Below are positions 1 to 64,000 of a DNA stretch of 64,000 bases, piece after piece. Positions within the stretch are counted from its first letter, which is position 1, and each line of letters starts with the position of its first letter. The position numbers and the translations under genes are program-made. The stretch is from Marsupella aquatica (lineage: Eukaryota; Plantae; Marchantiophyta). The DNA lies in assembly GCA_973895155.1 (NCBI GenBank), contig CCZZQB010000055.1, forward strand, positions 6,115 to 70,114, written 5' to 3'. The notes under the pieces were generated by a model that had not been told where the DNA came from, searched no databases, and saw only the letters and a list, made by a program, of their open reading frames with translations.

Positions 1-1
1 A

Positions 2-2215
2 TCACCCCATAAGAAAAAAGATAAGAAGAAGAAACATTCCAAGAAGTCTAGAAGTGATAAGTCAAGCTCGGATAGTGGGAGTAGCAAGAGTGAGTCATCT
101 TCTAGTTCTGAAGAAGAAAAAACTAGGAAAAGGAAGGGCAGAAGGAGAGGGAAGACGAAAGTCAAGATGGAGGCTAAGCCACCAGATAACATCGTAGCCC
201 TTACCGAGCAACTTAAGGCTATCATTGCAGAGGTAAAACCAAAGAAGAAGGTAGTACAGGAGGATAGCTCTGTATGGTGTGCCTTATGTTATAAAACCGA
301 ACACCATAAAGATGCGTGTCCTAAGCTTAATACTAATCATGTTCGGCATGTGGCCGAGATCAGACCATGTCAGGGAGAAGTAGAGTACTTTTTGGGAGAT
401 GCCGCTGATAGTGTTTTCGGCATCAGTGAGACTGGAGCACGAGACCTATCCAACAGACCTGCATCTCTGTGGTCAGGATTAAGGAACAATCCAGGAGAGA
501 TGTATCCTCGGATTATTCAGAACCCGTCAGTACCTCCTAGGCCGAATGTGCAAAGATTTGCGGCGTGCTATAATTGTGGTCAACCTGGCCATTTTGCTAG
601 AGAATGCCCGAATGCACGCAAACAGGGTGATGGACAACCAGCTCAGCTATGTATGGGATGCCGACAGGAAGGTCATATGCTAGGGCAATGTCCTACTTGG
701 TTGGCAGGCCTGGCCGCAAATCATAAGCTTTTGCCGATCAAGATCTTACCGCCAGGTACTACCCCCGGAGGAGTTCAAATCAACCACATCGAACTAGGAT
801 GGCAAGAGGATGCCGAGGCAGAGTTCGTACCATTTGATGATGAGGCCGAAGCCCTATCAACCTTCTCAGAGGAGGATTTAGATCATGATTGCTACCGGGT
901 CTCTACTCGATCTACCAGAAGGAAGGAAAGGTGGGATGGGCTGGCCAAAAATAAAGGGAAGGTTACGGAGGAAAGGATCGACTCTTCGTCAACATCAACA
1001 GAAGGAGAAGGGAGGGCTCCGACAATACAGGTAAGCCATGAGCCCACCAGTGAAACCAATCCTTCACAAGATAGCGACTTCAATCGAGATCATCCTAAGT
1101 TGTTCTACCCCTCTGTTACGGCTAGTGTTAAGGAACAACTAAGAGAATTAGAAACCCTGGAGAATACCGAAGCCATTGCCAAGGATGTAAAACGAGCAAA
1201 AGCATTGTTTGCTTCGGAAGACCCAACAGCTGTGGAGACTAGCGTGGCAAAACTGGCCGAATCCAAGACGGAAACACCACCAGAAGAGAAGCCGATTGTT
1301 CCCTATGACCTGGCTAAAGATGTACTAGAATCTAGAGTCTCGGCAACAGTAGGTCAACTATTGAAAAATAGCCCGTACTTCCGGAAGCAATTAAGGAAGG
1401 CTATTCTCGGCAAGCCGAGATTACCCAAGGTAGCAACCAGATCCGACGTACTAATGATAGAAGAAGATCAAGGAGCCCCAGCATTACCATTAATGATTCA
1501 AGGAGAATTATTACTACGGGTACCCATCGATGGAGGATCAGGGGTATGTATTATGATTGATTCAACAGCAAAAGGGTGGGGTCTAACACCGGAGATGACT
1601 GGAAGAGTGTTGAACATGGCCAATGGATATCAGGTCATTCCGACGGGAGTGTTAACCGGCATCAAGACAGAGATAGGAGGTATCTTCTTTAGCATTAACT
1701 ATGTAGTAATGAAGCCGGTAAATCCTACGTCATTCCGGCTATTGATTGGTAGGCCATGGCTGTACCTAGCCGAGGTAATAGAAGATTGGGGTAAAAAGCA
1801 GTTCACTTTCGGGACCCCCTCTATCACGGTATCCTGGGACACTAAGGATGACCGTAGGAAAAGCATAAGGGAAGTAGATGGGTACGATAGTGGACTGGAG
1901 TCAGCCGATGAAGTACGTTGGTTAGAATGCCTCACTAACCTAACCGAAGAAGGTGTCTTTGGACCAGAGGTACCCCCCAGCGGATTATGGCAAGAACCAA
2001 TGGAAGGTGACTTGGAAGAAGAAGACGAAGAGGTCGAGGACTGCTTTACAATAGAATCCACCTTTTTAGCTGCAATTCCGGAGGAAGTTAAGGATGTAGA
2101 CCAATTGGATGAAACGGCTAAGTGGGGAGCAGTAGCAGGGACAATGGATTTTCTGCAGGCGTTGTGGCAGAGCCGACGGGGTCCACAACGCCATCGATCA
2201 TCGGCAAGGAATTAA
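2..2215 (+). CDS. gag: Gag-protease polyprotein (5' partial; frame open from base 2)
   Basis: K/S-rich linker; three CX2CX4HX4C knuckles (CALCYKTEHHKDAC, CYNCGQPGHFAREC, CMGCRQEGHMLGQC); aspartic protease motif PIDGGSGV and LLIGRPWL. Confidence 0.93.
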   Translation, partial: SPHKKKDKKKKHSKKSRSDKSSSDSGSSKSESSSSSEEEKTRKRKGRRRGKTKVKMEAKPPDNIVALTEQLKAIIAEVKPKKKVVQEDSSVWCALCYKTEHHKDACPKLNTNHVRHVAEIRPCQGEVEYFLGDAADSVFGISETGARDLSNRPASLWSGLRNNPGEMYPRIIQNPSVPPRPNVQRFAACYNCGQPGHFARECPNARKQGDGQPAQLCMGCRQEGHMLGQCPTWLAGLAANHKLLPIKILPPGTTPGGVQINHIELGWQEDAEAEFVPFDDEAEALSTFSEEDLDHDCYRVSTRSTRRKERWDGLAKNKGKVTEERIDSSSTSTEGEGRAPTIQVSHEPTSETNPSQDSDFNRDHPKLFYPSVTASVKEQLRELETLENTEAIAKDVKRAKALFASEDPTAVETSVAKLAESKTETPPEEKPIVPYDLAKDVLESRVSATVGQLLKNSPYFRKQLRKAILGKPRLPKVATRSDVLMIEEDQGAPALPLMIQGELLLRVPIDGGSGVCIMIDSTAKGWGLTPEMTGRVLNMANGYQVIPTGVLTGIKTEIGGIFFSINYVVMKPVNPTSFRLLIGRPWLYLAEVIEDWGKKQFTFGTPSITVSWDTKDDRRKSIREVDGYDSGLESADEVRWLECLTNLTEEGVFGPEVPPSGLWQEPMEGDLEEEDEEVEDCFTIESTFLAAIPEEVKDVDQLDETAKWGAVAGTMDFLQALWQSRRGPQRHRSSARN

Positions 2216-5200
2216 ATACCAAGGGATCGGCATACAAGCCGATTACGAGGGCAGAACAAATTGAGGCCCTATTAAAAGCCGAGAGAGCACAGCGGCCTAA
2301 CTCTCAGGAGCAAGAGGTGGATGAGATGGACAGACACGATCTAGAGCCAAGGCAGGAAGGGGAGCCGACCACTAATTCAAAACCGAATAGACCGGTAAGG
2401 GGACAATCTATGGACACCAAGGAAGGGACCGACTCGGCTAGTCCAGCCGAGATCCCAGTTTATGGAGGTATGAGATTAGAGAGACTGGAAGCCGAACTGG
2501 ACCCGAATTTGAAGAAGCAGATTAATATGATCCAAGCACGGCAATATCGGAAGCTCGACTTAGGAGAGGGAAGAGAACTGAACTTAGGGAGAAACCTAGC
2601 ACCTGAGCTCGAGAAAGAGATCAATGACTTATTGATTGAATTTCAGGATGTGTTTGCATGGAGTCACCAAGATCTAAAGGGAGTAGATCCAACACTAGGG
2701 GAACATCGAATTGATCTCATGTTAGGAGCCAAATCATTTCGACAACCAATTCGAAGGATGAACCCGAAGTATTCCCTGCTGGTCAAAACAGAAATCGACA
2801 AACTAGTGGAAGCTGGATTCATCACTCTAGTCCTGCATTCAGACTGGGTGTCTCCAATTGTGATAGTTCCCAAGAAAGCTGGACCCGATGGTAAACCCAA
2901 GATCCGGGTTTGTCAGGATTACAGGAAGCTGAATGAAGCAACATTAAAAGACCATTTTCCTTTACCGTTTACTGATATGGTACTAGACATGGTAGCCAGT
3001 CATGAACTATATTCATTCATGGATGGATACTCTGGTTATAACCAAATCAGGATTCGGCAGGAAGACCAAATCAAGACGGCCTTCATCACGGAATGGGGGA
3101 TCTATGTCTTCAATCGTATGCCGTTTGGACTCTGCAACGCACCAGCTATGTTCCAACGATTAATGGTGAACATTTTTCATGATTACTTGAGAAAGTTCAT
3201 GGAAATCTTCATTGATGACTTTGCAGTATTCGGGAAGGCATCGAAACATGCTAAATACCTCAGGAAAACCTTCATGAGATGTAGAGAGGTGGGTCTCAAG
3301 TTACACCCAGATAAATGTTTTTTTGCAGTAACCGAGGGGGTGCTACTAGGTCACAAGGTATCAAGGAAGGGCATTGAGATTGACAAAGGTAAGCTAGCAG
3401 TATGGCTAGATATCATGCAACCTAAGAACATAAAGGATGTAAGATCCTTCTTGGGATGCATTGGTTACTATCACCGGTTCATCAAGGATTTTGCCAAGCT
3501 AGCTTTACCATTAACCAATATGCTCAAGGCAGGAGCAGACTTCGAACCCACACCCGAACGAGTCACAGCGGTGGTAGAATTGAAGCAGATGTTAGTAGAG
3601 GCCCCAGTCATGATAGCACCGGACTGGAACAAAGATTTTCATGTTTTTGTAGATGTCTCGGGCTTCTGTATTGGCTCAGTACTAAGTCAGTTGGATGAGA
3701 AAGGAAGGGACCATCCCATATACTTCGCAAGCCGTCAGCTTGCCGATGCCGAACGGAACTACTCTACCACGGAAAGAGAAGCATTAGGAGTCATTTATTC
3801 TTGTAAAAAGTTTAGGCATTATTTACTAGGGTACAAGGTAATCTTTCATACTGATCATGAAAGTTTGAAGTACCTAGTCAATAAGCCGGACCTTACAGGC
3901 AGAGTAGCAAGATGGATTTTGCTATTACAGGAGTTTGACTATGAGCTGAGGATCAAGCCAGGAAAGTTACATGCCAATGCCGACTTCTTTTCAAGGATCA
4001 CAGGTAAACCTGCCACGGATTGCATCGATGATCGATTCCCCGACGAGGAGCTATTCGTTGTGGAAATAGCTGGTACATGGTACCCTGAGATTTTACAATT
4101 TCTCAGCACTTCCAGATTACAGCCAGGATTAAGCCGAGAGCAAGCCGCAGTCTTTGTGCGGAAGGTCAGACAGTATCAGTGCATTAAAGGCATACTGCAC
4201 AAGCATGGAATCAACGGCACGATTCAAAGGTGTTTGGAAAAGAGAGAGGTAAAACGAGTCCTACGGGCCATGCATGGAGAGGAGGCCGGAGGACATTTTG
4301 CCCCAGTAACCACATCTAAGAAGATATTAAATGCCGGTTACTGGTGGCCCACCTTGCACAAAGATGTCTATCAGTTTATCAAACAATGCGATCCTTGTCA
4401 ACGAGCGGGAGGACCAAGGGCGTCCACCAGGCATCCACTGCACCCTATTCTACCTCTGGCACCATTCGAGAAGTGGGGTATTGATTACATTGGACCTCTG
4501 AAACCACTGACCCACCCTCGACGGAACAAGTACATAATCCTGGCTACGGATTATGCAACTAAATGGGTAGAGGCCAGACCAACAACGAAGGATGATGCAA
4601 TTACTACGGCTAGATTCATGTATGAGCAGATCTTCACCAGGTATGGAGCACCCCTAGAATTAGTTAGTGATAGAGGAACCCATTTTTTGAATGATATAAT
4701 TAGTCGTTTAAATGAGCAGTATTTAGTTAAACATAGGCCTACTACTCCCTACCATCCAAAGGCAAACGGGTTGACAGAACGAGCAAACGGGATCATAGGA
4801 AAGATATTGAACAAGACAGTAGCTCAGAACAAACTCGATTGGGATGATAAATTGTTTGCTGCTGTTTTTGCTTACAATCTGGCCTATAAATCCACTACCG
4901 GTCATACACCCTTCTTCTTAACCTTTGGACAAGAAGCCCTGGTACCCATGCAACTTGAGATACCGACATTTCAAGTTACAATTGAGGAAAGAGCCTCAGC
5001 GGAGGAGAGCCTAAAGGAGCGAGAATATAGGTTAGAAGCTTTAGAGGAAGCGAGAATGATTTCAGCCGAGAGAGTAGAATATAGACAGAATATCATGAAG
5101 CAGCAGTATGATAAAAGGTTAAAAGTAGTTAGTATTCATACCGGTGATCTTGTGCTACTTTATGACAGTAGGTATAGTAGGTTTCCAGGAAAGCTTTACA

Positions 5201-5388
5201 CTCGCTGGTTAGGACCCTTTAGAGTAACCATGATGTTCCCCAATGGCTCCGTGCAATTGGCCAACATTACGGGAGAGGTATATCCAGTTCGCATCCATTA
5301 TGACCGCCTCAAGAAATACTATATGGACGAAGATGAAGTTGTTCGCGAGGACGCTTCACAATTAAGTGGGGAGCTATGTGATGCCTAG
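2122..5388 (+). CDS. pol: Pol (RT-RNase H-integrase), in the -1 frame relative to gag-PR
   Basis: RT motifs (DYRKLN, DGYSGYNQI, MPFGL, FIDD); RNase H (VDVSG, EREAL, TDH); integrase H..GHF..C..C, IDYIGP, SDRGTHF, ERAN. No internal stops. Confidence 0.97.
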   Translation: MGSSSRDNGFSAGVVAEPTGSTTPSIIGKELNTKGSAYKPITRAEQIEALLKAERAQRPNSQEQEVDEMDRHDLEPRQEGEPTTNSKPNRPVRGQSMDTKEGTDSASPAEIPVYGGMRLERLEAELDPNLKKQINMIQARQYRKLDLGEGRELNLGRNLAPELEKEINDLLIEFQDVFAWSHQDLKGVDPTLGEHRIDLMLGAKSFRQPIRRMNPKYSLLVKTEIDKLVEAGFITLVLHSDWVSPIVIVPKKAGPDGKPKIRVCQDYRKLNEATLKDHFPLPFTDMVLDMVASHELYSFMDGYSGYNQIRIRQEDQIKTAFITEWGIYVFNRMPFGLCNAPAMFQRLMVNIFHDYLRKFMEIFIDDFAVFGKASKHAKYLRKTFMRCREVGLKLHPDKCFFAVTEGVLLGHKVSRKGIEIDKGKLAVWLDIMQPKNIKDVRSFLGCIGYYHRFIKDFAKLALPLTNMLKAGADFEPTPERVTAVVELKQMLVEAPVMIAPDWNKDFHVFVDVSGFCIGSVLSQLDEKGRDHPIYFASRQLADAERNYSTTEREALGVIYSCKKFRHYLLGYKVIFHTDHESLKYLVNKPDLTGRVARWILLLQEFDYELRIKPGKLHANADFFSRITGKPATDCIDDRFPDEELFVVEIAGTWYPEILQFLSTSRLQPGLSREQAAVFVRKVRQYQCIKGILHKHGINGTIQRCLEKREVKRVLRAMHGEEAGGHFAPVTTSKKILNAGYWWPTLHKDVYQFIKQCDPCQRAGGPRASTRHPLHPILPLAPFEKWGIDYIGPLKPLTHPRRNKYIILATDYATKWVEARPTTKDDAITTARFMYEQIFTRYGAPLELVSDRGTHFLNDIISRLNEQYLVKHRPTTPYHPKANGLTERANGIIGKILNKTVAQNKLDWDDKLFAAVFAYNLAYKSTTGHTPFFLTFGQEALVPMQLEIPTFQVTIEERASAEESLKEREYRLEALEEARMISAERVEYRQNIMKQQYDKRLKVVSIHTGDLVLLYDSRYSRFPGKLYTRWLGPFRVTMMFPNGSVQLANITGEVYPVRIHYDRLKKYYMDEDEVVREDASQLSGELCDA
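2146..2205 (+). promoter_or_regulatory. Candidate -1 programmed ribosomal frameshift signal
   Basis: G_GAT_TTT at 2146-2152 in gag frame; 5-nt spacer; perfect 10-bp stem GGCGTTGTGG (2158-2167) / CCACAACGCC (2183-2192); loop GCCGA (2172-2176) can pair with TCGGC (2201-2205). Confidence 0.75.
5364..5376 (+). other. Polypurine tract
   Basis: AAGTGGGGAGCTA immediately before the LTR start TGTGATGCC. Confidence 0.8.
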
Positions 5389-8300
5389 ACAGGAATCACT
5401 CGACCGGTTAAGTGGGTAAAGCAGGAAGGCACCCTAGGAACACCTTAGTATAGTGACAAAACAAGGAAAATATAAACAATTAGGGGCAACCATGGAACCC
5501 GGGCAGAGGCCGGAGGTAAGGCTGAGGGTGAAAACCCGATTAGGGTTAGGGCGCGTTAAGCGTCGGCGGCTAGGAAGGATCAATGGGAAGAAGGACCGGC
5601 AGAGGAGAGGGGTAAGGAGCGCTTGCAGGAGATGGTGGCTCATTTGCGAGCACGAACTAGGCAGACGACTACGGGAGGCCAACTACTGTCAGCTGCTTAG
5701 GCAAGCACTCGGGGAGAGAGTAGATACCGACGATCGACCTAAGGAGGGTATGAGCAACGTCAATCAAGCGGCACATTTCTGGGGATGCCTGTTCGAACGG
5801 GCAACTGAGTACATCAAGACTTACGAGGACGAGGAGTCAGAAAGGGCAGCTCGAGAACGGCAGGAGCTCGCTCGATTGTGGGATCTGCACAAGACGGCTT
5901 TCTTAGGAGGCGAACTCATCAAGGACGAGTTCCTGTGGACGCCTACTTCCAATCAACTCGACGATCTTCTGTTTTGCAAAGACAGCATCGTCGGCATCTG
6001 AGAGGCCATCAAGAACTGCAACGACATACACTGGGAATTAAAGGGTAGCACGGAAAGGTGGACCCGGGCAACGGTGCTAGGAGAAACCTCCACGGCAGCA
6101 GAGATGAAGAGGAAGGGAGCCGTCAACGATGAAGCCACCCCGGCAAAAAGAACGAGGTCGGCGGCACCAAAGAAGCCAGCCGAGCAGCAGAGCAGGAGGC
6201 AGGGAGAAGCCGAAGAGGAGGAGGTCGATCCCATCAAGGCCATTCCAACCAGGGATGACACCTGGAAGGGCTGGGCGGCAACCCTACCGGTGGAGGTGCA
6301 ACTACATTTTGCATGGGAGGAGGATGCATGCTTTACGGCCATGCAGACCAAGAAGTACCAAGGCTTCATGGCCGGATCCGGCTTGGAGGCCTTTGTAAGA
6401 TTACCATGGCTGAAGCCGGAGGTACCGGAGTCAGACCTATTAGAATTCGTGGGGTCATGGGAACCCGAGACCAATTGCACGAGGATATATGGGAAGGATT
6501 TCTATCTTACTCCCAAGGTAATTGCCGAAGTGTTTGGCTTGCCGATGGGCAATAAGACCAAAGTTGATACCAGGAAGACCTTGCCTGACAAGGAGTTCCG
6601 GTCGTTCCCCGGGCCATCAACGAAGAATGGCTTCTTCCGGAACACCTGCACCAACCCGCACATAGGAGAGATGATCGACTTCTTGCGGGTGACCATGCAT
6701 TGTAACTTGCCGAGGGCAGAGATCGGCAAGGCACAGGTCTATCTGGCAGAAAGGCCAGACCCAAGCCGGGACTACAACGGGTACCTCCTCAACCAATTGA
6801 AGAAGATCTTAAAGGAGGAGCAGCAGGTAATCGGCATGGGGAGCGTGTCACGGCTTGGCTATCACATGCCGCTGTTGTGCCGGTATGCCAGAGGTCAGAC
6901 TTTTGCCCCGGTACTTCCCCTGCAGGTAAGGGCACCCGAGGAAGCTCCAACACCGAGGCCGTTGGCTGAGAAGCCTCCACCACCTGTTAGTCCTACGATC
7001 GAGCAAGTGTTTAGGCCCAGGAAGGAAGACTTGCCGATGCAGCAACCAGGCATGCAGAGTCTGCTGAAACTACTGGAGAAAGAAAAGAAATCGGCATCGG
7101 CAACAACAACGGCAACGGCAACAATGCAGGACACTACTACAGAGGTAGGCCTACACCGGCTCACAAGAGAAAACCCCTTTGCTGGAGACAAGGAGAGAAT
7201 CAGGCCGAAATCCAAGCCAGGTGTTCGAATGTACGTGGGAACCTCAAGCTCCGAATCTGAGGCAGAATTGCCTGAAGCTCCTACCGACGAAGAGGAGAGG
7301 GAGAAGCCGGACGTCCAAGAAGTAGAGGAGGCAGTGGAGGACTGCAGCCATGATAATTCCGGCTATGGGTCGGACCATGACATTCCAGGAGTAAGGACCT
7401 GTGGCCGGTTTGTCCCCACACTTCCAAGGGTAGTGCGAGGGGACCCCAACCAGCAGAGTAGCCCTGAGTCTCCCCCACCAGATGTTGCTCCCCCGAGCTT
7501 CGACGGCATAAAACAGACGGTGCAGGAATTTCAGGAGCGAATCAAGCAGGAGGAAGAGGCCGCCCTGGCTAAGGAAAAGGATTTACCAGGAGGACATTGG
7601 CCGGAGGACATCAGGCGGCTAGCCGAAAAAGGAAGCAAACCTCTAGCCACGATTGAAGAGATCCGCAGGACGGCGTGGGAGCAGAGGCCACGATGGGCGA
7701 TGCCGATCACTTCTACTTACTCCACCTACGCTAAGAATAGAGCCATGGAGTATGGTGAGATGTGTGGGGAACTTGCGCTCGGCATCTTTGGAGAGGAGTT
7801 GGAGGTAGGACCCTTTTTCCATAGGGAGCAGTTGGAGAAGCACCAATTAGAAGAAGCGGTGGCTTTAGAGAGAAGCAAGAAGGACGAGGTCATTTGGCGG
7901 CTTAGGAGGATGGGAGCCGAGATTGAAGATCTAAGGGCGGCCAAGAAAGCCCAAGATGAACTGCGGATTAAACGACATGAGCTGAACATCATGCAGGGGC
8001 AGTTGGACGCCGCGCAGGCTGATAATCAGAATATCAAGGATAAACTGACTCAGACGCAGGAAGAGTTGGCCGACACGATCAAAGAGAGGGAGAAGTGGAA
8101 GCAAGAGCTGAAGAATACAGAGGAGGCCCATATAACAGCCAACAGCCGGGCCATGGCGGAGACCCAAAGAAAGGAATGGGCGTTGAAAGGGGAGCTCGAG
8201 AAAATCCGCGGAGCCCTTGAGCAGAAGGAGGTCGAGTTAGGGAAATCCTATCAAGGGATTATGGCGCTGCAGCAGGAGCTTGCGTCCCTGACGGCCAGCT

Positions 8301-10027
8301 TCAAGGCCGACCTAAGGGAGAAGGACGAGATGCTCGAACAGACTTACGCCAAGATGAACCAGATGGAGTCTGTCATCATTGCAGAGCTCGACAAGGAGCT
8401 AAGAGCAACCCAGGAGGAGAGGGCTACCTTGAAGAAGGAATTGGAGGAAGCCCACAGGGAGCAGGAGGAGGCCAAAAACGAGCTGGAGGGGGCACGTAAG
8501 GACCTGGATGAAACCCAAGAGGAGTTGGAGGAAATCACGAGGAAGATGGAGAACCTACAGCGGCGGGCCGACAACCAAACAGAGCGGCTGAAGAAACAAG
8601 CCGCAGTATTTAAATGCTTAGCTGCAGCAGGTCCATCTCCCGTTGGGACAAACCAGTTACCAGGGGTGGTAATTGCTGAAGGACAAGCCGCGTCAACTGC
8701 ACCAGTGCCGGAAGTAAGTGGGAAGGGGAAGGGACCAGCTGCCGAGCCACCAACGAAGAAGAAGCGGAAACCTCCAGGGTCAAGGAGTAATACGACTTCA
8801 CAGGCCGTGGTGATCAAGGAGGTAGACCCAGCACCGACCCCAGACAGGGTCACGGCTAAGGATCCAACTACCCTAGGGGAAGGGGAGGCCGAAGCCGAGG
8901 GAGTGGCTGAAGCCGAAGCCGTGGGAGTGGCTGAGGCCGAAGCCGTGGGTATTGCCGAGGCCGGTGTCGAGGCTGAAGCCGAAGGTGGACCCAGTCAGGC
9001 CGATGGAGAGTTGACTCGGTCAAGGGCAGGTAATCTGTCAGTAGGCGGGCCAACGGCAGTGGCTGAGGAGGAAGTGTTGGGGGCATCCATTGAGGATCCA
9101 CCACCGGTGTCGTGACGGTGCAAGGGCACCGTTCCTTTTAGGGAAGGCGGACGTGGAGGGAGGAGGCGTGAGTGGGCAGGGCGGGCGCGGATCTCCACGT
9201 TTAGGATTAGGATCAGAACCAGGAGCGGCCCTGACACTTAGCTTAGTGGGATTGCGGTCCCACTGGTAGGAGCAACACTTGTGCTCCTGCCTTGCTGTAC
9301 ATAGGTAGATTCGGGCAAGTAGATTACTGTTAAGTAGATTAGGCTTACGATGCAAAGAATGGCGGATCCACTACCAGGATAAGTACCTGGGCAGCGGGGA
9401 GCTCAGGGCCTCTTCTTTAGCAAGTTTTTAGTTTGCACCAGCCGGGCTGGGATCAAGTAGTACGAGAAGCTCTCGGTTAGTCATACAGTGACCCTTGTGT
9501 ATATTCATGTTTCCTCATGCCTAAGAGCTGAATAGAGTTGGCCTCACGGCTTAGTTCGCAGAACTTGTGTATGAGATGTACTGTTTGTATGGCAAGTGCA
9601 TGGTATGATTCAGTCAGAATGAGTCATTTTGCTATTTGTGTGTCGCATTAACTTGTGTGAAGAGTGCCCACATCAACAGAAGGAAGGAAAGTAAGCAGGG
9701 GAGTGAGAGTTGGATGTGTCGAGCTGAGAGAGGTCTTAGCGGCTTAACCGAGCCTATTGGGGATCATTCCGGCGGCGGAATCCAAACATACCTAACAGGA
9801 AGACAGGGGAAGACAGGGGAAGGCCTATATTAGGTCGGCTACGTATCTCATGACCCGATGAAGGATCTGTCCAGTATATGTGTGTAAAATGTTAATAGTA
9901 GTAGTAGAAGGTTAGCAGCGTCCCATGCCGCTAAGCCGCGGAAACGGCCTCGCCAAGCACGAAACCTGCGGGAATCGGCTTGAGCTGGGGGGTTTCTTGG
10001 GTTTAGGGAGCCATGGGACGCACCACA
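5377..10027 (+). repeat. 3' LTR of element 1 (family A, copy A1, 4651 bp)
   Basis: Begins TGTGATGC and ends GCACCACA; the same boundaries recur at 37328-41908 (-) and 50337-54897 (+), and the 3' end recurs at 59386 (-); preceded by the PPT. Confidence 0.92.
5750..9115 (+). pseudogene. LTR-embedded ORF (about 1120 aa): conserved retroelement accessory domain plus acidic/Pro-rich linker and long coiled coil; one premature TGA at 5999-6001
   Basis: ORFs 5453-6001 and 6074-9115 are in one frame; the stop aligns with an Arg codon (CGG) in copy A3. Contains the LPW...EF...T..YG...LT...I..VFGLP motif. Confidence 0.85.
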
Positions 10028-10689
10028 AACCCGAGCCGAAGATTCTGAGCGTAATTGAAGCATGGTGTCGTCCAGCTTCTTGAGTTCGGCCTGCGCTCCG
10101 CTTAACTCCTGGGTTAGTCCGTCCCTCTGTTCGACAGTGTGGACTAAATCCTCGCGGCGGGTCGTTGCCTCCTCCTCGAGGTGCTCTACCAGCATCTGGA
10201 GACGCCCGATCTCATTCCCCTTCGCCATGAGTTCTTCTTCCAAGCGGCTGACGATCCGTGGTTGGTGCTCTAACATGAAGAAGGCTGGCTGAAAGTACGC
10301 CGAGACTTGTTGTCCGATGTATGTCGCCAACTCCCCAGACATAGTCTGGCTAAACTTCTGGACCAGGTCGTAGGCCATGGTCCCCGGGGCTACTTGGTAG
10401 TCCTCCATCCTCTCGGGTACCGGTGGTTCCTCGGCAGGGGCAATGAGCTCCTCCGTAGTCAGCGCTGGGGAGGGGAAGGTTTCTTCAGGTGGTGGAGGGA
10501 TTGGGGGTGGTTGTACTGCAGGTAGCGGAGGCTCAACGGAAGGAGGTGGTGGAATTTCCACAGGGGGCGGTTGCGGAGTATTAGTCGGGGCTTCCGGCTC
10601 GGGGTTTGTCCGAGGGACAGTAGTCCGCGTAGTCGGGGTTGCCTCCTCTGGGGCGGGGGTGACATTACCCGGGGCTGAGGTGGCCATAT
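10028..10689 (-). pseudogene. Distal part of the LTR-embedded ORF of family B1, cut by element 1 on the left and the DNA transposon on the right
   Basis: Pro-rich linker then coiled coil (MATSAPG...SARV) running into the A1 LTR end; joins in frame to the ORF beyond 24151 when the transposon is removed. Confidence 0.75.
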
Positions 10690-10715
10690 ATCAGCCTATT
10701 CATTAAAAGTGTATT
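10690..10715 (+). repeat. Left terminal inverted repeat ATCAGCCTATTCATTAAAAGTGTATT
   Basis: Exact reverse complement of 24122-24147. Confidence 0.95.
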
Positions 10716-10740
10716 TTCTTTTGTTCACAAATCAGTCCTG

Positions 10741-10830
10741 AAATGTACACTTTTATGTCCCCAAATGTACACTTTAAGAAGCCCAAATGTACACTTTTTG
10801 ATACCTAAATGTACACTTTATAGGCCAAAT
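10741..10830 (+). repeat. Left subterminal repeats (AAATGTACACTTT)
   Basis: About 4 copies; the same motif recurs at the right end. Confidence 0.85.
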
Positions 10831-11078
10831 CTTATTAGTATTATATTAATATATTATCTTATATTAATTATAATAGTATTATATTACTTATTAGTTCACA
10901 AAGAACCATGGGATAGAGATCATACTTGTAAAAACATTTACGCACAAAGAAGCCTAAGCAAGGACCATTGATTGATAATGTGTGAAATAATTATATACAA
11001 TTGTGTCCAAACTTACAATGAATATCCAGGGCTGGCACCCATTTTTACTATCTAATGGGCTTAACATGAGTCAGATCT

Positions 11079-12203
11079 CTAAACAAAGTGCTCCTTACAA
11101 TATTTATTTGAGCACGTGCCCTTGTCTCCTTTACTATCTACCCTAATGTCACGGTTGCAACTCCCTTTATCTTCAGGGAGATGAAATTTGGTGGTGTTGT
11201 TCCTAACTGCTATAATCTCCCGCAAAAAGTGTCTGGGATTTTCTCTATACAGACCTGAATATTCCCGTCCTACAAATGATCTAGCAAGTGAGGTGACAAG
11301 TGCATCGTCAAGTTCCACCTCAGGACGTAAGCTACATATACGGTGCTTCACAGCCCAAGGAATCTCATTGCTATTGAGGTCCAACACACTATGCCTATAC
11401 TGTGACTTCCAAATTTTTGCTGCACATCTCTTACTAAGTTGATCATAAGTAATCTCATTTTTTGCCTTGTCTCTCTTAATGTGCAATAGAGACCACTTTG
11501 GAGAGTTTAGGAGAAGATAACAACGAATGTCACTTGCATGTGACAGTTTCTCAAGACATGGCCAAAGAATTGTTAGAAGAAAATTGTCTCCACGATTGGC
11601 ATGCGTGTAGGGCACTGGAAATAGTCCGGTCATGTCTGGGTTGGCAAATGCCTTTAAGGGGGAGTCATCCACAAGGAGTGTGTTGGTTTCATCATATAGA
11701 TTTCCAAATGCACTCCATACCACCCGAAAATCCTTCAATAGCACATTTGCCTTTCCATTTGTAATGTCACGCCTTTGAATGCCTGTGTCAAAGGCTTCCA
11801 CCTGTGTGAATACAAACTTCAGTTTCAACCGCTCCTCAACAGTGAACATCATGTTCAACATTTTCACTGTCCGCGGCATCCCAGCACATGTCCAAATTGC
11901 AACGTCAAACCGGTCAAAAACCAACTTTAGAAACTCATGGAACCCTGGCCTCTGTGTATACATGCGACTAGTTCCATTTGATCTATCCCAATGCACTCCA
12001 TTTGGGGTCACAATGTTTCTGGATTTGCCCTTGCTTTGGAATTCAAGTGAATCCCAAAGTATTTTGTTAAGATCCAAAATCAGCAACTTCCGCTTGATGG
12101 GACAAGGTCTCGATTCTGCAAGTGCAACAAATACAACTCTTAGAAAGAAAACCAAATTTGAACTTTGGACTGATTTGAATCTCAGTCCAAAAATACAAGA
12201 CAA
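11079..12203 (-). CDS. FCP1/NIF-family HAD phosphatase-like protein (transposon cargo)
   Basis: KLLILDLNKIL (DxDxT-like motif, degenerate), RPGFHEFL, FDVAIWT, TLLVDDSPLKAFANP. The true 5' boundary is probably an acceptor TTGCAG at 12116. Confidence 0.8.
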   Translation of the reverse strand: MSCIFGLRFKSVQSSNLVFFLRVVFVALAESRPCPIKRKLLILDLNKILWDSLEFQSKGKSRNIVTPNGVHWDRSNGTSRMYTQRPGFHEFLKLVFDRFDVAIWTCAGMPRTVKMLNMMFTVEERLKLKFVFTQVEAFDTGIQRRDITNGKANVLLKDFRVVWSAFGNLYDETNTLLVDDSPLKAFANPDMTGLFPVPYTHANRGDNFLLTILWPCLEKLSHASDIRCYLLLNSPKWSLLHIKRDKAKNEITYDQLSKRCAAKIWKSQYRHSVLDLNSNEIPWAVKHRICSLRPEVELDDALVTSLARSFVGREYSGLYRENPRHFLREIIAVRNNTTKFHLPEDKGSCNRDIRVDSKGDKGTCSNKYCKEHFV

Positions 12204-12352
12204 TGACTAACAACAAAGAAAACCTATATACCATTTTTAGAAGCCCCAAAGAGCGTAGGTGGATATCGAGGCTCTAATTGCTGACCGCATTCTGTGAGAC
12301 CGAGAAGTATTTTAGATTGGTATGAAAAAATGGAAAGTCAGACGGTTTGATC

Positions 12353-14728
12353 TCAGTCTGAAAAAAGAGATCCGTATTCATCAATAATGTCAACACCCAG
12401 CTCCTCTTGGATTTCAAAATTGACATCTGAAGTACTTTGTTCTACCCAATAAGGTGACGTCCAAACAGGAGTTATCAATCCCAATTCTCCTCTCTTATAC
12501 TCCTTCCTGTTAAGAATCGATGGAGCAGCATCCAATGAAACTTCTTGGCCTCTATTTGGCCCACTTTTCCACACATAACATCGTGCATCACGTTCAAGTG
12601 ACCTCCATCCGGTTGATCCAACTCTATTCCCTTTTTTCTTTGAGAGAGGAAGGACAACTGGACTTCCCGAGTGTGAACGAACAAAAACCAATTTGTCATC
12701 AGAAGCTGAAAAGAGTGTGTCAGGACAAATTGAAGCACCTGCCTGGTTGTCAACAGTCGCTGATGCACGGGCTTCTGGGGTCATGGGAATCTCACGTACT
12801 TCGACAGCCGTCCCGGGAATCAAATTTTGGGTGTCAGCTTCATTCGAATTGACCTGTCTGTCTCCACCGTCCGCGACCAAATTGGTTGACGAACAATTTT
12901 CAAATGTATCAATGTCAATCGGATCATCAATTCCGTCCATTTCTCGTTGCACCACATTTGGATTGAGACCATCCTTGTCCAAGTTGTCATCAACCTCAAC
13001 TTCATAGGGTTCCAAAGGGACGTCATCTGCACGTGATGAAGGGCGTGGTGCAAGACCAACGTTATCATCAACATCGTAGGGTTCTATGCTTTCACTTTGA
13101 CCTACACGGTCATCCAAATTCTTTGCATACGCCACCTCTGATGCCCCATCATCTTTGACTGACTTAGCGCCCACTTCTTTGGAATTATCAGCTGATTCAT
13201 GTTCGGTAGAAACATCCGCAATAGTGGGTTTCCAATGCCTAGAACTCCCACCACGAGGATCCCAATTTTCCTTGATTGAGGGGACCCTCTCGCAAAGGAA
13301 TGAAGCATACGCTTCCACAAAGTGTCTCTCATCTTGAGAGTCACAATAAACAAAGCATTCGCGTTGCACCAAGAATGCTGTCTTCATCACTTGACCACCC
13401 GAGAAAAAATCAAGAATCAAGTCTCCAGCTTCTGACAAGGATTCAATAATCCTCTGTATCATCCGCGTGGGTTTGGCATGTGGATTCACCCAACCACCAC
13501 GAGCACCAACTATCTCAAATCGAGGGGCCATGTGCAAAACCTTGGTCGCCTCTTCTGGGGTCAGCATCATTTTTAGATCTTCGGGTTTTGACACGTCGTC
13601 TATGTCAACCTTTGCCTTCCCAGTGTCAATCTTGGTGACCTCAAAATCAGTATCTTTTGAACCAAAAAAGAATTTTGGCTTTGGGTGATTGGGTTTGAAA
13701 ACATCATTCCAATTCACATTTTCATCTCGAGAAATTCCTGCAAATATAACTTCTTCAATTCCGCCTCCCCAACACGAATCAAGCGGGTGCGGTTGATCCT
13801 CTCGAGAATAACTCCCATACTCAATGTGAATGGTGAGAGATTTCTCTTGTCCCAATTTTCGAAGTGAGCTTAGGACATTCATTGCAAGAGGCCCCGGATG
13901 AACAGTTATGGCTACAACGATTGTAAGATTTTGTGGTAGCTCCACAATGTATTGCAGAAAGACCAAAACTTCTGCTTCCGTCCACAGCTTCTGGTGATCT
14001 CGACTGAAGTCAACAATGGCAAGTGAGCACGTTGGAGATGATTCTTCTATTGCTGGTGGATCAACTGTTTTCATTAGATTGTCACTAAAGAACGTGACCC
14101 ACGGTTGGCTCCGAGAATGTGTCCCTCCGCCAAACTTCTGGCAATAAATATCATCAAGGCGCATCACCAGAGCTATTGGCAAGATTGCACTCTCCCTGGT
14201 ATGATTTGGCTTCAACAGATTTGACAAAAAAACTTCACCAGCCGCTCTTCTGCATCTACTGAATTCTGCGTCAACACTCAACAATGGCAGAACCTCTACA
14301 ACTTTCTTCCAATCGGTATCCGAAGGGAAATTCCTTGGATCCTTGCCGAAGTAGTACTCCTCAATGAGAGACTTGAGCTTCCTCACTTTTTTCACATCCT
14401 TCGCAAGCTCCTCTATTGAGGGTATGTCAGATTTATTTGTGGCATCTTTCTTCAGCAATGCCTTTCCTGACTTCACTTGTGTCAGGATTTTTGTGATGTC
14501 TTTCTGTGAGATCAACTCACCATCAAAGGGACGAAACATGGCAACGGTAATTGCTTTTTCGGACTTGTTATTTCCTTCCATCCCAGCTCCATCAGGAAGT
14601 TTCCCATGCAACCACATCTCACAGACTAACCGCCACAACTCAAAAAGATCGTTGTCCACAAAAAGTAGCCAGTATACATTTCGCAAGTCCTTCCTGCCCA
14701 TAGTCATTCTTGCCAGAGCCAACCAATC
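12353..14728 (-). CDS. Exon 2 of ParB-like/amino-methyltransferase-like gene: beta-class N4/N6 MTase-like fold plus acidic tail
   Basis: HAKPTRMIQRIIESLSEAGDLILDFFSGG resembles HPTQKP...GDLVLDPFxGSG; upstream SLAIVDFSR sits at the expected DPPY position; acceptor TTGTAG ends at 14729, phase 0. Confidence 0.7.
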   Translation of the reverse strand, partial: DWLALARMTMGRKDLRNVYWLLFVDNDLFELWRLVCEMWLHGKLPDGAGMEGNNKSEKAITVAMFRPFDGELISQKDITKILTQVKSGKALLKKDATNKSDIPSIEELAKDVKKVRKLKSLIEEYYFGKDPRNFPSDTDWKKVVEVLPLLSVDAEFSRCRRAAGEVFLSNLLKPNHTRESAILPIALVMRLDDIYCQKFGGGTHSRSQPWVTFFSDNLMKTVDPPAIEESSPTCSLAIVDFSRDHQKLWTEAEVLVFLQYIVELPQNLTIVVAITVHPGPLAMNVLSSLRKLGQEKSLTIHIEYGSYSREDQPHPLDSCWGGGIEEVIFAGISRDENVNWNDVFKPNHPKPKFFFGSKDTDFEVTKIDTGKAKVDIDDVSKPEDLKMMLTPEEATKVLHMAPRFEIVGARGGWVNPHAKPTRMIQRIIESLSEAGDLILDFFSGGQVMKTAFLVQRECFVYCDSQDERHFVEAYASFLCERVPSIKENWDPRGGSSRHWKPTIADVSTEHESADNSKEVGAKSVKDDGASEVAYAKNLDDRVGQSESIEPYDVDDNVGLAPRPSSRADDVPLEPYEVEVDDNLDKDGLNPNVVQREMDGIDDPIDIDTFENCSSTNLVADGGDRQVNSNEADTQNLIPGTAVEVREIPMTPEARASATVDNQAGASICPDTLFSASDDKLVFVRSHSGSPVVLPLSKKKGNRVGSTGWRSLERDARCYVWKSGPNRGQEVSLDAAPSILNRKEYKRGELGLITPVWTSPYWVEQSTSDVNFEIQEELGVDIIDEYGSLFSD

Positions 14729-14967
14729 CTACAATCCAAAAGGAAAGCTAGTCAGTTATCCCCAACGCAAGGGTTGGAAAAAAAGGATTCTAATGTGTGA
14801 TAATAGTATTGGATTCGGATGGTCTCAATCAAAAAGAAAACTCGTACTAAACATTCCAAAAGTTCCAATACTCTTTGACAAATCGTGTCGGACTGAGACC
14901 ATCCGAATCCAAAATAGAATTACTCTCTATGGTAGAGAAATGCATACAAAGTAATCACATTTCTTAC
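14729..14967 (-). other. Predicted 239-bp GT-AG intron
   Basis: Donor CAG|GTAAGA and acceptor TTGTAG|GAT are both phase 0, giving NQKFQ-DWLALARM in frame. Confidence 0.8.
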
Positions 14968-16575
14968 CTGAAATTTTTGGTTGTCTTGAGCATTTGTTTT
15001 GTTGTCGCCATGTTTTGGTTTGTCTGGATTTCCATATTCAACAAACTGCCGCCTCGCATGGACAACTGTATCTTTAAAGCAAGATTGAAACACCATCGTG
15101 CTATTGATGGCGTTTGATCTCATGGAGTGCTCAACAAGAATTGAAGACGGTGTGCGATCAGACAATATTCTGGATTTCCTGAATTCTAACTTCTTGGCCA
15201 ACTGGGTGAGCTTGGCATCCTTCGTTGCCCAATCACGAATCCATCTCGCAGCTCTCGCAGAGTGCTGACCACTAACGGCTAGAAATTGGACCTCGCCCTT
15301 TTTCACTCCGGCCAAAAAATCCTTCCGGTCCGACTCCGTATTCTCAAAGTGGAGTACCTTTCTTTGCTCGACGTTAAAAGGAATCAAATCAGCGACATGT
15401 GGCTCATGCCCAGGTGTTTTGATCATGGAATCAGCAATGTCTTGCACATGATCAAAATTCATCATCCGATAGCATAGTCTCGCTGGTGCGGCAAAAATAC
15501 TTTCAACTGGGATCAGAAAAATTTCGTTTATCCCAAAAGTATAGTACTGCTCCATTTGTTGAAGAACTTCATTCCCTTCTAAGACGTCTTTCTCCTCTGG
15601 AGCATGTGGCCTATCACTCTCATCTTCAGCATGTAATGAAAAATCTATAGGAGTTGAATTCACAACTCCGGTGTCGGTTTTTTGTTTCTTCTTCTCCCTC
15701 GACTTCTTCTCGGCTGGAAGCTTCTTCTTCTCGGCTGGAAGCTTCTTCTTCTCGGCTGGAGCCGTGATCTTCTTCTCAACTGAAGTAGGTTTCTCAACCA
15801 GAAGCTTCTTCTCCCTCTGCTTTCGCTTCCCTGCCGCTCTATCCATGGTTGTTGTTGCAGTAGTTTGTGCTGTCTCCGTCGTAGTTGCTGGAGTTCCTTT
15901 GGCTGGCGTAGACTCAATTATTTTCTGTGGTTGTGTACTTTTCCTCAACTTCACCAAAGACTCTACCCATAGATTTGCTTTTTCCAGGTCAAGCGTGTGT
16001 GCAAAGGCTAGTGCCTTGGCGATCCAAACATTTGAGTCTGGTGACACCAGACCTGCTTTCTCAAGCAAATTGTTAAGAGTCCATGTGGATGGAAGAGAGA
16101 ACTTTGATGGGTTGTTTACAATGTTGAGTTTCAAATAAAGAAACCCATAAAAAATGTCCAAAGGAAGCATTCCCTTCAGTCCTCCAATAATCTTCTCCTT
16201 TGTGTAGGATTTTGGAAAGAATCCCATCGACAACACACTTAATTCCCCACTTGCATACCATTCCACATTGAACTCGGCCGAGAAAGCCTTTGTGGGGAGC
16301 TGCAACTTTGCCCACCTCATCGTGTCCGACACCTCTACAATGATAGAATTCATTCCTCTTCCTATCATTCCCACAGAGACCACGGGTCCGATGACCAATG
16401 TTTGGTTGTTGCCTGTCCTGATCTTGACACATAACACTGGATCCTGAATGTTAAATGAATTCAGGCGGAAGTTAACTCGCGAGAACTCAAGTCCCCACCG
16501 AAATCCTGGATCGCGGTCCTCCAAAATGAGCCCATCGTCGCAGTCTGCCTCTGAAATGGCGAGAGTTGTATTCAC
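14968..16575 (-). CDS. Exon 1 of cargo gene: unknown N-terminal domain, Lys-rich linker and ParB/Srx-like domain
   Basis: IPVESI...RMMNFDHVQDIADSM...FLAVSGQHSARAA resembles the ParB/Srx core ending in (D/S)G(Q/x)H(R/S); 21-bp repeats encode AEKKKLP. Confidence 0.65.
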
Positions 16576-16673
16576 CAGATCACTCTCTGCATTGGAGAGT
16601 GAAAATTCATATTAGACTTCAAATCCATGAAATTTGTTTTAAGAAATCACTGTCAAAGTGAGATTGAAGGCTC

Positions 16674-17340
16674 TTGGATTCGGACCATCCGAATCCAATA
16701 CAAGAAGCCCACTTGGATTCAGATGGTCCGAATCCAAACAACCCTCTTAGATTCGGACCATCTGAATCCAATCAAGCCACTTGGATTTGGACCATCCAAA
16801 TCCAAACAACCCACTTGGATTCGGATGGTCCGAATCCAAACAACCCTCTTGGATTCAGACCATCCGAATCCAATCAAGCCACTTGGATTCGGACCATCCA
16901 AATCCAAACAACCCACTTGGATTCGGATGGTCCGAATCCAAACAACCCTCTTGGATTTGGATGGTCCGAATTTAAACAACCCTCTTAGATTCAGACCATC
17001 CGAATCCAAACAACCGACTTGGATTCGGATGGTCCGAATCCAAACAACGCTCTTGGATTTGGACCATCCAAATCCAAACAACCCACTTGGATTCGGATGG
17101 TCCGAGGTTGTTTGGATTCGGATGGTCCGAATCCAAACAACGCTCTTGGATTTGGACCATCCAAATCCAAACAACCCACTTGGATTCGGATGGTCCGAAT
17201 CCAAACAACCCTCTTGGATTTGGATGGTCCGAATTTAAACAACCCTCTTAGATTCAGACCATCCGAATCCAAACAACCCACTTGGATTCGGATGGTCCGA
17301 ATCCAAACAACGCTCTTGGATTCGGACCATCCGAATCCAA
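16674..17340. repeat. Left palindrome array: about 34-bp units (TTGGATTCGGA-CCA/TGG-TCCGAATCCAA plus about 9 bp), 102-bp higher-order period
   Basis: Read directly; frame translations repeat every 34 aa. Confidence 0.92.
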
Positions 17341-17794
17341 CAACTTAAGATGCATGAATAAACCTCCGGGAACTTACTTTGGACTTGAGATTGAAATTCT
17401 TGGGAATCCCTAAGCGCTAGGGCCACAAGATCACCGACAGAGGAGAGATCCAAGTCATCAGATTCTTCGGCGAGTAGGACGATGACGGTTTTCTTGGAAA
17501 CTTCCATTTTTAGGAGTGACACGTGGCAGGATATACTGAGGACACGTCAAGATGGGCAAGATCTAGGGCGTTGCAGCAGATTAGGGCAAGAAGGCAATTA
17601 GGGCAAGGGCAAGGGATATCAGCGGCAGCCAGCCAAGAGCGAGAGCGAGGAGCGAGAATGAGGAGCTAGAGCGAGAGCGAGGAGCGAGAGGGAGGAGCGA
17701 GAGTGAGGAGCGACAGAGAGAAAACAACAATGAGGTCTGTGGAAGACCTCATCCTCCCTTTACCCCCTCCTGAAAGGCTTGTTTGCGTACGGAT

Positions 17795-17852
17795 GATCGC
17801 TGCACGGATCATCTCTGTACGGATCATCTCTGTACGGATCATCTCTGTACGG
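17795..17852 (+). repeat. 15-bp tandem repeat CGGATCATCTCTGTA x3
   Basis: Direct reading. Confidence 0.85.
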
Positions 17853-18502
17853 ATAGAGACCAAGAAGGGATCTGGTCCTATCAGTTTGGGTGGGACGCTA
17901 GCTGTATTGTCTGACACAATGGATTGAAAAAGGATTGGATGATTGTTCTAACCGCGATACTCGGTGTTGCCTCAACCTTATCGGATCGCACATTCAGGGC
18001 CGAACATACCAACCCACGAGTATAAGAGGTACTCTACGGACATCATTGTTGTTTTAGTTTCATATCTTCACTTGGGCATCCAGGTCTGCGCAACTCCTCC
18101 TCAGCTCTTCTCTCTGATGGAGTTTAGACTTGAAGTGGCTTTGATAGCTTTCTTAGTCAGATTGATATGAACTTATTCATCAATTTAGAGGTAGCAGAGC
18201 CAACCTTGGAGACATACTGGAAAAACAAGACTGCTGAGGTGAGTTATGGTCTTAGTCGCTTTGCTTATTTTGAGTTCTTAGGGAAGAGAGACGAACCCTT
18301 TCACTTTGTTCTGCATTCTAGTGACTTCCCAATTATTATTTCACGAATTACCCAATGTTCCGAAAAACCCGGAATGTCTAAATTTGATTAGGAAGAGATC
18401 TCAATCTCAATATATCCATCTCAACATAATCTTCATTGTGGAGTTAGACCATTTGAATCCAGACTTGATGTGTGGATTATAATGGTCCTAATCCTAGATT
18501 GT

Positions 18503-19633
18503 TGTTTGGATTCGGATGATCCAAATCCAATCCATTTCTAGGATTGGGACCATCTGATCAGATTCCAATCTTGGTTTGGATTCGGATGGTCCGAATCCAA
18601 GAGGGTGTGTTGGTCCGAATCCAACCGTGCAATGCTTAAATTGTGACCTTTGGGATCCAATCTCGGTTTGGATTCGGACCATCCCAATCCAAGCGAGATG
18701 GTAAATACAGTCTGGTTTTTGATTTGGATGGTCCGAATCCAAGAGGGTGTGTTGGATTCAGACCATCCGAATCCAAGCGTGCAATGCTTAAATTGTGGCC
18801 TTTGGGATCCAATCTCGGTTTGGATTCGGACCATCCCAATCCAAGCAAGATGGTTGAATTTGGGCGTTTTAAATACAGTCTGGTTTTGGATTCGGATGGT
18901 CCTAATCCAAGAGGGTGTGTTGGATTCGGACCATCCGAATCCAAGCGTGCAATGCTTAAATTGTGACCTTTGGGATCCAATCTCAGTTTGGATTCGGACC
19001 ATCCCAATCCAAGCGAGATGGTTGAATTTGGGCGTTTTAAATACAGTCTGGTTTTGGATTCAGATGGTCCGAATCCAAGAGGGTGTGTTGGATTCGGACC
19101 ATCCGAATCCAAGCGTGCAATGCTTAAATTGTGACCTTTGGGATCCAATCTCAGTTTGGATTCGGACCATCCCAATCCAAGCGAGATGGTTGAATTTGGG
19201 CGTTTGAAATACAGTCTGGTTTTGGATTCGGACCATCCCAATCCAAGCCGGTTTGTTGAATTGGGACCTTCGGGATAGAATCTGTGTTTGGATTCGGACC
19301 ATCCGAATCCAAGATGGTGGGTTGGATTCGGACCTTTGAAATACAATCTGGTTTTGGATTCGGACCATCCGAATCCAAGCCCGGTGCTCAAATTGGGACC
19401 TTTGAAATAAAATCTGGGTTTGGATTCGGACCATCCCAATCCAAGCGCGTTTGTTGAATTGGGACCTTTGGGATCCCATCTGGGTTTGGATTCGGACCAT
19501 CCAAATCCAAGAGGGTGTGTTGGATAGAGGTTGGTTTGGATTCGGACGATCCCAATTCAAGCGAGATGCTTAAATTTGACCTTCGGAATAAAATCTTCAT
19601 GGTTTTGATTTGGACCACCGGCCCCAATCCAAG
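18503..19633. repeat. Right palindrome array: same 25-bp palindrome, 168-bp higher-order unit in its core
   Basis: GATGGTCCGAATCCAAGAGGGTGTG-like block recurs near 18724, 18892 and 19060; frame translations repeat every 56 aa. Confidence 0.9.
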
Positions 19634-19747
19634 CGTGATAGTTGAGCCAATGTTTGGATTCTCGGAATGGCAATCAAATGACCGTATGGATAATTGTGAG
19701 TCTCTTCAAATTCTTGTCATTCGGATTTGTGATGGTTTTTCTGAAAA

Positions 19748-22700
19748 TTGTGCAGGTTACTAAATCCGAGAATGACTGGAAGGTTTTCAAGAGGTGATGA
19801 TGTGACCTTGACAATTGATGGATATGATGTCGGTTGTGGGACAGTTCAGAAAATTAACCCCCAGGATAGGGTGCACAACATATTGTTGGGGGATAATCGA
19901 ATTGGTGTGCTCGTGGAGAAGGTTTTCGAGCCAACTCGAAAACTACCATTTCCACTACCAAGGGTAGAAAATCTTTTTGATGCCATTGACTCATGTGTTA
20001 TTTGGGAGATCTCGTGCGCGTATCTCTCTATAACTCTAGATTCCCAAAAACGCATCAGTACTGGTAGTTGTTCAACTCGACCAGATAATAACTTGGATAA
20101 ATCTCCTACAATTGTTATGGAGGATGCATCAAACACTCTAAGGCAAGGGGACGAGGTTGAAATGCTCATTGATGGGTGTTGTGTAGCCCTTGGAGTTATT
20201 TTCAAGGTAAATCCAAAGGACCGATGTCACAACATATTACTTGGTGAGTCTCGGATCAGTGTGAAAATCACTGATGTTATTCATGGTAGTAAGGCTTTAC
20301 CTTACATACACAATGGGGCTGAAACAATTGAAGAGGCAAAAGACTCATGGGTTCTCTGGGACTTGGCCGATGTTCATAAAAAAGGTTGGAATGTTGATGA
20401 AGGTAGAAAGTCTTCCTCTAAGAAGCAAGGTGATGGCGACGTTTTAATTGAGGAGAGTTTTGTCTCACATTCTCCATCAACAAAATCGACCAAAACTCAT
20501 TCTGATTATTACCAACGGTCCAATTGGATGTCAGAGTTGGTCGAATTATACATTGGTTCAGGACGATCGAGTAAGGTTGCCACTGGGACTATCACTGTGC
20601 CTCAAGCAACGGCGGCTGTTGATGATGAAATCCTGGGAGAAGACTATGTAGGGGTTGCTGTGAAAGATGTCATGGAATCGCAATACTTTCCAAGCATTCA
20701 CAAGGGAGTAATTAGTTTGGTTCGATGGCGAATTGATCACACAAAACTAGTAGCAACTGGAAAATTTTTGTCAGACATTCTGGTAGAAGGTACAGAGAAT
20801 ATGGAGTCAATGGATAGGGATGATCTGAATCCGGATCATGTGGTTGGATCCGCATCCGGATGTCGTCAAAGGCCATATAACTTCAACAAGAGGAATCAAG
20901 TTGATCCTGTTGAGAAGAAAAGGAGGCTCTTGCAAACCAAGGCAGTTTCAAAAACAACAGAAGCCGCAATTGATGAGATCAAAAGAGTAAATTGCTGCAA
21001 GCATAAATGTTGTCTCATTATGCCAAGGGAAGATATAGAAGATGTTAGGATGGAATTTCACGGGATGTCTAGCGAGTCCAAAACATCACACATTTTCAAC
21101 CTCTTCCACTACAGAGAGGATGATGTTCGTGATAAGGGACACCATGTTCTCAAAGGTATGGTCATCTGTAAAGATGCATTTGCAACCATCCATGGTTTTA
21201 GTCACACCAAGTATTATGATTACAAGAGAAGATACATGGAGGGTTGCAAAATTGGGTTCCATGGGAACACAGGCTTGAAGAAAACAAGGTCAAATACCTT
21301 GCATGTGCGAGCTCTTCTAGAGGCATTTCTGACTCAAAATGCAGAGCCAATGCCTCATATGCCTTATGGAGGGGCTCATGGGACAAACAGCATTGAGTAT
21401 CGACTTCCAGCGTGTTACAAAAAGTTAGAGATTTTGGAAGATGTGAGAACAAAGATGAAGGAAGAAGGGCTTCCTCCTGTTACGGATAACACTCTCTACA
21501 AGATATGGAGCACATCATTTGCAAACTTCAGTTTTCACAAGGATGGCGCATTTGCCAAGTGTACGCTTTGTTGTGAATACAAAGACAGTTTGATGCGAGA
21601 GAGAAGGAAAAAAGAACGTGCTGAAATTGAAGAAAAAAGAGCTCAACATCTTCGTGAGCAAATGTCACGTAGATATGTTTACTACGCTCATCGAGTGATG
21701 GCCAAGCAACATCCAAGAGAATATCTTTGCATTATTCATGACAAGATGGATCAAGCAAAGACATGGATTCCAAAAATGGTTAGTACTCCTAAATCACTTT
21801 CGGGTCATGGAATGCCGCTACCTATCGCTCTCACGGGGATGTTGACCCACGGGAGAGATCCAGGAGTATATGCACACTTTAGTGTCACTGGCCTTTGGCC
21901 AGGAGATGCAGATTTCACAGTGACATCCTTGGCTAAGTGTCTTCGAGATCTTGAAGAGTACAATGGAGACAAGACAGGTGACATGCTTGATGGCTTGCAT
22001 TGGGAACCTCACAGACCTTTCTTTCAAGCCCTACTTGACTTTGATGCATTTTTGTCAGGATATTTGGAACCAAAGAATATTCAAGTAAATAGGTATATTG
22101 GTTCTGAAGATGGAGCTGCCGACAGTCAGACTGAGACCATCCCAACCCGACAGGATGAGGATGATGGAGGGGACGTGGGTGGTGAGAAGGGCAGTCCGTT
22201 GTTCATGCCCTTGCCAAGGCACCTAACATTGCAAATGGATAATTCAGCAAAGGACAACAAAAACCAAACGGTCATGGCATTTTGCTCGGAGCTTGTGAGT
22301 AGAGGAATATTTGAAACTGTTCAAATGTCCTTTCTAATGGTTGGTCATACGCACGAAGATGTTGATGCACTATTTTCCAAGGTATCATATCAAGTTCAGC
22401 ACAAGGAAGTTGCAACCCTTCTTGCACTAATGGCAGAGGTTTGGGAATGTGAGAGCATTCATCCAGTTCCAAGATTGATACAAGAAGTTGCATCTTACAA
22501 AGAATATCTTCAAAGTTTTAAGGTCAAAGATATTCAAGGTCACTCAAAACCGGTATCATTTCTTTTCTCTATGAGAGATAATGTACCAATATTTCAGTAT
22601 AAGTCCCATGTTAAGCAAGCTTGGGCTCCCGTTGGCGGAAGGTGCATTTGGGCAACTGATCCAATAACAAATTCTCTTCTTTTACCCAGTGGACAACCCT

Positions 22701-23563
22701 TAGCTAAATCCATAGGAGAGATACACAAAAAATCAGAAGAGATAATCCCATTCCTTAACAAGTACCTTGATTTTTTGAGAAGGAGTTGCATTGATGAGAC
22801 GTCAATAGCATACAAGGAAAGATTTCCTCTTGTTAAATATTGGGAAAGAATTGTGGAGCTGTTGTCAAATGGGCTTGCAATGGAAGGGGAGGGAAATAAT
22901 CAATTTCCATTGAAAAATGGATTTTGGCCTAAGACTAACCACAGCACTGGTTACAAGGTCAACCAATCGGCATGCGAACAGAGTGGTCCTCTAAGTGAAG
23001 ATGAGGAGAATGCAGAGATGACAGCTCTTCAAAATGAAGTCTTGGAAGAGATGGAAGATCAAGCAGCACCATTTGTTGGATCTCGAGCTGAGAGAGAACA
23101 AGGACAGTGGATTCCCCTCCAGGATATTTGTGAAGGAAACTTTGTGTTTCTTCGACCCGAGGATGATTGGGAGAAGAAAAATGGTGGAGGTCATTTCTGG
23201 TTGGTGAGAGCTTTGGGTCAGGTGGACCCTAAGCATGAAGTCCCAATTGCATCTTCAAGAGACCCTCCTTTGACTCAACAATATGCTCCAATGTTCCCCA
23301 TGGAATGGTGGAGGCCTAAACACTCTAAACTTGATGTGAGTGAGAGTGCTAGGTATCTCAATTGTTTCATGTCCACCAAGACATGGGAACGAGATCCAGG
23401 ATTTGGTGAGAACACTCAACATTGGCAGTATGCAAATTCTGCAATGTATGGTTTTAAATCTGGAATGAAGGAAGAAAACATGGTTGGCAGAGGTTTGAAG
23501 ATTCCTCGAAATGTTCTACAAACTGTCCAAAGTTATCTCCAAAGGATGGACAAGTACACTTAG
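19748..23563 (+). CDS. Sola-type DDE transposase with three N-terminal Tnp1/En-Spm-like repeats (first ATG at 19772)
   Basis: CCKHKC; FAKCTLC; catalytic-region motifs IIHDKMDQ, LQMDNSAKDNKN and FLMVGHTHEDVD; 1271 codons without a stop; lies inside the TIRs. Confidence 0.85.
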   Translation: MCRLLNPRMTGRFSRGDDVTLTIDGYDVGCGTVQKINPQDRVHNILLGDNRIGVLVEKVFEPTRKLPFPLPRVENLFDAIDSCVIWEISCAYLSITLDSQKRISTGSCSTRPDNNLDKSPTIVMEDASNTLRQGDEVEMLIDGCCVALGVIFKVNPKDRCHNILLGESRISVKITDVIHGSKALPYIHNGAETIEEAKDSWVLWDLADVHKKGWNVDEGRKSSSKKQGDGDVLIEESFVSHSPSTKSTKTHSDYYQRSNWMSELVELYIGSGRSSKVATGTITVPQATAAVDDEILGEDYVGVAVKDVMESQYFPSIHKGVISLVRWRIDHTKLVATGKFLSDILVEGTENMESMDRDDLNPDHVVGSASGCRQRPYNFNKRNQVDPVEKKRRLLQTKAVSKTTEAAIDEIKRVNCCKHKCCLIMPREDIEDVRMEFHGMSSESKTSHIFNLFHYREDDVRDKGHHVLKGMVICKDAFATIHGFSHTKYYDYKRRYMEGCKIGFHGNTGLKKTRSNTLHVRALLEAFLTQNAEPMPHMPYGGAHGTNSIEYRLPACYKKLEILEDVRTKMKEEGLPPVTDNTLYKIWSTSFANFSFHKDGAFAKCTLCCEYKDSLMRERRKKERAEIEEKRAQHLREQMSRRYVYYAHRVMAKQHPREYLCIIHDKMDQAKTWIPKMVSTPKSLSGHGMPLPIALTGMLTHGRDPGVYAHFSVTGLWPGDADFTVTSLAKCLRDLEEYNGDKTGDMLDGLHWEPHRPFFQALLDFDAFLSGYLEPKNIQVNRYIGSEDGAADSQTETIPTRQDEDDGGDVGGEKGSPLFMPLPRHLTLQMDNSAKDNKNQTVMAFCSELVSRGIFETVQMSFLMVGHTHEDVDALFSKVSYQVQHKEVATLLALMAEVWECESIHPVPRLIQEVASYKEYLQSFKVKDIQGHSKPVSFLFSMRDNVPIFQYKSHVKQAWAPVGGRCIWATDPITNSLLLPSGQPLAKSIGEIHKKSEEIIPFLNKYLDFLRRSCIDETSIAYKERFPLVKYWERIVELLSNGLAMEGEGNNQFPLKNGFWPKTNHSTGYKVNQSACEQSGPLSEDEENAEMTALQNEVLEEMEDQAAPFVGSRAEREQGQWIPLQDICEGNFVFLRPEDDWEKKNGGGHFWLVRALGQVDPKHEVPIASSRDPPLTQQYAPMFPMEWWRPKHSKLDVSESARYLNCFMSTKTWERDPGFGENTQHWQYANSAMYGFKSGMKEENMVGRGLKIPRNVLQTVQSYLQRMDKYT

Positions 23564-23784
23564 TTGTCACTAGCTAAGATATAATTAGATAGTTACTAGT
23601 TTTTATGTAAGAGTTATATATATTGTGAGACCATGCCATTGAGTGTTTAGTTACTTAGTAGACTATCTACTCATTTTCTAAACTTTTGATTATTATGAAT
23701 ATGAATGTTTATTTTTTCTGCATAATTAAAAATATTTTTTATTAATTTCTTTATTTTAAATGATTACAATAAAAGTTTTCAGGA

Positions 23785-24110
23785 AAATGTACACTTTTTA
23801 GGCCAAATGTACTCTTTATTGCACTCAAAGCTACACTTTCTAGACTAAATGCACTGAAATGTACACTTTTTAAGCCAAATGTATCTTTTTTTCACTCAAA
23901 TGTACACTTTCTAGGCCAAATGTACTAAAATGTACACTTTTTAAGCCAAATGTACATATTTGGATGCTCAAATGTACACTTTTCATTGCCCAAATATACA
24001 CTCTTTAGACCAATTGTACACTTTTTTATCCCCAAATGTACACTTTTCATTGGTCAAATGTACACTTTTCCAAGCCCAAAAGTACACTTTTCATTGCCCA
24101 AATGTACATA
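23785..24110 (+). repeat. Right subterminal repeats (AAATGTACACTTT)
   Basis: About 10 imperfect copies in the same orientation as the left-end copies. Confidence 0.85.
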
Positions 24111-24121
24111 AATCAAATAAT

Positions 24122-24147
24122 AATACACTTTTAATGAATAGGCTGAT
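24122..24147 (-). repeat. Right terminal inverted repeat
   Basis: AATACACTTTTAATGAATAGGCTGAT. Confidence 0.95.
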
Positions 24148-24151
24148 ATAT

Positions 24152-25607
24152 TCTTTCCTCTGGCCTCCCGCCGTGCCTTGTACCAGGCGAGGATAATGGC
24201 GATATGACTCCCCAAGTAAGTCTTCCCTCCAATAGCCATACCACCCTGAGCCCGCTTCAGCTCCCCCGAGAATCTTCGGTAGAAGAATTGGGCCTAGTTT
24301 CGTCGTTTGTACTGTTCCACCTGCACTATCGTGCAGAGGGAAATCTCGGATCGTGGCTCAATCATGTGTAGGGTAGTCCGTATGAAGTTAAGCCGCTCCA
24401 TACAGGTTAAGTTGGTGCACGCCCCCTGCTTGTATCCGTTGTCCGTCTTACCCTCGGGTTTGAAGTGCCGCGGCGTATACTCCTTATCCCGAATTCGGAT
24501 TTCCACCGGCACCGGCCCGGTTGGTAGGCCAAAAATTTGCGTTAACCGATGCTCCGTGAGTGATAAGGTCTGCCCCGAAACCTTGGTGGTTGACGCATCA
24601 GTGTCGAAATTGGAGATGAACTTACAAATCTCCTTCGGCCCGGCGGCGCACGGCCTCCATAGTAGGTGGGCGAACCGCTCCAACTGATGCTCCTTGAGAT
24701 AGTCCGCATGTTCGAGTTTCTTGATCGCGATCCAGACTACCTCGGGGACGCGGATTACCTGTAATAAGTTGGACTTCGGGTTATCCGGGGGCCGTCGGGT
24801 CTGGTTGGTCGGGGGGTTTGCCGGGGCAGGTGCAGGCGCGGCGTCGGTCCGTGTTGATTCGGGGGCCGTCGTAGTCCTTGACCGCTTACGAGGATGCTGT
24901 TCGAGTTGCGGACTAGCTCGCTCGAAACCCGAAGAACACTCCGCGTTGATTACTGGACGGACTTGGGACTGGTTTGGCGGTACTCCGGTGGTCATCGGTT
25001 GAGGCGCTGGGGTAGCCATATCCCAGTTGAAGGCGTTGGAGCTTTCCCCGAGGAACGTGAGATTACGCGCCGCTTCCCGTTGTCTGCTGATGTCTTCTTG
25101 GCACTTTTCGGCTGCGATCTGCTGGTCTAGGTACCCCGGGATCTTGTCGAACTCCGCTTGAGTAAGCCGCTGGTTGCCCTTCAGCTTAAAGAACTTAGCT
25201 GGAACCTCAAGAATCGCCTCTACTACCGATCTAAGCCCTTCCTCGCTGAGATATAGTTCGGTGATGTAGTCTCGCAGCTCGTTATAGCTAGAATCCCTGG
25301 TGATGGCTGTCCTTTCGCAATTAACCAGTGCTACCTTGGTTACCAGCTTCGCGTACCTTCGTTCGTAAGCGGCTTTCTCGGGGCAAGAGTACCAGTAAGT
25401 CTCGGAGAACTTAGCACCTACCTCGCCAAACAAGGTCCAAAATCCCAAGGCTGTGAGGGTCATACTAACCTCGTAGTCCAGTTCGTTGCGTCCACGTTCC
25501 CACCTGGCTGGTCCTTTTTCGCGGAGGCCTCGCTCGTCCTGACTAAATCTTGCCACATTCCGCTCTTCTCCCTCGATAATTTCCTCGTAAAGGTCGACTG
25601 GATTCAA
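24152..25607 (-). pseudogene. LTR-embedded ORF of family B1 (proximal part; in-frame TAG at 24294-24296)
   Basis: FAHLLW...KFISNFD...LTQIFGLP...NGYKQGAC...FIRTTLHMIEPRSEI is homologous to the A and B ORFs; continues as GGKTYLGSHIAIIL. Confidence 0.75.
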
Positions 25608-26016
25608 TCAAAAGGGCGAGCGGATGGCAGCGTCCGTGAATTCCAAAAAAAGGTGAACGTGAGCGAATGGCCCGCAGTGCCATCAGCTCCTCTCTTATGG
25701 GGGTGCCCGGACGAGCCCGAGCGTGAGAAGGTCAGGCCGTTTGGTCATTGATAACGAGCTGAAGTCGGCGTCTCGGTCCAAGCGTGATTCTTCTAACTGA
25801 TTTTTACTCCGCTGCCGCCACCGTACCTCGGTCGTGTGTAATAATCCCTTTCCTGAACTTGTAATTATTCGGTTATCTTAACCTACTCCTAATCTAATCA
25901 TAATGGCAACTTGACGGCTATACGTGCTATTCTACGCTATGGCTACGGTCCTAATGACCGTATAAGTCCTAATCTACGACCTGGGTTCGGTCAAGTGACA
26001 CGTTACCCGTGTCACA
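24152..26016 (-). repeat. 5' part of an ORF-bearing LTR (family B1) inserted into LTR B2
   Basis: Minus strand begins TGTGACAC at 26016, exactly where similarity of B2 to B3 stops. Confidence 0.7.
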
Positions 26017-28292
26017 CCAGCCCTTGAGGTAAGTCGGTTGAAGGAGCTGGTCCCACTGGAGGTGGGTGGTTCTCCTGCACAACCGCAGGGGGTGGAGGAA
26101 TCTTCCCGGCTACCGTGGCATCTGCTTTGGGTACGGATTCATCCGGCCCGGCTTCGATGGCATTGTCCCGATTGATCGCATCTAAGGTTGCAATAACGTC
26201 AATGGGTATGCCTGGCGGGGCGGCAGCGGTGGGTTGTGCACGACTTGCAGTTGCCAGACTTTGGGCCTTGGGCTGCGGTCGCCTTACCTGGACTGGGAAC
26301 ACCCATTTTGGTGGGGTCAGCTCGGGCTCGTTGAGACGCGGGAGGCTCCGGCGGTCAAAACAAGCGTACCACTCGAGGATGATTTCAATGTGGCTAGCGA
26401 AGTACGTCCTCCCACCAAGGTACAAAGTCTTCCTTCTCCGCTCCATCTCCTCGTGGAACTTCTTGACGAAGCAGGACGCCCACTTCCTGGGCCGATAGTT
26501 CTCCACCTGGATGACCTGGGCGGCCGATATTTCTCCTCTGGGTTCCATCATGTGGAGGGCATACCGCTAGAACTCTAGGCGTTTTGCTACCTCCAGGATG
26601 AGGCACGTCCTCATTAAGAACCCATTGTCCACTACCCCCTCGGCCGGGAAGCTAGATGACTGGTATTTAGTTCCCTTGCCCCCTGGAGCCCGCGACTCTA
26701 CCCGGTTTATCCCCTCGGGTAAGCCAAAAATCATCTTCAGACGTGCCTCATCGAGGCACATCACTCTCCCGTGCGCTCGAGTTTGTTGGCAGGCCTCGTC
26801 AAAGTTCTGAATGAACTCCGTCATATCCTGCCCGTAATACCTGCTTCCGTTCCAAGGGAGAGAGGCGAGGTGCTCAAACCCCTGGGTCTTTAGATAGCAT
26901 GCATGCTTGGGGTGGAGGATGTTCTTGTGAACATTGTCCCCCATGTGATGCATGGTCAGCTTGGCTACCGCAACTGTGGCCAAAGGCAACCCGGATACGG
27001 CTGCAGGCTCCTTCCTCTTCCTACCCCGAGACTGATTACCGGGGTGACTAGAAGAAGGGGACATCTCTCCTTCCTCTCGGTCAGGTGGTGGTAGCGCAAC
27101 TGCCGTGAGTATTGGTGCCGGGGCCGCTAGCGTTACCGTGTTATCCCCTTGGGCTTGCTGGAGTGGTGCTGGGTTGTTCGTACCCCGCGGCCGTCAATTC
27201 AGAGGAGGGTGAGCCTCCTCATCTTTGAAGCTGATATTTACCGCATTCACCATGGATCATACTCGGAGAGGTGGTGGAACCGGTGGCGGGGACCGGCTTG
27301 GCTGAGGCCGAGGAGGTGTAGGTGCGGGTACGGGCACGGGTTGGTCGGCACTGGTCGTTGATGGTAGAGTTGCCATGAAGTTTTGCAAGTGCCGGTGGAG
27401 GTTTTCCGACGCAAGTGAAGATGGTCCTGTCGACCGGGTAGTGTTGAACTCGCCATTGATGATAGCCCAGACCCAAGCGGGGATGTGGTCAAAGTGGTGC
27501 CGTTGCAAGTTGATCGTGCCCGGAATATTGAAGACCTCATCCGGAAGCCGAAGCAATGCCTCCCAGAAGCCGCTGTATTTGCCTCTGTCAAAGAAGTACC
27601 CTGATACCTCTTCAGGTCGGTAAAGCTCGCTGTGGGACGCGTACTCAAAGTTAAGGAGATAGTGGTGGCGTCCTGCTAGGCGGATGACTCTCGTATTCGC
27701 GTTCGATCTCATATCAGCGCAGGTTGGCATGTTTCAATGAGTCGGCCAAGTGCCCTCCGATAGACAAGAATTGAGTCCAGAATTGTATGGCCGAACTGGA
27801 AAGGATTGTGTGCGACATTCAGAGGAGATAGCAGGTGACTAAGAAAAAGCGAGAGAGCTGGGATCAAAGCTGGCGCGTGGACTGGAGAGCTGGTGCACTG
27901 CAAAGGATCGGCCCCTCTTTTATACCCTGAGAGCTCATCGATCGCCCGATGCCTCCTCGTCGCTTATAGGCCGAGCCTTTCACGCTCGTAGTGTACTGGC
28001 CCCTTTGCCAGTCCAGGTCAGCTCGTGTTAGTGGCCGCCTCCCAAAGTTTGTTATACGGACCCGAGGGAGGGGGAAAAAGGGCCCATTACATGCTCGCAA
28101 CCTGGGCGTGCGAATGGCGACCTGCCGCCAGCCCGAACATGAATTCCCCTTATTGACTAATGATTTCCTACTCATAATGGCTACCTAAATACTATCGTTA
28201 TGCTAATAATAATGGCCTAAGATACCCCTAATGCGCGTGCTAAGCGCGGTTAGACCGAATTACTCATTACCTGCTGTACCGGCGGCGTCACA
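26017..28292 (-). repeat. 3' LTR of element C (family B, copy B2), truncated by the B1 insertion; contains ORF remnants 26012-27730
   Basis: Starts TGTGACGCC after the PPT; closely similar to 44080-46366. Confidence 0.85.
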
Positions 28293-28305
28293 TAGCTCCC
28301 TGCTT
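28293..28305 (-). other. Polypurine tract of element C
   Basis: Minus strand AAGCAGGGAGCTA directly before TGTGAC; matches the element 1 PPT context. Confidence 0.7.
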
Positions 28306-28364
28306 AATTGTGAAGCGTCCTCGAAAACATCACTCTCGGCGTTGTCATCTTGATGGTGGTACTT

Positions 28365-31300
28365 TGTAGCAAGGTGATAAAGAGATAAATGACTATTTAC
28401 TCCTTAACAACTCGATTTCATTCCCGTTAGGAGTGGATAAGATCGAAAAGACTGAATTAACACAATTTGAGAAGTTTACACCAACATTCTTAGGTTGGAG
28501 AGATTTCTAATGATCTCCTTAACATAAGTGTTTAACCACAAACTCAAGTGGGTAATCCTTAGGATTCACAGTGCAATAATAAAGACTAGAATTAACAAAG
28601 ATTGAAACTAGAGAGAGAGTAGATAGGAGTTTTCAAAGTGCAAGGGAATTGAATTTCTGACCATCACCACTCCTTCAATAAGGATTATGGCCTAATTTAA
28701 GATTCAGAAATCAACATTTTCTATGCTTTTTGATTTCTCGTAGCAACTCTTCTCCATCTATTGAATTTAGAAGACAACAATGTAAATCAAACAGGGACAC
28801 TTTTCTGGTCTTGCTTAAGACGGTACTCGGATACTCGAATTGGTTTACTTCTCCTACAATCCTTAAGATTGCTTGTTTGAGTTTTGTGCAAATGTCAATT
28901 TCCTCTTTGGTGAATCTTCCAAATGTATTGATCACAAATCTCATTGATCTTCCAATATCATTATAGGCACACTCTAGTATTCATTGAACATTTCACAACA
29001 ACTCAAGGGTTGCTAAACTTCTTCCTTTTACTTAACCATGGTAAAAAGAAGGGAAGAAAAGGCATAGATTTCTCCAAAATCAAAATGGGGAAATCAAATG
29101 TATCTCTCTCCTCCCGGTTGACTTTGGGTCCTCCTCCTTTTGTACTAAAAGTGGAGATTATGAAAAGACATGCCTATTCAAAACCCAAGTCTAAAGAAAT
29201 ATGTAAATAAAAGTGAACTATCCTAGTCAAAAATGGAGTAGAGTCTCCAATGGATACATCAACAAAATACTGGAGTCTACTTACTCATATACTAATCTAT
29301 ATAGTTATTTCTAAGTCTAAACTAATGTGGCTCTAACTCTCTAAATATAACTCTATTCTGGTCCTAGCTTTTGAGAAGGAACCTCCTCAGGGTTAGCCAT
29401 GGCAAGGGGTTCTGGTCGAAGGAAAACTCCCTGCTGACCAGTGGTAAAAGGGATGGACGGGTCAATATCCATGTTCTCATGATGGGCACTTGGGTCATGA
29501 GAATAAGTGTAAGAATGGGAGTGGAAGTGTGTACTGGGAGTGGGGAAACCAGGAGGGTTGAGGGGTGATGAGGGGTCAGTGGAATAGACTCCTTCATGAG
29601 GACTAGGAGAGAAAGATCTGGTAGTAAAGGGAGGAATCTCAGTATCAGCTAATAGCTCCTCAGTAGTCAAGTCACTCATCTCCCTTAAGGCTTCACAGGT
29701 CTTTGAGAGGCCTGTAAGTGCATCATCCACCTTGGTACTCACATCTACCACTAAATGGTTAATCTTGGAGAAAAGGATGGGTGTGGTGTTCTTGGCCAAA
29801 TACTCATCATAAATTTGGGCCTTAAGAAGATCCAGAGAAGCTATCTTGGTCAAAGGCTCAATCAGATCCAAAGATTGAGTGATACTGAGTTGGAGAGTAT
29901 GCTCAAGCTCATTCTTCTTCTTACTCCTTTCCAACTGCTGTTTGAGTTCAGATACCTTCTTCTTGAGGAACTCATTCTCCTTCTCTAACTTCCTCTTATC
30001 TGTGGTATCACTCATGGTGGAGATCTTCTCAAGAATCTGCCCTGGTTTCACTCCTAACTTCTGAGAAATGTCAGTGAATGATGGCCTTCTCCATCACAGT
30101 GGTCTTCCTCTTCACCTTCTGGAATGTGTCTGAGATGATCTGGAAATCAGCTAGGGTGTCTAGGGAGGCATGGCCGGGTGCATCCGGAAATTCAGCCGGG
30201 TCGAAGAAGGCCGGGTCGGAAAAGTCCGGGTCGAGGTTCCGGGCAGCAGACCGGGTCTTTCGAGGATTTGTCTCTGCTGGCTCCTCATCCTCACTGTCAT
30301 CAGAGGTGGCCTGGGTGATATCTGGATCTGTCTCTCCATACTTTATGAAGTTGAACTTGGCCAATAGTAATTTCTTCTCCTCTCTGAACAAAACTCCTTC
30401 AAAGCTATATAGATGTACCAGGTACCAGGTAGCAGGAGAGGGGAGTAGGACTCTTGTTGGATAGGTTCTGTACCAACTTCCTTATCAAATCAAAGATAAG
30501 CTTAGCCCAGTTGACTTTTCTTTCTCCCTTGTAAGCAGCAACAATGGTAGAGCCAACTCCAACAGTAACTCTTCTTGGCTTCTCAGGGTACGGCAGGGGT
30601 AGCAAAAAGCTGAAGACTTGTCTCAGATCAGGATCCAAACACTTAGAAACATTGAACCCGTCCTTACTGTTGATGGCTCCTTTGAAGTAAGGGAGGATTA
30701 GATTGACAGCTCTCCCCACTGGACCTTCTCCTTCATCTTCCAATACAAAAGCTCCTACAATCATCATCTGAGTCCATCGCTCAGGTCGGCCTCTGAAGGT
30801 ATCCTTAAACTCAGCCGGATACTCCTTGGATCGGATCTCTCTGATCATATCTTCGCTCTGATAACTCCAGGGTAGCTCCATCAGAGACTCACAGCCCATC
30901 CTGAGCAAAGACTCCCTCAGTTTGACCTTCTCAGCTTCACTGTCCGGAATAGTTGGCCTCAGAATTTTCATGGCAATAGGGACCTCCTTTCTCTTCGATC
31001 GTCTCACAGGGGCTTTAACCGGAGTAGATGCAGGTGATGTTGAGGTTGAATGCCCCTTAGAGACGCGAGAAGTGGACATTCCGGCTGGATCCGCCCCTTG
31101 CTCCATAGGATTTTTGGAAGCAGAAAATTGATTTTTGGTAAATGTTCTGCCTCCTCTACGGCAAGCTCTACAATGATGCGACTTCAGAATGTTCAATCTC
31201 TTCGATTTCGACCACTGGTAGAAATGTCTGGGTCGACCTGGCCGCAGCGTTTCTGATCAACTGAAAATCGTTTCGGAAGAATTGCATCAAGATTTCGTCA

Positions 31301-31975
31301 ACCACAATGCAGGGTCATTTAACGTGGGGAAAATCTAGACTCAATCGGGCCTGAAATAGTGATGTCCGGGTCGACCTGGCCTCCCTTCTCACAACCGATG
31401 TATCCACTATCAGGATCTCAAACTTCCTGCCTTCACTTCCACCGGTGGAGTAGGCATTCCCCTCACAACGAATCAGTCAGTTCCCTCATATCCAGGCTCT
31501 CATCATGCAATGCAAGATTGGTCCTATAATCAGGACCCAAGATCCTCTACCAAAAAGGTAGAGCCTCCTCACTCTACTGCTTAAACAGTCTAATGCGCTC
31601 GGGAGCTCAAAACCTACTAAGTTTGGCTTTGAGAGGTGTGAGAGGCCGGATCGACTCTCCTTCCTTATATCCGGATTCTACTGTGGTCGTGCCTATGTTT
31701 GACTTATGGTTTTAAAAACTTTGGCAATGGACAGCTGTTGTTGAGTAGAGTCTCGGTATAAGTTTTATATCTCATTCCAGGCTTATAGTAAAAAGTTCCG
31801 GGTCGATCCTCCTTCTCTAATATCAATCCGGGTTGACCTCAGATCAGCTTGAAAGTCTCATAACATTTCAAAGTAGTCTTCAGGTCCCTCTTCAGCCTTA
31901 TTTAAGATCTTAAATGTAAAAATTCTAAAATTTATGGTTAGTTAACCCTTCTTTCATAAACATCCTTATCTCACA
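28365..31975 (-). mobile_element. Solo LTR, family E (3611 bp), inserted in the integrase tail of element C
   Basis: TG...CA termini; 5-bp TSD TACTT at 28360-28364 and 31976-31980; removal restores RVKKYHHQDD...ELCDA. Confidence 0.88.
29353..31196 (-). pseudogene. LTR-embedded ORF of family E (frameshifted into three pieces)
   Basis: GCESLMELPW...DGFNVSKCLDPDLR...F resembles the A/B domain; acidic linker and coiled coil follow. Confidence 0.65.
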
Positions 31976-34900
31976 TACTTCTTCACACGATCGTAACTGA
32001 CTCGCGTGGGTAGTAAATCGCCGGCGTACGTTGCAAGTTCCAAAGATCCGTTAGGGTAGATCTGATTGACTTGGAAAGGCCCTAGCCAACGGGTATGAAG
32101 CTTCCCCGGAAACTGCATGTACCTACTATCGTACAACAAGACTAGATTGCCTGTCACGACGTCGACCTTCCGTAGTCCTTTGTCGTGCTGCTTCTTGGAA
32201 GCTACCTGCTGTTTGATGACTGTCGAGCTGCCAATAGCCGTGCTTCTTCTAATGCTTCAATTTGATAAGCTCTGTCTGACAAACTTTCAGCTTCGGGTAA
32301 GCGATCCCGAATGCTTACCCGGGGAGTGTGGACTTCAAACTCAATTGGTACCAAAGAATGTTGGCCGAACACGAGAAAGTACGGGCTGTGACTCGTAGTA
32401 GTCTTGTAAGCCAGATTATACAAATACACCGCTGCGTACAACTTGTCATCCCAATCCATTTTGTTCGTGGCTACTGTCTTGTTGAGGATCTTCCCGATGA
32501 TACCATTGGCTCTCTCTGTCAGCCCGTTGGCTTTAGGATGATACGGGGTAGTCTTGCGGTGCTTGACTAGGTAACGCTCCGTAAGCTGGGCTACGGTGTC
32601 ATTGAGGAAGTGTGTTCCATGGTCGCTTACTAACTCCAAGGGCGGCCCAAACCGGGTGAAGATTTGCTCGTATAAGAACCTGGCGGTGGTTGCAGCATCG
32701 TCCTTTACCGTAGCCCGTGCTTTGACCCATTTGGTGGAGTAATCTATAGCTAGCAGGATGTACCTGCATCTTCGTTGTCGGGTAACGGGAGTGAACGGTC
32801 TGATATAATCAATACCCCACTTTTTGAAAGGTGCCAAGGGAAGCACGGACGTGAGAGGGTGATGATGAGATCGTCTTGGGGCCCCAGCCCGCTGACACAG
32901 GTCATAGCCCTTGATGAAACGCTGTATATCCTGATGCAACGTAGGCCACCAATACCCTGAATCCAGAATCTTTCGGGTTGTCATGATAGCCACGAAATGG
33001 CCTCCAGCTTCTTCTTCATGCAAGGCCCGCATAACGATAAGCATCTCCTTGTACTCTAAGCAACATCATAGCTTCCCATTAACTCCTTGCTTGTGTAGGT
33101 GGCCCTGTATCATGACGTATGGCCCGGCCTTTCGTAAAAACACAGCAGCAACCTCCTGATTGATGCCGTCGGGGATGCGGCCTGTTAAGAGGAAGGTGAT
33201 TATTGAGCCGTACCATGTCGTCGTTCCCACCCCTACGTGGAATAACTCCTCGTCCGGAAAAGTATCATTAATTGGCTGATCGACTGGTACGCCGTCCAAC
33301 CTTGAAAAGAAGTTGGCATTGAGATGTGCCTTTCCTGGCCAAACCCAAACTTCATAGTTAAATTCCTGGAGAAGTAGCACCCACCGGGCTATCCGTCGTG
33401 TCACATCCGCTTTGTTGACCATGTACTTCAGGCTATCATGATCCGTGTGGAATATGACCTTGTAGCCAGGTAGATAGTGCCGGAACTTCTTACATGAGTA
33501 GATTATTCCCAGAGCTTCTCGATCAGTGGGAGAATAATTTTGTTCGGCTGTGAATAGTTGACGGCTAGCAAAGTAGATGGGGTGGTCACGTCCGTCCTCA
33601 TCAAGCTGACTGAGCACGGATCCGATACAGAATCCTGACACATCGACATACACATGGAACTCCTTATTCCAGTCCGGGGTGACCATGATAGGTGCGGTGG
33701 TGAGTTGTTTACGGAGTTCTTCGAAAGCAATCCGTCTCTTGGGTGTCTCCTTGATCACCGCGTCGTTCTTCATCATCTCGGTTAAGGGCAACGCAATTTT
33801 AGCAAAATCTTTAATGAACCAACGATAGTACCCTACACAGCGCAAGAAGGATCGTACCGCTTTTTTATCTATGGGAAACACCACCGCCATCCAAGCCGCG
33901 ACCTTCTCTTGGTCCACCTCCATACCCCGTTTGGACACACGATGTCCGAGTAACACTCCCTCCTCTACCCCAAAAAAACATTTGGCGGGATGTAGCTTGA
34001 GGTTAACCTCTCGGCATCGTTGTAGTGTACGTCGTAGATGTTCGGCGTGCATGGCGACGGTTCCAAAGATGGCAAAGTTGTCGATAAATATTTCCAGAAA
34101 TTCCCGAGGAAATCGTGGAAGATATTCATCATGAGTCGCTGAAACATGGCCGGGGCGTTACATAGCCCAAACGGCATTCTCCGAAATGCGAACGTCCCCC
34201 ATTCCGTAGTGAACATTGTTTTGAGCTGATCTGAGAGGCGGATCCAGATTTGATTATAACCCGAATACCCGTCAAGGAATGTATAAATTTTGTTTCGGGC
34301 TACCATATCGAGAACCATATCCGTGAATGGTAACGGGTAATGGTCTTTCCGGGTTGTGTCGTTCAACTTACGATAGTCCTGACAGATCCGAATCTTAGGT
34401 TTTCCGTCCGTACCTCCCTTCTTTGGTACAATGACAATGGGAGAAACCCAATCGCTGCCCATTACTGGGTAGATGATATCTGCGGCGAGGAGACGATCGA
34501 TTTCCTCCTTCACTAAGATGGAGTACCTCGGGTTCATGCAACGTTGCCGCTGCCATACTGCATGGGCCCCCAAGTTCAAATTGATCGTGTGTTCTCCCAA
34601 CTCGAGGGAGACTCCCGTCAAATCGTGATGGCTCCATGCAAACACATCTTCATATTCCTTGAGCAGTGCTTGGATAGATTTTTCCGCCTCCCCCGTCAAA
34701 GCATGGCCCAGGTTAAAAGACTTATCCATACCAATGGTGTACTTCCAGTAGTGCTCCTTTCTTATGACTTCCACCTGGTTCCGCAATTTTGGGTCCAGGC
34801 TCGCATCCAGCTCAGCTAACCAAACTCCTTCGTACATGGGTGGAACTAGGATCGGTTTCGAATTTGGGGTTAATTCCTCCAATTTTGGGATGGACGGGTC

Positions 34901-35716
34901 CCAGGAGACTCGTTTCTTATGTCTCGGTCTCGGGTTTTTGGCCTCGGGCAGTTGTTTGGCCGGTTCGTGGTCACTAGGCTCTGCACTGGTAGAAGCAGCA
35001 TCGGCTCCCTGCTTAGCTGGAGTCGTGTCCTCCGTATTGATGGGCCATTTTTGTGTTTCATCGGTCTGGGCGGTAGAGGTGCTCGGGGTGGACTCAATAG
35101 CAACCTTCTGGTAATTCAGGAGATGTGTTTCCCGGGTTGCCTCTACTCCGAAGACATCTTCCTCGGATAGGGACAAAATGAGTTCAATCATATTGAGCTC
35201 CTCTTCCTCCGAGGTCTCTGAATCATATTCCTCGGGTCCCTGTGGGGTTTCACCCCGATAATCATCCAGTGCCCAAGATACTTGTACTGTGGGTGTCCCA
35301 AACCGTAGCTCCTTTTTTCCCCAATCCGTGATTACTCGGCCACCATACAACCACAGTCTGCCCCAAAGGACCGGATAAGAGGAGGGCCGAACCAGCCTCA
35401 TGACTAGGAAGTTGAGATAGAACTCCACCCCTCCAACAAGAGTGAGCACCCGAGTGAGCGTGCCCAATGGAAGGACCCTTGCCCCGTTTGCTAATTTGAT
35501 AGCTCGGGCTGTGGGTTGATACGTGAGGTATCCTAACTTGACTGATGTTTCCTCAGTCATGATGTTGACTCCCGCTCCTCCGTCTACAAGAACCATCTTG
35601 ATGGTACAATTATTGATCTCAATCGAGATGTCCGGCTCTCCTAGGTCTTTGCATATCATGTTGCAGTCCGCGATCCCAACTCGGGGTAGTCGCCTTCGTC
35701 GCCAACCCGTAAGCAA
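31976..35716 (-). pseudogene. pol: PR-RT-RNase H-integrase of element C, with frameshifts and stops
   Basis: VLVDGGAGV protease, DGYSGYNQI, MPFGL, RNase H YVDVSG, integrase GHF and ERAN, split over ORFs 33965-35716, 33066-34052, 32202-33044 and 31966-32157. Confidence 0.93.
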
Positions 35717-35749
35717 CTCCCTCAGTTGCCGTTTGTACTCTGGATTGTT

Positions 35750-37327
35750 TTACAGCAGTTGCCCTACCGTTGTCGTAACCGGGCAACTCTTCACGTCTTC
35801 ATTAATATCATAGTCCTCCTTCTTTTCTTCCTTCGGCTGCTGCTTGGTTTCCTCCTGCTTTTCTTGCTCTTGTCGTCGGGCGACCTCGGCAGCTTTGATG
35901 TCCTTATCGATTGCTTTCTGGTATTCCTGAGCTTCGTAGGCCTCCAACTGTTTCTTTACCAATTCTTTGATGTGGGGATAAAATAGCTTTGGGTCATCCC
36001 GATGGTAGTCATCGTCCTTCTCCGGGGGTATATCTATCGCTGGCTGCACTGGAGTAGTATCTTGCTTTTTCCTGCGTTTTTCTTCCTGTTTTTCTTCCTT
36101 CCGCTCGGCTCTTGTTGACACTCGGTAGCACTCAGCCTCGTTCAATGGATTAGGGTGCTCCGCCACGTCCACCAGATTTACCCACTTGGTGTTGTCATCT
36201 TGCCATTCCACAACAATCATTTGGATGACTGCATCGCTCGTGGCCGGTCCGCCCTGGGCCGGTCTTGTTGCGCTTGTTCGAGTGGCTATTACCAATGGAC
36301 AGTTGGCCATGGAGTGAGCTTCCGTTTTGCAGACTTGACATAGTGGTGTGCCTCGGCCATCCCCCTGGCGTCTTGGTTCGGTGCATTCCCTCGCAAAGTG
36401 GCCTGGCTTCTCACAGTTGTAACAAACTGGGGATCGCCAAATCCCTGGCTTAGGAGGAATGCTCGGGTTATTGATAACTTGGAAACTTTTGCCATTGTTT
36501 GGGTAGGGGTATGCAGTTCTACCTGCTAAGTTATGCGGACCCACCGTTGAAATCTGATACACCGAATCCGGGGGATCTTCAAAGAAATACTCAGTGGACT
36601 CCGATTCAGGTCCCGTGTTGTCAACATCATCTAATTCCACCTAGTGGACTCGGTTCTTCCATCTTGGGCATTCTTGCACTACATGCCCGGATTGGAAACA
36701 CTTTGAACACCACGCATGTGCTCGGGTCTCGGGTGGCTTCTTCTTCTCCATAGGCTTTTCCGCAAGATGTACTGACAGTGCTTTGAGACGATCCGTGATT
36801 TTTTTAATCTTGTCTGCTTTGGCGGCCTTTGGATTGGGTATCGTTCTTCAAACATGGGGCTTGATTTTTCCCTCCTTCTTAACCCGCCTCTTCTTCTTTT
36901 TTTTCCGGCTCTTGCTCTCCGAATCGCTTCTTGATGAGCTAGAAGTGGAGGATCCGTTGGTCGAAGTCGAATCCGAACTAGATTCTGTCTTTGAACTTGA
37001 CGAGGTTGAATGATGTTTCTTCTTCTTCTTGCGTTTCTTCTTCTTCTCGTCGTCCGATTCGGAGTTACTGTCACTGAAGGTCTCGTACTTGCCCCTTCCT
37101 GTGGCGTGCCCGCTGGCTTCACCGGGAGTTATAGGTGGACTCCCGGTAGGTTTCGGCGCACGCTATGGCTGCTTGCATTGAAATTGGGTTATTCTGGCGC
37201 ACCCAGAATTGCATATTCGTGGGCAAACCATGGAGGAACCACGTAAGTTGGAGCGCGTCACCCAGCCTAGGTCGGATCTTGGCAGCAATTTTCTGAAACT
37301 TCTGAATCAACTTCCGCAGGGGCTCCT
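35750..37327 (-). pseudogene. gag: C-terminal gag of element C
   Basis: FLHGLP capsid-end motif; knuckles WCSKCFQSGHVVQEC, CYNCEKPGHFAREC and CQVCKTEAHSMANC; frameshifts and stops. Confidence 0.85.
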
Positions 37328-40300
37328 TGCGGTGCGTCCCATGGGGCCCAAAACCCAAGAAACCCCCCCGCACAAGCTGATTCCCGCAGGTTTCGTCCTC
37401 GATGAGGCCATTTCCGCGGCTTAGCAGCATGGGACGCTGCTAATCTCCTCTACTACTACGATTAACATTTTACACACATATACTAGACAGATCCTTCATC
37501 GGGTCATGAGATACTTAGCCGGCCTATTCTAGGCCCTCCCTTGTATTCCTCTCCTGGTCTTCCATTAGGTATGTTTGGATTCCGCCGCCGGAATGATCCC
37601 CAATTGGCTTGGTTAAGCCGCTAAGACCTCTCTCAGCTCGACACATCCATCTCTCACTCCCTTGCTACTTCCCTTCATTGATGTGGGCACTCTTCACACA
37701 AGTTAATGTGACACACAAATAGCAAAATGACTCCTTCTGACTGAGTTATACCATGCACTTGCCATACAAACAGTACATCTCATACCTTTCTGTATAACTA
37801 ACCGAGAGGTTCTCTTACTACTTGATCCCAGCCCTACTGGTGCAACTAAAAACTTGCTAAAGAAGAGGCCCTGAACTCCCCGTAGCCCAGGTACTTATCC
37901 TGGTTGCGGATCCGCCTGATTCCTTGCAGCGTAAGCCTAATCTACTTACTGTAATCTACCTAACTGTAATCTACCTATGTACAGCGAGGCAGGAGCACAA
38001 GTGTTGCCCTCACTCGTGGATCTGCAATCCCACTAATCTAAGTGTCAGGGCCGTCGCCTGGTCCTGATCCTTAGTCTAAACTTGGAGATTAGCACCTGCC
38101 CTGCCCACTCACGCCTCCTACCTCCACGTCCGTCCTTCCTAAAAGGAACAGCGCCTTTGCACCGTCATGAAACCGGTGGCGGATCCTCAATGGACGCCCC
38201 CAACGCTTCCCCCGCAGCCACTGCCGTCGGTACGTCCTCTGACATATTACCTGCCCCGGACCGAGTCAACTCTTCATCGGCCTGACTGGGTCCACCCTCG
38301 GCTTCGGCCTCAGCATCGGCCACGGCCTCCCCGACATGTTCTAGTGGAGGATCTGGTACCTCGGCTTCATTATTGTTGTCCCGGCCTCGGCCTTGCCATC
38401 CCCACTTCCTAGGACTGGTGGATCCACCGCCGTGCCGATGCCGGAGGTTGGTGCCGGGTTTATCTTCTCGGTCACAACGGCTTGAGAAGCCGTATAACTC
38501 CCAACCTAGAAGGTTTCCGCTTCTTCTTCTTCCCTATTTCGACAACCGGTTCCTTCCCCTTGCCACTTACCTCCGACACCGGGGTGAGTGTCTCGGCTTG
38601 TCCTTCGGCCAATACTACCCCTGGTAGCTAGGTTGCCCCAATTGGAGTTGGACCTGATGAAGCCAAGCATTTAAATACTGCGGCTTGTTTCTTCAGCCGC
38701 TCCGTTTGGTTGTCGGCCCTCCGCTGTAGGTTCTCCATCTTCCTCATGATTTCCTCCAACTCCTCCTAGGTCTCGTCCAGGTCTTTGCACGCCTCCTCCA
38801 GTTCCTTTCTGGCTTCTTCCAATTCCATTTTTAAGGTAGCCGTCTCCTCCTGGGTTGCTCTTAGCTCCTTGTCGAGCTTTGCTACGACCTCAGACTCCAT
38901 CTTATTCATCTTGGCATAAGTCTGATCGAGCTGGTCGTCCTTCACGCAGGTCGGCCTTGAAGCTGGCCGTCAGGGACGCAAGCTCCTATTGCAGCGCAAT
39001 AATCCCTTGATAGGATTTCCCTAACTCTGCTTCCTTCTGCTCAAGGGCTCCGCGGATATCTTTGAGCTCTCCTTTCAATGCCCTCTCCCTTCTCTGAGTC
39101 TCCGCCATGGCCTGGTTGTTGGCGGTTAAGTGGGCCTCCTCTGCGTCCCTTAGCTCCCGCTTCCATTTCTCTCTTTCTTTGACTGCGCCGGCCAACTCTC
39201 CTTGGGTCCGAGTCAGTTTATCTTTGATAATCTGATTGTCAGACTGAGCGATATCCAACTGGCCCTGCATGATGTTTAGCTCATGCCGCTTAATCCGCAG
39301 CTCATCTTGGGCTTTCTTGGCCGCCTGCAGGACTTCCACCTCGGCTTTCTTCTCCCTAAGCCGCCGGATGACCTCGTCCTTCTTGGTTCTCTCCAAAGCC
39401 ACCGCTTCTTCTAATCTGTGCTTCTCCAACCTCTCCCTCTGGAAGAAAGGTCCCTGCTCCAACTCCTCCCCAAAGATGCTGACCGCTAGGTCCCCACACA
39501 TCTCCCCATACTCCATGGCTCTATCTTTGGCATAGGTGGAGTAAGTAGAAGTCATCGGCATCAACCACCTTGGCCCCTGTTCCCACGCTGCCTTGCGGAT
39601 TTCTTCTACGGTGGCAAGAGGGTTGCTTCTTTTTTCGGCAAGCCGCCTGATGTCCTCCGGCCAATCTCCTCCTGGTAAATCTTTCTCCCTAGCCAGGGCT
39701 GCTTTCTCTTCCTCCCTAAGTCGCTCCTGAAACTCTTGTGCCGTCTGCTTTATGCCGTCAAAGCTCGGGGGAGCAACCTCTGGTGGGGGAGACTTGGGGC
39801 TACTCTGCTGGGTGGGGTCCCCTCGAACTACTCTTGGAAGCGTGGGGATAAATCGGCCACAGGTCCTTACTCCTGGAACATGATGATCCGACCCATAGCC
39901 GGAGTTATCATTGCTGTAGTCCTTCGCCGCCTCCTCCACTGCTTGGACTCCCTGCTTCCCCCTCTGTTCCCCTGGTCCTGCCGTGAAAACGGCCCCACAG
40001 ATCACGGGCCCTTGTTCCTCCTCTGGGTTCCATGCTGTCCTCTCCCTCTGTTCTCCGCGGGAAGGAGCCTTAGGCTGCTGTCTCCGATTGGGGGCTTGAG
40101 GCTCCCACATACATTCGCACTCCCGGCTTGTGTTCCGGCCTCCTTCTCTCCTTGGCTCTAGTAAAGGGGTTTTCCCTCCTAAGTCGGCTTAGGCTGGCCT
40201 CTAGGGCAGTGTCCTGTACCGGTGCCGTTGCCATTGCTGGTGCCGTTCTCTCCTTCTCCAGCATTTTCAGCAGATTCTGCATGTCTGATTGCTATATCGG

Positions 40301-41908
40301 CAAGTCTGCTTCTCTGCTGCCGGCCTCTGTTCTGGAACCTCCTCTAGTGCCCTTGCCTACAGGGGAAGTACCGGGGCAAAGATCTGACTTCGGGCATACC
40401 GGCACAACAACGGCATGTGATAGCCAAGCCGGGACATGCTTCCCACGCCGATCACCTGCTGTTCCTCCTTCAAGAACTTCTTCATTTGGGTGAGGAGGTA
40501 CCCGTTATAGTCCCGGCTTGGGTCTGGCCTCTCCGCCAGGTAGACGTGTGCCTTGCCAATCTCTGCCCTTGGCAAGTTGCAGTGCATGGTTACCCGCAAG
40601 AAATCAATCATTCTCCGATATGCGGGTTGGTGCAGCTGTTTTGGAAGAAGCCATTCTTTGTTGATGGCCCTGGAAACGACCAAAACTCCTTGTCTGGCAA
40701 GGTCTTCCCGGTATCTACTTTGGTCTTATTGCCCATTGGCAAGCCAAACGCCTAGTCAATCACCCGGGGAGTGAGATAGAAATCCTTCCAATACACCCTC
40801 GTGGAATTGGTCTCGGGTTCCCATGATCCCATGAATTCTAATAAGTCTGAGTCTGGCACCTCCGGCTTCAGCCATGGTAATCTTACGAAGGCTTCCAAGC
40901 CGGATCCGACCATGAAGCCCTAGTACTTCTTGGTCTGCATGGCCATAAAGCATGCATCCTCCTCCCGTGCAAAATGTAATTGCACTTCCTCTGGTAGGGT
41001 CGCCGCCCAGCCTTTCCAGGTGTCATCATTTGTTGGAATGGCATTGATGGGATCGACCTCCTCCTCTTCGGCTTCTCCCTGCCTCCGGTTTTGCTGCTCT
41101 GCTGGTTTCCTTGGTGTCGCCGACCTCGTTCTTTTTGCCGGGGTGGCCTCTTCGTTGTTGTTTCCTTTCCTCTTCATCTCGGCTGCCGTGGATGTTTCTC
41201 CTAGCATAGTTGCCTTGGTCCACCCTTCCGTGCTACCCTTCAACTCCCAGTGCGCGTTGTTGCAGCGGTTGATGGCTTCCCGAATGCCGACGATTTTGTC
41301 TTCGCAAAATAGAAGGTCATCAAGCTGATTGGCAGTAGGAGTCCACAAGAACTCGGCCTTGATGAGTTCTCCTCCTAAGAAGGCAAACTTCTGCAGCTCC
41401 CACAGTCGAGCGAGCTCCTGCCATTCTCGAGCTGCTCTCTCCAATTCTTCGTCCTTGTAAGTCCCAATGTACTCAGTTGCCCGTTTGAATAGGCATCCCC
41501 AAAAATATGTCGCTTGATTGACGTTGCTAATACCCTCCTTGACTCGATCATTGGTATCTGTTCCCACCCAGAGTGCTTGCCTAAGCAGCTGACAGTATTT
41601 GGCCTCCCATAGTCGTCTGCCCAGTTCGTGCTTGCAAATGAGCCACTATTCCTTGCGAGCGGTCCTTACCCCACTCCGCCTCTGGTCTTCCCTCCCATTG
41701 GTCACCCCTAGCCGCCGACGCTTATCGCGCCCTAACCCTAATCGTGTTCTCTCCCCCGGCATCCTTACTTCCGGCCTCGGCCTGGGTTCCATAGTCACCC
41801 TTAATTGTTTATATTTTCCTCATTCTTGTAACTATACTAAGGTTTTTTTGGGTACACTCCTACTTTTACCATGTAAACCGTCCTAGTGATTCCTGGCTAG
41901 GCATCACA
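37328..41908 (-). mobile_element. Family A LTR copy A2 (4581 bp) interrupting gag of element C; embedded ORF decayed; no TSD
   Basis: Same termini as A1 and A3 (one substitution); flanks CTCCT and CTTAA differ. Confidence 0.88.
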
Positions 41909-42277
41909 CTTAATGGCGTCTTCCCCGTTGGCCTTAGCAGTGGCTTCAAACTCATCCAACCATTCATCTGGATCATCCTCATGACGCCCTTTGAAAGGTC
42001 GATAATTGAACCGCGACCGTTGTGATATTTGTGGGGGAGCTTGGGCAGCGCGGGCCATCGGTGGGGTGGCCGCCATAGGTACTGGTGGCGGTGGTGGTGC
42101 AGCAGGGACCAGAGCAGGACCGGCTGGACCGGACCCCAAAGGTCCCGGTGGTATGTTCATTTGTCGAGGCGATTGCGAATCCTCCAAACCTGAAGAGTCA
42201 GAGCTTGTGGGGGTTGCACTCTCTCGTTCGATGGTCAATCTCCTCAAGTAAGCTGCTTGAGAACGAGTGACGGGCAT
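41909..42277 (-). pseudogene. gag: N-terminal gag of element C
   Basis: MPVTRSQ start; FKGRHEDDPDEWLDEFE capsid motif; cut by A2. Confidence 0.85.
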
Positions 42278-42374
42278 TTACTCATATAAATGCAATGGTT
42301 AGTAACTCACAAGGGCCTGGTGTATTCTGCCTAAGTGCACCCGCACATGTCTCCCCTCTACTACACGTAGAGTG

Positions 42375-42393
42375 CCCCTTCCATCTAGCACCA
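42375..42393 (-). other. Primer-binding site TGGTGCTAGATGGAAGGGG (tRNA-Asn-like)
   Basis: Starts TGG, 13 nt downstream of the LTR end; resembles the complement of the plant tRNA-Asn 3' end as recalled, with mismatches. Confidence 0.6.
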
Positions 42394-42406
42394 AAAACAA
42401 AGGCTA

Positions 42407-45400
42407 TGTCACGTCGTCAGCCTAGGCTTTAACCGGGCTTTGGCTCAGACAGGCACATCTTTTGTCAATATGAGGGTTCGGGCAAGGAGGGAGGCACGGA
42501 ATGCACCTAAATCACATAAACTAGCGCTAAGTGCGCCTATTGTCATATACGGACACTTCTTAGGTATGGTTTGTGTTCCGTCGCTGGAACGTATCTCAGT
42601 CGATAGCAGGACCGACCCCGGCTTATGGGCTTCTAAGCCTTCATGTTGTCTGCCTTTGATCCGGATTCGATGGTATGGGTACTCAACCCGGGCTCGCAAC
42701 CACTTACCCGCAAGCTGCACCCCGTGCACGACTCGGGTAGTGCGTTCGGCCAAATGTTGGCACCTATACACGAGATTCACACATATACAGACGCACAAGC
42801 ATACAATCTCGATTTACACGAAGGAAATAATGGGAAAGGATTTTACTACATAGGAGACATATGCGTACACTTAGTTGACCCAAAATCTCTGGAATGAACA
42901 GGTCCAAGGCTGATGGTGTACACTACAACGGAGCCTAGCTCTGCACTCGCCCAGCAAGCTTAGTCCTACACCCTCCCCTTGGTACACTTTCACTCCCAGA
43001 GGTCGGGACTCCCCGCACATACCGTGGATGTCCAACATTGAGACTAAAAACCCCCCTGCCTCTACCGAGGGGTGCACTAAATACTAAGGGCTGAGGAACG
43101 GAGTGCCCTCGCGCCCAAAGATTCGCTCACTAAGGTCCTAACTAAGCTGGCTGTCAGGCCGGAAAATGGCTTATCTTATTAGAAGATCCTAATCTACGCA
43201 GGTTGTACAGCATGGCAGTGCTGCTTTAACTAGGGTAGGTGCTTGTCCCTATAGCCTAATTTAGCTATTCCTAACTCTACTCTAATCCTACTCCGCCGCT
43301 AATGCCTGGCACGCTTGCCAGAGCCACCTGAGTGGGAGCGGCTATCCCGTTGCCTTCTGTGCCTGTCGGTGTCCTGCTTGAGTAGCTGGACCTGGTCCAG
43401 CAGAGATTTGTTTTCTCGCTTTGCCACGTCTGCCTCTTCCACGGCCTCCTGGCATGCCTCCTCTAGTTGCTGGGTGTCACTCATCAGCTTGTCCACCAAT
43501 TGGGCCTGTTTTGTGGCTTCTCCTTGAAGCCGCGCCACCTCTGCCTTCAGGGTGTCAATCTCGGCTGTGTCTCGCTGAGACTTGGAGTCAGCTTCCTCCA
43601 GATCCTTTTGCCAACTGATGGCTTGCCCCTGCAAACCGTCAATCTTGGTCCAGAGCCGCGCGATCTCGACGTCCTTTCCGAGCCCGGCTTGTACTCCTAC
43701 GCTGCTTGGGCTCTAGCCTCCGCAACCTGGTCCTCCGTGGCCGTTATCTGAGGCCGTAGTTGCTGGAGTTCAGCCTCTAGGGTTGCCACTTTGTCCTTCA
43801 GGTAGGCAGACTCAACCCGATATCGCTCTATTCTCTGTGCGGTCTCTGCCTGCGCATGTCCTGCCCTTACTGCCGCAACCAACTCCTGGTTGAAGAAGTA
43901 GGCCACCCTCCGGGCCATGTATTCCCCGGTGTCACGAGAGATCTGTTGCGAGAAATCTTCCAACAACCCGTTCAGAGATGTGCCCGACGCAAAGAGTTCC
44001 GGATGGTCTAGACTGTGTCCTTCTGGATTCGGGCACGGGCAGACTCCAACCCGTGCGAGAGTAGGAGTGGACACATCCAGCCCTTGAGGTAAGTCGGTCA
44101 AAGGAGCTGGTCCCACTGGAGGTGGGTGGTTCTCCGGCACAACCGCGAGGGGTGGAGGAATCTCCCCGGCTACCATGGCATCTGCTTCGGGTACGGCTTC
44201 ATCCGGCCCGGCTTTGATGGCATTGTCCCAATTGATCATGTCTAAGGTCGCGATAACGTCAATGGGTATGCCTGGCGGGGCGGTAGCGGCGGGTTGCGGG
44301 GCCATGGTAGCAGGACTTGCAGCTGCTAGACTTTGAGCCTCGGGCTACGGTCGCCTTACCTGGGCTGGGAACACCCATTTTGGCGGGGCCAACTCGGGCT
44401 CGTTGAGATGCGGGAGGCTCTGACGGTCAAAATGAGCGTACCACTCGAGGATGATTTTGATGTGGCTAGCGAAGTACGCCCTCCCACCAAGGTACAAAGT
44501 CTTCCTTCTCCGCTCCATCTCCTCGTGGAACTTCTTGATGAAGCAGGACGCCCACTTCCTGGGCCGATAGTTCTCCACCTGGATGACCTGAGCGGCCAAT
44601 ATTTCTCCTCTGGGTTCCATCATGTGGAGGGCATACCGCTGGAACTCTAGGCGTTCTGCTACCTCTGGGATGAGGCACGTCCTCATTAAGAACCCATTGT
44701 CCACTACTCCCTCGGCCGGAAAGCTAGATGACTGGTATTTAGCTCCCTTGCCCCTTGGAGCCCGCGGCTCTACCCGGTTTATCCCCTTGGGTAAGCCAAA
44801 AATCATCTTCAGACGTGCCTCATTGAGACACATCACTCTCCCATGCGCTCGAGTTTTTTGGCGGGCCTCATTGAAGTTCTGAATGAACTCCGTCATATCC
44901 TGCCCGTAATACCTACTTTCGTTCCAAGGGAGAGAGGCGAGGTGCTCAAACCCCTGGGTCTTCAGATAGCATGCATGCTTGGGGTGGAGGATGTTCTTGT
45001 GAACATTGTCCCCCATGCGATGCATGGTCAGCTTGGCTACCGCAACTGTGGCCAAAGGCAACCCGGATACGGCTGTAGGCTTCTTCCTCTTCCTACCCCG
45101 AGACTGATTACCGGGGTGACTAGAAGAAGGGGACATCTCTCCTTCCTCTCGGTCAGGTGGTGGTAGCGCCACTACCGTGAGTATTGGTGTCGGGGCCGCT
45201 AGCGTTACCGTGTTATCCCCTTGGGCTTGCTGGAGTGGTGTTGGGTTGTTCGTACCCTGCGGCCGTTGATTCAGAGGAGGGTGAGCCTCCTCGTCTTCGA
45301 AGCTGATATTTACCGCATTCACCACGGATGGTACTCGGAGAGGTGGTGGAACCGGTGGCGGGGACCAGCTTGGCTGAGGCCGAGGAGGTGTAGGTGCGGG

Positions 45401-46366
45401 TACGAGCACGGGTTGGCCGGCACTGGTCGTTGATGGTAGAGTTGCCATGAAGTTCTGCAGGTGTCGGTGGAGGTTTTCCGATGCAAGTGAAGATGGTCCT
45501 GTCGACCGGGTAGTGTTGAACTCGCCGTTGATGATAGCCCAAACCCGAGCGGGGATGTGGTCGAAGTGGTGCCATTGCAAGTCGATCGTGCCCGAAATAT
45601 TGAAGACCTCGTCCGGAAGCCGAAGCAATGCCTCCCAGAAGCCGATGTATTTGCCTCCGTCGAAGAAGTACCCTGATACCTCTTCAGGTCGGTAAAGCTC
45701 GCTATGGGATGGGTACTCAAAGTTAAGGAGATAGTGGTGGCAGCCTGCTAGGCGGATGGCTCTCTCGTATTCGCGTTCGATCTCATATTGGCGCGGGTTG
45801 GCATGTTTCAATGAGTCGGCCAAGTGCCCTCCGATAGACAGGAACTGAGTCCAGAATTGTATGGCCGAACTGGAAAGGATTGTGTGCGACATTCAGAGGA
45901 GATAGCAGGTGACTAAGGAAAAGCGAGAGAGTTGGGATCGAAGCTGGCGCGTGGACTGGAGAGCTGGTGCACTACAAAGGATCGGCCCCCCTTTTATACC
46001 CTGAGAGGTCGTTGATCACCCGACGCCTCCTCGTCGCTTATAGGTCGAGCCTTTCACGCTCGCAGTGTACCAGCCCCTTCGCCAGTCCAGGTCAGCTCGT
46101 GTCAGTGGCCGCCTCCCGGAGTTTGTTATACGGACCCAAGGGAGGGGGAAAAAGGGCCCATTACATGCTCGCAACCCGGGCGTGCGAATGGCGACCTGCC
46201 GCCAGCCTGAACATGAATTCCCCTTATTGACTAATGATTTCCTACTTAGAATGGCTACCTAAATATTGTCGTTATGCTAATAATAACGGCCTAAGATACC
46301 CCTAACGCGCATGCTAAGCGCAATTAGACTGAATTACTCATTACCCGCCGTACCGGCGGCATCACA
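42407..46366 (-). repeat. 5' LTR of element C (family B, copy B3, 3960 bp)
   Basis: Minus strand TGTGATGCC...CGTGACA; followed by PBS and gag; matches B2. Confidence 0.88.
43299..45892 (-). pseudogene. LTR-embedded ORF of family B (in-frame stops and a frameshift)
   Basis: GFEHLASLPW...TEFIQNF...MIFGLP...NGFLMRTC...HMMEPRGEI, followed by a Pro/Ala linker and coiled coil. Confidence 0.8.
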
Positions 46367-48688
46367 AGAGGGTTGAAGCTCGCACCCTACTGCCGGCCGC
46401 CATGGACGTCCCTCGAAGAAAAGTAGAAAAGTGTGATCAGGCCGGCGCGAACGTCAAGTTAGGTTGTGACGGGGTGGACGTCCCTACGTGGAGGCCATCC
46501 AAGACGTCCATGAGTTTTTCACGTGGGCCGGCGCGGAAGGAGTTGGCCGTCCTTGCGAAAAATGGGTGCCGTCCCTGTACATGTAGAAGTCGTCCAAGCC
46601 GGCGCCGTCTTTGCCATCTTCATGAGGAGGTGGTCCAGGACTTCAATCAGGAGTTGGAGGCCTTTCAGAGGATAGAGCGGTACCGGGTTGAGTCCGTGTA
46701 CCTAAAGAAAGAAGTTCTGCTCCTTGAGACAACTGTTTGGCAAGGGTTGGGGTAGCCTGGAACTCCTTGTTGCTACTGATTCCAGAACACACACCCAGTC
46801 TGCCTGCCTTTTCCTGCATTATCAAATGTTGTGGGCTCTATGGATGGGACGAAATGAGCAGATTTTTGAGAAAAAGGTGATCCGAGTATTTGATTTTGGG
46901 CTGGTCCTATCGGAAACCGAGACTCACTTGCGGGCTGCGGGCTGGTGCCTCCCCATTGGTGGGCGGCGCATCAGACTGGCTAAGGCTAGGGATCTCATAG
47001 CTTTAGAACGACGACAGTGGTTTGCTAGGAGTACTGGCAGAGTCACCTCTGTGGCTGCGTTGCTGGTCTAGGAGTGATAGCTATTGGAAGAGGTCGAATG
47101 GGATACCTCGCTTTACCGGCTCTAGGGCTCTAGAAGTTGACATGATGTATGGGTCACTCACATTTTGGGCCACTAGGTTTAGTCCCCCCCTTTTTTTATT
47201 GTGATTCTGGCCTTTGCTTTTGCCGCTGGCCTCCCTTAGGGAGTTGTTCTGATTTATCTATGGGGCTGTTTGCTTCCCCCCGGCCGTGGGGTTTTCGCGG
47301 TCTCACCTTTTTATTATAAAAAATATTTTCCCAGGAAGAGGCTGAGCTTCTGGAACTATGACCCAAGGTTGCAGCCGCCGATGAGTTGTTAGCAAATGCG
47401 CACCGCCCTAGCCAAATAGGCCAAAGCTGGGAAGGAGGCCGAGATTGCATGGCTCCGGACCCAGGTTGACAGTTTGAAGAACCAAACTATCATCTGGCAG
47501 AAAGACCTGGAGGAGGCCAAAGAGCGGGCCCAGCATGACGCTGCGGAGATAGCCGCCCTACAGGCTGAAGTAGTGTGGCTTCAAACCAAAGCCGAGAAGT
47601 AGAGCAGATGGTGGACAAGCTGACAAGCAACGCCCAGCAACTGGAAGAGGCATGCCAGGAGGCAGTTGAGGAGACGGACACGGCGAAGCGAGAGAACAAA
47701 TCTCTGCTAGACCAAGTCCAGCTCCTCAAGACGGACAATGACAGACTCCGTAGGTAGCGGATGGCCGCTCCCACTCGGACGGCTCTGGCAAGCACACCAG
47801 GTATTAGCGGAGGGTTAGGCTTAGAATAGAACTAGGAGTAGCTAAAACAGGCTGTTAGGACTGTAAGCGTCGACCAGAAGATAGTGGCGCTAACATATTA
47901 GCCAGCCTGTGTAGAATAGGTTAGACTAATAGGACAAGTCGTAACCAGCTTAGTGAGGATATAAGTTAGTGTAGATTCGGGCACAAGGCCAGGTTGGTCC
48001 TCAGCCCTTAGTATTTAGCAGCCCCCCGGTAGAGGCAAGGGGGGATTTTAGACTTAGAAGTGGGCCATTCGCGGTACGCGCCTAGAGTCCTGAACTCGGT
48101 GAAGTGTCGAAGTGCCAAGGAGAGGGTATACAACTAAGCTCGTCGGGCGAGTGCGGAGCCGGGCTCCGTTGTAGTGTAATACACCTCAGCCTTGGACCCG
48201 TTCATTCACGAGGTGTCAGGTCAACCAATCGTAAGTGTATGATCCTATATGAATGAAATCCTTTCCCCTTAATTCCTTCATGTAAATCAAGATTTCTGTT
48301 ATGTATGAATGCATGTATGAGTCTCGTGTGCAAGTATCAATGTCAGGCCAAACAGGTTATGCCAACCGTGCATGGGGTGCAGGTTACGGGTTCGGGGTTG
48401 CGAGCCCGGGTTGAGCCCTTGTACTAATGGATCCGGATCAAAGGCGCTAATACAAAGGCTTAGAAGTCCGTAAGCCGGGGTCAAACCCGTGTCGACTGAG
48501 GTACGTTCCGGCGGCGGAACACAAAGTATACCTAAGCATGCTAGTAAGTAAATATACGCGCTCTTAGCGCTAGTTTGGAAGAATTATACACAGTCCGCAC
48601 GTCCCTCCTTGCTCGGACCCGAATACTAACAGGGGAAGTGTTTGTCTTAGACGTAAATAGGCCTAAGGACTAGGCCAACGGCGTGATA
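46367..48688 (+). repeat. Older B-like LTR remnant (B4), target of element C
   Basis: RIERYRVESVYLK and VEQMVDKLTSNAQQLEEACQEA match the B ORF; the 3' end GGCGTGATA aligns with the B3 end GACGTGACA. Confidence 0.7.
46730..47325 (+). mobile_element. 5'-truncated L1-like LINE fragment (boundaries approximate)
   Basis: LWALWMGRNEQIFE matches the WxIWxxRNxxIF motif of L1 ORF2 C-termini; A-rich tail near 47318; interrupts the B4 ORF. Confidence 0.6.
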
Positions 48689-50336
48689 GAGATTCTACGT
48701 ACCGCCAATCGAGAAGAGAATAGGAAACTCAACGGCCATTAGAACAAAGGCATTGCCAAAATTTGCAAAGATTAGCATCGCCCAGCGCTAGTATGCTGGA
48801 AGGGAAGGGGGAATTCCAAGGCAAAAGATAGAGATTGTACGTGACATCAATCAGGAAGTGAACAGGAAACTCAATTTCAAGCATTTCAAACCAAGAGAGG
48901 CCACGGCAGATGTTGAATATTTTCAGCGATGTGCACTACCTTAAATGTCGGACTCCTAGAAATCAATAGTTGGAACATACAATTCAATGTCTACGCCTAA
49001 ACACGGAACACAATGAACATAAGCAACGCTTGACGCTAGCTCAAATCTTGGAATCAACGAATGACCACAAAAGAACAAGAGAGCCGATCCAAAACTGCAA
49101 GCTTTACTTCCAAAATGGGTCAAAACATATAACCGGTATTACATCAACCACAGATCATCCCCAAATCAACCCACGGAATAACATGAACATAAGCAGTGCT
49201 TGGCATAGCTTAAATCTAGCTCTCTAAAAAGGAAATCGTCACCAACACACTAAAACTAGACCTTCTATCACTGAAAGCACCTCCAGCCCGAGAACCAAAA
49301 TGCCTACAATTTCTAGTTGTTGTCGAAGCCCGCCGAAGCCCGCCCTGGCCCGTCTGTGCATTTTCTCAACCTGATCCGCACATAACTGGGACACTGATCC
49401 AAAATGGGCCTAAAGATGTAGCCGGAAATACACGAACTCCGAATCAACCAAAGAAGAAATCCCACGGTCCAAGATGGACAAAAGCAGCGCTCGACGCTAG
49501 CTTAAATGGCGATTAAGGAATAGCAAATTGTATGCAAGTCTATGGCCACTGAAGCTTATGTCACTCAAACCACCTCCATCCTGAAACACTTTAGCTCTAC
49601 GATTGGCAGTCATCGTCGATGCCCGCCCTAGCCCGTCTATGGTTTTGCTTGAACCCTAGACCCCTAAGCCGCACATAAGACGACAAGGGGCGCCAAAACT
49701 CCGCATATTGATTCCCGGGGTCTAGAACATTTGTATCAAGGAAGTCAACACGTCCCAATCGCTCTTGCACTCGTCGCTCAATAGGCTGAATACCATCAGC
49801 AGGAATGACTTCATGAAAAGAAAACCAATCAGCAACTGCGCGCGGAGTGTCACGGTCGTCAATCCAAGGTATGTTTCTCTCCCCAGGACCAATCGCCTCA
49901 TCATAAGGAAGCGCAAAATGATTCCGGAAAGTCAAGGTCTCGGTGGAAGTGTCACCATGAACGGACTTGAAGGAGCTAAAGTGACTCTCCTCCGGTCAAA
50001 CTCTAGAAGGAGCGAAGAAGGCAAGCATTTCCTCCAAAGACATGAGTTCCTTCTTCTCCATCTGGTGGGAACTGTTAAACAAAATTGAGGCTAATGACAA
50101 GACCGATGTTGTTGAAATGACCCGACTTCAAGAGAGGTTGTGCCTGAAATGACTCGGAAGAGTGACCTAATGGAGAGTTTAAGGTTCAATGGAAAAAGGA
50201 CCATTGAGAAAAACCAACCGCAACATGTGAGAAAGAGACGACTGTTTCCGGTAATAACAAAATATGCGGGGCCACAGAACGGACAAAAGATTCAAAATTT
50301 GTAATTAGAAAAGGAGACGTTTGGGGAGCGCCCGAC

Positions 50337-53300
50337 TGTGATGCCTAGCCAGGAATCACTAGGCCGGTTTACATGGTAAAAGCAGGAGTGTACCCTGGAA
50401 ACACCTTAGTATAGTAACAAGACAAGGAAAAATATAAACAATTAAGGGTGACTATGGAACCCGGGCCGAGGCCAGAAGTAAGGACGCCAGGGGAGAGAAT
50501 ACGATTAGGGTTAGGGCGCGCTAAGCGTCGGCGGCTAGGGGTGACCAACGGGTGGGAAGACCAGAGGAGGAGAGGGGTAAGGACCGCTCGCAAGGAATAG
50601 CGGCTCATTTGCAAGAACGAACTGGGCAGACGACTACGGGAGGCCAAATGCTGTCAGCTGCTTAGGCAAGCGCTTGGGGTGGGAACAGATACCAACGATC
50701 GACTCAAGGAGGGTATGAGCAACGTCAATCAAGCGGCATATTTTTGGGGATGCCTGTTCGAACGGGCAGGTGAGTACGTCAGGACTTACGAAGACAAAGA
50801 ATCAGAGAGAGCAGCTCGAGAACGGCAAGAGCTTGCTCGGCTCTGGGAACTGCAAAAGACGGCTTTCTTAGGAGGAGAACTTATCAAGGCCGAGTTCTTG
50901 TGGACTCCTACTGCCAATCAGCTCGACGACCTTCTATTTTGCAAAAATAGAATCGTCGGCATCCGGGAAGCCATCAATCGCTGCAACGACCTACACTGGG
51001 AGTTGAAGGGTAACACGGAAGGGTGGACAAAGGCAACCTTGCTAGGAGAAACATCCACGGCAGCCAAGATGAAGAGGAAAGGAAACATCAACGAAGAGGC
51101 CACCCCGGCAAAAAGAACAAGGTCGGCGGCACCAAGGAAGCCAGCAGAGCAGCAAGGCAGGAGGCAGGGAGAAGCCGAAGAGGAAGAGGTCGATCCCATC
51201 AATGCCATTCCAACAAACAATGACACCTGGAAAGGCTGGGCGGCGACCCTACCGGAGGAAGTGCAATTACACTTTGCACGGGAGGAGGATGCATGCTTTA
51301 CGGCCATGCAGACCAAGAAGTACCAGGGCTTCATGGCCGGATCCGGCTTGGAAGCCTTCGTAAGATTACCATGGCTGAAGCCGGAGGTGCCGGACTCAGA
51401 CTTATTAGAGTTCGTGGGATCATGGGAACCCGAGACCAATTCCACGAGGGTGTATGGGAAGGATTTCTATCTCACTCCCCGGGTGATTGCTGAGGTGTTT
51501 GGCTTGCCGATGGGTAATAAGACCAAGGTTGATACGAGGAAGACCTTACCTAACAAGGAGTTTTGGTCGTTCCCAGGACCATCAACAAAGAATGGCTTCT
51601 TTCGGAACACCTGCACCAACCCGCACATCGGAGAGATGATTGATTTCTTGTGGGTGACCATGCACTGTAACTTGCCGAGGGCAGAGATCGGCAAGGCTCA
51701 GGTCTACCTGGCAGAAAGGCCAGACCCAAGCCGGGATTACAACGGGTACCTCCTCAACCAACTGACAAAGATCTTGAAGGAGGAACAGTAGGTGATCGGT
51801 GTGGGAAGCGTGTCCCGGCTTGGCTATCACATGCCGCTGTTGTGCCGGTATGCCAGAAGTCAAATCTTTGCCCCAGTACTTCCCCTATCGGCAAGGGCAC
51901 CGGAGGAGGTCCCGGAGCAGAGGCCGGCACCAGAGAAGCCCAACCAACCCGACAGTCCGACGATCGAGCAGGTGTTTAGGCCAAGGAAAGAAGACTTGCC
52001 GATGCAGCAACCAAGCATGCAAAATCTGCTGAAATTGTTGGAGAAGGAAAAGAGAACGGCAACGGCAACGGGACCGATACAGGACGCTGCCCCAGAAGTT
52101 GGCCTAAGCCGACTCAGAAGGGAAGACCCCTTTACCGGAACCAAGGAGAGATTGAGGCCGGAACACAAGCCGGGAGTGCGAATGTACGTGGGAGCCTCAA
52201 GCCCCGAATCAGAGGTAGAGGAGCCGGGAGTCCAAGTAGTGGAGGAGGCGATGGAGGACTACAGCAATGATAACTCCGACTATGGGTCGGATCATCATGT
52301 TCCAGGAGTAAGGACCTGTGGCCGATTTATCCCCACGCTTCCAAGAGTAGTTCGAGGGGACCCCACCCAACAGAGTAACCCCGAGTCTCCCCCACCAGAG
52401 GTTGCTCCCCCGAGCTTTGACGGCATAAAGAAGACGGCACAAGAATTTCAGGAGCGACTTAGGGAGGAAGAGAGAGCAGCCCTGGCTAGGGAGAAGGATT
52501 TACCAGGAGGAGATTGGCCGGAGGACATCAGGCGGCTTGCCGAAAAAAGAAGCAACCCTCTTGCCACCGTAGAAGAAATCCGCAAGACGGCTTGGGAGCA
52601 AAGGCCGCGGTGGTTGATGCCGATGACTTCTAGTTACTCCACCTATGCTAAGGATAGAGCCATGGAGTACGGGGAGATGTGTGGGGACCTGGCGCTCAGC
52701 ATCTTTGGGGAGAAGTTGGAGCAGGGACCCTTTTTCCAGAGGGAGATGTTGGAAAAGCACCGATTAGAAGAAGCGGTGACTTTGGAGAGAAGCAAGAAGG
52801 AGGAGGTCATCCGACGGCTTAGGGAGAAGGAAGCCGAGGTGGAAGTCCTGCAGGCGGCCAAGAAAGCCCAAGATGAGTTGCGGATTAAGCGGCATGAGCT
52901 AAACATCATGCAGGGGCAGTTGGATACCGCTAAGTCTTACAATCAGATTATCAAAGATAAACTGACTCGGACCCAAGGAGAGTTGGCCGACGCAGTCAAA
53001 GAAAGAGAGAAATGGAAGTGGGAGCTAAGGGACGCAGAGGAGGCCCATTTAACCTCCAACAACCGGACCATGGCGGAGACTCAGAGAAGGGAGAGGGCGT
53101 TGAAGGGAGAGCTCGAAGATATCCGCGGAGCCCTTGAGCAGAAGGAAGCAGAGTTAGGGAAATCCTATCAAGGGATTATTGCGCTGCAGCAAGAGCTTGC
53201 GTCCTTGACGGCCAGCTTCAAGGCCGACCTGCGTGAAAAGGACGACCAGCTCGACCAGACTTATGCCAAGATGAATAAGATGGAGTCTGTGGTCGTAGCG

Positions 53301-54897
53301 GAGCTTGACAAGGAGCTAAGAGCAACCCAGGAGGAGAGGGCTACCTTAAAGAAAGAATTGGAGGAAGCCAATAAGGAGTTGGAGGAGGCGCGCAAGGACC
53401 TGGACGAGACCCAGGAGGAGTTGGAGGAAATCACGAGGAAGATGGAGAACCTACAGCGGCGGGCCGACAACCAAACGGAGCGGCTGAAGACACAAGCCGC
53501 AGTATTTAAATGCTTGGCTTCATCAGGTCCAACTCCAATTGGGGGAACCCAGTTACCAGGGGTAGTATTGGCCGAAGGACAAGCCGTAACACTCACCCCG
53601 GTGCCGGAGGTAAGTGGCAAGGGGGAGGAACCGACTGTCAAAATAGGGAAGAAGTATAAGCGGAAACCTTCTAGGTCTGGAAGTTATACGGCTTCTCAAG
53701 CTGTTGTGACCGAGACGATAAACCCGGCACCAACCTCCGGTATCGGCACGGCGGTGGATCCACCAGTCCTAGGAAGTGGAGATGGCAAGGCCGAGGCCGG
53801 GAGAACCAGTGTTGCCGAGGTACCGGATCCTCCACTAGAACATGTCGGGGAGGCCATAGCCGTGGCGGAGGCCGTGACCGATGCTGAGGCCAAAGCCGAG
53901 GGTGGACCCAGTCAGGCCGATGAAGAGTTGACTCGATCAGGGGCAGGTAATCTGTCAGAAGACGGACCAACAGGAGTGGTTGCGGAGGAAGCGTTGGGGG
54001 CGTCCATTGAGGACCAGCCACCGGTGTCGTGACGGTGTAAGGGCGTCGTCCCTTTTAGGGAGGGCGGACGTGTAGGTAGGAGGCGTGAGTGGGCAGGGTG
54101 GGCGCTGATCTCCAAGTTTAGACTTTGGATCAGGACCAGGAGACGGCCCTGACACTTAGATTAGTGGGATTTTGGATCCACGGGTGAGGACGACACTTGT
54201 GTAGATTAGGCTTACGCTGCAAGGAATCAGGCGGATCCACGGCCAGAATAAGTACCTGGGCTGCGGGGAGTTCAGGGCCTCTTCTTTAACAAGTTTTTAG
54301 TTGCACCAGCAGGGCTGGGATCAAGTAGTAAGAGAAGCTCTCGGTTAGTTATACAGTGACCCTTGTGTATATTCATGTTTCCTCATGCCTAAGAGCTGAA
54401 TAGAGTTGGCCTCACGGCTTAGTTCGCAGAGCTTGTGTATGAGATGTACTGTTTGTATTACAAGTGCATGGTATAACTCAGTCCTAAGGAGTCATTTTGC
54501 TATTTGTGTGTCGCATTAACTTGTGTGAAGAGTGCCCACATCAACAAGTAGAAGGGAAGTAAGCAAGGGAGTGAGAGTTGGATGTGTCGAGCTGAGAGAG
54601 GTCTTAGCGGCTTAACCAAGCCAATTGGGGATCATTCTGGCGGCGGAATCCAAATATACCTAACCAACAGGAGGGAAAGACAAGAGAAGGCCTAGATTAG
54701 GCCGGCTACGTATCTCATGACCCGATGAAGGATCTGTCCAGTATATGTGTGTAAAATGTTAATAGTAGTAGTAGAAGGATGTTAGCAGCGTCCCATGCGG
54801 CTAAGCTGCGGAAACGGCCTTGCCGAGCACGAAACTTGCGGGAATCGGCTTGTGCGGGGGGGTTTCTTGGGTTTGGGGAGCCATGGGACGCACCACA
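50337..54897 (+). mobile_element. Solo LTR, family A (copy A3, 4561 bp)
   Basis: TGTGATGC...GCACCACA flanked by a perfect 5-bp TSD CCGAC (50332-50336 and 54898-54902). Confidence 0.95.
50715..54032 (+). pseudogene. LTR-embedded ORF of A3 (about 1105 aa; single TAG at 51789-51791)
   Basis: Collinear with the A1 ORF; the stop aligns with CAG in A1. Confidence 0.85.
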
Positions 54898-55432
54898 CCG
54901 ACGCTAGTAAGGGAAGTGAGGAATTTAATACACTTTATTATCAATGTAACATAAACCAATCATAAGTGGGATAATGAATACATGTATTTTGATAACAACG
55001 CCCAGTGCTGGTAAAATCTTAGCCGCAAAAACTCTTCATGAATCGGACGATTCTGATTCGGAGCTCTGTGACCTCTCGGTCAAGACCGCCTTGTCATCTA
55101 CAAACTTCATCCTACAAACTTCATCTACATAAGGATTTTGGACAAATTTTCTATCAAATCCTCTCCATAGCCGGAGACCTTTGTTTTCCCAAAAAAGAGT
55201 CCTCTGATTATCTTCCATTCTTGCAGTGTTCTCAGCATAAGAGGGTAAAACGAATGGTTTCTCTAGAGTGACAATTTCAAAATGAGCTACTTTTCTTCTG
55301 AGTTTGAAGCGCCTTCTCGTATTCCATTTGGACCTGGGTGAGAACAGAAGTTTGTCAACCGATTGCATGAATGGATAGCACAAAAGCATGAAGGAACTAG
55401 AAAGGAGAAAGAAGCTTACAAGTTTCAGAACA

Positions 55433-56772
55433 TTACTCGGAAGAGTCATTGTTGTCACTCTGGCCAGCAGATTGTTCTTGACCCTTCCCCTCAGGTGTGC
55501 CACCCTCATCTTCGTCTGCTGTCGCACCACTTGACTCATCGTCAGAGTCAAAATTAAGTACAGAATGAAGCTTGTCTCTCCTTTTCTTTTTGGGTGGTTG
55601 AATTGGGGGTGGCAAAGTTTTGACTTCCTTTGGAGAAAGTAGATTTAAGAACACCTTGGAACCAGTTTCAACAAAATCTTTCCTATTCTCCACTCCAATT
55701 ACAATCCTCCCAGAATAGTCTCCAACTACAAAAGAGCTACCCGACCCCACTGTCCAATCCATGAAAATATCCCTAGGCCGAGTGATGAGCTCAATCATAG
55801 ATTGCATGAATCCAACCAACAAACGAGCATTCCTAGCAAATTCCATCTCAGGTATTGGATCGACTTTGAGAGAGGGAAGTCCAATTAAATTTGTTATGGA
55901 GGGATCTTTCGTGACAGACAGAGGTCTAAATCTTGAGTCTTTTGGCACCTTCCCTTTTTCAGACACTCGACAGAAGACGTCCAGTCTGAGCGTGAAGATC
56001 TGAAATATAACCCAAGAATGGTACGTCAATGGATGCATTCATAAACATTCTTTGAACTGCAAACCAGATGTCACGATGAGAAATTTACCTGTTGGTCGGT
56101 CTTCGGCGCGTACATTGGAACTGACATGACAACATTGTGTGTCGAGATGCAATGAAACTTCTTTGATTCCTGACAAGTCGATATAACCTGAGACATCGGA
56201 TCGTACTCCCCGTTATGTAAAATGGCCAGCATTCCGTCATCAGATAAAAATGGATCCATTCCACGAAAGAAAGAGGTGGCCAATGAGTGGTCGGGGACAT
56301 TTCATTTTGGGACTTTTCTGTCTAGCATAGATGGTTTAAGTCCCGTCGGATGGTAGATAAAACCCGCGTGGACTCCAAACAATCTCTCCTTTCCCCCACG
56401 CACAATGCCCTTCTCTCAAAAACTAGACTTCATGAGATCCTTTCCTCATTTCTCTACACCATTCACCCAGTCAGGCTTCTCTCCTTTGTTAAATGTTGAG
56501 TAGAATTCTGAGATGCTAGATTCAACAAGGCAATGCCTTGAAAGTCTACTCTTGAAGTCCCCAACTTCACGTTGAAGACCTACAGTAGCAGCACTTTCTC
56601 GAGAGGAAGATCCACCTTCAATGGTCCTTTTCATCTTCTTCCTTGTACTGATGGCATCCACTGGAGCAATAGCCTTCCCTTTCTCAGCGGGAGTAATTGG
56701 ATCGAATGGTGCTCCGGTATTGGCTTCAGACGCCTCTGGGGTGGCATCTATCTTTGTATCTCCGCTTCCCAC
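55433..56772 (-). pseudogene. Decayed amino-methyltransferase-like gene
   Basis: LITRPRDIFMDWTVGSGSS (SAM-binding-like motif) preceded by ARNARLLVGFMQSMIE; upstream SFFRGMDPFLSDDGMLAILH resembles the helix-strand after motif IV; several TGA stops. Confidence 0.55.
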
Positions 56773-59385
56773 GGCGTCTTATTTTCTCCCTGTTCAAATG
56801 GATGTCGATGTGATATCCGTCAATATTGAGACAACGACAATGCTAACGCCCAGCGCTGGCCAAACTATCTATAAGACTTGGCCTTAAATATTCACCTTTT
56901 TGACTAAAATAACCAATTCAGTTCTGAAATATTGACACTCATAGCAGCGCTGGGCGCTAACAATGTAACAGATATTGACTGCCATAACAACGGCAAGCGC
57001 TAACAATGTGACAGATATTGACTGTCATAGCAGCGTCGGGTGCTAACCAAAGAGATACAAATTATACTTACATTTTTTCCCACATATTGTTGATTCACTT
57101 GGGGCCGTAGTATCTGCTTTTGCTTTGCCGCGAGGCTTCCTGCTTTGGTCAACATGAACAATTGTTGTCTCACATATTGTTTGCAATTCTGTTGTGGATT
57201 GATCCACATCATCTGGAAGCCCTTGCTTCATGTCATAAACAATGTTGACTGGGATCTGGGACTTAGACAGCTTATGGAAAGCATCCTTTTCTCTGTGATC
57301 AAAGGGCGAGTCCCATCTATCTGTATCTAGGCACCATGGACAATGGGTTCTCCCCCATTCACTCAAAGGTCTTGCTGGGAAAATTCCCACGGCAGGATAC
57401 ATAGAATACAAATCGCTCTCCGGTATTACAGTCCACTTGAGGAAGGCGGCAGGATACGCCCAAAAGTAATCAGGTTTTGTAGCATCCACATGGATGTAAA
57501 AACGGTAGAGGTACCTTTCTGCTTGCTTCTGGTTCTTCAAAGAGTAATCCTCTTTGTCAGGATACTCATTGTATTAAAAAACTTACCCTTGACAGAGTCA
57601 CCGTATTTCTTAAAATCATTCGTGACTGTCAATTAGAGATTTGAATGATTCACATGCCCAATCTTGTAAATGATTCACGGGAATGGTTTGTTGGACCTCT
57701 CGCAAAGCACATTGCAACATCCCCACCGCAATCCCTTCTACATTATTCCATGTAATCCAGGTGTGACACCACTATTTTACTGGATCATCATTGATGGAAG
57801 AATTGTCTTCGGAGCTCCAAATTGCAATGTGCTACAAGCAAAGTCCTTCGTAGCTTGGGATCCAGAGCCTAAAAAGCCTGGCCCGGTCCATGGTACACAA
57901 CACGGTATCTGGCTTCTTCTCCCGCTTATTCCTCTCCGTGACAACATACATTTATGCGCACGTAGACAGAAAGTCTTCAAACTCTGGACTCAACAATGGA
58001 GTGATTTTTGAGGTTTTTGCTGCCCATTCCTTGGTTGCTTCGGGTATGGCCACCGAGACAGGAAACAGGAAAACAGGAATTCTGGTAGCAGATTTTTTTG
58101 TTGCTGTTATTAGGAATAGGTTGCTGTTACCAGGAAAAGTTAGTCATTGGAACAGGATAATACTTCATTACTTCAAGCCAGATACATCTGAAAAAAAGCA
58201 ATATGCATTACGCTTCATTTACATTCTAGAGCTTAGAACCAACTAACATGGCAACAATTGTTGTCTGATGATAAGTGAGTCCAGAATCACCAACATACTT
58301 CTGGAAAATAGTGTCCCAAAAACCACAGACACACAAACATTTACCAGTGAATGCCATGGGAAAAAACATTGACATGGTTGGTCCCACCATAAGTAACATA
58401 ATATTATAGGCCAACAATAAGGCAGAAAACCAGAAATGAAAACTCTGGACAATTTGAAAGACCACCGGCGATGGGCTAGCGCCTGGGGCTAGCTAAAATG
58501 GAAACAACCAACCCATTTAGAAAATGACATTGGATGAATGCATAATGTGGGAAACAAAAATTTAAAATATCATTTGTAGTGATAGGATTACAATGAAGTA
58601 AATGATAATAAGGAAGACTTCCATCCCAGCGCCAGGCGCTAACATAAAACTATACCGTTGTAATACGACAAAAACTAATATAACCGTTTCAAGTATAGGA
58701 CAATTTATATATCCTTCTCTATAAACCATGAGCATTCTTCCTCTCCAAGATCAGTTGGACTTCTCCAACTGTGAGAATTGGTTGGCTGGTCAAAGTAGAT
58801 TCCTCAACGTCTAGTTTGAAAACGGTCTGGAAAACCCTAAACTCTGTAAGGTATTCAAGTTGTAGTTCGGCAGCGAGGTGATGGCGAATGATATACAGTG
58901 CCTGAGCCTTTTGTTGTAATGTGCCATTGATATCTGCTAAGATAATGTCGCCGAGGCCTTTCATGTTGAGAACAATTTATGTATTTTGTGCCCAAGATAA
59001 ATAATTGTCGCCATCTGTTGCGAGCAATGGGAATTGGAGCTTCTCCAATGTTGTCATAGTCGACGAAAATTTTGTGGTGTACTTGGCGAAAGAAAAGAAA
59101 TGTGTCTTGGGGAATTTCGTTCGATGCTTCATTCACATGAATAGGGAAAAAATTCACAAGAGTAGCTTGAGAGTTGTTGGAGGAGCAAAATCATGTGCTT
59201 ATAACGTGTTAAACTATGAAATATACATACTGTACCAACAAAAGATGATTGAATTTCTCTTAAGCCAATGTGGCTTATCTTATATTGTACATTGGGGTAG
59301 TTGTAACTACCCTCTCCTAGTCTTGTGTCTCTTTATACCTAGGTATTGCATACCTCTTTGTATCATCATATGGACTAAGGGTTAA

Positions 59386-60431
59386 TGTGGTGCGTCCCAT
59401 GGCTCCCTAAACCCAAGAAACCCCCCAGCTCAAGCCGATTCCCGCAGGTTTCGTGCTTGGCGAGGCCGTTTCCGCGGCTTAGCGGCATGGGACGCTGCTA
59501 ACCTTCTACTACTACTATTAACATTTTACACACATATACTGGACAGATCCTTCATCGGGTCATGAGATACGTAGCCGGCCTAATATAGGCCTTCCCCTGT
59601 CTTCCCCTGTCTTCCTGTTAGGTATGTTTGGATTCCGCCGCCGGAATGATCCCCAATAGGCTTGGTTAAGCCGCTAAGACCTCTCTCAGCTCGACACATC
59701 CAACTCTCACTCCCCTGCTTACTTTCCTTCCTTCTGTTGATGTGGGCACTCTTCACACAAGTTAATGCGACACACAAATAGCAAAATGACTCATTCTGAC
59801 TGAGTCATACCATGCACTTGCCATACAAACAGTACATCTCATACACAAGTTCTGCGAACTAAGCCGTGAGGCCAACTCTATTCAGCTCTTAGGCATGAGG
59901 AAACATGAATATACACAAGGGTCACTGTATGACTAACCGAGAGCTTCTCGTACTACTTGATCCCAGCCCGGCTGGTGCAAACTAAAAACTTGCTAAAGAA
60001 GAGGCCCTGAGCTCCCCGCTGCCCAGGTACTTATCCTGGTAGTGGATCCGCCATTCTTTGCATCGTAAGCCTAATCTACTTAACAGTAATCTACTTGCCC
60101 GAATCTACCTATGTACAGCAAGGCAGGAGCACAAGTGTTGCTCCTACCAGTGGGACCGCAATCCCACTAAGCTAAGTGTCAGGGCCGCTCCTGGTTCTGA
60201 TCCTAATCCTAAACGTGGAGATCCGCGCCCGCCCTGCCCACTCACGCCTCCTCCCTCCACGTCCGCCTTCCCTAAAAGGAACGGCGCCCTTGCACTATCA
60301 TGACACCGGTGGTGGATCCTCAATGGACGCCCCCAACACTTCCTCCTCAGCCACTGTCGTTGGCCCGCCTACTGACAGATTACCTGCCCTTGACCGAGTC
60401 AACTCTCCATCGGCCTGACTGGGTCCACCTT
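59386..60431 (-). repeat. 3' 1.05 kb of a family A LTR (copy A4), near-identical to A1; interrupted at 60431
   Basis: Reverse complement of about 8983-10027 with only a handful of substitutions by eye. Confidence 0.92.
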
Positions 60432-61544
60432 TGTGTCACTTGCCTCTCCAACGGTTAATACGTGCAAACCGCACTTTTCTTCGCTTAAACCGTTGGTATC
60501 GTATTACGGGGTCGTGGAGGGACGCTATTTGGATTCTTTTCACACCAGGATGAGTATTTTGGTTTCCGCTCCCGGAAATGTAGGTTTTGATCAAGTCTAC
60601 CGACTACCCTCACCCCACAGCTTTTGATCAAGTCCTGCCGACTACCCCACTACACCTTCACTCGGAGTCACCCAAAGAGTGCTGTCACCACCCCTACTCA
60701 CAAGGCCGACTCAAACCAAGCAAGTTTCTTCAAATCATAGAACGGGAGAACACAATTCGGAAAGCGAAAAAGGGAGAAGGAACACACAACAAAAGCCCAT
60801 CAAGTCAAATGTACAGATCCATATCTCTTGGGAAAAACGATACACATTGCATGAGTAACCCGGCCTCCTGCCGTCTACTCAACTCCTGCCTCTCCGGACA
60901 ATGAGTATGGCTCCCCCTCACTACTCTGAACACGCTTTCAAACTCCTCAGGCTCCACTCTATCCCTCCTTGCTAACTTCACACTGAGTCCCCCTAACTAC
61001 TTCGGGGCTATCCCCCTAAATACTGAAAAATCACACCAAAGCACCCCTCACAGGGTCACAACGGTGGCGGCTACCCTAGCGGCGCCGCTAAAACCTTGCA
61101 CTAAGAGAAATCCTTAAACTGAAGAGGAGCATGCGGCACACACATGCTGCTAAAACCCTAAACCCAAAACAAGGGGGCCGACGGTGCCTTCGACGGCGCC
61201 CCAACAGTACACGTGAACCCTGAAAGTGAGAGGCACCCCAAAATGGCCGAAACTAGGTGCCCTTCCAAGTGCACACCTGAGCTCACCCCTGGATAGCTCT
61301 TCTTTTCCTGCTTCCGAATCACTAAGTCGCTCCCTCAACGGACTTCAGACGCCTGAGTTATGGCCGTTTCCGTACCGCAAAAACATAAGTTCTCCAGGCC
61401 ATAACTTGCTCATCCTGGCTCCGTTTGAGGAGCGCCGCCTCTTGTTGGAATCAGCTCCGCGAGCTCATCCCAACAAGCCCATGAGTGACCCCCCACTAAA
61501 ATGTTGGAAATCTGGAGGCCGTACACCCACGTCCGTACGCCTAT

Positions 61545-63401
61545 CTAATCCTCCTCTTCTTCTTCGCTCTCGGTGCCCGGACTTGTGCCCCGTGAGTGGT
61601 CCTCCTCCTCATCACTCACGGGAGTGAGTGCCACCGTACTTTTCTTCTTCTTCGACGGAGTACTCTTAGTGCTGCTGCTCCCGCGCTTCCTCAAAGCAGC
61701 CAAGGCCTGCCACGCCTTGATGTACCCCTCACCAATTGTGTCCTTCCAGAGGGTAGCCTCTTCTCCGGACCGCAACTCCAACGGTAGAACTTGCCCCGTG
61801 GCCATGGGAGTCCCGGGGGTGACAGACCTGGGTGGCATCCCCGTACTGACCTGAGCCTCCCGTAACGATTTCCGTACCTCCCGGAGCTTCTTCTCCAAGC
61901 TCTTACTCTTCTCCTGACTCTTCTTGGCTCCATCCAACAAGGGTCCATACTTCCCACTAACCTCCTTCACCACCATCTCGATAGCTTGGGAGATCACATC
62001 CGGGGAAAGTGTGGAGCCAGGTGTGCCGGGACTCTTCCGTTTCCCTAGACTCAGGGCCTCACTTCTCTTCGCTCGTGTCTCAAAGGCTGCCACCTGACTC
62101 CGTAGTGCTCCCACCTGGTTCCTCCACTCCATCACTTCTCCAGAATTTTGCTTCTCTTTGGCCAATGCTTGCCTCAACGCTCCTACTTCTTCTGCTTCCT
62201 TGGCCTTGGTGGACAAAGCTCCCTTCAAGTTGGTGATCTCTACGTGAGCTGCATTGATGTGCCTGACCTTCTCATGAATGGTCTGCTCCTTGGTCTTGAT
62301 CACCTCCTTCAGTGACAGGATGCTCTGCTCTAACGTCTCTACTTTGACTGTGGCGTGCTTGAGAGACTCCCTCAATGCGTGGACTAGCTTGAGTCCCTCG
62401 TGGACTCCCTCTCTGAAATCCCGTAGCTCTGCCAAGTAAACATCCGGAATGTTGTATTCCAGAGGCTGTTTCGGATCTCCCACGAGTGATTCAAGCCACT
62501 CCAATGTGCAATCATCCTCCTGGTTCTCTTCTTCTCTATTATCCTCCCCACCAGCAGACAATGATTCCTCCGTGAGCTTCCCTAAAACGGTAGTGGCAAT
62601 ACTCCGGATCTCCGTGGTGAGAGATGATCCCGTGTCTTCATGCCCCGGAGAACCAATCAACCCTTCTGCCCTGGCCAATACAAATGACCCCATCAAATGT
62701 ACAGCCCCACCTGGTTTCACACTCCCGGGCTCAGCGGCCAATAGCTTCTTCAATCCGTAGCACCACCATCCGTACACATGGGCTGGGTAGTTCTTGATGT
62801 CCATAGCTACCACGAAATGCTCCTCATTCAGCACTCCGGATTGCACGTTGCCAAGAACCCGTTGATGCACCTTGGCCAGGAAGCCCTTATACTCAACATC
62901 CTTGACAGCAGAAAGAGGGATGGCGGTGGTGGAGGTAGGATTGGTCACCCAAGTGGCCACCATTTTCAACGTGAGTTCTCCCCTGATATTCCGAGGTGTG
63001 AATGAGAATTTCTGATTCTCAAGAAACAATAGCTTAGCCAACTCCACATGGGGCACTACACGTTTGAGACATTCAAAGTAGATTCCCTCCGTTCGGAACT
63101 CCATCCCGGCCTCAATGTCCCAGCTCTTCCCTGAAGGGATGGTAATCTCCACCTTCATGAATTCTGTAAGCCCGGTGGCTTGGAAAATGTTCCGACAATC
63201 CTCCATCACCTTGGTGGAGGTCTTGGGATAAATTCGACGAAAAATCTTCCTACCCACCGGTGAGGAACCCGCTGCCAATCCCGTGCTCATCATAACTTCT
63301 CTCTCTTCCCTTTCCCGTGTAATCCGAGTCTCCACGTAGTCACGGTAAGCAGCCTTGTATCTCCGAATGCGTGACGCACTAAACTCTGGTTGATCTAGCA
63401 T
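61545..63401 (-). CDS. Retroelement accessory protein (618 aa): globular N-terminal region, coiled coil, basic/acidic tail
   Basis: Intact ORF; architecture parallels the other LTR-embedded ORFs, but sequence similarity is weak. Confidence 0.6.
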   Translation of the reverse strand: MLDQPEFSASRIRRYKAAYRDYVETRITREREEREVMMSTGLAAGSSPVGRKIFRRIYPKTSTKVMEDCRNIFQATGLTEFMKVEITIPSGKSWDIEAGMEFRTEGIYFECLKRVVPHVELAKLLFLENQKFSFTPRNIRGELTLKMVATWVTNPTSTTAIPLSAVKDVEYKGFLAKVHQRVLGNVQSGVLNEEHFVVAMDIKNYPAHVYGWWCYGLKKLLAAEPGSVKPGGAVHLMGSFVLARAEGLIGSPGHEDTGSSLTTEIRSIATTVLGKLTEESLSAGGEDNREEENQEDDCTLEWLESLVGDPKQPLEYNIPDVYLAELRDFREGVHEGLKLVHALRESLKHATVKVETLEQSILSLKEVIKTKEQTIHEKVRHINAAHVEITNLKGALSTKAKEAEEVGALRQALAKEKQNSGEVMEWRNQVGALRSQVAAFETRAKRSEALSLGKRKSPGTPGSTLSPDVISQAIEMVVKEVSGKYGPLLDGAKKSQEKSKSLEKKLREVRKSLREAQVSTGMPPRSVTPGTPMATGQVLPLELRSGEEATLWKDTIGEGYIKAWQALAALRKRGSSSTKSTPSKKKKSTVALTPVSDEEEDHSRGTSPGTESEEEEED

Positions 63402-63836
63402 CCATGCATCCCGAAATCAATTTCTCAATCACCAATCCCGTCACCCGTGGCAATGTCAATTCCCTGGCCCGAAACAGCCCCCGTAGCCCGATCACTTAAA
63501 TTCTCTCAATTTCCCGTCACTACTCCGTGCGGCCGCCACTAATGCCTGGAAGAATGACGCCAGCAAGCCCCACTAATCCACCATGAAAGAGAGAGCTTCA
63601 AAAATAATTAGAATCTGGAGAGAGCTTCCGGCAAGAGAGAGAAGAACCCCGTTTTTGCTTTCGGCAATGAGAGGGTCGTGCAAAAGGAAGAGGGAAAGAA
63701 AAAGGAAGGAAAAAAAAATAGAACCGAAAAAACTCCTGGCGCCTTCGCCATGCGCCCCGGCCCATTTCTCGGGCCTTACCCTTGCGTCCTCCTGCGCGCG
63801 GCCCTATGCAGGGCGCGCGGCCATTCCTCCCGGCTC

Positions 63837-64000
63837 GCGGGAGGCCCTTCAACTCCCCCCCGCTCGCGTGATCCTCCCAGCTCGCGGGAGGCCCTTTAAC
63901 TCCCCCCCGCTCGCGTGATCCTCCCAGCTCGCGGGAGGCCCTTTAACTCCCCCCCGCTCGCGTGATCCTCCCAGCTCGCGGGAGGCCCTTTAACTCCCCC
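63837..64000 (+). repeat. 47-bp GC-rich tandem repeat (at least 3.5 copies)
   Basis: GCGGGAGGCCCTTTAACTCCCCCCCGCTCGCGTGATCCTCCCAGCTC starts at 63837, 63884, 63931 and 63978. Confidence 0.92.

Follow-up and report, generated by a model that had tools for sequence, protein, structure and literature searches.

The question raised by this locus is why an LTR of a plant Ty3 retrotransposon should hold a long protein-coding gene, and what such a gene might do there. In the window, which is the 64,000-nucleotide stretch of a Marsupella aquatica contig analysed here, element 1 begins with gag-pro (2..2215, +; its 5' end lies outside the window), an open frame with a zf-CCHC match (E 1e-8), followed by a pol region that Pfam and translation identify as RT-RH-INT (2122..5388, +). 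The pol frame crosses the polypurine tract (PPT; 5360..5376, +, read from the sequence) and its stop codon lies 12 bp into the adjoining unit, LTR A1. A near-identical tract stands ahead of the 3' LTR of a second element, element 2, and the spacer between pol and PPT is zero in both elements. Pfam matched neither a chromodomain nor an extra RNase H in element 1 pol, whose native RH keeps its D-E-D-D motifs; by its RT-RH-INT order and missing chromodomain, element 1 is classed as a non-chromovirus Ty3 element.

In an RT-RH tree built without a labelled reference set, the closest named relatives of element 1 are liverwort elements, and it falls outside the angiosperm group. The additional RNase H of Tat elements (Ogre, Retand, TatI-III) was not found in its pol; the available text of PMC10508981 and PMC13468544 describes liverwort Tat clades, Z1/Z2, without aRH, so that element 1 may belong to these two clades. 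Athila elements are set apart by RT/RH/INT phylogeny and have a 5-bp TSD, a tRNA-Asp/Asn PBS and a sense extra ORF on the 3' side; five-bp target duplications are present here. Phygy/Selgy elements are short, have a 4-bp TSD and a polyprotein that fills the internal part, and lack an extra ORF (PMC6317226, file 5). Membership of that group was rejected, as the 5-bp duplications and an element size of ~15 kb contradict it and the filled internal region alone agrees.

The preliminary description took positions 5377-10027 for an LTR, and this is borne out by the purine tract directly after pol, by TG...CA ends (TGTGATGC...GCACCACA) and by copies elsewhere. The unit, LTR A1 (5377..10027, +; 4,651 bp), is the 3' LTR of element 1; contigs from public runs switch to unrelated flanks at 10027/10028, which fixes its 3' boundary, with a loose-end agreement of 0.36-0.55 at 10027 in five of the seven runs (X6 and X7 list none there). 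Self-BLAST found three full copies of family A and one 3' fragment in the window: besides A1, these are the solo LTR A3 (50337-54897, +; 83% identical to A1), a decayed solo copy, A2, in the gag of element 2 (41908-37328, -; 82% identical) and the fragment A4 (60431-59386, -; 99.1% identical), which is cut by LTR D. The perfect CCGAC duplication reported for the solo copy is present at both flanks of A3; at the flanks of A2 no clean 5-bp target duplication was found. A1 adjoins a PPT, and A3 (CCGAC) and the solo LTR E described below (AAGTA) keep the 4-6 bp rule. The 5' LTR of element 1 lies outside the window, and the family A LTR pair is seen here from its 3' end only. In run X2 the loose-end line at 10027 (agreement 0.37) resembles the PBS-like tract of element 2, matching it by eye at 15 of 21 letters; the resemblance is absent in X1, X3, X4 and X5, and no PBS was counted after LTR A. 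Public contigs cover the LTR more deeply than pol, but depth is no measure of copy number. None of 15 public runs listed with the sequence was an RNA run.

As had been described, LTR A1 contains a sense ORF (5750..9115, +) followed by about 0.9 kb of non-coding sequence (9116..10027, +), the last 750 bp of which are 92-95% identical between A1 and A3. The ORF of A1 spans 1,121 codons with a single stop at codon 84, and that of A3 (50715-54032, +) spans 1,105 codons with a single stop at codon 359; the two stops thus lie at different sites and are private to each copy, as the preliminary description held. The ORF is intact in no A copy, all four being broken or partial; across 2,000 shuffles no frame had fewer than 26 stops. 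The predicted protein comprises a conserved globular domain (residues 186-377; 6305..6880, +), a coiled-coil region (residues about 698-959; 7841..8626, +; our own heptad scan) and, in A1, a low-complexity tail with a KKKRK run. An env-like ORF was ruled out from hydropathy, since a transmembrane segment is missing in the A1, A3 and B ORFs (maximum 19-residue Kyte-Doolittle mean 0.98, 1.03 and 1.22, respectively).

Comparison of A1 with A3 indicates purifying selection over the whole length of the ORF, in agreement with the earlier proposal of a selected gene. Over 1,092 codons dN is 0.106 and dS 0.433, a ratio of 0.246 (bootstrap 0.20-0.31), to be read against a neutral baseline that is below 1 for this method, given non-coding control ratios of 0.6-0.9. 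The other sense frames give 0.93 and 1.57, while the ratio is 0.085 in the conserved domain and 0.18 in the coiled-coil region. All five indels within the ORF are multiples of 3, against four of ten outside it, and in a 27-codon stretch singled out earlier seven codons differ, six of them synonymously. An in-frame 5' extension from 5492 was rejected as not under selection (ratio 0.92). The two B LTRs of element 2 have a dN/dS of 0.48 (0.40 in another frame), which represents post-insertion decay and is left out of the argument. As A1 and A3 have the same LTR ends, selection probably acted with the gene already in the LTR.

Solo LTRs arise by recombination after insertion of a full element. The solo copy A3, with its perfect 5-bp duplication, holds the whole ORF, so that the gene is indeed kept after solo-LTR formation; the notion that solo LTRs spread it has the mechanism wrong, as they retain the gene and arise by recombination post-insertion.

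Presence of the gene at both ends of one element was found in the sister element 2, on the reverse strand, where a homologous ORF lies in the 5' and the 3' LTR. The 5' LTR, LTR B (42407..46366, -; 3,960 bp), holds a broken homologous ORF (45892-43299) and is followed by a PBS-like tract (about 42393-42376, -, from the sequence), which we take to resemble the end of tRNA-Asn, and then by gag. The 3' LTR, after the PPT (26017..28292, -), holds the same ORF and is cut by LTR C. The pair is 93.9% identical over 2,276 bp and differs by 128 transitions and 11 transversions, a transition excess as expected of methylated DNA. Solo LTR E (28365..31975, -; 3,611 bp; target duplication AAGTA) lies in the pol end of element 2, and its broken ORF encodes a distant homologue of the domain, as well as a coiled coil. 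The 5' part of LTR C (24152..26016, -) has a homologous ORF, which resumes at 10685-10028 beyond a DNA transposon; its TG start and layout suggest that it, too, is an LTR. The domains of A, B and C are homologous (E 4e-16 to 1e-19), and that of E joins them with a deeper profile (iE 6e-9; the reversed control gave no match). The ORF of LTR D was considered and is not homologous to the A-type ORF. The ORF-bearing LTRs are nested (A lies within C, which lies within B; element 2 contains both E and A; D sits in A), and such LTR sequence makes up about 48% of the window. Two points go beyond the preliminary description, namely that several families share the ORF-in-LTR layout and that a VANC/PMD-like fold is predicted for the domain.

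Word-seeded searches came up blank, both with the A domain (1,045 candidates) and with a six-row alignment (7,978 candidates). An exhaustive profile search of the database found 74 homologues, so these blanks reflect a limit of sensitivity. With the 74 homologues the AF2 model of the domain reached pLDDT 92.2 and pTM 0.88; with five rows pLDDT was 40.6, and fold searches with that model are meaningless. In a VIA search of 48,161 chains, the sole chain at Z of at least 5 was DNA-bound VANC21 (9lnk_A), at a Z of 7.5 that lies inside the tool's 'common' range (typical best Z 7-8); the alignment covers 186 of 192 residues with an rmsd of 3.9, and the next chain has Z 2.4. The top Foldseek match was also VANC21 (9lnj_A), with a TM of 0.50 against at most 0.23 for the other matches listed, E 0.86 and probability 0.35. 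VANC21 is thus the sole clear match of the predicted model in two aligners (Z 7.1-7.5; 6-12% identity), a moderate resemblance, and the domain is predicted to have a VANC/plant-mobile-domain (PMD)-like fold, which by itself is no sign of function.

Atlas leads, all scoring below 0.9, point to the same group: they were Transposase_32 (0.89) and ATHILA (0.88), and for a Calypogeia homologue DUF1985 (0.86) and PMD (0.85). None of the seven window domains matches a Pfam family, and none of the 74 homologues matches PF09331, PF03078, PF04195 or PF10536; three of the 74 touch PF20167 (Transposase_32) within the domain, at 13.7-17 bits against a cut-off of 45. A distant kinship to the Transposase_32, ATHILA ORF-1 and PMD families is likely. 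PDB sequence searches with three profiles gave a best E of 0.58-1.6 or no match, Rfam gave 0 matches, and the best BFVD match, A0A890CAY5 (E 0.01, TM 0.37), is unnamed; PMD or Athila ORF structures are missing from the fold lists, which says nothing either way. Scans of viral contigs for the domain found none, and a metagenome locus (L001; E 3e-5, 40 residues) was dismissed as a chance match, lying antisense in a bacterial glycosidase-like ORF. The modelled A1 domain is neutral, with 24 K+R and 23 D+E, and the model has conserved basic positions at residues 90, 123, 128 and 137. In Calypogeia fissa, ORFs of this type are annotated as host genes ('unnamed protein product'); homologues from this species include CAM6082161.1, CAM6090539.1 and CAM6101870.1, and there is one from Riccia (KAL3679715.1).

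Where the ORF lies within the LTR can be judged from the flanking signals. The only TATA[AT]A match in LTR A (5471..5476, +), conserved in A1, A2 and A3, is a candidate promoter for the ORF; there is a single such match per LTR, upstream of the ORF, at +95 in A and +369 in B, and the last 0.9 kb of A holds no second canonical TATA. Between the TATA and the ORF start there are three ATGs in A1 and two in A3. A TGTA cluster about 440-460 bp before the end of LTR A is a candidate poly(A) region. In all four A copies a PPT-like tract followed by TG lies 22 bp past the ORF stop (9137..9155, +) and is possibly a relic of an older LTR start, identified by a pattern that was drawn up after the site was seen and that missed the true PPT of element 2; the B ORF has no counterpart after it. 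Differences private to A1 fall after about 9350, through recombination at R or merely stronger constraint, and are left out of the argument. An acceptor-like CT-rich AG stands, by eye, just ahead of element 2 gag. In six of six LTRs the non-coding sequence showed no exact 6-8-mer enriched relative to shuffled sequence, a search that degenerate or single motifs would escape. The PPT-like tract after the stop codon favours capture into U3, and the TATA upstream of the ORF fits also an ORF inside a very long R. Weighing these sequence features, we slightly favour U3 as the position of the ORF and regard R as a serious second candidate; U5 seems improbable.

We propose that the LTR ORF is a selected accessory gene whose product, a coiled-coil protein, binds DNA in the nucleus and protects its own family from silencing, and we put the probability of this reading at roughly 0.5. 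The gene would derive from an extra ORF of Athila/Tat type that stood behind pol and ahead of the PPT, and the switch to a new PPT immediately following pol would have brought it into the LTR. Each LTR, solos included, would be a complete expression unit, its TATA lying within 370 bp of the start and its poly(A) region within 500 bp of the end, and gene dose would scale with the number of LTRs and not with that of full elements. The protein would bind the LTR DNA of its own family and act in trans, its coiled coil being predicted to mediate oligomerisation and its basic runs nuclear import. According to the available text of the sources, VANC recognises motifs in the transposon that encodes it and brings about loss of methylation (PMC5735166), and VANC and MAIN/PMD are structurally alike (PMC13547354; bioRxiv 2024.09.27.615353). 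Against the anti-silencing reading, no exact-motif arrays like VANC targets were found in the non-coding parts of the LTRs, and host PMD proteins were first described as silencing factors (PMC5418596), so that the direction of the effect is ambiguous. The moderate fold scores, the Pfam results, the neutral charge of the modelled A1 domain, the broken or partial state of all A copies, the weaknesses of the PPT-like pattern and the ATGs ahead of the A ORF also count against it. More tentatively, the LTR may be a self-contained anti-silencing cassette of a liverwort Ty3 lineage, made up of promoter, VANC-fold gene and terminator, whose solo copies still supply the factor.

The protein may instead assist replication, binding LTR cDNA or chromatin while its coiled coil escorts or tethers the integration complex and silencing marks are left unchanged. 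The DNA-binding-type fold and the basic runs fit this equally, no VANC-like motif arrays were found, and the extra ORFs of Retand/Grande, which have Transposase_28 and SMC-like domains, have been suggested to act in nuclear import or transposition (in the available part of PMC7264820). The nested ORF-bearing LTRs could reflect targeting, although nesting is expected where 48% of the window consists of such LTRs; moreover, the characterised proteins with a VANC/PMD fold all act on chromatin silencing, and a replication helper has no need of placement in the LTR. We give this explanation about half the weight of the anti-silencing one. It is rather unlikely that the protein is a self-limiting repressor that binds LTRs and dampens its family, with a dose that rises with every LTR including solos. 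A gene in each LTR and in solos would be well placed for copy counting, and MAIN/MAIL1 PMD proteins are reported as necessary for TE silencing in the accessible text of PMC5418596, but MAIN/MAIL were later tied to opposing Polycomb, with the TE effect ascribed to lower MORC1 (available part of bioRxiv 2024.09.27.615353), and strong selection in several abundant families suits a transposition benefit better.

The signals in the LTR would also fit an ORF in a very long R or U5 that opens the genomic RNA as its first cistron, is expressed by early polyadenylation or splicing and encodes a regulatory or structural partner of Gag, its VANC resemblance being incidental. The TATA precedes the ORF in A and B, a second canonical one is missing from the end of A, and there is the acceptor-like site before element 2 gag; however, with a 4-kb R transcription would have to pass the first poly(A) site, many promoters lack a TATA, and the relic PPT-like tract suggests that the ORF came from the 3' side. 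We find this combination quite improbable, and a position in R is in any case compatible with an anti-silencing role. Finally, the ORF could be a passenger, or the unit could be an internal region or separate insertion that has lost expression and is not an LTR, as every copy in the window is broken and the 5' LTR of element 1 lies beyond it. The perfect target duplications at A3 and E, the PPT adjacency in two elements, the ORF in both element 2 LTRs and a dN/dS of 0.25 between copies with the same LTR ends all argue against this, and we give it very little credence.

What the extra ORFs of plant Ty3 elements do has been debated for more than two decades, and a confident model that matches DNA-bound VANC21 makes their function testable. 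Hosts remove retrotransposons mainly through solo-LTR formation, yet in this case an entire gene is left in place. The question whether the fold originated in retrotransposons or in host genes is also touched by the presence of a VANC/PMD-like domain in a retrotransposon of liverwort type; in the text available, PMC5418596 leaves this origin open and PMC13547354 favours host capture for VANC. If the cassette proposal were true, this would be the first VANC-type anti-silencing system of a retrotransposon, the long-unexplained extra ORFs of Athila/Tat elements would gain a function, and the VANC/PMD fold in retrotransposons would predate seed plants.

Consideration of known systems places these LTRs closest to several at once. 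Extra ORFs of OTA (Ogre/Tat/Athila) elements encode ATHILA ORF-1 (PF03078), Transposase_28 (PF04195) or PMD (PF10536), with SMC-like coiled coils (Neumann 2019, PMC6317226, and Vicient and Casacuberta 2020, PMC7264820, as far as their available text goes). Like these, the ORF described here belongs to a non-chromovirus Ty3 element with very long LTRs and 5-bp target duplications, is large and in sense orientation as in Athila, and combines a globular domain with a coiled coil. In contrast, OTA extra ORFs are described as internal, placed either ahead of gag or downstream of pol and before the 3' LTR, whereas here the ORF is inside the LTR, a complete element having two copies and a solo LTR a single one, and pol meets the PPT directly; the domain does not reach the Pfam cut-offs of the OTA families. 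The long LTRs of Ogre have been called non-coding (PMC6431247).

VANC21 is encoded by VANDAL21, a MuDR DNA transposon of Arabidopsis (DUF1985; PDB 9lnj/9lnk). It shares with the LTR ORF the predicted fold (186 of the 192 residues align, at a Z of 7.5 in the range noted above) and the status of a transposon-encoded accessory protein, and a coiled coil for oligomerisation is predicted for VANC as well (available text of PMC13547354). The LTR ORF differs in lying in a retrotransposon LTR and not in a MuDR element, in its 6-12% identity and in that target-motif arrays were not found; VANCs are called dicot-specific, whereas the element here is of liverwort type, and unlike VANC proteins the LTR ORF product, known from sequence and model, has neither a PF09331 match nor a VANDAL/MuDR location. 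Through VANC the fold group also takes in MAIN/MAIL1/MAIL2 and the Gypsy-encoded PMD-A, itself a Ty3-encoded protein, and TE-encoded PMDs have been suggested to counter silencing of TEs; unlike these, the domain here does not match PF10536, and PMDs were surveyed in angiosperms with none reported inside an LTR in the available text (PMC5418596; bioRxiv 2024.09.27.615353).

Our literature search turned up no description of genes that lie within the LTRs of plant Ty3 elements. In MMTV the sag gene lies in U3, and its product, a membrane-bound vertebrate retrovirus superantigen, is several times shorter than that of the LTR ORF. Both are whole protein genes within an LTR, doubled at the two ends of the element (for sag, the available text of PMC2118998). 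They are unrelated in sequence and fold and, unlike the arrangement of sag, the layout described here is common to several Ty3 families.

Element 1, the plus-strand Ty3 element at the start of the window, comprises gag (2-2215) and pol (2122-5388), followed by a purine tract and its 3' LTR, the unit A1 (5377-10027). Its pol crosses the purine tract and has its stop codon 12 bp within A1. In both this element and its minus-strand sister, element 2, pol runs through the polypurine tract (PPT) into the LTR, at 5302-5388 and 28364-28260 (-) respectively, with nearly identical end peptides. Since both pol frames continue across the PPT and terminate within the LTR, the PPT region is coding. The gag-pro and RT-RH-INT frames of element 1 overlap (2122-2215); in element 2 protease and RT share one frame.

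Self-BLAST of the window recovered three full copies of LTR A and one fragment. A2 (41908-37328, minus strand) is inserted in the gag of element 2 without a clean target duplication, and A4 (60431-59386, minus strand) is a 3' fragment with 99.1% identity to A1. The perfect target duplication described for the solo copy A3 (50337-54897) was recovered, with CCGAC flanking both ends. Contigs from public runs diverge from the window into mixed flanks at 10027/10028 in five of seven runs, and contigs enter at 10028 from other DNA in three of the four runs of one comparison, as expected for a target site without the insertion.

The sense ORF inside the LTR (5750-9115 in A1) spans 1,121 codons in A1 and 1,105 in A3, and the single stop in each is private to its own copy, as the preliminary description had stated; in 2,000 shuffles the best frame contained at least 26 stops. 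That description had also counted six synonymous changes among seven A1/A3 differences in a 27-codon stretch, a count that is right, and had named a dN/dS near 1 as one outcome that would speak against a selected gene. Over 1,092 codons we obtained dN 0.106 and dS 0.433 for A1 against A3, a ratio of 0.246 (bootstrap 0.20-0.31), with 0.284 for A1/A2 and 0.278 for A3/A2. The remaining sense frames gave 0.93 and 1.57, and the value of 0.30 for the in-register antisense frame is a shadow of the sense frame. Non-coding controls gave 0.92 on the 5' side and 0.61-0.80 on the 3' side, so the neutral baseline of the method lies somewhat below 1. By part, the ratio was 0.215 for the N-terminus, 0.085 for the conserved globular domain (residues 186-377 of A1, encoded at 6305-6880), 0.273 for the linker, 0.18 for the coiled coil and 0.61 for the tail. 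All five A1/A3 indels within the ORF are divisible by three, against four of ten outside. The ORF lies inside the LTR, is duplicated, is under purifying selection and survives at whole length in solo A3, which bears out the proposal of a selected gene kept after solo-LTR formation.

Element 2 extends the layout to a second family. In minus-strand order it contains LTR B (46366-42407), a PBS-like tract 13 bp on, presumably of tRNA-Asn type, gag (containing A2) and pol, in which solo LTR E lies with an AAGTA target duplication; its PPT, almost equal to that of element 1, precedes a second LTR B, which starts at 28292 and is interrupted by LTR C at 26017. Both B LTRs carry the ORF; across 2,276 bp they share 93.9% identity and differ by 128 transitions and 11 transversions. 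The expectation that both LTRs of an element hold the ORF is borne out in sister family B; the 5' LTR of family A lies beyond the window. A profile of A alone matches B and C, and reciprocally (E 4e-16 to 1e-19), and a deeper profile matches the domain in LTR E (iE 6e-9; reversed control empty) and finds no match to it in LTR D. C and D are taken to be LTRs from one end each. ORF-bearing LTR sequence (A-E) makes up 48% of the window.

In the LTR-like unit D (60432-64000, minus strand), inserted in A4, a sense ORF of 623 codons is open and includes a coiled coil; it may be a further LTR-internal gene, independent of the first. The unit also has short tandem repeats at about 63825-64000. Fragments of a B-related LTR (46367-48688, plus strand) share 72% identity with B across its 3' 1.2 kb and have, in the coiled-coil part, a dN/dS of 0.24 against B over 127 codons. 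Inside LTR C lies a DNA transposon of 13.5 kb (10686-24151), bounded by terminal inverted repeats, which encodes a DUF7869 ORF (19745-23563, plus strand), a NIF-type phosphatase (11079-12206, minus strand) and a 791-codon ORF (12353-14728, minus strand) with a borderline N6/N4 DNA methylase match (26.4 bits; cut-off 26.7), and has short-repeat blocks in both orientations (16667-19645). The methylase-like ORF would be an amino-methylase carried by a transposon in a liverwort-like genome. ORF fragments at 55036-56038 (minus strand) resemble by eye its C-terminal part, which suggests that a related DNA transposon is present as a further, decayed copy.

Calypogeia fissa, Riccia sorocarpa and Marchantia are among the best 120 of 5,108 pol matches. 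An RT-RH tree was built from 53 rows, namely element 1, 22 matches with name labels and the first 30 of the rest, out of a pool of 97 with >85% cover. It joins element 1 to two Calypogeia proteins (69-70% identity, support 1.0), separate from the angiosperm rows. The pol of element 1 gave no match to a chromodomain or an extra RNase H, and has kept the motifs of the native RH. On a tree without labelled reference clades, we class the element no more finely than as a non-chromovirus liverwort lineage of Athila- or Tat-Z-like type.

A Pfam search with the LTR ORF protein returned weak coiled-coil noise only. An exhaustive profile search with the domain found 74 clusters at E <= 0.001, 32 of them at 1e-10; the 30 homologues looked up, known here as proteins alone, comprise 11 from C. 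fissa, one from R. sorocarpa and 18 without an organism label. The plan of N-terminal region, domain, low-complexity linker and coiled coil recurs in several of the six read. AlphaFold2 modelled residues 186-377 from a 79-row alignment with pLDDT 92.2 and pTM 0.88. Among 48,161 solved chains, six matched at Z >= 2 and one at Z >= 5: VANC21, the anti-silencing protein of transposon VANDAL21, in complex with its target DNA (9lnk_A; Z 7.5, rmsd 3.9, 186/192 aligned; next match 2.4; 7.1 on repeat comparison). VANC21 was also the top Foldseek match (9lnj_A; TM 0.50), but with E 0.86 and probability 0.35. Weak sequence leads were Transposase_32 (0.89) and ATHILA (0.88) for A1 and DUF1985 (0.86) and plant mobile domain (PMD; 0.85) for a Calypogeia homologue; PF20167 was matched by three of the 74 homologues, far under cut-off. 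These moderate fold scores carry weight because of the gap to the next match, the full-length cover and the agreement with the sequence leads, and the modelled domain probably shares fold kinship with VANC21. The protein has basic runs and no transmembrane segment; its fold, coiled coil and nuclear import are predicted.

In LTRs A and B, promoter-like and terminator-like signals bracket the ORF: a TATA motif upstream, and TGTA clusters with a T-rich block 360-530 bp before the LTR end. TATA[AT]A occurs once per A copy, at +95 to +97, with two to three upstream ATGs in LTR A, and once in LTR B, at +369, 106 bp 5' of the ORF ATG with no intervening ATG. A PPT-like tract followed by TG lies 22 bp past the ORF stop in all four A copies. 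The pattern, defined only after the site had been seen, has 10 matches in the window (four at the post-stop site, one the true PPT) against 3.3 expected in shuffles; no such tract follows the ORF in LTR B. We lean towards an internal extra ORF captured into U3 through a PPT shift; that the ORF sits inside a long R is a tentative alternative, and a position in U5 is improbable. In the non-coding stretches of LTRs A to E the sense strand has 8-15 TTAG per kb, with a strand bias (for instance 19:4 in A1), compared with 1-4 per kb in gag-pol, the ORFs and the DNA transposon; the contrast was noticed post hoc, and stop-codon avoidance in ORFs explains part of it.

We propose that the gene would be expressed from every LTR and that its protein would counter silencing in trans, an overall reading as an anti-silencing factor to which we give a probability of roughly 0.5. 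Counting against it, none of six LTRs has VANC-like motif arrays, the domain of A is neutral, every ORF copy in the window is broken, and PMD proteins were first known as silencers (PMC5418596). A protein that represses its own element is a competing reading, although a doubtful one; a helper of replication is somewhat less unlikely. The anti-silencing reading gives the LTR ORF a testable link to VANC-type anti-silencing.

Searches by title or abstract opening found no paper on a plant Ty3 gene within the LTR and no retrotransposon VANC-type factor; a phrase search for LTR ORFs brought up mainly MMTV papers. According to PMC12844716, modulation of the epigenetic state of LTR elements by their extra ORFs remains for investigation. 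Neumann (PMC6317226) scored extra ORFs solely by their side of the polyprotein, 5' or 3', and Tekay elements carry them on either side (33% and 18% forward), so LTR-internal ORFs may be hidden in those tables. The LTR ORF is a real feature: a variant, unusual in its position, on the accessory ORFs already known from plant Ty3 elements.

Follow-up and report, generated by a model that had tools for sequence, protein, structure and literature searches.

Among the systems compared here, sequence-specific anti-silencing has been demonstrated for VANDAL DNA transposons only. Their VANC proteins bind short motifs accumulated in their own family, each protein being paired with its own motif (excerpts of PMC5735166). 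The VANC DUF1985 domain and PMD-C/MAIN proteins share a fold (excerpts of bioRxiv 2024.09.27.615353 and PMC13547354), and PMD-C proteins (MAIN, MAIL1, MAIL2) are described as protein-DNA-motif modules that oppose Polycomb silencing (excerpts of bioRxiv 2024.09.27.615353). What the extra ORFs of plant Ty3/gypsy retrotransposons do has long been debated (PMC7264820 and PMC6317226, in excerpts). Extra ORFs with PMD, Transposase_28 or Athila ORF-1 domains are known in Ogre, Retand and Athila (excerpts of PMC6317226), and such ORFs lie mostly between pol and the 3′ LTR (PMC7264820), as the Athila one does (excerpts of PMC7264820 and PMC11728184). Long LTRs or extra ORFs are likewise found in Retrosat2/RIRE3, whose ORF0 is upstream of gag-pol, and in Retand, whose TRP28 protein (PF04195) is encoded antisense in the interval between pol and the 3′ LTR and is predicted to bind DNA; neither gene is described inside the LTR in the excerpted text (PMC3485330, PMC11963269).

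The 64-kb stretch of Marsupella aquatica DNA analysed here (the window; positions are counted from its first letter) is a nest of plant-type Ty3/gypsy elements, as resolved by ORF map, Pfam and repeat alignments. The pol of elements A and B has the order PR-RT-RNaseH-integrase and lacks a chromodomain, which assigns them to the non-chromovirus Ty3/gypsy (Pfam, ORF map). TG...CA LTRs, a polypurine tract and 5-bp target-site duplications (TSDs; CCGAC and AAGTA) fit a Ty3/gypsy LTR retrotransposon. A Pfam search for a second RNase H in pol of A gave no match; the liverwort Tat Z2 likewise lacks an additional RNase H (excerpts of PMC13468544). The features are the following:

1–5376, plus strand: internal part of element A with the end of gag, protease, RT-RNaseH-integrase and the polypurine tract; WWGCCG is enriched here.
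2122–5388, plus strand: RT-RNaseH-integrase ORF of element A.
5377–10027, plus strand: A1, the family A 3′ LTR (4651 bp, TG...CA), with the entire accessory ORF inside.
5750–9115, plus strand: ORF A (~1120 codons), with N-terminal domain, core, linker, helical/coiled-coil part and variable tail.
5750–6080, plus strand: N-terminal helical domain (~110 aa), common to A, B, B1 and homologues.
6323–6901, plus strand: core domain (~190 aa), predicted fold of VANC21/DUF1985/PMD/Transposase_32 type.
7500–8620 (approximate limits), plus strand: helical and coiled-coil region of ORF A (Pfam coiled-coil matches all sub-threshold).
10028–10685, minus strand: continuation of the B1 ORF past the DNA transposon (linker and coiled coil), cut by element A.
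24152–26016, minus strand: 5′ part of a family B1 LTR that encodes the N-terminal domain and the core (24743–24165).
26017–28292, minus strand: family B 3′ LTR, 5′ part, truncated by B1 (core 26938–26348).
28365–31975, minus strand: family E solo LTR (3.6 kb, TG...CA, TSD AAGTA), with the GTCGACCCGG motif.
30968–30426, minus strand: core of E, in a frameshifted ORF that ends at 29353.
31976–37326, minus strand: gag-pol of element B, with gag starting at 42277 and A2 inserted in it; enrichment in ACCCG/CAACCCG is mild.
37328–41908, minus strand: A2, a family A LTR within the gag of element B, its ORF broken by stops and frameshifts.
42407–46366, minus strand: family B 5′ LTR (3960 bp), with an ORF from 45892 to 43299 broken by stops.
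45010–44420, minus strand: core of the B 5′ LTR ORF, which also has the N-terminal domain and coiled coil.
50337–54897, plus strand: A3, a family A solo LTR (TSD CCGAC; core 51291–51860; one in-frame stop).
59386–60431, minus strand: A4, the terminal 1046 bp (3′ end) of a family A LTR, with 99% identity to A1.
61545–63416, minus strand: ORF D, of similar layout.

The TG of A1 at 5377 directly follows the polypurine tract and its CA end is at 10027. A1 is 84–86% identical to A2 and A3, and no TSD was found at A2. The E solo LTR is inserted in the integrase end of element B. The 5′ end of element D falls outside the window and the LTR context of its ORF is putative; the element (60434–64000) has a 623-aa ORF with a coiled coil and a 47-bp tandem repeat at 63825–64000. 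The family is abundant in matching contigs (20,055 and 34,515 in two runs), and summed contig depth is about fourfold higher from the LTR boundary in two runs (rough means, which are not copy numbers). A and B share ~45 bp (89%) over the polypurine tract and LTR start (5340–5385/28329–28284), beyond which their LTRs are not alignable as DNA. A further related family is represented at 47429–48650 by a fragment with 72% identity to the B LTR in its 3′ part, covering the end of the coiled coil and the non-coding tail. Element B has a candidate primer-binding site (TGGTGCTAG...) at 42407–42380, ~13 bases past the LTR end, an unusually long spacer. A 13.5-kb DNA transposon (10686–24151) interrupts the B1 ORF; it has 38-bp terminal inverted repeats, 22-bp subterminal repeats and internal 34- and 66/168-bp arrays. 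Its cargo is unusual: a NIF-type phosphatase (11079–12206), an N6/N4-methylase-like fragment (12353–14728), a 563-aa protein and a 1272-aa DUF7869 protein. A second methylase-like ORF at 55433–56038 resembles, by eye, the one at 12353–14728.

LTRs of the ORF-bearing families measure 3.6–4.65 kb and contain the long ORFs wholly, solo LTRs included. The ORFs are on the sense strand, start 373 (A) and 474 (B) bases into the LTR and stop 912 (A1), 865 (A3), 892 (B), 988 (E) and 1111 (D) bp before its end. Starts a few hundred bases in and stops 865–988 bp before the end place them inside the LTRs, not in the interval between pol and LTR. TATA-like boxes are present at 5471 (A) and 45998 (B), and the encoded proteins carry basic clusters. 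Every copy of the ORF in the window carries stops or frameshifts; in A1 there is an in-frame stop at 5999–6001, while the core domains of A, B (45010–44420) and E are free of stops. A transmembrane helix, as expected of an env-like ORF, was not found in A, B, B1 or D (top 19-residue hydropathy 0.96–1.22).

The core domains of A, B and B1 are homologous (phmmer: A-B 9e-19, A-B1 2e-18, B-B1 2e-27), with identities of 24% for A-B and A-B1 and 37% for B-B1, and the motifs quoted for the three in the first-pass annotation are present. Conserved positions of the core include R84, N102-G103, R117, R122 and H181. That annotation had recognised the domain at 6340–6800, limits that are too short for the span of 6323–6901 defined here, and had assigned it to at least four diverged families with E as a more distant member. 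Phmmer, a deep profile and hhalign bear this out for A, B, B1 and E. With the five-sequence profile the E core scores a marginal 6.8 bits, a value that 1 of 500 shuffles reached. The deep profile detects it clearly, at 33.6 bits, which none of 500 shuffles attained (reversed sequence −1.0), and E joins the family in profile-profile alignment (hhalign P 97.7%, 155 columns). For D only the likeness of overall layout holds. Its core was detected neither with the deep profile (2.0 bits, 9 of 500 shuffles as high) nor by hhalign (P 1.6% in local mode; in global mode 65 of 100 shuffles scored at least equally well), the protein search found no homologues of ORF D, and a place for D as fifth member of the family is not supported. 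By eye, D has a GLTEF start and a helix spacing like those of the core. The embedding of the ORFs in LTRs proved right, as documented by A1 and by the TSDs of the A3 and E solo LTRs. So did the succession of linker, coiled coil and 0.9–1.1 kb to the LTR end (865–1111 bp), from which B1, whose ORF also continues, had been omitted. The search proposed by the annotation, with a HMMER profile of the five window copies, yielded 78 proteins at E ≤ 1e-3, 37 of them at ≤ 1e-10, among 1.84 billion representatives. A word-based search with the five-sequence alignment gave no match among longer proteins, HMMER working without a word index. A search with the E core gave 15 longer relatives, of which the closest comes from Calypogeia fissa (48%). 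An organism is named for 11 of 30 homologue clusters and all are liverworts (10 C. fissa, 1 Riccia sorocarpa). The N-terminal domain is present in B, B1 and six homologous proteins, and in A at 22–24 bits.

The core domain is under purifying selection. Between A copies its dN/dS is 0.08–0.15 (the value of 0.08 having a range of 0.04–0.14), compared with 0.21–0.28 for the N-terminal domain, 0.20–0.21 for the coiled-coil region and 0.62–0.69 for the tail. For the core, comparison of the two B LTRs yields 0.39 (0.19–0.90). The protein was maintained during the spread of the families, and the annotated old, maintained module agrees with the 24% identity between families and with dN/dS of 0.08–0.39.

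The AlphaFold model of 6323–6901 is confident (pLDDT 93, pTM 0.89), and its best structural match is DNA-bound VANC21. Among 48,161 PDB representatives VANC21 (9LNK) was the sole match at Z ≥ 5, with Z 7.7, rmsd 3.9, 184/193 residues and 9% identity, a range that the tool grades as ambiguous and in which, below Z 8, matches can be generic; the next match had Z 3.6. The VANC21 structure 9LNJ gives the same match. Foldseek ranked VANC21 second (E 2.3), with TM 0.48 vs at most 0.23 among the other matches listed. Despite Z < 8, the match spans the whole predicted domain and stands alone, and the core is predicted to have a VANC21-type fold. A shared fold by itself shows no function. The N-terminal domain (pLDDT 75) gave only generic helical matches, the top one at Z 5.3 without a gap to the next. 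In a viral structure library the best match was weak, an unnamed protein (A0A890CAY5, 805 aa; E 0.027, TM 0.37).

The Transposase_32/Athila resemblance noted in the annotation stands at the level of fold and falls at that of Pfam membership. The Atlas model of the E homologue P0001 has TM 0.65 to the Transposase_32 (PF20167) cluster over 183 aligned residues, both being predicted structures, TM 0.69 to the ATHILA-cluster model and TM 0.50 to the PMD model, all below the Atlas naming threshold. A feature search with homologue P0021 returned PMD and DUF1985 clusters at 0.86 (a lead only), and a possible PMD/DUF1985 likeness has indirect support through the VANC21 match. Pfam searches of the window proteins passed no cut-off and gave no Transposase_32, PMD (PF10536) or DUF1985 (PF09331) match, the comparison with PF20167 and PF10536 having been proposed at first pass. 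PF20167 matched 2 of 53 homologues weakly (17 bits vs a cut-off of 45), neither the window cores nor the 53 homologues reached the gathering cut-off of PF10536 or PF09331, and PDB sequence searches gave no relevant match. Judged from the models, the core is remotely related to the Athila Transposase_32 ORF and to PMD, though it is a member of neither Pfam family.

Motifs were searched for because VANC proteins pair with short motifs accumulated in their families. Counts are given as observed/expected, from 200 trinucleotide-preserving shuffles each. For WGCCG the three A LTRs give 60/26.9, 44/25.4 and 54/25.4, and A gag-pol gives 40/18.6; its counts in 7 other regions lie close to expectation (z −2.1 to 1.5). 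The corresponding values for AAGCCG are 19/4.1, 18/3.9, 19/4.5 and 10/3.1, with a mild rise in the B LTR too (7/2.5). The A LTR counts are not independent because the copies are related; WWGCCG marks the A LTR and, independently, A gag-pol, over which, as over the LTR, it is spread at 3–9 per kb. The E LTR is marked by GTCGACCCGG: GACCCGG has 6/0.3 occurrences there and elsewhere at most one, and all four exact copies of TCGACCCGG in the 64 kb are in E. The marker of B, CAACCCG (LTR 9/0.5, gag-pol 4/0.9), is weaker than those of A and E. The same enrichment tests gave no clear motif for B1 or D, the D pattern CCGKA not being significant (29/21.5). Exact 8/9-mer counts were little above chance and the motifs emerged with mismatch-tolerant and 5–7-mer tests.

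All three motifs survive trinucleotide shuffles, those of A and B also codon shuffles, and they are largely unenriched in other families. The A motif in coding DNA exceeds synonymous-codon shuffles (47/19.0, 30/13.2, 23/12.0); it occurs on both strands and in all frames and is thus a feature of double-stranded DNA. As the patterns had been picked after inspection, a held-out test was run. Out of 122 CG 5-mers, the A3 LTR and the non-homologous A gag-pol yield an identical top three, and held-out A 5-mers have a mean z of 4.6–4.9 in A regions and ≤0.8 in 8 others. The B motif replicates weakly (mean z 1.0–1.6); that of E is strong and comes from one LTR, E having no internal region. The CG-to-deaminated ratios of TGCCG and AGCCG are 2.7 and 1.8, compared with a median of 0.58. 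Motif CpGs are only modestly better conserved between copies (0.67–0.85 vs 0.56–0.78), a difference with p < 0.05 in two of six comparisons that are not independent, and CpG depletion persists (o/e 0.64–0.76 in A and B LTRs, 0.38 in E). The motifs are dispersed through LTR and coding DNA rather than placed in non-coding tandem repeats; E has a 15-bp-spaced motif triplet within the ORF linker. The host DRE and GCC-box sites (GCCGAC and AGCCGCC) were rejected as a source of the A motif since its flanks fit neither. Of 64 proteins, the C. fissa homologue of E has the strongest E-motif peptide footprint (9 vs 2.1; 0/1000 shuffles), an indirect hint that the E motif may travel with the E protein subfamily. 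The family-specific CpG motifs of A, E and, weakly, B are new here.

The LTR-borne protein resembles VANC (VANC21, 9LNK/9LNJ; excerpts of PMC5735166) in its predicted fold over 184/193 residues and in being an accessory transposon gene product with a coiled coil (excerpts of PMC13547354). Like VANC variants, it is associated with family-specific short motifs (strong in A, strong in the single E LTR, weak in B). VANC genes are found in VANDAL/MuDR DNA transposons of eudicots whereas the present ones are in liverwort retrotransposon LTRs, and VANC motifs of 8–9 nt form non-coding tandem repeats while those described here are short, dispersed, CpG-containing and also coding. The identity to VANC21 is 9%, and the liverwort ORFs have an extra N-terminal domain and no DUF1985 HMM match. 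We infer that the protein would work like VANC yet is not a VANC member. The Athila extra ORF (Transposase_32 PF20167/ATHILA PF03078) is also a sense-strand accessory ORF of non-chromovirus Ty3/gypsy elements and the nearest predicted-structure match of the E family, but it is located outside the LTR. PMD (PF10536; PMD-A of Gypsy/Ogre and the PMD-C group) would belong to the same fold group and was surveyed in angiosperms (excerpts of PMC5418596). Among the literature matches listed there was no LTR-embedded gene of VANC fold and no such family motifs in bryophyte retrotransposons; prior notice elsewhere is possible.

The explanation that we favour, with modest confidence, is a VANC-like protein-plus-motif anti-silencing system in LTR retrotransposons that is kept even in solo LTRs. 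On balance, the ORF product is more likely than not to be a nuclear, oligomeric, sequence-specific DNA binder shielding its own family, with motif and protein co-evolving. Basic clusters would direct it to the nucleus, the coiled coil would mediate oligomerisation and the core would bind the short family-specific CpG motif enriched across the element. Once bound, it may reduce DNA methylation, Polycomb marks or both, in the manner of VANC and PMD-C proteins, and family copies would thereby be kept free of host silencing. Divergence of the core would lead each family to accumulate its own motif. In the simplest layout the gene is probably in U3 with its own promoter, to which the TATA-like boxes may belong. 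Because it sits in the LTR, the gene is copied twice per element and left behind in solo LTRs; if it has a promoter of its own in U3, every solo LTR would amount to a complete expression unit, possibly supplying protein in trans. Of the functions suggested at first pass (anti-silencing, targeting, movement), the VANC21-DNA fold match and the family-specific CpG motifs favour DNA binding with anti-silencing over movement or targeting. Several points count against this reading: the ambiguous Z and Foldseek E of the fold match, the lack of a Pfam match above cut-off, the weak replication of the B motif and the lack of a clear one in B1 or D, the mild rise of AAGCCG in the B LTR, the modest conservation of motif CpGs, the persisting CpG depletion and the broken state of every copy. 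The motifs are also short, dispersed and partly coding, unlike those of VANC, and PMD proteins act in host silencing too (excerpts of PMC5418596).

The same fold and motif data would apply to a family-specific transactivator, whose core would bind the motif and switch on the LTR promoter while leaving silencing marks untouched. Foamy-virus Tas and HTLV Tax are models for such a protein. The basic clusters are compatible with it, as is the regulatory role proposed for the Retand TRP28 proteins (excerpts of PMC11963269). The spread of the A motif over gag-pol, however, suits element-wide chromatin protection more than a promoter, and all motifs found contain CpG; we consider this alternative unlikely. 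Somewhat less probable still is a role in the retrotransposition cycle, be it in integration targeting, nuclear import, RNA export or as a particle scaffold, with motifs arising separately from host factors or mutational bias. Functions of this kind have been suggested for extra ORFs (PMC7264820), and the long coiled coil, the N-terminal domain without a clear fold match and the lack of a motif in B1 or D would be in keeping with them. Against this, a host-wide bias cannot yield different motifs in adjacent families, the trinucleotide and codon controls hold, the A motif flanks do not fit GCCGAC or AGCCGCC, and A, B, B1 and D have no membrane helix.

A self-limiting repressor, which would bind the family motif and promote silencing or compaction so that solo LTRs dampen their family, is to our mind very unlikely. 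MAIL1/MAIN do act in silencing of host heterochromatin (excerpts of PMC5418596) and persistence in solo LTRs would provide copy-number feedback, but the family is abundant in both runs, motif CpGs are retained rather than lost, and PMD-C proteins oppose Polycomb silencing in later work (excerpts of bioRxiv 2024.09.27.615353).

The LTR-embedded domain is real, selected and structurally interpretable. Its gene survives solo-LTR formation, which normally strips all coding capacity. Since the diverged proteins of the window each come with a candidate motif in A, B and E, the question of extra-ORF function becomes reducible to a swap experiment. On the predicted structures, the PMD/VANC fold would be extended to liverwort retrotransposons, which bears on whether the host MAIN/MAIL genes were domesticated from retrotransposons (left open in the excerpts of PMC5418596). 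Tentatively, then, liverwort LTR retrotransposons may run sequence-specific anti-silencing with a VANC-fold protein and a co-evolving CpG motif, their solo LTRs being lasting sources in trans. In that case the VANC/PMD/Athila-ORF fold would be an ancient counter-defence domain of retrotransposons, predating the split between bryophytes and vascular plants, and the extra ORFs found in Athila, Ogre and Retand would descend from it.

Follow-up and report, generated by a model that had tools for sequence, protein, structure and literature searches.

A probable Sola1 transposon from Marsupella aquatica with a conserved module of two accessory genes and arrays of palindromes

Why should a DNA transposon carry ParB-like, methyltransferase-like (MTase-like) and phosphatase-like coding regions, and arrays of a long palindrome between these and its transposase gene? 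The question is raised by an element with terminal inverted repeats (TIRs), 13,458 bp in length, which occupies positions 10690-24147 of the stretch of DNA analysed here (the window, 64,000 nucleotides) and is surrounded by retrotransposon-rich DNA of a liverwort-type genome. The best overall explanation is in our view an old liverwort Sola1 lineage equipped with a module for self-recognition and transcription control, a reading to which we assign a probability of about 50%.

Termini and transposase

The sequence TCAGCCTATTCATTAAAAGTGTATT occurs in two exact copies in the window (10691-10715, plus strand; 24122-24146, minus strand), while none is expected by chance. Once the preceding A is counted, the TIRs are perfect and comprise 26 bp (left, 10690-10715, plus, ATCAGCCTATTCATTAAAAGTGTATT; right, 24122-24147, minus). 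The terminus ATCA..TATTCATTAAAA is also kept in Calypogeia and Riccia. The tetranucleotide ATAT adjoins the left (10686-10689) and the right end (24148-24151). From the window alone, a 2-bp duplication of TA with TIRs of 27 bp would fit equally well. Since the TIR of a Calypogeia relative likewise begins with ATCA and has AGAG on either side, we concluded that the target site duplication (TSD) comprises 4 bp and not 2 bp. The initial annotation of this DNA, which had described a TIR transposon with defined boundaries and a TSD of 4 bp, was thus corroborated. It had also regarded a restorable host frame as proof of the boundaries. Excision of the element together with one TSD copy indeed creates an open frame of 349 aa on the minus strand spanning the junction. 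As this frame extends just 70 aa past the junction, into a flank that consists of retrotransposon debris and has no Pfam match, it supports the boundaries weakly and does not prove them. The insertion is probably recent.

Subterminal repeats of AAATGTACACTTT with a 22-bp period, absent from the earlier description, reside at both ends, four at the left (10741-10819) and ten AAATGTACACTTT-like copies at the right (23785-24090), all in plus orientation. TACACTTTT is common to this motif and the inner part of the TIR. In sequence, the repeat is similar to the inner TIR but not to the 25-bp palindrome described below; it is a separate motif and a putative binding site of the transposase. Repeats of the same period are present in the elements L003, L001 and L005.

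The transposase (CDS 19772-23563, plus strand, 1,263 aa; ORF 19748-23563, ATG at 19772) matched DUF7869 of Pfam with an E value of 2.8e-43. Besides three N-terminal DUF8039-like repeats and a region rich in Cys, it has a DDE/D core of the DUF7869 type with the motifs MDQ, QMDNSAKDNKN and VGHTHEDVD. Named proteins among its 59 homologs are those of liverworts and distant ones of amphioxus and sea urchin; in the alignment D(MDQ), D(DN..NKN) and HTHED.D were invariant from plants to animals. These motifs agree with the published Sola1 core (FDLEK / SDNCGGQNRN / RGHTQS in Sola1-1_AP, Majorek 2014 supplement) and disagree with Sola2 and Sola3. An intact DDE transposase of the Sola type, as noted before, was therefore affirmed. 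Its assignment to Sola1, made by motifs and not by a tree with Repbase sequences, is very probably correct.

Sola1 belongs to the Sola superfamily (Bao et al. 2009) and was placed by Majorek et al. 2014 in the RNase H-like group E.10. Members of the superfamily have a 4-bp TSD, are found in bryophytes and mostly measure 2 to 9 kb, some >15 kb (PMC10741241). With Sola1 the element shares TIRs, a 4-bp TSD and the DDE/D blocks D(L/M)(E/Q), DN-x4-N(K/R)N and GHT. It differs by the three N-terminal repeats of its transposase, which are of plant type, and by a conserved two-gene accessory module with palindrome arrays. The initial annotation held that a self-recognition, anti-silencing or self-marking system had not been described for Sola. 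In the publications searched, a module of this kind with arrays is not mentioned for the superfamily, but cargo as such is already known from Sola2 carrying Fanzor1 (PMC3627910). All in all, the element is with high confidence an autonomous cut-and-paste transposon of the Sola1 lineage, and a member of an old liverwort-wide family with one architecture.

The accessory genes

On the minus strand the ORFs 14920-16575, 12353-14722 and 11079-12203 are all open. The first two, ParB-like and MTase-like, are exons of one gene, which are separated by a canonical intron of 239 nt (14729-14967, GT..AG). Splicing is in frame (donor CAG/GTAAGA, acceptor TTGTAG/GAT), and the splice is identical in P0063, an annotated protein of Calypogeia. 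The ParB-like exon (14968-16586), which starts at an acceptor-like CAATGCAG/AG, encodes a beta-barrel/helical domain at the N-terminus, followed after a basic linker by a predicted ParB/sulfiredoxin-fold domain with the conserved ISGQHSAxAA. The MTase-like last exon (12353-14728) encodes a domain predicted to adopt a beta-class DNA-MTase fold (ORF residues ~200-480), an acidic linker and a conserved C-terminal domain ending in DEYGS. Because an upstream ATG exon with the start codon was not found in the element, the fusion gene is not fully shown to be intact.

The NIF/FCP1-like protein of the HAD type is encoded by its own gene, apart from the fusion gene. Its main exon (11079-12138, minus strand) gave matches to Pfam NIF (E 2.6e-15, 56.9 bits) and TIGR02245 (E 2e-15), and the protein is 52% identical to the Calypogeia copy. 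By sequence reading, a candidate first coding exon (12224-12234, ATG GTA TAT AG) and a candidate intron of 85 nt (12139-12223, GT..AG) would restore the reading frame into the ORF. Thus, the ParB-like, MTase-like and CTD-phosphatase-like identities proposed initially hold at the fold or Pfam level, but they are distributed over two genes and not three, as the first two are fused by splicing.

ParB was not detected by sequence profile searches of the fusion protein. In Foldseek, the ParB/Srx superfamily took the top ranks with probabilities of 0.9-0.99, including PDB 6sdk, 8qa9 and 7ol9 (ParB, KorB, Noc), using a model of medium confidence (pLDDT 65; Foldseek E 0.04-0.3). For the MTase-like ORF, the match to Pfam N6_N4_Mtase (E 8e-6) was just below the gathering cut-off and covered motif I alone; M.RsrI was matched with E 7e-5. 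Among the Foldseek matches of the AF2 model (pLDDT 79) were CcrM, MboIIA, RsrI and PvuII, with E values as low as 2e-8, and the alignments with beta-class structures spanned about 260-300 columns. At the level of predicted structure, the models confirm a ParB/sulfiredoxin fold for the N-terminal part and a beta-class N6A/N4C DNA-methylase fold for the MTase-like part.

Like the fusions of a ParB domain with an N6_N4 DNA methylase in mobile elements, the protein bears a ParB/Srx fold N-terminal to a beta-class MTase fold on one polypeptide. Unlike them it has lost MTase motif IV (see below), and a helix-turn-helix or other DNA-reading domain was not demonstrated in it. With ParB-parS, KorB-OB and Noc-NBS the element has in common clustered palindromic sites on the same replicon or element; it differs from the bacterial, plasmid and phage ParB systems by its eukaryotic host, by introns, by GQHS in place of the CTP-binding motif GERR, whose arginines are absent, and by the lack of a ParA partner. 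KDZ/Plavaka transposons are associated with TET/JBP genes. These, Sola2-Fanzor1 and DIRS1 retrotransposons, which carry an inactive N6A-MTase domain (PMC4738411), are precedents for eukaryotic transposons with cargo domains of the nucleic-acid-modification type, catalytically dead ones among them. The element is set apart from all of them by its domains (ParB, beta-class MTase and HAD), its transposon lineage and the cognate cis repeats that accompany the cargo.

Palindromes and conservation of the package

The 25-bp palindrome TTGGATTCGGA-NNN-TCCGAATCCAA has 38 sites at <=3 mismatches in the 64-kb window, compared with 0 expected, and none lies beyond the element. Array 1 (16674-17340) contains 19 sites of the form TTGGATTCGGA-(CCA/TGG)-TCCGAATCCAA with a 34-bp period, array 2 (18506-19560) 18 sites in higher-order units of 66/168 bp. 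One site is located in the fusion-gene intron (14809-14833), which harbors a further, more degenerate copy (14886-14912) that was seen by repeat finding alone and is outside the 38. Palindrome arrays between divergent genes had been recognized before, and this finding was borne out, both main arrays occupying the divergent 5' region of the transposase and fusion genes. The central spacer between them (17341-18505) contains a (GAGCGA)n-type repeat (17618-17733), to which CT/GA-rich repeats in the Calypogeia intergenic region are analogous; it is a candidate for a bidirectional promoter and first exons.

Whether the cargo occurs in other species had been raised as a check. It is present in the same gene order in five related elements, one from Calypogeia fissa (L003) and four from Riccia sorocarpa (L001, L004, L005, L007), which have the same termini, a 4-bp TSD, subterminal repeats of 22-bp period and element-specific palindrome arrays. 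The order is hence common to 6/6 cargo-bearing elements from two liverwort classes, whose transposases are just 35-55% identical. Each cargo-bearing relative possesses a distinct palindrome variant in its non-coding parts. Family-wide, the palindromes have a (G)GAC-Nx-GTC(C)-like centre and occupy the divergent 5' region, the ParB/MTase intron (wherever checkable: window, L003, L001, L004) and other non-coding stretches, in the relatives also around the NIF gene. None was found at L006 (Riccia), which has transposase genes and no cargo, nor at L008 (amphioxus); this co-occurrence of cargo and palindromes refers to eight loci related to each other. In all four genes codon-position identity was 0.34-0.44 at third and 0.64-0.72 at second positions, as judged from the sequences a pattern of purifying selection. 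We are highly confident that the family architecture consists of ATCA...TATTCATTAAAA termini with a 4-bp TSD, subterminal repeats of 22-bp period whose orientation is the same at the two ends, a DUF7869 transposase with plant-specific DUF8039-like N-terminal repeats, a divergent spliced fusion gene devoid of the MTase motif (D/N/S)PP(Y/F/W), a NIF/FCP1-type HAD gene after it whose product has no general-acid Asp, and palindromes.

The proposed mechanism begins with the transposase, which would bind the TIRs and subterminal repeats and mobilise the element. The probable ancestor of the ParB/MTase-like protein, judged by the architecture and not by phylogeny, is a ParB-methylase fusion of a prokaryote or phage. 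The protein would have given up methylation and instead bind, or clamp onto, the palindromes of the element in a sequence-specific manner, comparable to ParB-parS and KorB-OB. This binding would mark cognate copies; with the CTD-phosphatase-like protein as a partner, it would also control transcription or chromatin of the element. The outcome could be auto-activation or anti-silencing, as with the VANC proteins of VANDAL transposons, and the specificity of recognition may drift among sublineages, in line with their differing palindromes. As a whole, self-recognition of a ParB/parS-like or VANC-like kind is put forward tentatively.

The VANC analogy had been drawn in the initial annotation and was strengthened by the element-specific palindromes of all relatives with cargo. 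Arabidopsis VANDAL elements (Mutator-like) encode VANC anti-silencing proteins, for which binding and hypomethylation have been demonstrated (PMC5735166, PMC10398659); for the palindromes, we infer both. Both systems combine an accessory protein with short motifs that are tandemly amplified in their own non-coding regions and differ among related elements. VANDAL belongs to another transposon superfamily, its proteins are unrelated, and the motifs of our element are, unlike those of VANDAL, long palindromes.

Other readings of the module

The best surviving alternative, which we consider unlikely, is that the DUF8039-like/Cys-rich N-terminus of the transposase reads the palindromes for auto-activation, while the cargo acts elsewhere, e.g., on host Pol II or silencing factors. 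Transposases can activate transcription of their own copies sequence-specifically, Spm TnpA is derived from a transposase (bioRxiv 10.64898/2026.08.24.746577), and the N-terminus in question has a weak TNP1/En/Spm match. The position of the arrays in the 5' region of both genes would suit this role. However, AAATGTACACTTT with its relation to the inner TIR already suits the role of transposase binding site, L006 keeps transposase genes without any palindromes, and palindromes also lie in the cargo-gene intron and, in relatives, around the NIF gene.

Quite improbable is a function of the cargo in the mechanics of transposition. The ParB-like protein would serve as a clamp that pairs or condenses the 13-kb element, tethers excised DNA to chromosomes before it reintegrates, or aids repair or target choice, steps which the HAD protein would regulate by dephosphorylation. 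Palindromes serve as loading sites for ParB, KorB and Noc, which bridge or condense DNA and are among the structural matches, and the element is unusually long in view of the Sola size range. Yet a ParA-like ATPase partner was not found among its ORFs, the CTP-binding arginines are missing, and the arrays are internal and promoter-proximal instead of terminal.

Self-marking by methylation, as envisaged initially, has little probability. An MTase with an unusual active site, acting on DNA or RNA, would be targeted to the palindromes by the ParB-like domain, and 6mA or 4mC would allow the element to evade host silencing or alter its strength. Enzymatic activity is known from bacterial ParB-MTase fusions, the beta-class fold spans the whole domain, conservation is good in the motif I loop (DFFSGG) and in the xPxxKP segment, and the closest clade retains the motif II acidic residue. 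Liverworts do use 4mC from beta-class enzymes (MpDN4MT1). Marchantia MpDN4MT1a/b and rotifer N4CMT, whose structure 8s9o was among the fold matches, belong to the same structural class, but they are host genes that keep a TSPPY/SPPY active site, and a close sequence link to the transposon family was not found. The catalytic motif IV, (D/N/S)PP(Y/F/W), occurred in 0/29 family members examined, even if H was also allowed, whereas a canonical control protein from the same hit list disclosed DPPF three times. At its position the family has DFSR, DFTR, DLLR, DTTS, DLTH etc., Asp alone being invariant. Furthermore, distant members have lost the motif II residue, and the Pfam match is confined to motif I. 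Since motif IV is missing family-wide and motif I of the phosphatase-like protein reads DLNKI without the second Asp of DxDxT, the general acid, self-methylation by the element is unlikely; the MTase-like or HAD-like domains may possess a non-canonical catalytic activity.

The arrays might instead act as RNA, hairpins of ~25 bp in 5' introns giving rise to small RNAs or sequestering the dsRNA-processing machinery, with the palindromic DNA being incidental. In array 1, alternating CCA/TGG spacers make neighbours exact reverse complements that fold to ~25-bp stems (-49 kcal/mol, z = -14), and in the window and in Calypogeia the arrays are directly upstream of acceptor-like sites. We nevertheless deem this highly improbable: the L001 and L005 variants are short perfect palindromes (GCTTCGGGACGCGTCCCGAAGC) that vary in their spacing and do not obviously form long stems between units, the arrays had no Rfam match, and a transposon would harm itself with a hairpin that triggers siRNAs, a structure that is nevertheless conserved.

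Finally, large DNA transposons often acquire gene fragments, and the NIF and MTase-like ORFs of the Calypogeia copy contain stops; but a one-off, functionless Pack-type capture of host or foreign fragments beside satellite-like repeats, or neutrally evolving cargo, either of which would have spoken against the initial annotation, is effectively refuted by the gene order common to all six elements and by the codon pattern, and is further opposed by the conserved splice site and the uninterrupted cargo ORFs of the window copy (789, 551 and 374 codons).

Termini, transposase and classification of the element

In the 64-kb window there are exactly two copies of the 25-mer TCAGCCTATTCATTAAAAGTGTATT, one at positions 10691-10715 (+) and the other at 24122-24146 (-), whereas none is expected by chance. 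Together with the adjoining A it forms a perfect terminal inverted repeat (TIR) of 26 bp, which is bordered on either side by ATAT, a 4-bp target-site duplication (TSD). By these features the boundaries proposed in the initial annotation (10690-24147) were confirmed exactly, giving an element of 13,458 bp. Judged from the window sequence without its relatives, the duplication could equally well be TA and the TIR 27 bp long. This ambiguity was settled by the related element L003 of Calypogeia fissa (CBCUJL010000008.1, 2514-16254; 13,741 bp), whose perfect 24-bp TIR, ATCACAGTATTCATTAAAACTGGA, has AGAG on both flanks. The TSD is thus 4 bp long and the termini start with ATCA. As a Riccia sorocarpa element ends with ...TTTTAATGAATACTCTGAT, the terminus ATCA(N3-4)TATTCATTAAAA is conserved across liverwort classes.

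When the element and one TSD copy were deleted in silico, a 349-aa open frame spanning the junction was obtained. The restored host frame reported previously does therefore exist, but it is no proof of the boundaries and corroborates them only weakly, because it continues for just 70 codons past the junction, into an anonymous flank embedded in nested Ty3/gypsy debris. Within the window, no paralogous empty site that crosses the junction was found, and the repetitive part of the left flank ends at approximately position 10032. The open state of every frame and the perfect TIRs indicate that the window copy is young. Close to the ends, the motif AAATGTACACTTT is repeated with a 22-bp period, four times on the left and ten times on the right side (0.05 expected by chance). 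All repeats share one orientation, which gives the element a polarity. Since the motif resembles the inner TIR segment (TACACTTTT), it is a natural candidate for a transposase binding site.

The transposase ORF (19748-23563, +; first ATG at 19772) encodes 1,263 aa. Its N-terminus contains three repeats of a small domain, after which come a Cys-rich segment and a DUF7869 core (Pfam, E 2.8e-43). In homologues the N-terminal repeat region is assigned to DUF8039 by Pfam; the window protein itself only gave a weak TNP1/En/Spm match. Relatives of the transposase were detectable in 59 cases. The named ones belong to the liverwort Riccia sorocarpa (dozens of paralogues, 31-57% identity), and farther relatives occur in amphioxus and a sea urchin. 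An alignment of the plant and animal proteins revealed the invariant blocks I.D.MDQ.K, LP..L..Q.DN...(D/E)NKN and FL.VGHTHED.D, which read KMDQAK, QMDNSAKDNKN and VGHTHEDVD in the window. The core was compared, at the motif level only, with the blocks given in the supplement of Majorek et al. (2014) for Sola1-1_AP (FDLEK / YSDNCGGQNRN / ERGHTQS), Sola2-1_HM (DFAEN / TDGCAGQYKN / ATSHG) and Sola3-1_HM (KDYCQ / SDNASSYHGN / CRGKD). It fits the Sola1 pattern, whereas the Sola2 and Sola3 patterns differ. Sola elements, which have been recorded in a moss, generate 4-bp TSDs and mostly measure 2-9 kb, some exceeding 15 kb (PMC10741241). The same TSD length (ATAT in the window, AGAG in L003) and perfect TIRs (26 bp and 24 bp, respectively) were found here, and the element was filed as Sola1-type, an assignment at the level of motifs and TSD length. 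The previous description of Sola as mainly transposase-only was too strong, since Sola2 elements carrying Fanzor1 are known (PMC3627910).

Cargo genes and their products

The minus strand of the element contains three long open frames, which had been annotated as three cargo genes (ParB-like, MTase-like and phosphatase-like). On this strand, the ParB-like ORF runs into the donor ...AAA TTT CAG|GTAAGA, and the MTase-like ORF is preceded by the acceptor ...TTTGGATTGTAG|GAT TGG TTG. A canonical intron of 239 nt (14729-14967) joins both frames exactly (...NQKFQ|DWLALARMTMG), and the annotated Calypogeia protein P0063 has its splice junction at the identical position (KFQ|DYQVLAKITLNM). Predictions for unspliced homologues all stop right after (F/Y)(Q/E/N)V, the position of the donor GT. 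Thus, the cargo consists of two genes, a ParB/MTase-like fusion and a separate NIF-like gene. The fusion product comprises approximately 1,330 aa. A search for its first coding exon had no result, as upstream of the conserved N-terminus no in-frame ATG was found in the window or in Calypogeia; in both, an acceptor-like site is located at this N-terminus (CCAATGCAG|AG at 16587 in the window). The MTase-like protein has a conserved ...DE(Y/F)GS tail in several relatives.

For the NIF-like gene, a plausible start model predicted from the sequence uses the ATG at 12234 (-) and an 85-nt GT..AG intron (12139-12223), by which the frame is restored (donor AG|GTTTTC, acceptor CTAAG|A). Splicing from ATG|GTATAT to the acceptor CAG|AATCG was rejected, as it is out of frame. 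In Logan/ENA contigs with homologues, the predicted proteins continue into the intron, so these contigs are apparently genomic or unspliced. These gene models refine the family, whose genes are merged or split in public annotations. For instance, the Riccia sorocarpa protein P0131 (KAL3690045.1, R1sor_016354), a 999-aa 'FCP1 homology domain-containing protein', unites the MTase-like and NIF-like parts, either by alternative splicing in Riccia or due to a wrong gene model.

To the ParB-like part, no ParB sequence match was obtained with Pfam at E values up to 5 (including ParBc), with NCBIfam, or by phmmer and profile searches of PDB. An AlphaFold (AF2) model was built on 11 family members and reached a pLDDT of 65 overall and of 80-93 over about residues 340-480. 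Its top Foldseek matches in PDB belong almost exclusively to the ParB/sulfiredoxin superfamily (sulfiredoxin, Noc, ParB, PadC, KorB and SbnI; probability 0.8-0.99, E 0.04-0.3, target TM about 0.5). The fusion protein is thus predicted to contain a ParB/Srx fold, which was recognised in this medium-confidence model by fold search alone. In chromosomal ParB clamps, the box GERRxRAA binds CTP. At what was judged by eye to be the corresponding position, all 11 family members have (I/V)SGQHSAxAA instead, so that the CTP-contacting arginines are absent.

The MTase-like part scored 26.4 bits with Pfam N6_N4_Mtase (PF01555; gathering cut-off 26.7), limited to the motif I region, and a search with the family profile led to M.RsrI (E 7e-5), again by motif I only. 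The predicted structure (pLDDT 79) revealed Foldseek matches to whole beta-class enzymes over about 240-320 columns, namely CcrM (E 2e-8), MboIIA, RsrI, M.BceJIV, M1.HpyAVI, PvuII and the rotifer N4CMT, and shows the Rossmann fold of MTases, with motif IV preceding motif I as in the beta class. When 1.84 billion representatives were searched exhaustively with a profile, only 179 proteins emerged, and all named ones are from Riccia. The catalytic motif IV, (D/N/S)PP(Y/F/W/H), is absent from all 29 family proteins inspected (17 full-length and 12 partial); at its position Asp alone is invariant (DFSR, DFTR, DFAR, DLLR, DLVR, DTTS, DLTH etc.). As a control, a canonical multi-domain methylase in the same match list (P0200) contains DPPF three times. 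While DFFSGG(Q/V), at the place of the SAM-binding motif I, and an xPxxKP segment are conserved, the last Gly of FxGxG is replaced and the acidic residue of motif II is retained only in the closest clade. Judged by these motifs, the MTase fold has been retained and canonical amino-methyl transfer is very unlikely. In liverwort genomes, an 'N6_N4 methylase-like' match does not necessarily denote a methyltransferase. No link to the Marchantia DN4MT1-type 4mC enzymes was found, the weak Riccia match P0072 being a member of the same DFFSGG family lacking motif IV.

The NIF-like protein of the window matched Pfam NIF with 56.9 bits (cut-off 21.8), and TIGR02245 (E 2e-15) and a dullard-like domain (E 3e-7) each below the NCBIfam cut-off. 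Instead of DxDx(T/V), motif I reads DLNKI in the window as in Calypogeia, while the Riccia proteins have DIEGL or DVEGL: the nucleophilic Asp is retained and the general acid, Asp+2, is lost. By eye, the Thr of motif II, the Lys of motif III and the DD(S/N)P of motif IV are present.

Tblastn with the window proteins showed that L003 and two Riccia sorocarpa elements (L001 and L007) have the same arrangement, with the NIF, MTase-like and ParB-like regions in this order on one strand and the transposase on the opposite one. Two further Riccia elements (L004 and L005) share it, except that NIF was not detected there, either because its position lies beyond the end of the locus or because of its divergence. 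The transposases of the cargo-bearing relatives are approximately 35-55% identical to that of the window. This recurrence argues against a one-off capture of the cargo. With about 50% amino-acid identity, synonymous sites are saturated, and the window and Calypogeia were therefore compared by codon position. The nucleotide identities at positions 1, 2 and 3 were 0.65, 0.72 and 0.44 for the transposase, 0.64, 0.72 and 0.42 for the NIF-like, 0.56, 0.64 and 0.34 for the MTase-like and 0.59, 0.70 and 0.35 for the ParB-like region. Position 3 is the least conserved in all four, which does not fit neutral evolution of the cargo, and by this measure the signature of protein-level constraint on the cargo is that of the transposase. 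In-frame stops in the MTase-like (10847-13048) and NIF-like (about 14650) frames of L003, an otherwise complete 13.7-kb copy, are as expected for an individual decaying copy. The comparisons indicate that the family has long carried its cargo under selection and document a Sola1 family with obligate cargo.

Palindrome arrays and a possible self-recognition system

The palindrome TTGGATTCGGA-(CCA/TGG)-TCCGAATCCAA forms two arrays between the transcription units, one with 19 sites (16674-17340) and one with 18 sites (18506-19560). A further site lies at 14809, and a more degenerate copy (14886-14912) was found by repeat search. Outside the element no site is present in the 64-kb window (0 expected). 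Every cargo-bearing relative possesses palindrome arrays of its own. The sequence is GCCTCGAGAC(C/G)GTCTCGAGGC in Calypogeia, GCTTCGGGACGCGTCCCGAAGC and variants thereof in L001 and L005, and CTGGCGGAAAAGTAAGGAC-N5-GTCCTTACTTTTCCGCCAG with 19-nt arms in L004 and L007; a (G)GAC-Nx-GTC(C)-like centre is common to all of them. The locations are alike as well, comprising the divergent 5' region, the ParB/MTase intron (14809-14912 in the window, 10661-10754 in L003, 4589-4805 in L001 and 1284-1483 in L004) and other non-coding stretches. The elements thus contain lineage-specific motif repeats in their non-coding regions, as do systems of the type of VANC, the anti-silencing proteins of Arabidopsis VANDAL transposons. 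In the Riccia locus L006 (CM100796.1), two transposases are arranged head-to-head (3260-5306, - and 9617-13070, +) and ParB/MTase-like cargo is missing; it is either a rearranged locus or belongs to a cargo-less sublineage. Neither L006 nor the amphioxus locus L008 has a recurring palindrome. Cargo and palindromes are both present at six loci, both missing at two and discordant at none, a co-occurrence which is suggestive only, as the loci are few and mutually related.

From the anatomy, the conserved package as a whole, the folds and the missing canonical catalytic motifs, the following model can be put forward. The transposase would use the TIR and the subterminal repeats, and the second, lineage-specific cis element travelling with the cargo would need a reader. 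ParB, KorB and Noc belong to a family that loads on palindromes, and as the ParB/MTase-like fusion is the only cargo protein with a fold from this family, we propose it as the reader. It would act as a non-catalytic, sequence-specific binder or clamp on the element's own palindromes, while its CTD-phosphatase-like partner might link this binding to RNA polymerase II or chromatin control. The outcome could be auto-activation or anti-silencing, functionally parallel to VANC. According to this tentative reading, to which we give a chance of roughly one in four, a liverwort Sola1 lineage has turned a prokaryote/phage-type ParB-methylase fusion into a non-catalytic, parS-like self-recognition system that, together with a pseudo-CTD-phosphatase, couples 'self' DNA to Pol II/chromatin control. 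The domain architecture is the basis on which a prokaryotic origin of the ParB-MTase module is suggested.

Other explanations may apply. The transposase itself may read the palindromes, for which bioRxiv 10.64898/2026.08.24.746577 can be compared; it has putative sites of its own in the subterminal repeats. Alternatively, the cargo may serve the mechanics of transposition or tethering. The arrays may also act as RNA hairpins. Adjacent units in the window alternate CCA and TGG spacers (e.g., 16810-16945 in array 1), so that neighbours are exact reverse complements, able to pair as stems of 25 bp (-49 kcal/mol, z = -14). Acceptor-like sites suggest that the arrays are intronic, in which case they could give RNA hairpins too, and if transcribed, the stems would be long enough as Dicer substrates. 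An Rfam scan of the element gave no match. Active self-methylation by the MTase-like domain is disfavoured by the state of motif IV.

To our knowledge, recognition of self copies and escape from silencing are known in detail for very few DNA transposons, chiefly through VANC (VANDAL) and TnpA (Spm). The targets of VANC are likewise lineage-specific tandem repeats in non-coding regions (PMC5735166). The cargo domains here are of ParB/MTase-like and HAD-like type, and the resemblance to VANC is by analogy only. A catalytically dead methylase domain borne by a transposon has a precedent in DIRS1, and a review of eukaryotic N6A-methylase acquisitions reports ParB-linked transfers to chlorophytes, chytrids and haptophytes and does not include the liverwort module (both PMC4738411). 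Our literature search did not disclose any Sola or other eukaryotic transposon family that combines a ParB/MTase-like fusion and a NIF-like gene with cognate palindrome arrays. While Sola transposons, their 4-bp TSD and their occurrence in bryophytes were already known, a Sola1 element with a conserved accessory and presumed self-recognition module is new to the literature searched.

In this early-diverging lineage of land plants, the element offers a candidate that is compact, conserved and defined at the sequence level. Its protein parts are two pseudo-enzyme-like domains of apparently prokaryotic type and a CTD-phosphatase-like protein, and its cis parts are sublineage-specific palindromes of 20-45 bp. 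Since all of them are mapped to the base, transformable liverworts would allow direct tests of their binding, of swapped specificities and of any influence on methylation or transcription. If the proposed reading is true, the element would harbor the first ParB/parS-type system of a eukaryotic nucleus, and a VANC-like anti-silencing device would have evolved independently a second time, with its specificity co-evolving with the target. A ParB-like clamp would moreover extend ParB/parS logic to eukaryotic chromatin and might provide programmable DNA-targeting modules.

Additional repeats and surroundings of the element

Palindrome repeats were also seen in gaps between transposase HSPs of L001 (11827-11931) and L004 (10803-11993). 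These gaps are probably transposase introns; the window gene is intronless. Degenerate palindrome-like sequences within the MTase-like (12956-12982) and transposase (22125-22148) coding regions, which are 75-88% identical to divergent reference copies, may be chance matches or eroded sites. GA/CT-rich, (GAGCGA)n-like tandem repeats are located in the middle of the divergent intergenic region (17618-17733 in the window; 7772-7868 and 8300-8505 in L003) and may belong to the promoter or the 5' UTR.

Overall, the window has the appearance of nested transposon debris, in which no host gene is recognisable. Ty3/gypsy-type LTR retrotransposons are represented by gag-pol ORFs at 167-5388 (+) and 32202-36640 (-) with zf-CCHC, RVT_1, RNase H and integrase domains, the minus-strand copy being split over several frames. 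Five long ORFs of 437-1013 aa without a Pfam match (6074-9115, +; 24294-25607, -; 44345-45892, -; 51792-54032, +; 61545-63401, -) may encode proteins of uncharacterised transposons, and the Sola element sits between the first two. A repeat of approximately 1 kb, probably LTRs or another repeat family, is present in four copies (9000-10032, 59379-60413, 53917-54897 and 37327-38280; identities of 99%, 86% and 86-90%) and stops roughly 650 bp short of the point where the Sola element inserted.

Follow-up and report, generated by a model that had tools for sequence, protein, structure and literature searches.

Marsupella aquatica carries, in the 64,000-nucleotide stretch of DNA analysed here (the window), two adjoining long reading frames that an earlier note had read as one spliced gene of about 1,330 aa, with a ParB-like part and a methyltransferase-like part. 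This raises the question of whether the frames form one gene, whom that gene serves, and whether its product would still methylate DNA. We suggest that it is a three-exon accessory gene of a DNA transposon, and that the product derives from a methylase but binds DNA or chromatin, with the element's own palindrome arrays as its likeliest target; we put the probability of this reading at roughly one half.

The transposon carrying the gene

At the level of the locus, the gene lies within a DNA transposon of 13,458 bp (10690..24147), bounded by perfect 26-bp terminal inverted repeats (10690-10715 and 24122-24147) and flanked on either side by ATAT (10686-10689 and 24148-24151). A related element in C. 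fissa (L002:1267-15178) resembles it in its inverted repeat and is flanked by ATAA on each side. The paired flanks indicate a 4-bp target duplication, which we take to fit Sola transposons. The divergently oriented transposase ORF (19748..23563, plus strand, 1271 aa) matched only one profile, PF25273 (DUF7869, E 3e-43), and shares 58% identity with its C. fissa counterpart. Read depth over the element was very high, fragmented and polymorphic in four runs, indicating many copies.

With terminal inverted repeats, a target-site duplication, its own transposase and multiple copies, the element is an autonomous, multi-copy cut-and-paste DNA transposon with a DUF7869 transposase. The ParB-methylase-like gene is cargo of this transposon rather than a host gene or a host epigenetic enzyme, and the order transposase, ParB-methylase-like gene, NIF-phosphatase-like gene is seen again in C. 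fissa and in Riccia sorocarpa. Subterminal AAAGTG[TG]ACATTTGG repeats are conserved between elements and probably serve as transposase sites.

Gene model and splicing

The reading frames of 536 codons (16575-14968) and 791 codons plus stop (14728-12353) were found as described before, and so was the canonical phase-0 intron between them. This intron 1 (14729..14967, minus strand, as all parts of the gene) is a GT-AG intron of 239 nt, with the donor CAG/GTAAG at 14968/14967 and the acceptor TTGTAG/GAT at 14729/14728. In C. fissa, a GT..AG intron of 199 nt lies at the identical codon boundary and in the same phase. The ORFs of two relatives (P0010 and P0011) end two codons past the same Q as exon 1, those of three others (P0004, P0007, and P0013) start with a CAG-encoded Q just ahead of the exon-2 D/E-W, and P0160 is a single unbroken ORF of 1009 aa that spans the junction. 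Because of the intron position in C. fissa, the ends of the relatives' ORFs and the unbroken P0160, the predicted splice is more than chance at the level of sequence comparison. The four read runs behaved as DNA: their contigs cross intron 1 unspliced, with no joint at 14729-14967.

The earlier 5' end was wrong, because position 16575 is GTG (and 16572 is AAT, neither being ATG) and the first in-frame ATG of the exon-1 ORF, codon 69, sits inside a conserved domain. We propose an additional exon 0 (17378..17507) with ATG, 43 codons and 1 nt up to a phase-1 donor (A/GTAAGT), followed by a phase-1 intron 0 (16587..17377) with its acceptor caatgcag/AG at 16587/16586. Exon 1 would then cover 14968..16586 (2 nt and 539 codons) and enclose the 536-codon ORF, and exon 2 covers 12353..14728 (791 codons and TGA). 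The C. fissa homologue of exon 0 has the same layout and a donor of the same phase, with two in-frame TAGs in that copy. As modelled from sequence, the gene has three exons and 43+1+539+791 = 1374 codons, and includes both earlier ORFs. The proposal of a single spliced gene is upheld by the comparative evidence, and the third, 5' exon replaces its length of about 1,330 aa with 1374 aa.

Predicted folds and altered motifs

The structural models, built on shallow alignments of 10-11 sequences, reached moderate confidence (mean pLDDT 64-70). They order the protein as a weakly PH-like domain, a Lys-rich linker, the ParB/Srx fold, a helical domain, the methyltransferase fold, an acidic linker, and a C-terminal domain. 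The N-terminal beta-sandwich and helix domain (16102..16530, exon-1 residues ~15-157, pLDDT 70-86) is only weakly assigned as PH/PTB-like, with VIA-align Z of 5-5.8 against PH, PTB, and FERM-F3 domains. The disordered linker (15580..15933, exon-1 residues 214-331, pLDDT below 50) contains a perfect 21-nt tandem repeat (15703-15760). The all-helical domain (14129..14728, exon-2 residues 1-200, pLDDT 80-90) showed no recognisable relatives outside the family (best Atlas score 0.64, not meaningful). Behind the poorly conserved acidic linker seen in the family alignment (12749..13261, exon-2 residues 490-660), the C-terminal domain (12356..12748, ~130 aa, ending in DEYGS) is kept in all full-length relatives and gave no fold match in the Atlas (scores of 0.38 or lower).

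For the first of the two recognisable domains (15028..15555, exon-1 residues ~340-515, from Foldseek and VIA-align), the predicted structure supports a ParB/Srx fold over residues 350-489. The top 24 Foldseek matches of the exon-1 model were all ParB, Noc, PadC, sulfiredoxin or KorB, and VIA-align against Myxococcus xanthus ParB gave Z 8.7 and an rmsd of 2.2 A over 92 residues. The ESM Atlas concurred by shape. The ParB/Srx-like core claimed before thus stands as a predicted fold, which sequence models miss: none of the 11 family members searched had a ParB-clan Pfam match up to E 10, a range limited by the HMMER filters, which drop most matches above about E 0.1, and a profile search against the PDB returned spurious matches only.

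Compared with ParB-parS, KorB-OB of plasmid RK2 and Noc, the fold matches (Z 6.7-8.7), and the topology places GERRxRA of the ParB clamps on GQHSARA here, within the family signature F..A[VI]SG[QA]HS (15259-15279, where AVSGQHS had been noted). Only G, H and S of this stretch are kept across the family, and the helix that bears ENxxR in ParB has S...N..N instead. The family conserves a pocket of its own (SG[QA]HS, R, S...N..N), but both the arginine patch (GERRxR) and the ENxxR CTP-binding residues are absent. Because these residues are missing and no ParB sequence model matches, the CTP-binding module that had been suggested is not indicated by the sequence. No HTH was recognised after the ParB-like domain, where the helical domain matches nothing.

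The second domain (13262..14113, exon-2 residues 206-489, from Foldseek and VIA-align) is supported by the model as a beta-class DNA amino-methyltransferase fold over residues 206-488, whole from the N-terminal strand through motif II. Foldseek matched CcrM (E 8e-7), and VIA-align gave Z 16.1 for CcrM, 15.9 for MboIIA, 14.7 for RsrI, 13.9 for the rotifer N4CMT and 13.7 for PvuII. The motif order is circularly permuted (IV, X, I), as in these PF01555 enzymes of the beta class and in agreement with the earlier note. Structure prediction thus returned both a ParB/Srx and a Rossmann methyltransferase fold. Motifs X, I and II are recognisable and invariant in the family: NPxAKP (here NPHAKP) and LDFFSGGQ, whose LDFF is identical to RsrI, both at 13394-13486, and the acidic residue with which strand 2 ends (YCD).

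At the motif-IV site (SLAIVDFSR, 14000-14026), strand 236-240 (LAIVD) leads into FSR, at an offset from the N-terminal strand that presumably agrees with the DPPY position of CcrM, RsrI, and MboIIA. DFSR stands where DPPY is expected, the family follows the consensus D-[FL]-x-[RH], and every family member lacks the two prolines as well as the aromatic residue of (D/N/S)PP(Y/F/W), in line with the degenerate catalytic motif described previously. In motif I, FSGGQ replaces FxGSG, and an invariant Gln takes the place of the second Gly of FxGxG in the alignment with RsrI. PF01555 enzymes have a folded target-recognition domain; here there is none, the corresponding segment being disordered in the model, and the two folds are separated by a helical domain of 200 aa. 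Pfam scored PF01555 at 26.4 bits for the whole of exon 2 and 27.3 bits for residues 1-490 (gathering score 26.7 bits), with the match limited to profile positions 163-212 of 221 in 10/10 members. The catalytic half showed no detectable sequence similarity to solved methyltransferases. D240, R243 and the cofactor motifs are strictly conserved, as would be expected of a binder and equally of an active enzyme with new chemistry.

An active 6mA/4mC methylase using DFxR as motif IV would mark transposon DNA, such as the palindromes, so that host silencing is evaded or diverted, with the ParB-like and helical parts for targeting. We consider this rather unlikely. The complete fold is kept, and the cofactor motifs and the motif-IV Asp are (nearly) invariant over highly diverged copies. 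The palindrome of the window also includes sub-sites of the GANTC type (GATTC/GAATC), and GANTC is the target of CcrM. Against this stand the lost prolines and aromatic residue, the Gln in motif I, the undetectable similarity of the catalytic half, and a presumed target-recognition segment (residues 346-417) that is low-confidence, acidic and poorly conserved. Liverworts do employ a PF01555 enzyme for 4mC, but the Marchantia enzymes retain TSPPY (bioRxiv 10.1101/2021.02.12.428880).

Those enzymes, MpDN4MT1a/b, and the bdelloid rotifer N4CMT share with our protein a eukaryotic setting and the same fold, and Marchantia is also a liverwort. Both are host genes with demonstrated activity that keep (T)SPPY (PMC8885841; bioRxiv 10.1101/2021.02.12.428880), whereas the present family lacks this motif and is transposon cargo. 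The catalytically inactive paralogues METTL14 and Tetrahymena MTA9 likewise keep the methyltransferase fold with a degenerate (D/N)PP(Y/W); METTL14 chains were among the Foldseek matches, and MTA1 and METTL3 chains reached Z of about 10-11 in VIA-align. Unlike our family, they belong to the MT-A70 clade, not to PF01555, and are partners of an active subunit, of which none is evident in this element. ParB_N-methylase fusions are common on phages and plasmids, and there too the ParB fold precedes the methylase; the Atlas neighbours were largely phage proteins. In contrast to those prokaryotic and phage enzymes, the present protein is eukaryotic, intron-containing and transposon-borne, with no prokaryotic or viral relative detectable by sequence.

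Palindrome arrays, neighbouring gene, and proposed role

Most likely, the product serves the transposon as a DNA-binding factor derived from a methylase, either non-canonical or inactive; it would then not be a conventional DNA amino-methylase, and may still bind a cofactor. Its likeliest target would be the palindromes of the element. Intron 0 contains an array (16671-17344) of ~20 copies of a 25-bp palindrome with a period of 34 bp, and a second array of the same palindrome lies on the transposase side of the central region (18506..19558). The arrays are in the first introns that flank the central bidirectional promoter region on either side. Intron 1 has two degenerate copies (half-sites at 14809 and 14902). 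All palindrome half-sites in the window (49/49) fall within the element.

In C. fissa, the intron equivalent to intron 0 also harbors an array (L002:8007-8467), the counterpart of intron 1 likewise has palindrome copies, and 25/25 matches in the 22.7-kb locus fall within the element (1267-15178). The arrays of the two species occupy equivalent introns with periods of 34 and 35 bp, and their sequences are unrelated; the Riccia element has yet another set of palindromes. The putative link between palindrome and protein is one of position and co-variation across three lineages. By adjoining palindrome arrays that flank promoters, the gene resembles the ParB clamps, with the arrays as candidate sites by position, and binding could control transcription or transposition, as KorB and ParB do on palindromic operators or parS. 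The palindromes could instead be bound by the N-terminal part of the transposase, by the C-terminal domain or by a host factor.

Downstream of the gene lies an ORF for a NIF/FCP1-like phosphatase (11079..12203, minus strand; PF03031, E 3e-15). It reads DLNKI in the window and in C. fissa, and DVEGL in Riccia, where DxDx(T/V) is expected. The two genes could be an anti-silencing pair of pseudo-enzymes that sequester host factors (chromatin, RNA polymerase CTD, methylation machinery) or cofactor, with no specific binding of element DNA. In favor of such decoys, both genes keep a fold or family match with conserved substitutions at catalytic positions, their linkage is maintained in four genomes or contigs (the window, C. 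fissa, Riccia, and the ENA contig L004), and Riccia gene models fuse them. Still, this explanation seems doubtful to us, even more so than an active methylase: it does not account for element- and lineage-specific palindrome arrays at conserved positions or for the conserved ParB-like pocket, and no result indicates a host partner.

The non-canonical motifs of both recognisable domains and the two stops in C. fissa exon 0 could also be expected of a captured ParB-methylase gene of prokaryotic or viral type that decays as a functionless hitch-hiker. We regard this as improbable. Both large exons are intact in C. fissa at just 38-39% identity (58% for the transposase), so that frames of 539 and 791 codons stay open in two species with intron position and phase kept, and dozens of residues are invariant. 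The architecture recurs under other accessions: AlphaFold DB entries A0A388MEC1, A0A388LX61, A0A388KSX7, and A7RT40 match both structural models, and seven further relatives (P0031, P0076, P0106, P0104, P0145, P0083, and P0109) carry both halves together. Sequence searches detected no prokaryotic or viral relatives of the gene. In favor of selection for function, the coding-sequence deletions among copy variants are in frame (267 and 447 nt); more weakly, the listed variants include 14 synonymous and 20 non-synonymous changes (~22% synonymous expected).

A host gene, domesticated or merely lying between repeats, is highly improbable, since intact ORFs are all that favors it, against the enclosing repeats and duplication, the same order in a similarly bounded C. 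fissa element, the read depth, and the many diverged paralogues in Riccia.

Finally, other mobile elements also carry accessory genes of a DNA-modification or ParB-like type. The ESM-feature neighbours of the ParB-like domain were fungal DUF3723 clusters (score 0.95-0.96), a likeness of ESM features that Pfam did not confirm, as the DUF3723 model (PF12520) gave no match. DUF3723 is reported to be an accessory gene conserved in Starship elements of fungi (bioRxiv 10.1101/2021.12.13.472469). Dinoflagellate and charophyte retrotransposons carry DNMTs (PMC5890265); those are C5 enzymes, whereas the fold described here is of the amino-methyltransferase type and sits in a mobile element of a different class.

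Gene structure and splicing

Comparative evidence indicates that the transposon-borne gene on the minus strand of the window is spliced, and its predicted product combines a ParB/Srx fold with a beta-class methyltransferase fold in which the catalytic motif is replaced. We consider, with a probability of roughly one half, that its product is a non-canonical or inactive methylase-derived factor that binds DNA or chromatin as an accessory of the element, possibly on palindrome arrays.

The two large exons had been described in the earlier note, and the window sequence agrees with it on the codon counts, the intron, and the motifs. ORFs of 536 codons (16575-14968) and of 791 codons plus stop (14728-12353) are separated by a 239-nt phase-0 intron (intron 1, 14967-14729) that starts CAG/GTAAG and ends TTGTAG/GAT, and the peptides quoted then were located at 15259-15279 (AVSGQHS), 14000-14026 (SLAIVDFSR) and 13394-13486 (NPHAKP...LDFFSGG). 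Comparison of homologous sequences gives good evidence for intron 1. Calypogeia fissa has a GT..AG intron of 199 nt between its counterparts of the two exons, at the identical codon boundary, and its annotated proteins P0002 and P0031 run straight through this boundary. ORFs from other assemblies (P0010 and P0011) terminate two codons past the same Gln as exon 1, and three more (P0004, P0007, and P0013) start with a CAG-encoded Gln just ahead of the D/E-W that opens exon 2. Both halves lie within a single unbroken 1009-aa ORF on an ENA contig (P0160) and within several Riccia sorocarpa proteins. Four public runs behave as genomic DNA at this stretch: their contigs cross intron 1 unspliced, with no joint at 14729-14967, and read depth is very high, fragmented, and rich in variants.

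The joining of the two ORFs into one gene is supported by these comparisons, but the 5' end and the length of about 1,330 aa proposed with it do not. Translation from 16575 or 16572 was rejected since there is no ATG at either (the codons are GTG and AAT), and the earliest in-frame ATG is codon 69, within the conserved N-terminal domain. We propose an exon 0 (17507-17378) with an ATG at 17507, 43 codons plus one base, and a donor A/GTAAGT at 17378/17377; the acceptor of the proposed intron 0 (17377-16587) is caatgcag/AG at 16587/16586. Donor and acceptor are both phase 1, which gives 1374 codons in total. C. fissa presents the same exon 0 layout in the same phase. Its short 5' exon (L002:7808-7952, in the C. 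fissa locus) contains two in-frame TAG codons, and both large exons are intact; this copy may be partly decayed, or its start may lie elsewhere.

Domains of the cargo protein

The AlphaFold model of exon 1 has a mean pLDDT of 64, with values of 80-92 in its C-terminal domain. There, residues 350-489 adopt a predicted ParB/Srx fold: every one of the best 24 Foldseek matches is a ParB, Noc, PadC, sulfiredoxin, or KorB structure, and the VIA-align Z is 8.7 (rmsd 2.2 A over 92 residues). The ParB/Srx assignment made from sequence alone is therefore upheld by structure prediction. At the level of sequence models, 11 members gave no Pfam ParB match with a cut-off of E 10 (the filters discard most matches weaker than about 0.1), NCBIfam gave no ParB model match for the cargo protein, and a profile search of this part against PDB returned only a repeat-inflated fimbrial artefact. 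At the topological place where ParB has GERRxRA, the cargo protein has GQHSARA. The family conserves F430, S434, G435, H437, S438, R465, S483, N487, and N490 in this domain, so a conserved pocket is present, but it differs from the CTP-binding arginine patch of ParB, and the suggestion of a CTP-binding module was not borne out. Upstream, an N-terminal domain (residues ~15-157, window 16102-16530, minus strand) is predicted to fold into a beta-sandwich followed by a helix at its C-terminal end, weakly PH/PTB/FERM-F3-like (Z 5-5.8), and it is kept in P0010, P0011, and C. fissa.

Within exon 2, the model of residues 1-490 (mean pLDDT 70) shows a confident helical domain (residues 1-200) followed by an alpha/beta domain. 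Over its whole length, beginning with the first strand, the latter aligns with CcrM (Z 16.1), MboIIA (15.9), RsrI (14.7), the rotifer N4CMT (13.9), and PvuII (13.7), so the methyltransferase fold proposed from sequence also passes the structural check. Among sequence models, PF01555 covers only residues 416-465 (positions 163-212 in a profile of 221), with a score close to the gathering threshold, in 10/10 family members. No sequence similarity was detected between the catalytic half and solved methyltransferases in PDB. ESM Atlas searches for the identity of the helical domain (score 0.64) and of the C-terminal domain (0.38) were uninformative.

The degenerate motif IV reported earlier is confirmed as DFSR in place of DPPY, with a family consensus of D-[FL]-x-[RH]. 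The strand 236-240 (LAIVD), followed by F-S-R, falls at the expected DPPY place by its offset from the aligned N-terminal strands, given where DPPY lies in CcrM, RsrI, and MboIIA. The expected target-recognition segment (residues 346-417) is acidic and variable, with a pLDDT of ~30. Conservation is striking on the cofactor side, where N415, K419, P420, and D440-V447 (DFFSGGQV) are invariant, as are R456, C458, E467, F470, and Y474. This side aligns with M.RsrI, with which it has LDFF in common, but all members carry Gln in place of the second Gly of FxGxG. An active methylase that uses a new motif IV and marks its own element is a rather unlikely account.

The linked gene and the transposon

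A NIF/FCP1-like phosphatase ORF (PF03031, E 3e-15; relatives L002:13644-14607 and P0126) lies 3' of the cargo gene at window 11079-12203, on the minus strand. It has no ATG ahead of the domain and a good acceptor, cacttgcag/AA (~12117), so an upstream exon is needed. The Riccia gene models P0052, P0091, and P0126 fuse the NIF-like part to the methylase-like part, and the ORF may be attached through alternative splicing; as an obligatory C-terminus of the cargo protein it was rejected, since the stop after DEYGS is kept in relatives. Instead of the HAD-phosphatase DxDx(T/V), it carries DLNKI, as does C. fissa, and a Riccia relative carries DVEGL. This makes it a second cargo 'enzyme' with a conserved non-canonical catalytic motif. 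Cargo protein and pseudo-phosphatase acting together as a pair of decoys is an unlikely reading.

The ParB-methylase-like gene is carried as cargo by a DNA transposon of 13,458 bp (10690-24147), with 26-bp perfect terminal inverted repeats and ATAT on both flanks. In the C. fissa relative (L002:1267-15178), the inverted repeat is similar and the flanks are ATAA/ATAA, which points to a target duplication of 4 bp. Subterminal AAAGTGTACATTTGG repeats are common to both elements and are probably transposase sites. The divergent transposase ORF (19748-23563, plus strand, 1271 aa) has PF25273 (DUF7869) as its only family match and gave no match to PDB sequences. The order of transposase (on the opposite strand), ParB-methylase-like gene, and NIF-like gene is identical in the window, C. 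fissa, and Riccia, and on an ENA contig NIF likewise follows the cargo gene. A host gene is hardly credible beside these element ends and this shared order. Just beyond the right element end, at 24294-25607 on the minus strand, there is a 437-aa ORF without a Pfam match.

Against C. fissa, the transposase is 58% identical and NIF 53%, and the two large exons reach only 38-39%, yet both exons are still open. As judged from sequence, the cargo gene is conserved as an open frame over deep divergence. That it is a decaying passenger, as the interrupted 5' exon of C. fissa might be read, is improbable beside these open frames.

Among 1.84 billion proteins, a profile search returned only 210 matches, essentially the family itself, and the named ones are from liverworts. 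With Foldseek against the AlphaFold DB, A0A388MEC1, A0A388LX61, A0A388KSX7, and A7RT40 each match both models as single proteins, so the architecture probably reaches beyond liverworts. The A0A388 accessions are probably Chara braunii and A7RT40 probably Nematostella, and nothing concluded here depends on these identities. For a prokaryotic or viral source, no relative was found in the viral and genome contigs scanned with the family alignment.

Palindrome arrays and a possible role of the cargo protein

The proposed intron 0 contains about 20 copies of a 25-bp palindrome with core GGATTCGGA-N4-TCCGAATCC at a 34-bp period (16671-17344). A second array of the same palindrome lies on the transposase side (18506-19558), and two degenerate copies are found in intron 1. 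All the half-sites in the 64-kb window (49/49) fall inside the element. The central 4 nt flip orientation between adjacent copies. The transposase ORF opens at a non-ATG codon (TTG) directly 3' of the second array; this opening fits a mirrored arrangement on the transposase side, with a 5' exon and an intron that holds the array.

C. fissa has an array of 35-bp period in the equivalent intron, copies in intron 1, and a further array ahead of NIF, built on an unrelated palindrome, CCTCGAGA-N3-TCTCGAGG, and the Riccia palindromes are different again (arrays at L002:8007-8467, 10172-10260, and 13051-13439, and at L003:9211-9721 for Riccia). The three liverwort elements have arrays at equivalent places in the introns flanking the central region, with sequence unrelated per lineage and, for the window and C. 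fissa, nearly equal periods. Position and period are kept and sequence turns over alongside a fast-evolving cargo protein, as might be expected of a putative co-evolving protein-site pair.

For the accessory factor that we favour, the candidate place of action is the set of palindrome arrays that surround the central promoter region. We hold a more specific version to be less probable: the cargo protein would bind the element's own intronic palindromes, a self-recognition like that of ParB-parS or KorB-operator inside a DNA transposon of a eukaryote. At these sites, the methylase-derived module would either deposit a mark (6mA or 4mC) or, without catalysis, clamp or flip bases. In this way, the element could control its own bidirectional promoter, tether its excised DNA or partition it, or gain protection from host silencing; in each liverwort lineage, the specificity of recognition and the palindrome would evolve together.

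Precedents exist for ParB-methylase fusions, for inactive methyltransferase paralogues, and for C5 methyltransferases borne by transposons. In the searchable literature we found no DNA-transposon-borne protein of PF01555 and ParB folds with DFxR for DPPY, linked to a NIF-like gene and to lineage-specific palindrome arrays, no account of ParB- or methylase-type cargo in DNA transposons, Sola elements included, and no paper on DUF7869. Eukaryotic cut-and-paste transposons are usually held to carry little besides a transposase. Here, one element keeps a three-gene module (transposase, ParB-fold/methylase-fold protein, and phosphatase-like protein) across deeply diverged liverworts and, by the structural matches, probably also outside them. 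Both cargo 'enzymes' have conserved non-canonical active sites, and the lineage-specific arrays sit at fixed places in the element. This offers a tractable system for the self-regulation or protection of a eukaryotic mobile element by parts of prokaryotic origin, and raises the question of whether cofactor binding, base flipping, or methylation persists in a PF01555 fold that lacks DPPY. PF01555 matches in plant genomes, for example in searches for 6mA/4mC writers, may be transposon cargo without the canonical catalytic motif and call for caution in annotation.

Finally, variant copies of the cargo gene were seen. Contigs of three public runs lack 267 nt (window 15531-15799) in the Lys-rich linker, and contigs of one run lack 447 nt (13708-14156) within the helical and methylase-fold domains; both lengths are multiples of three, leaving the reading frame intact. 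A perfect 21-nt tandem repeat (15703-15760, minus strand, 2.8 copies) encodes the repeated KKKLPAE of this disordered linker.
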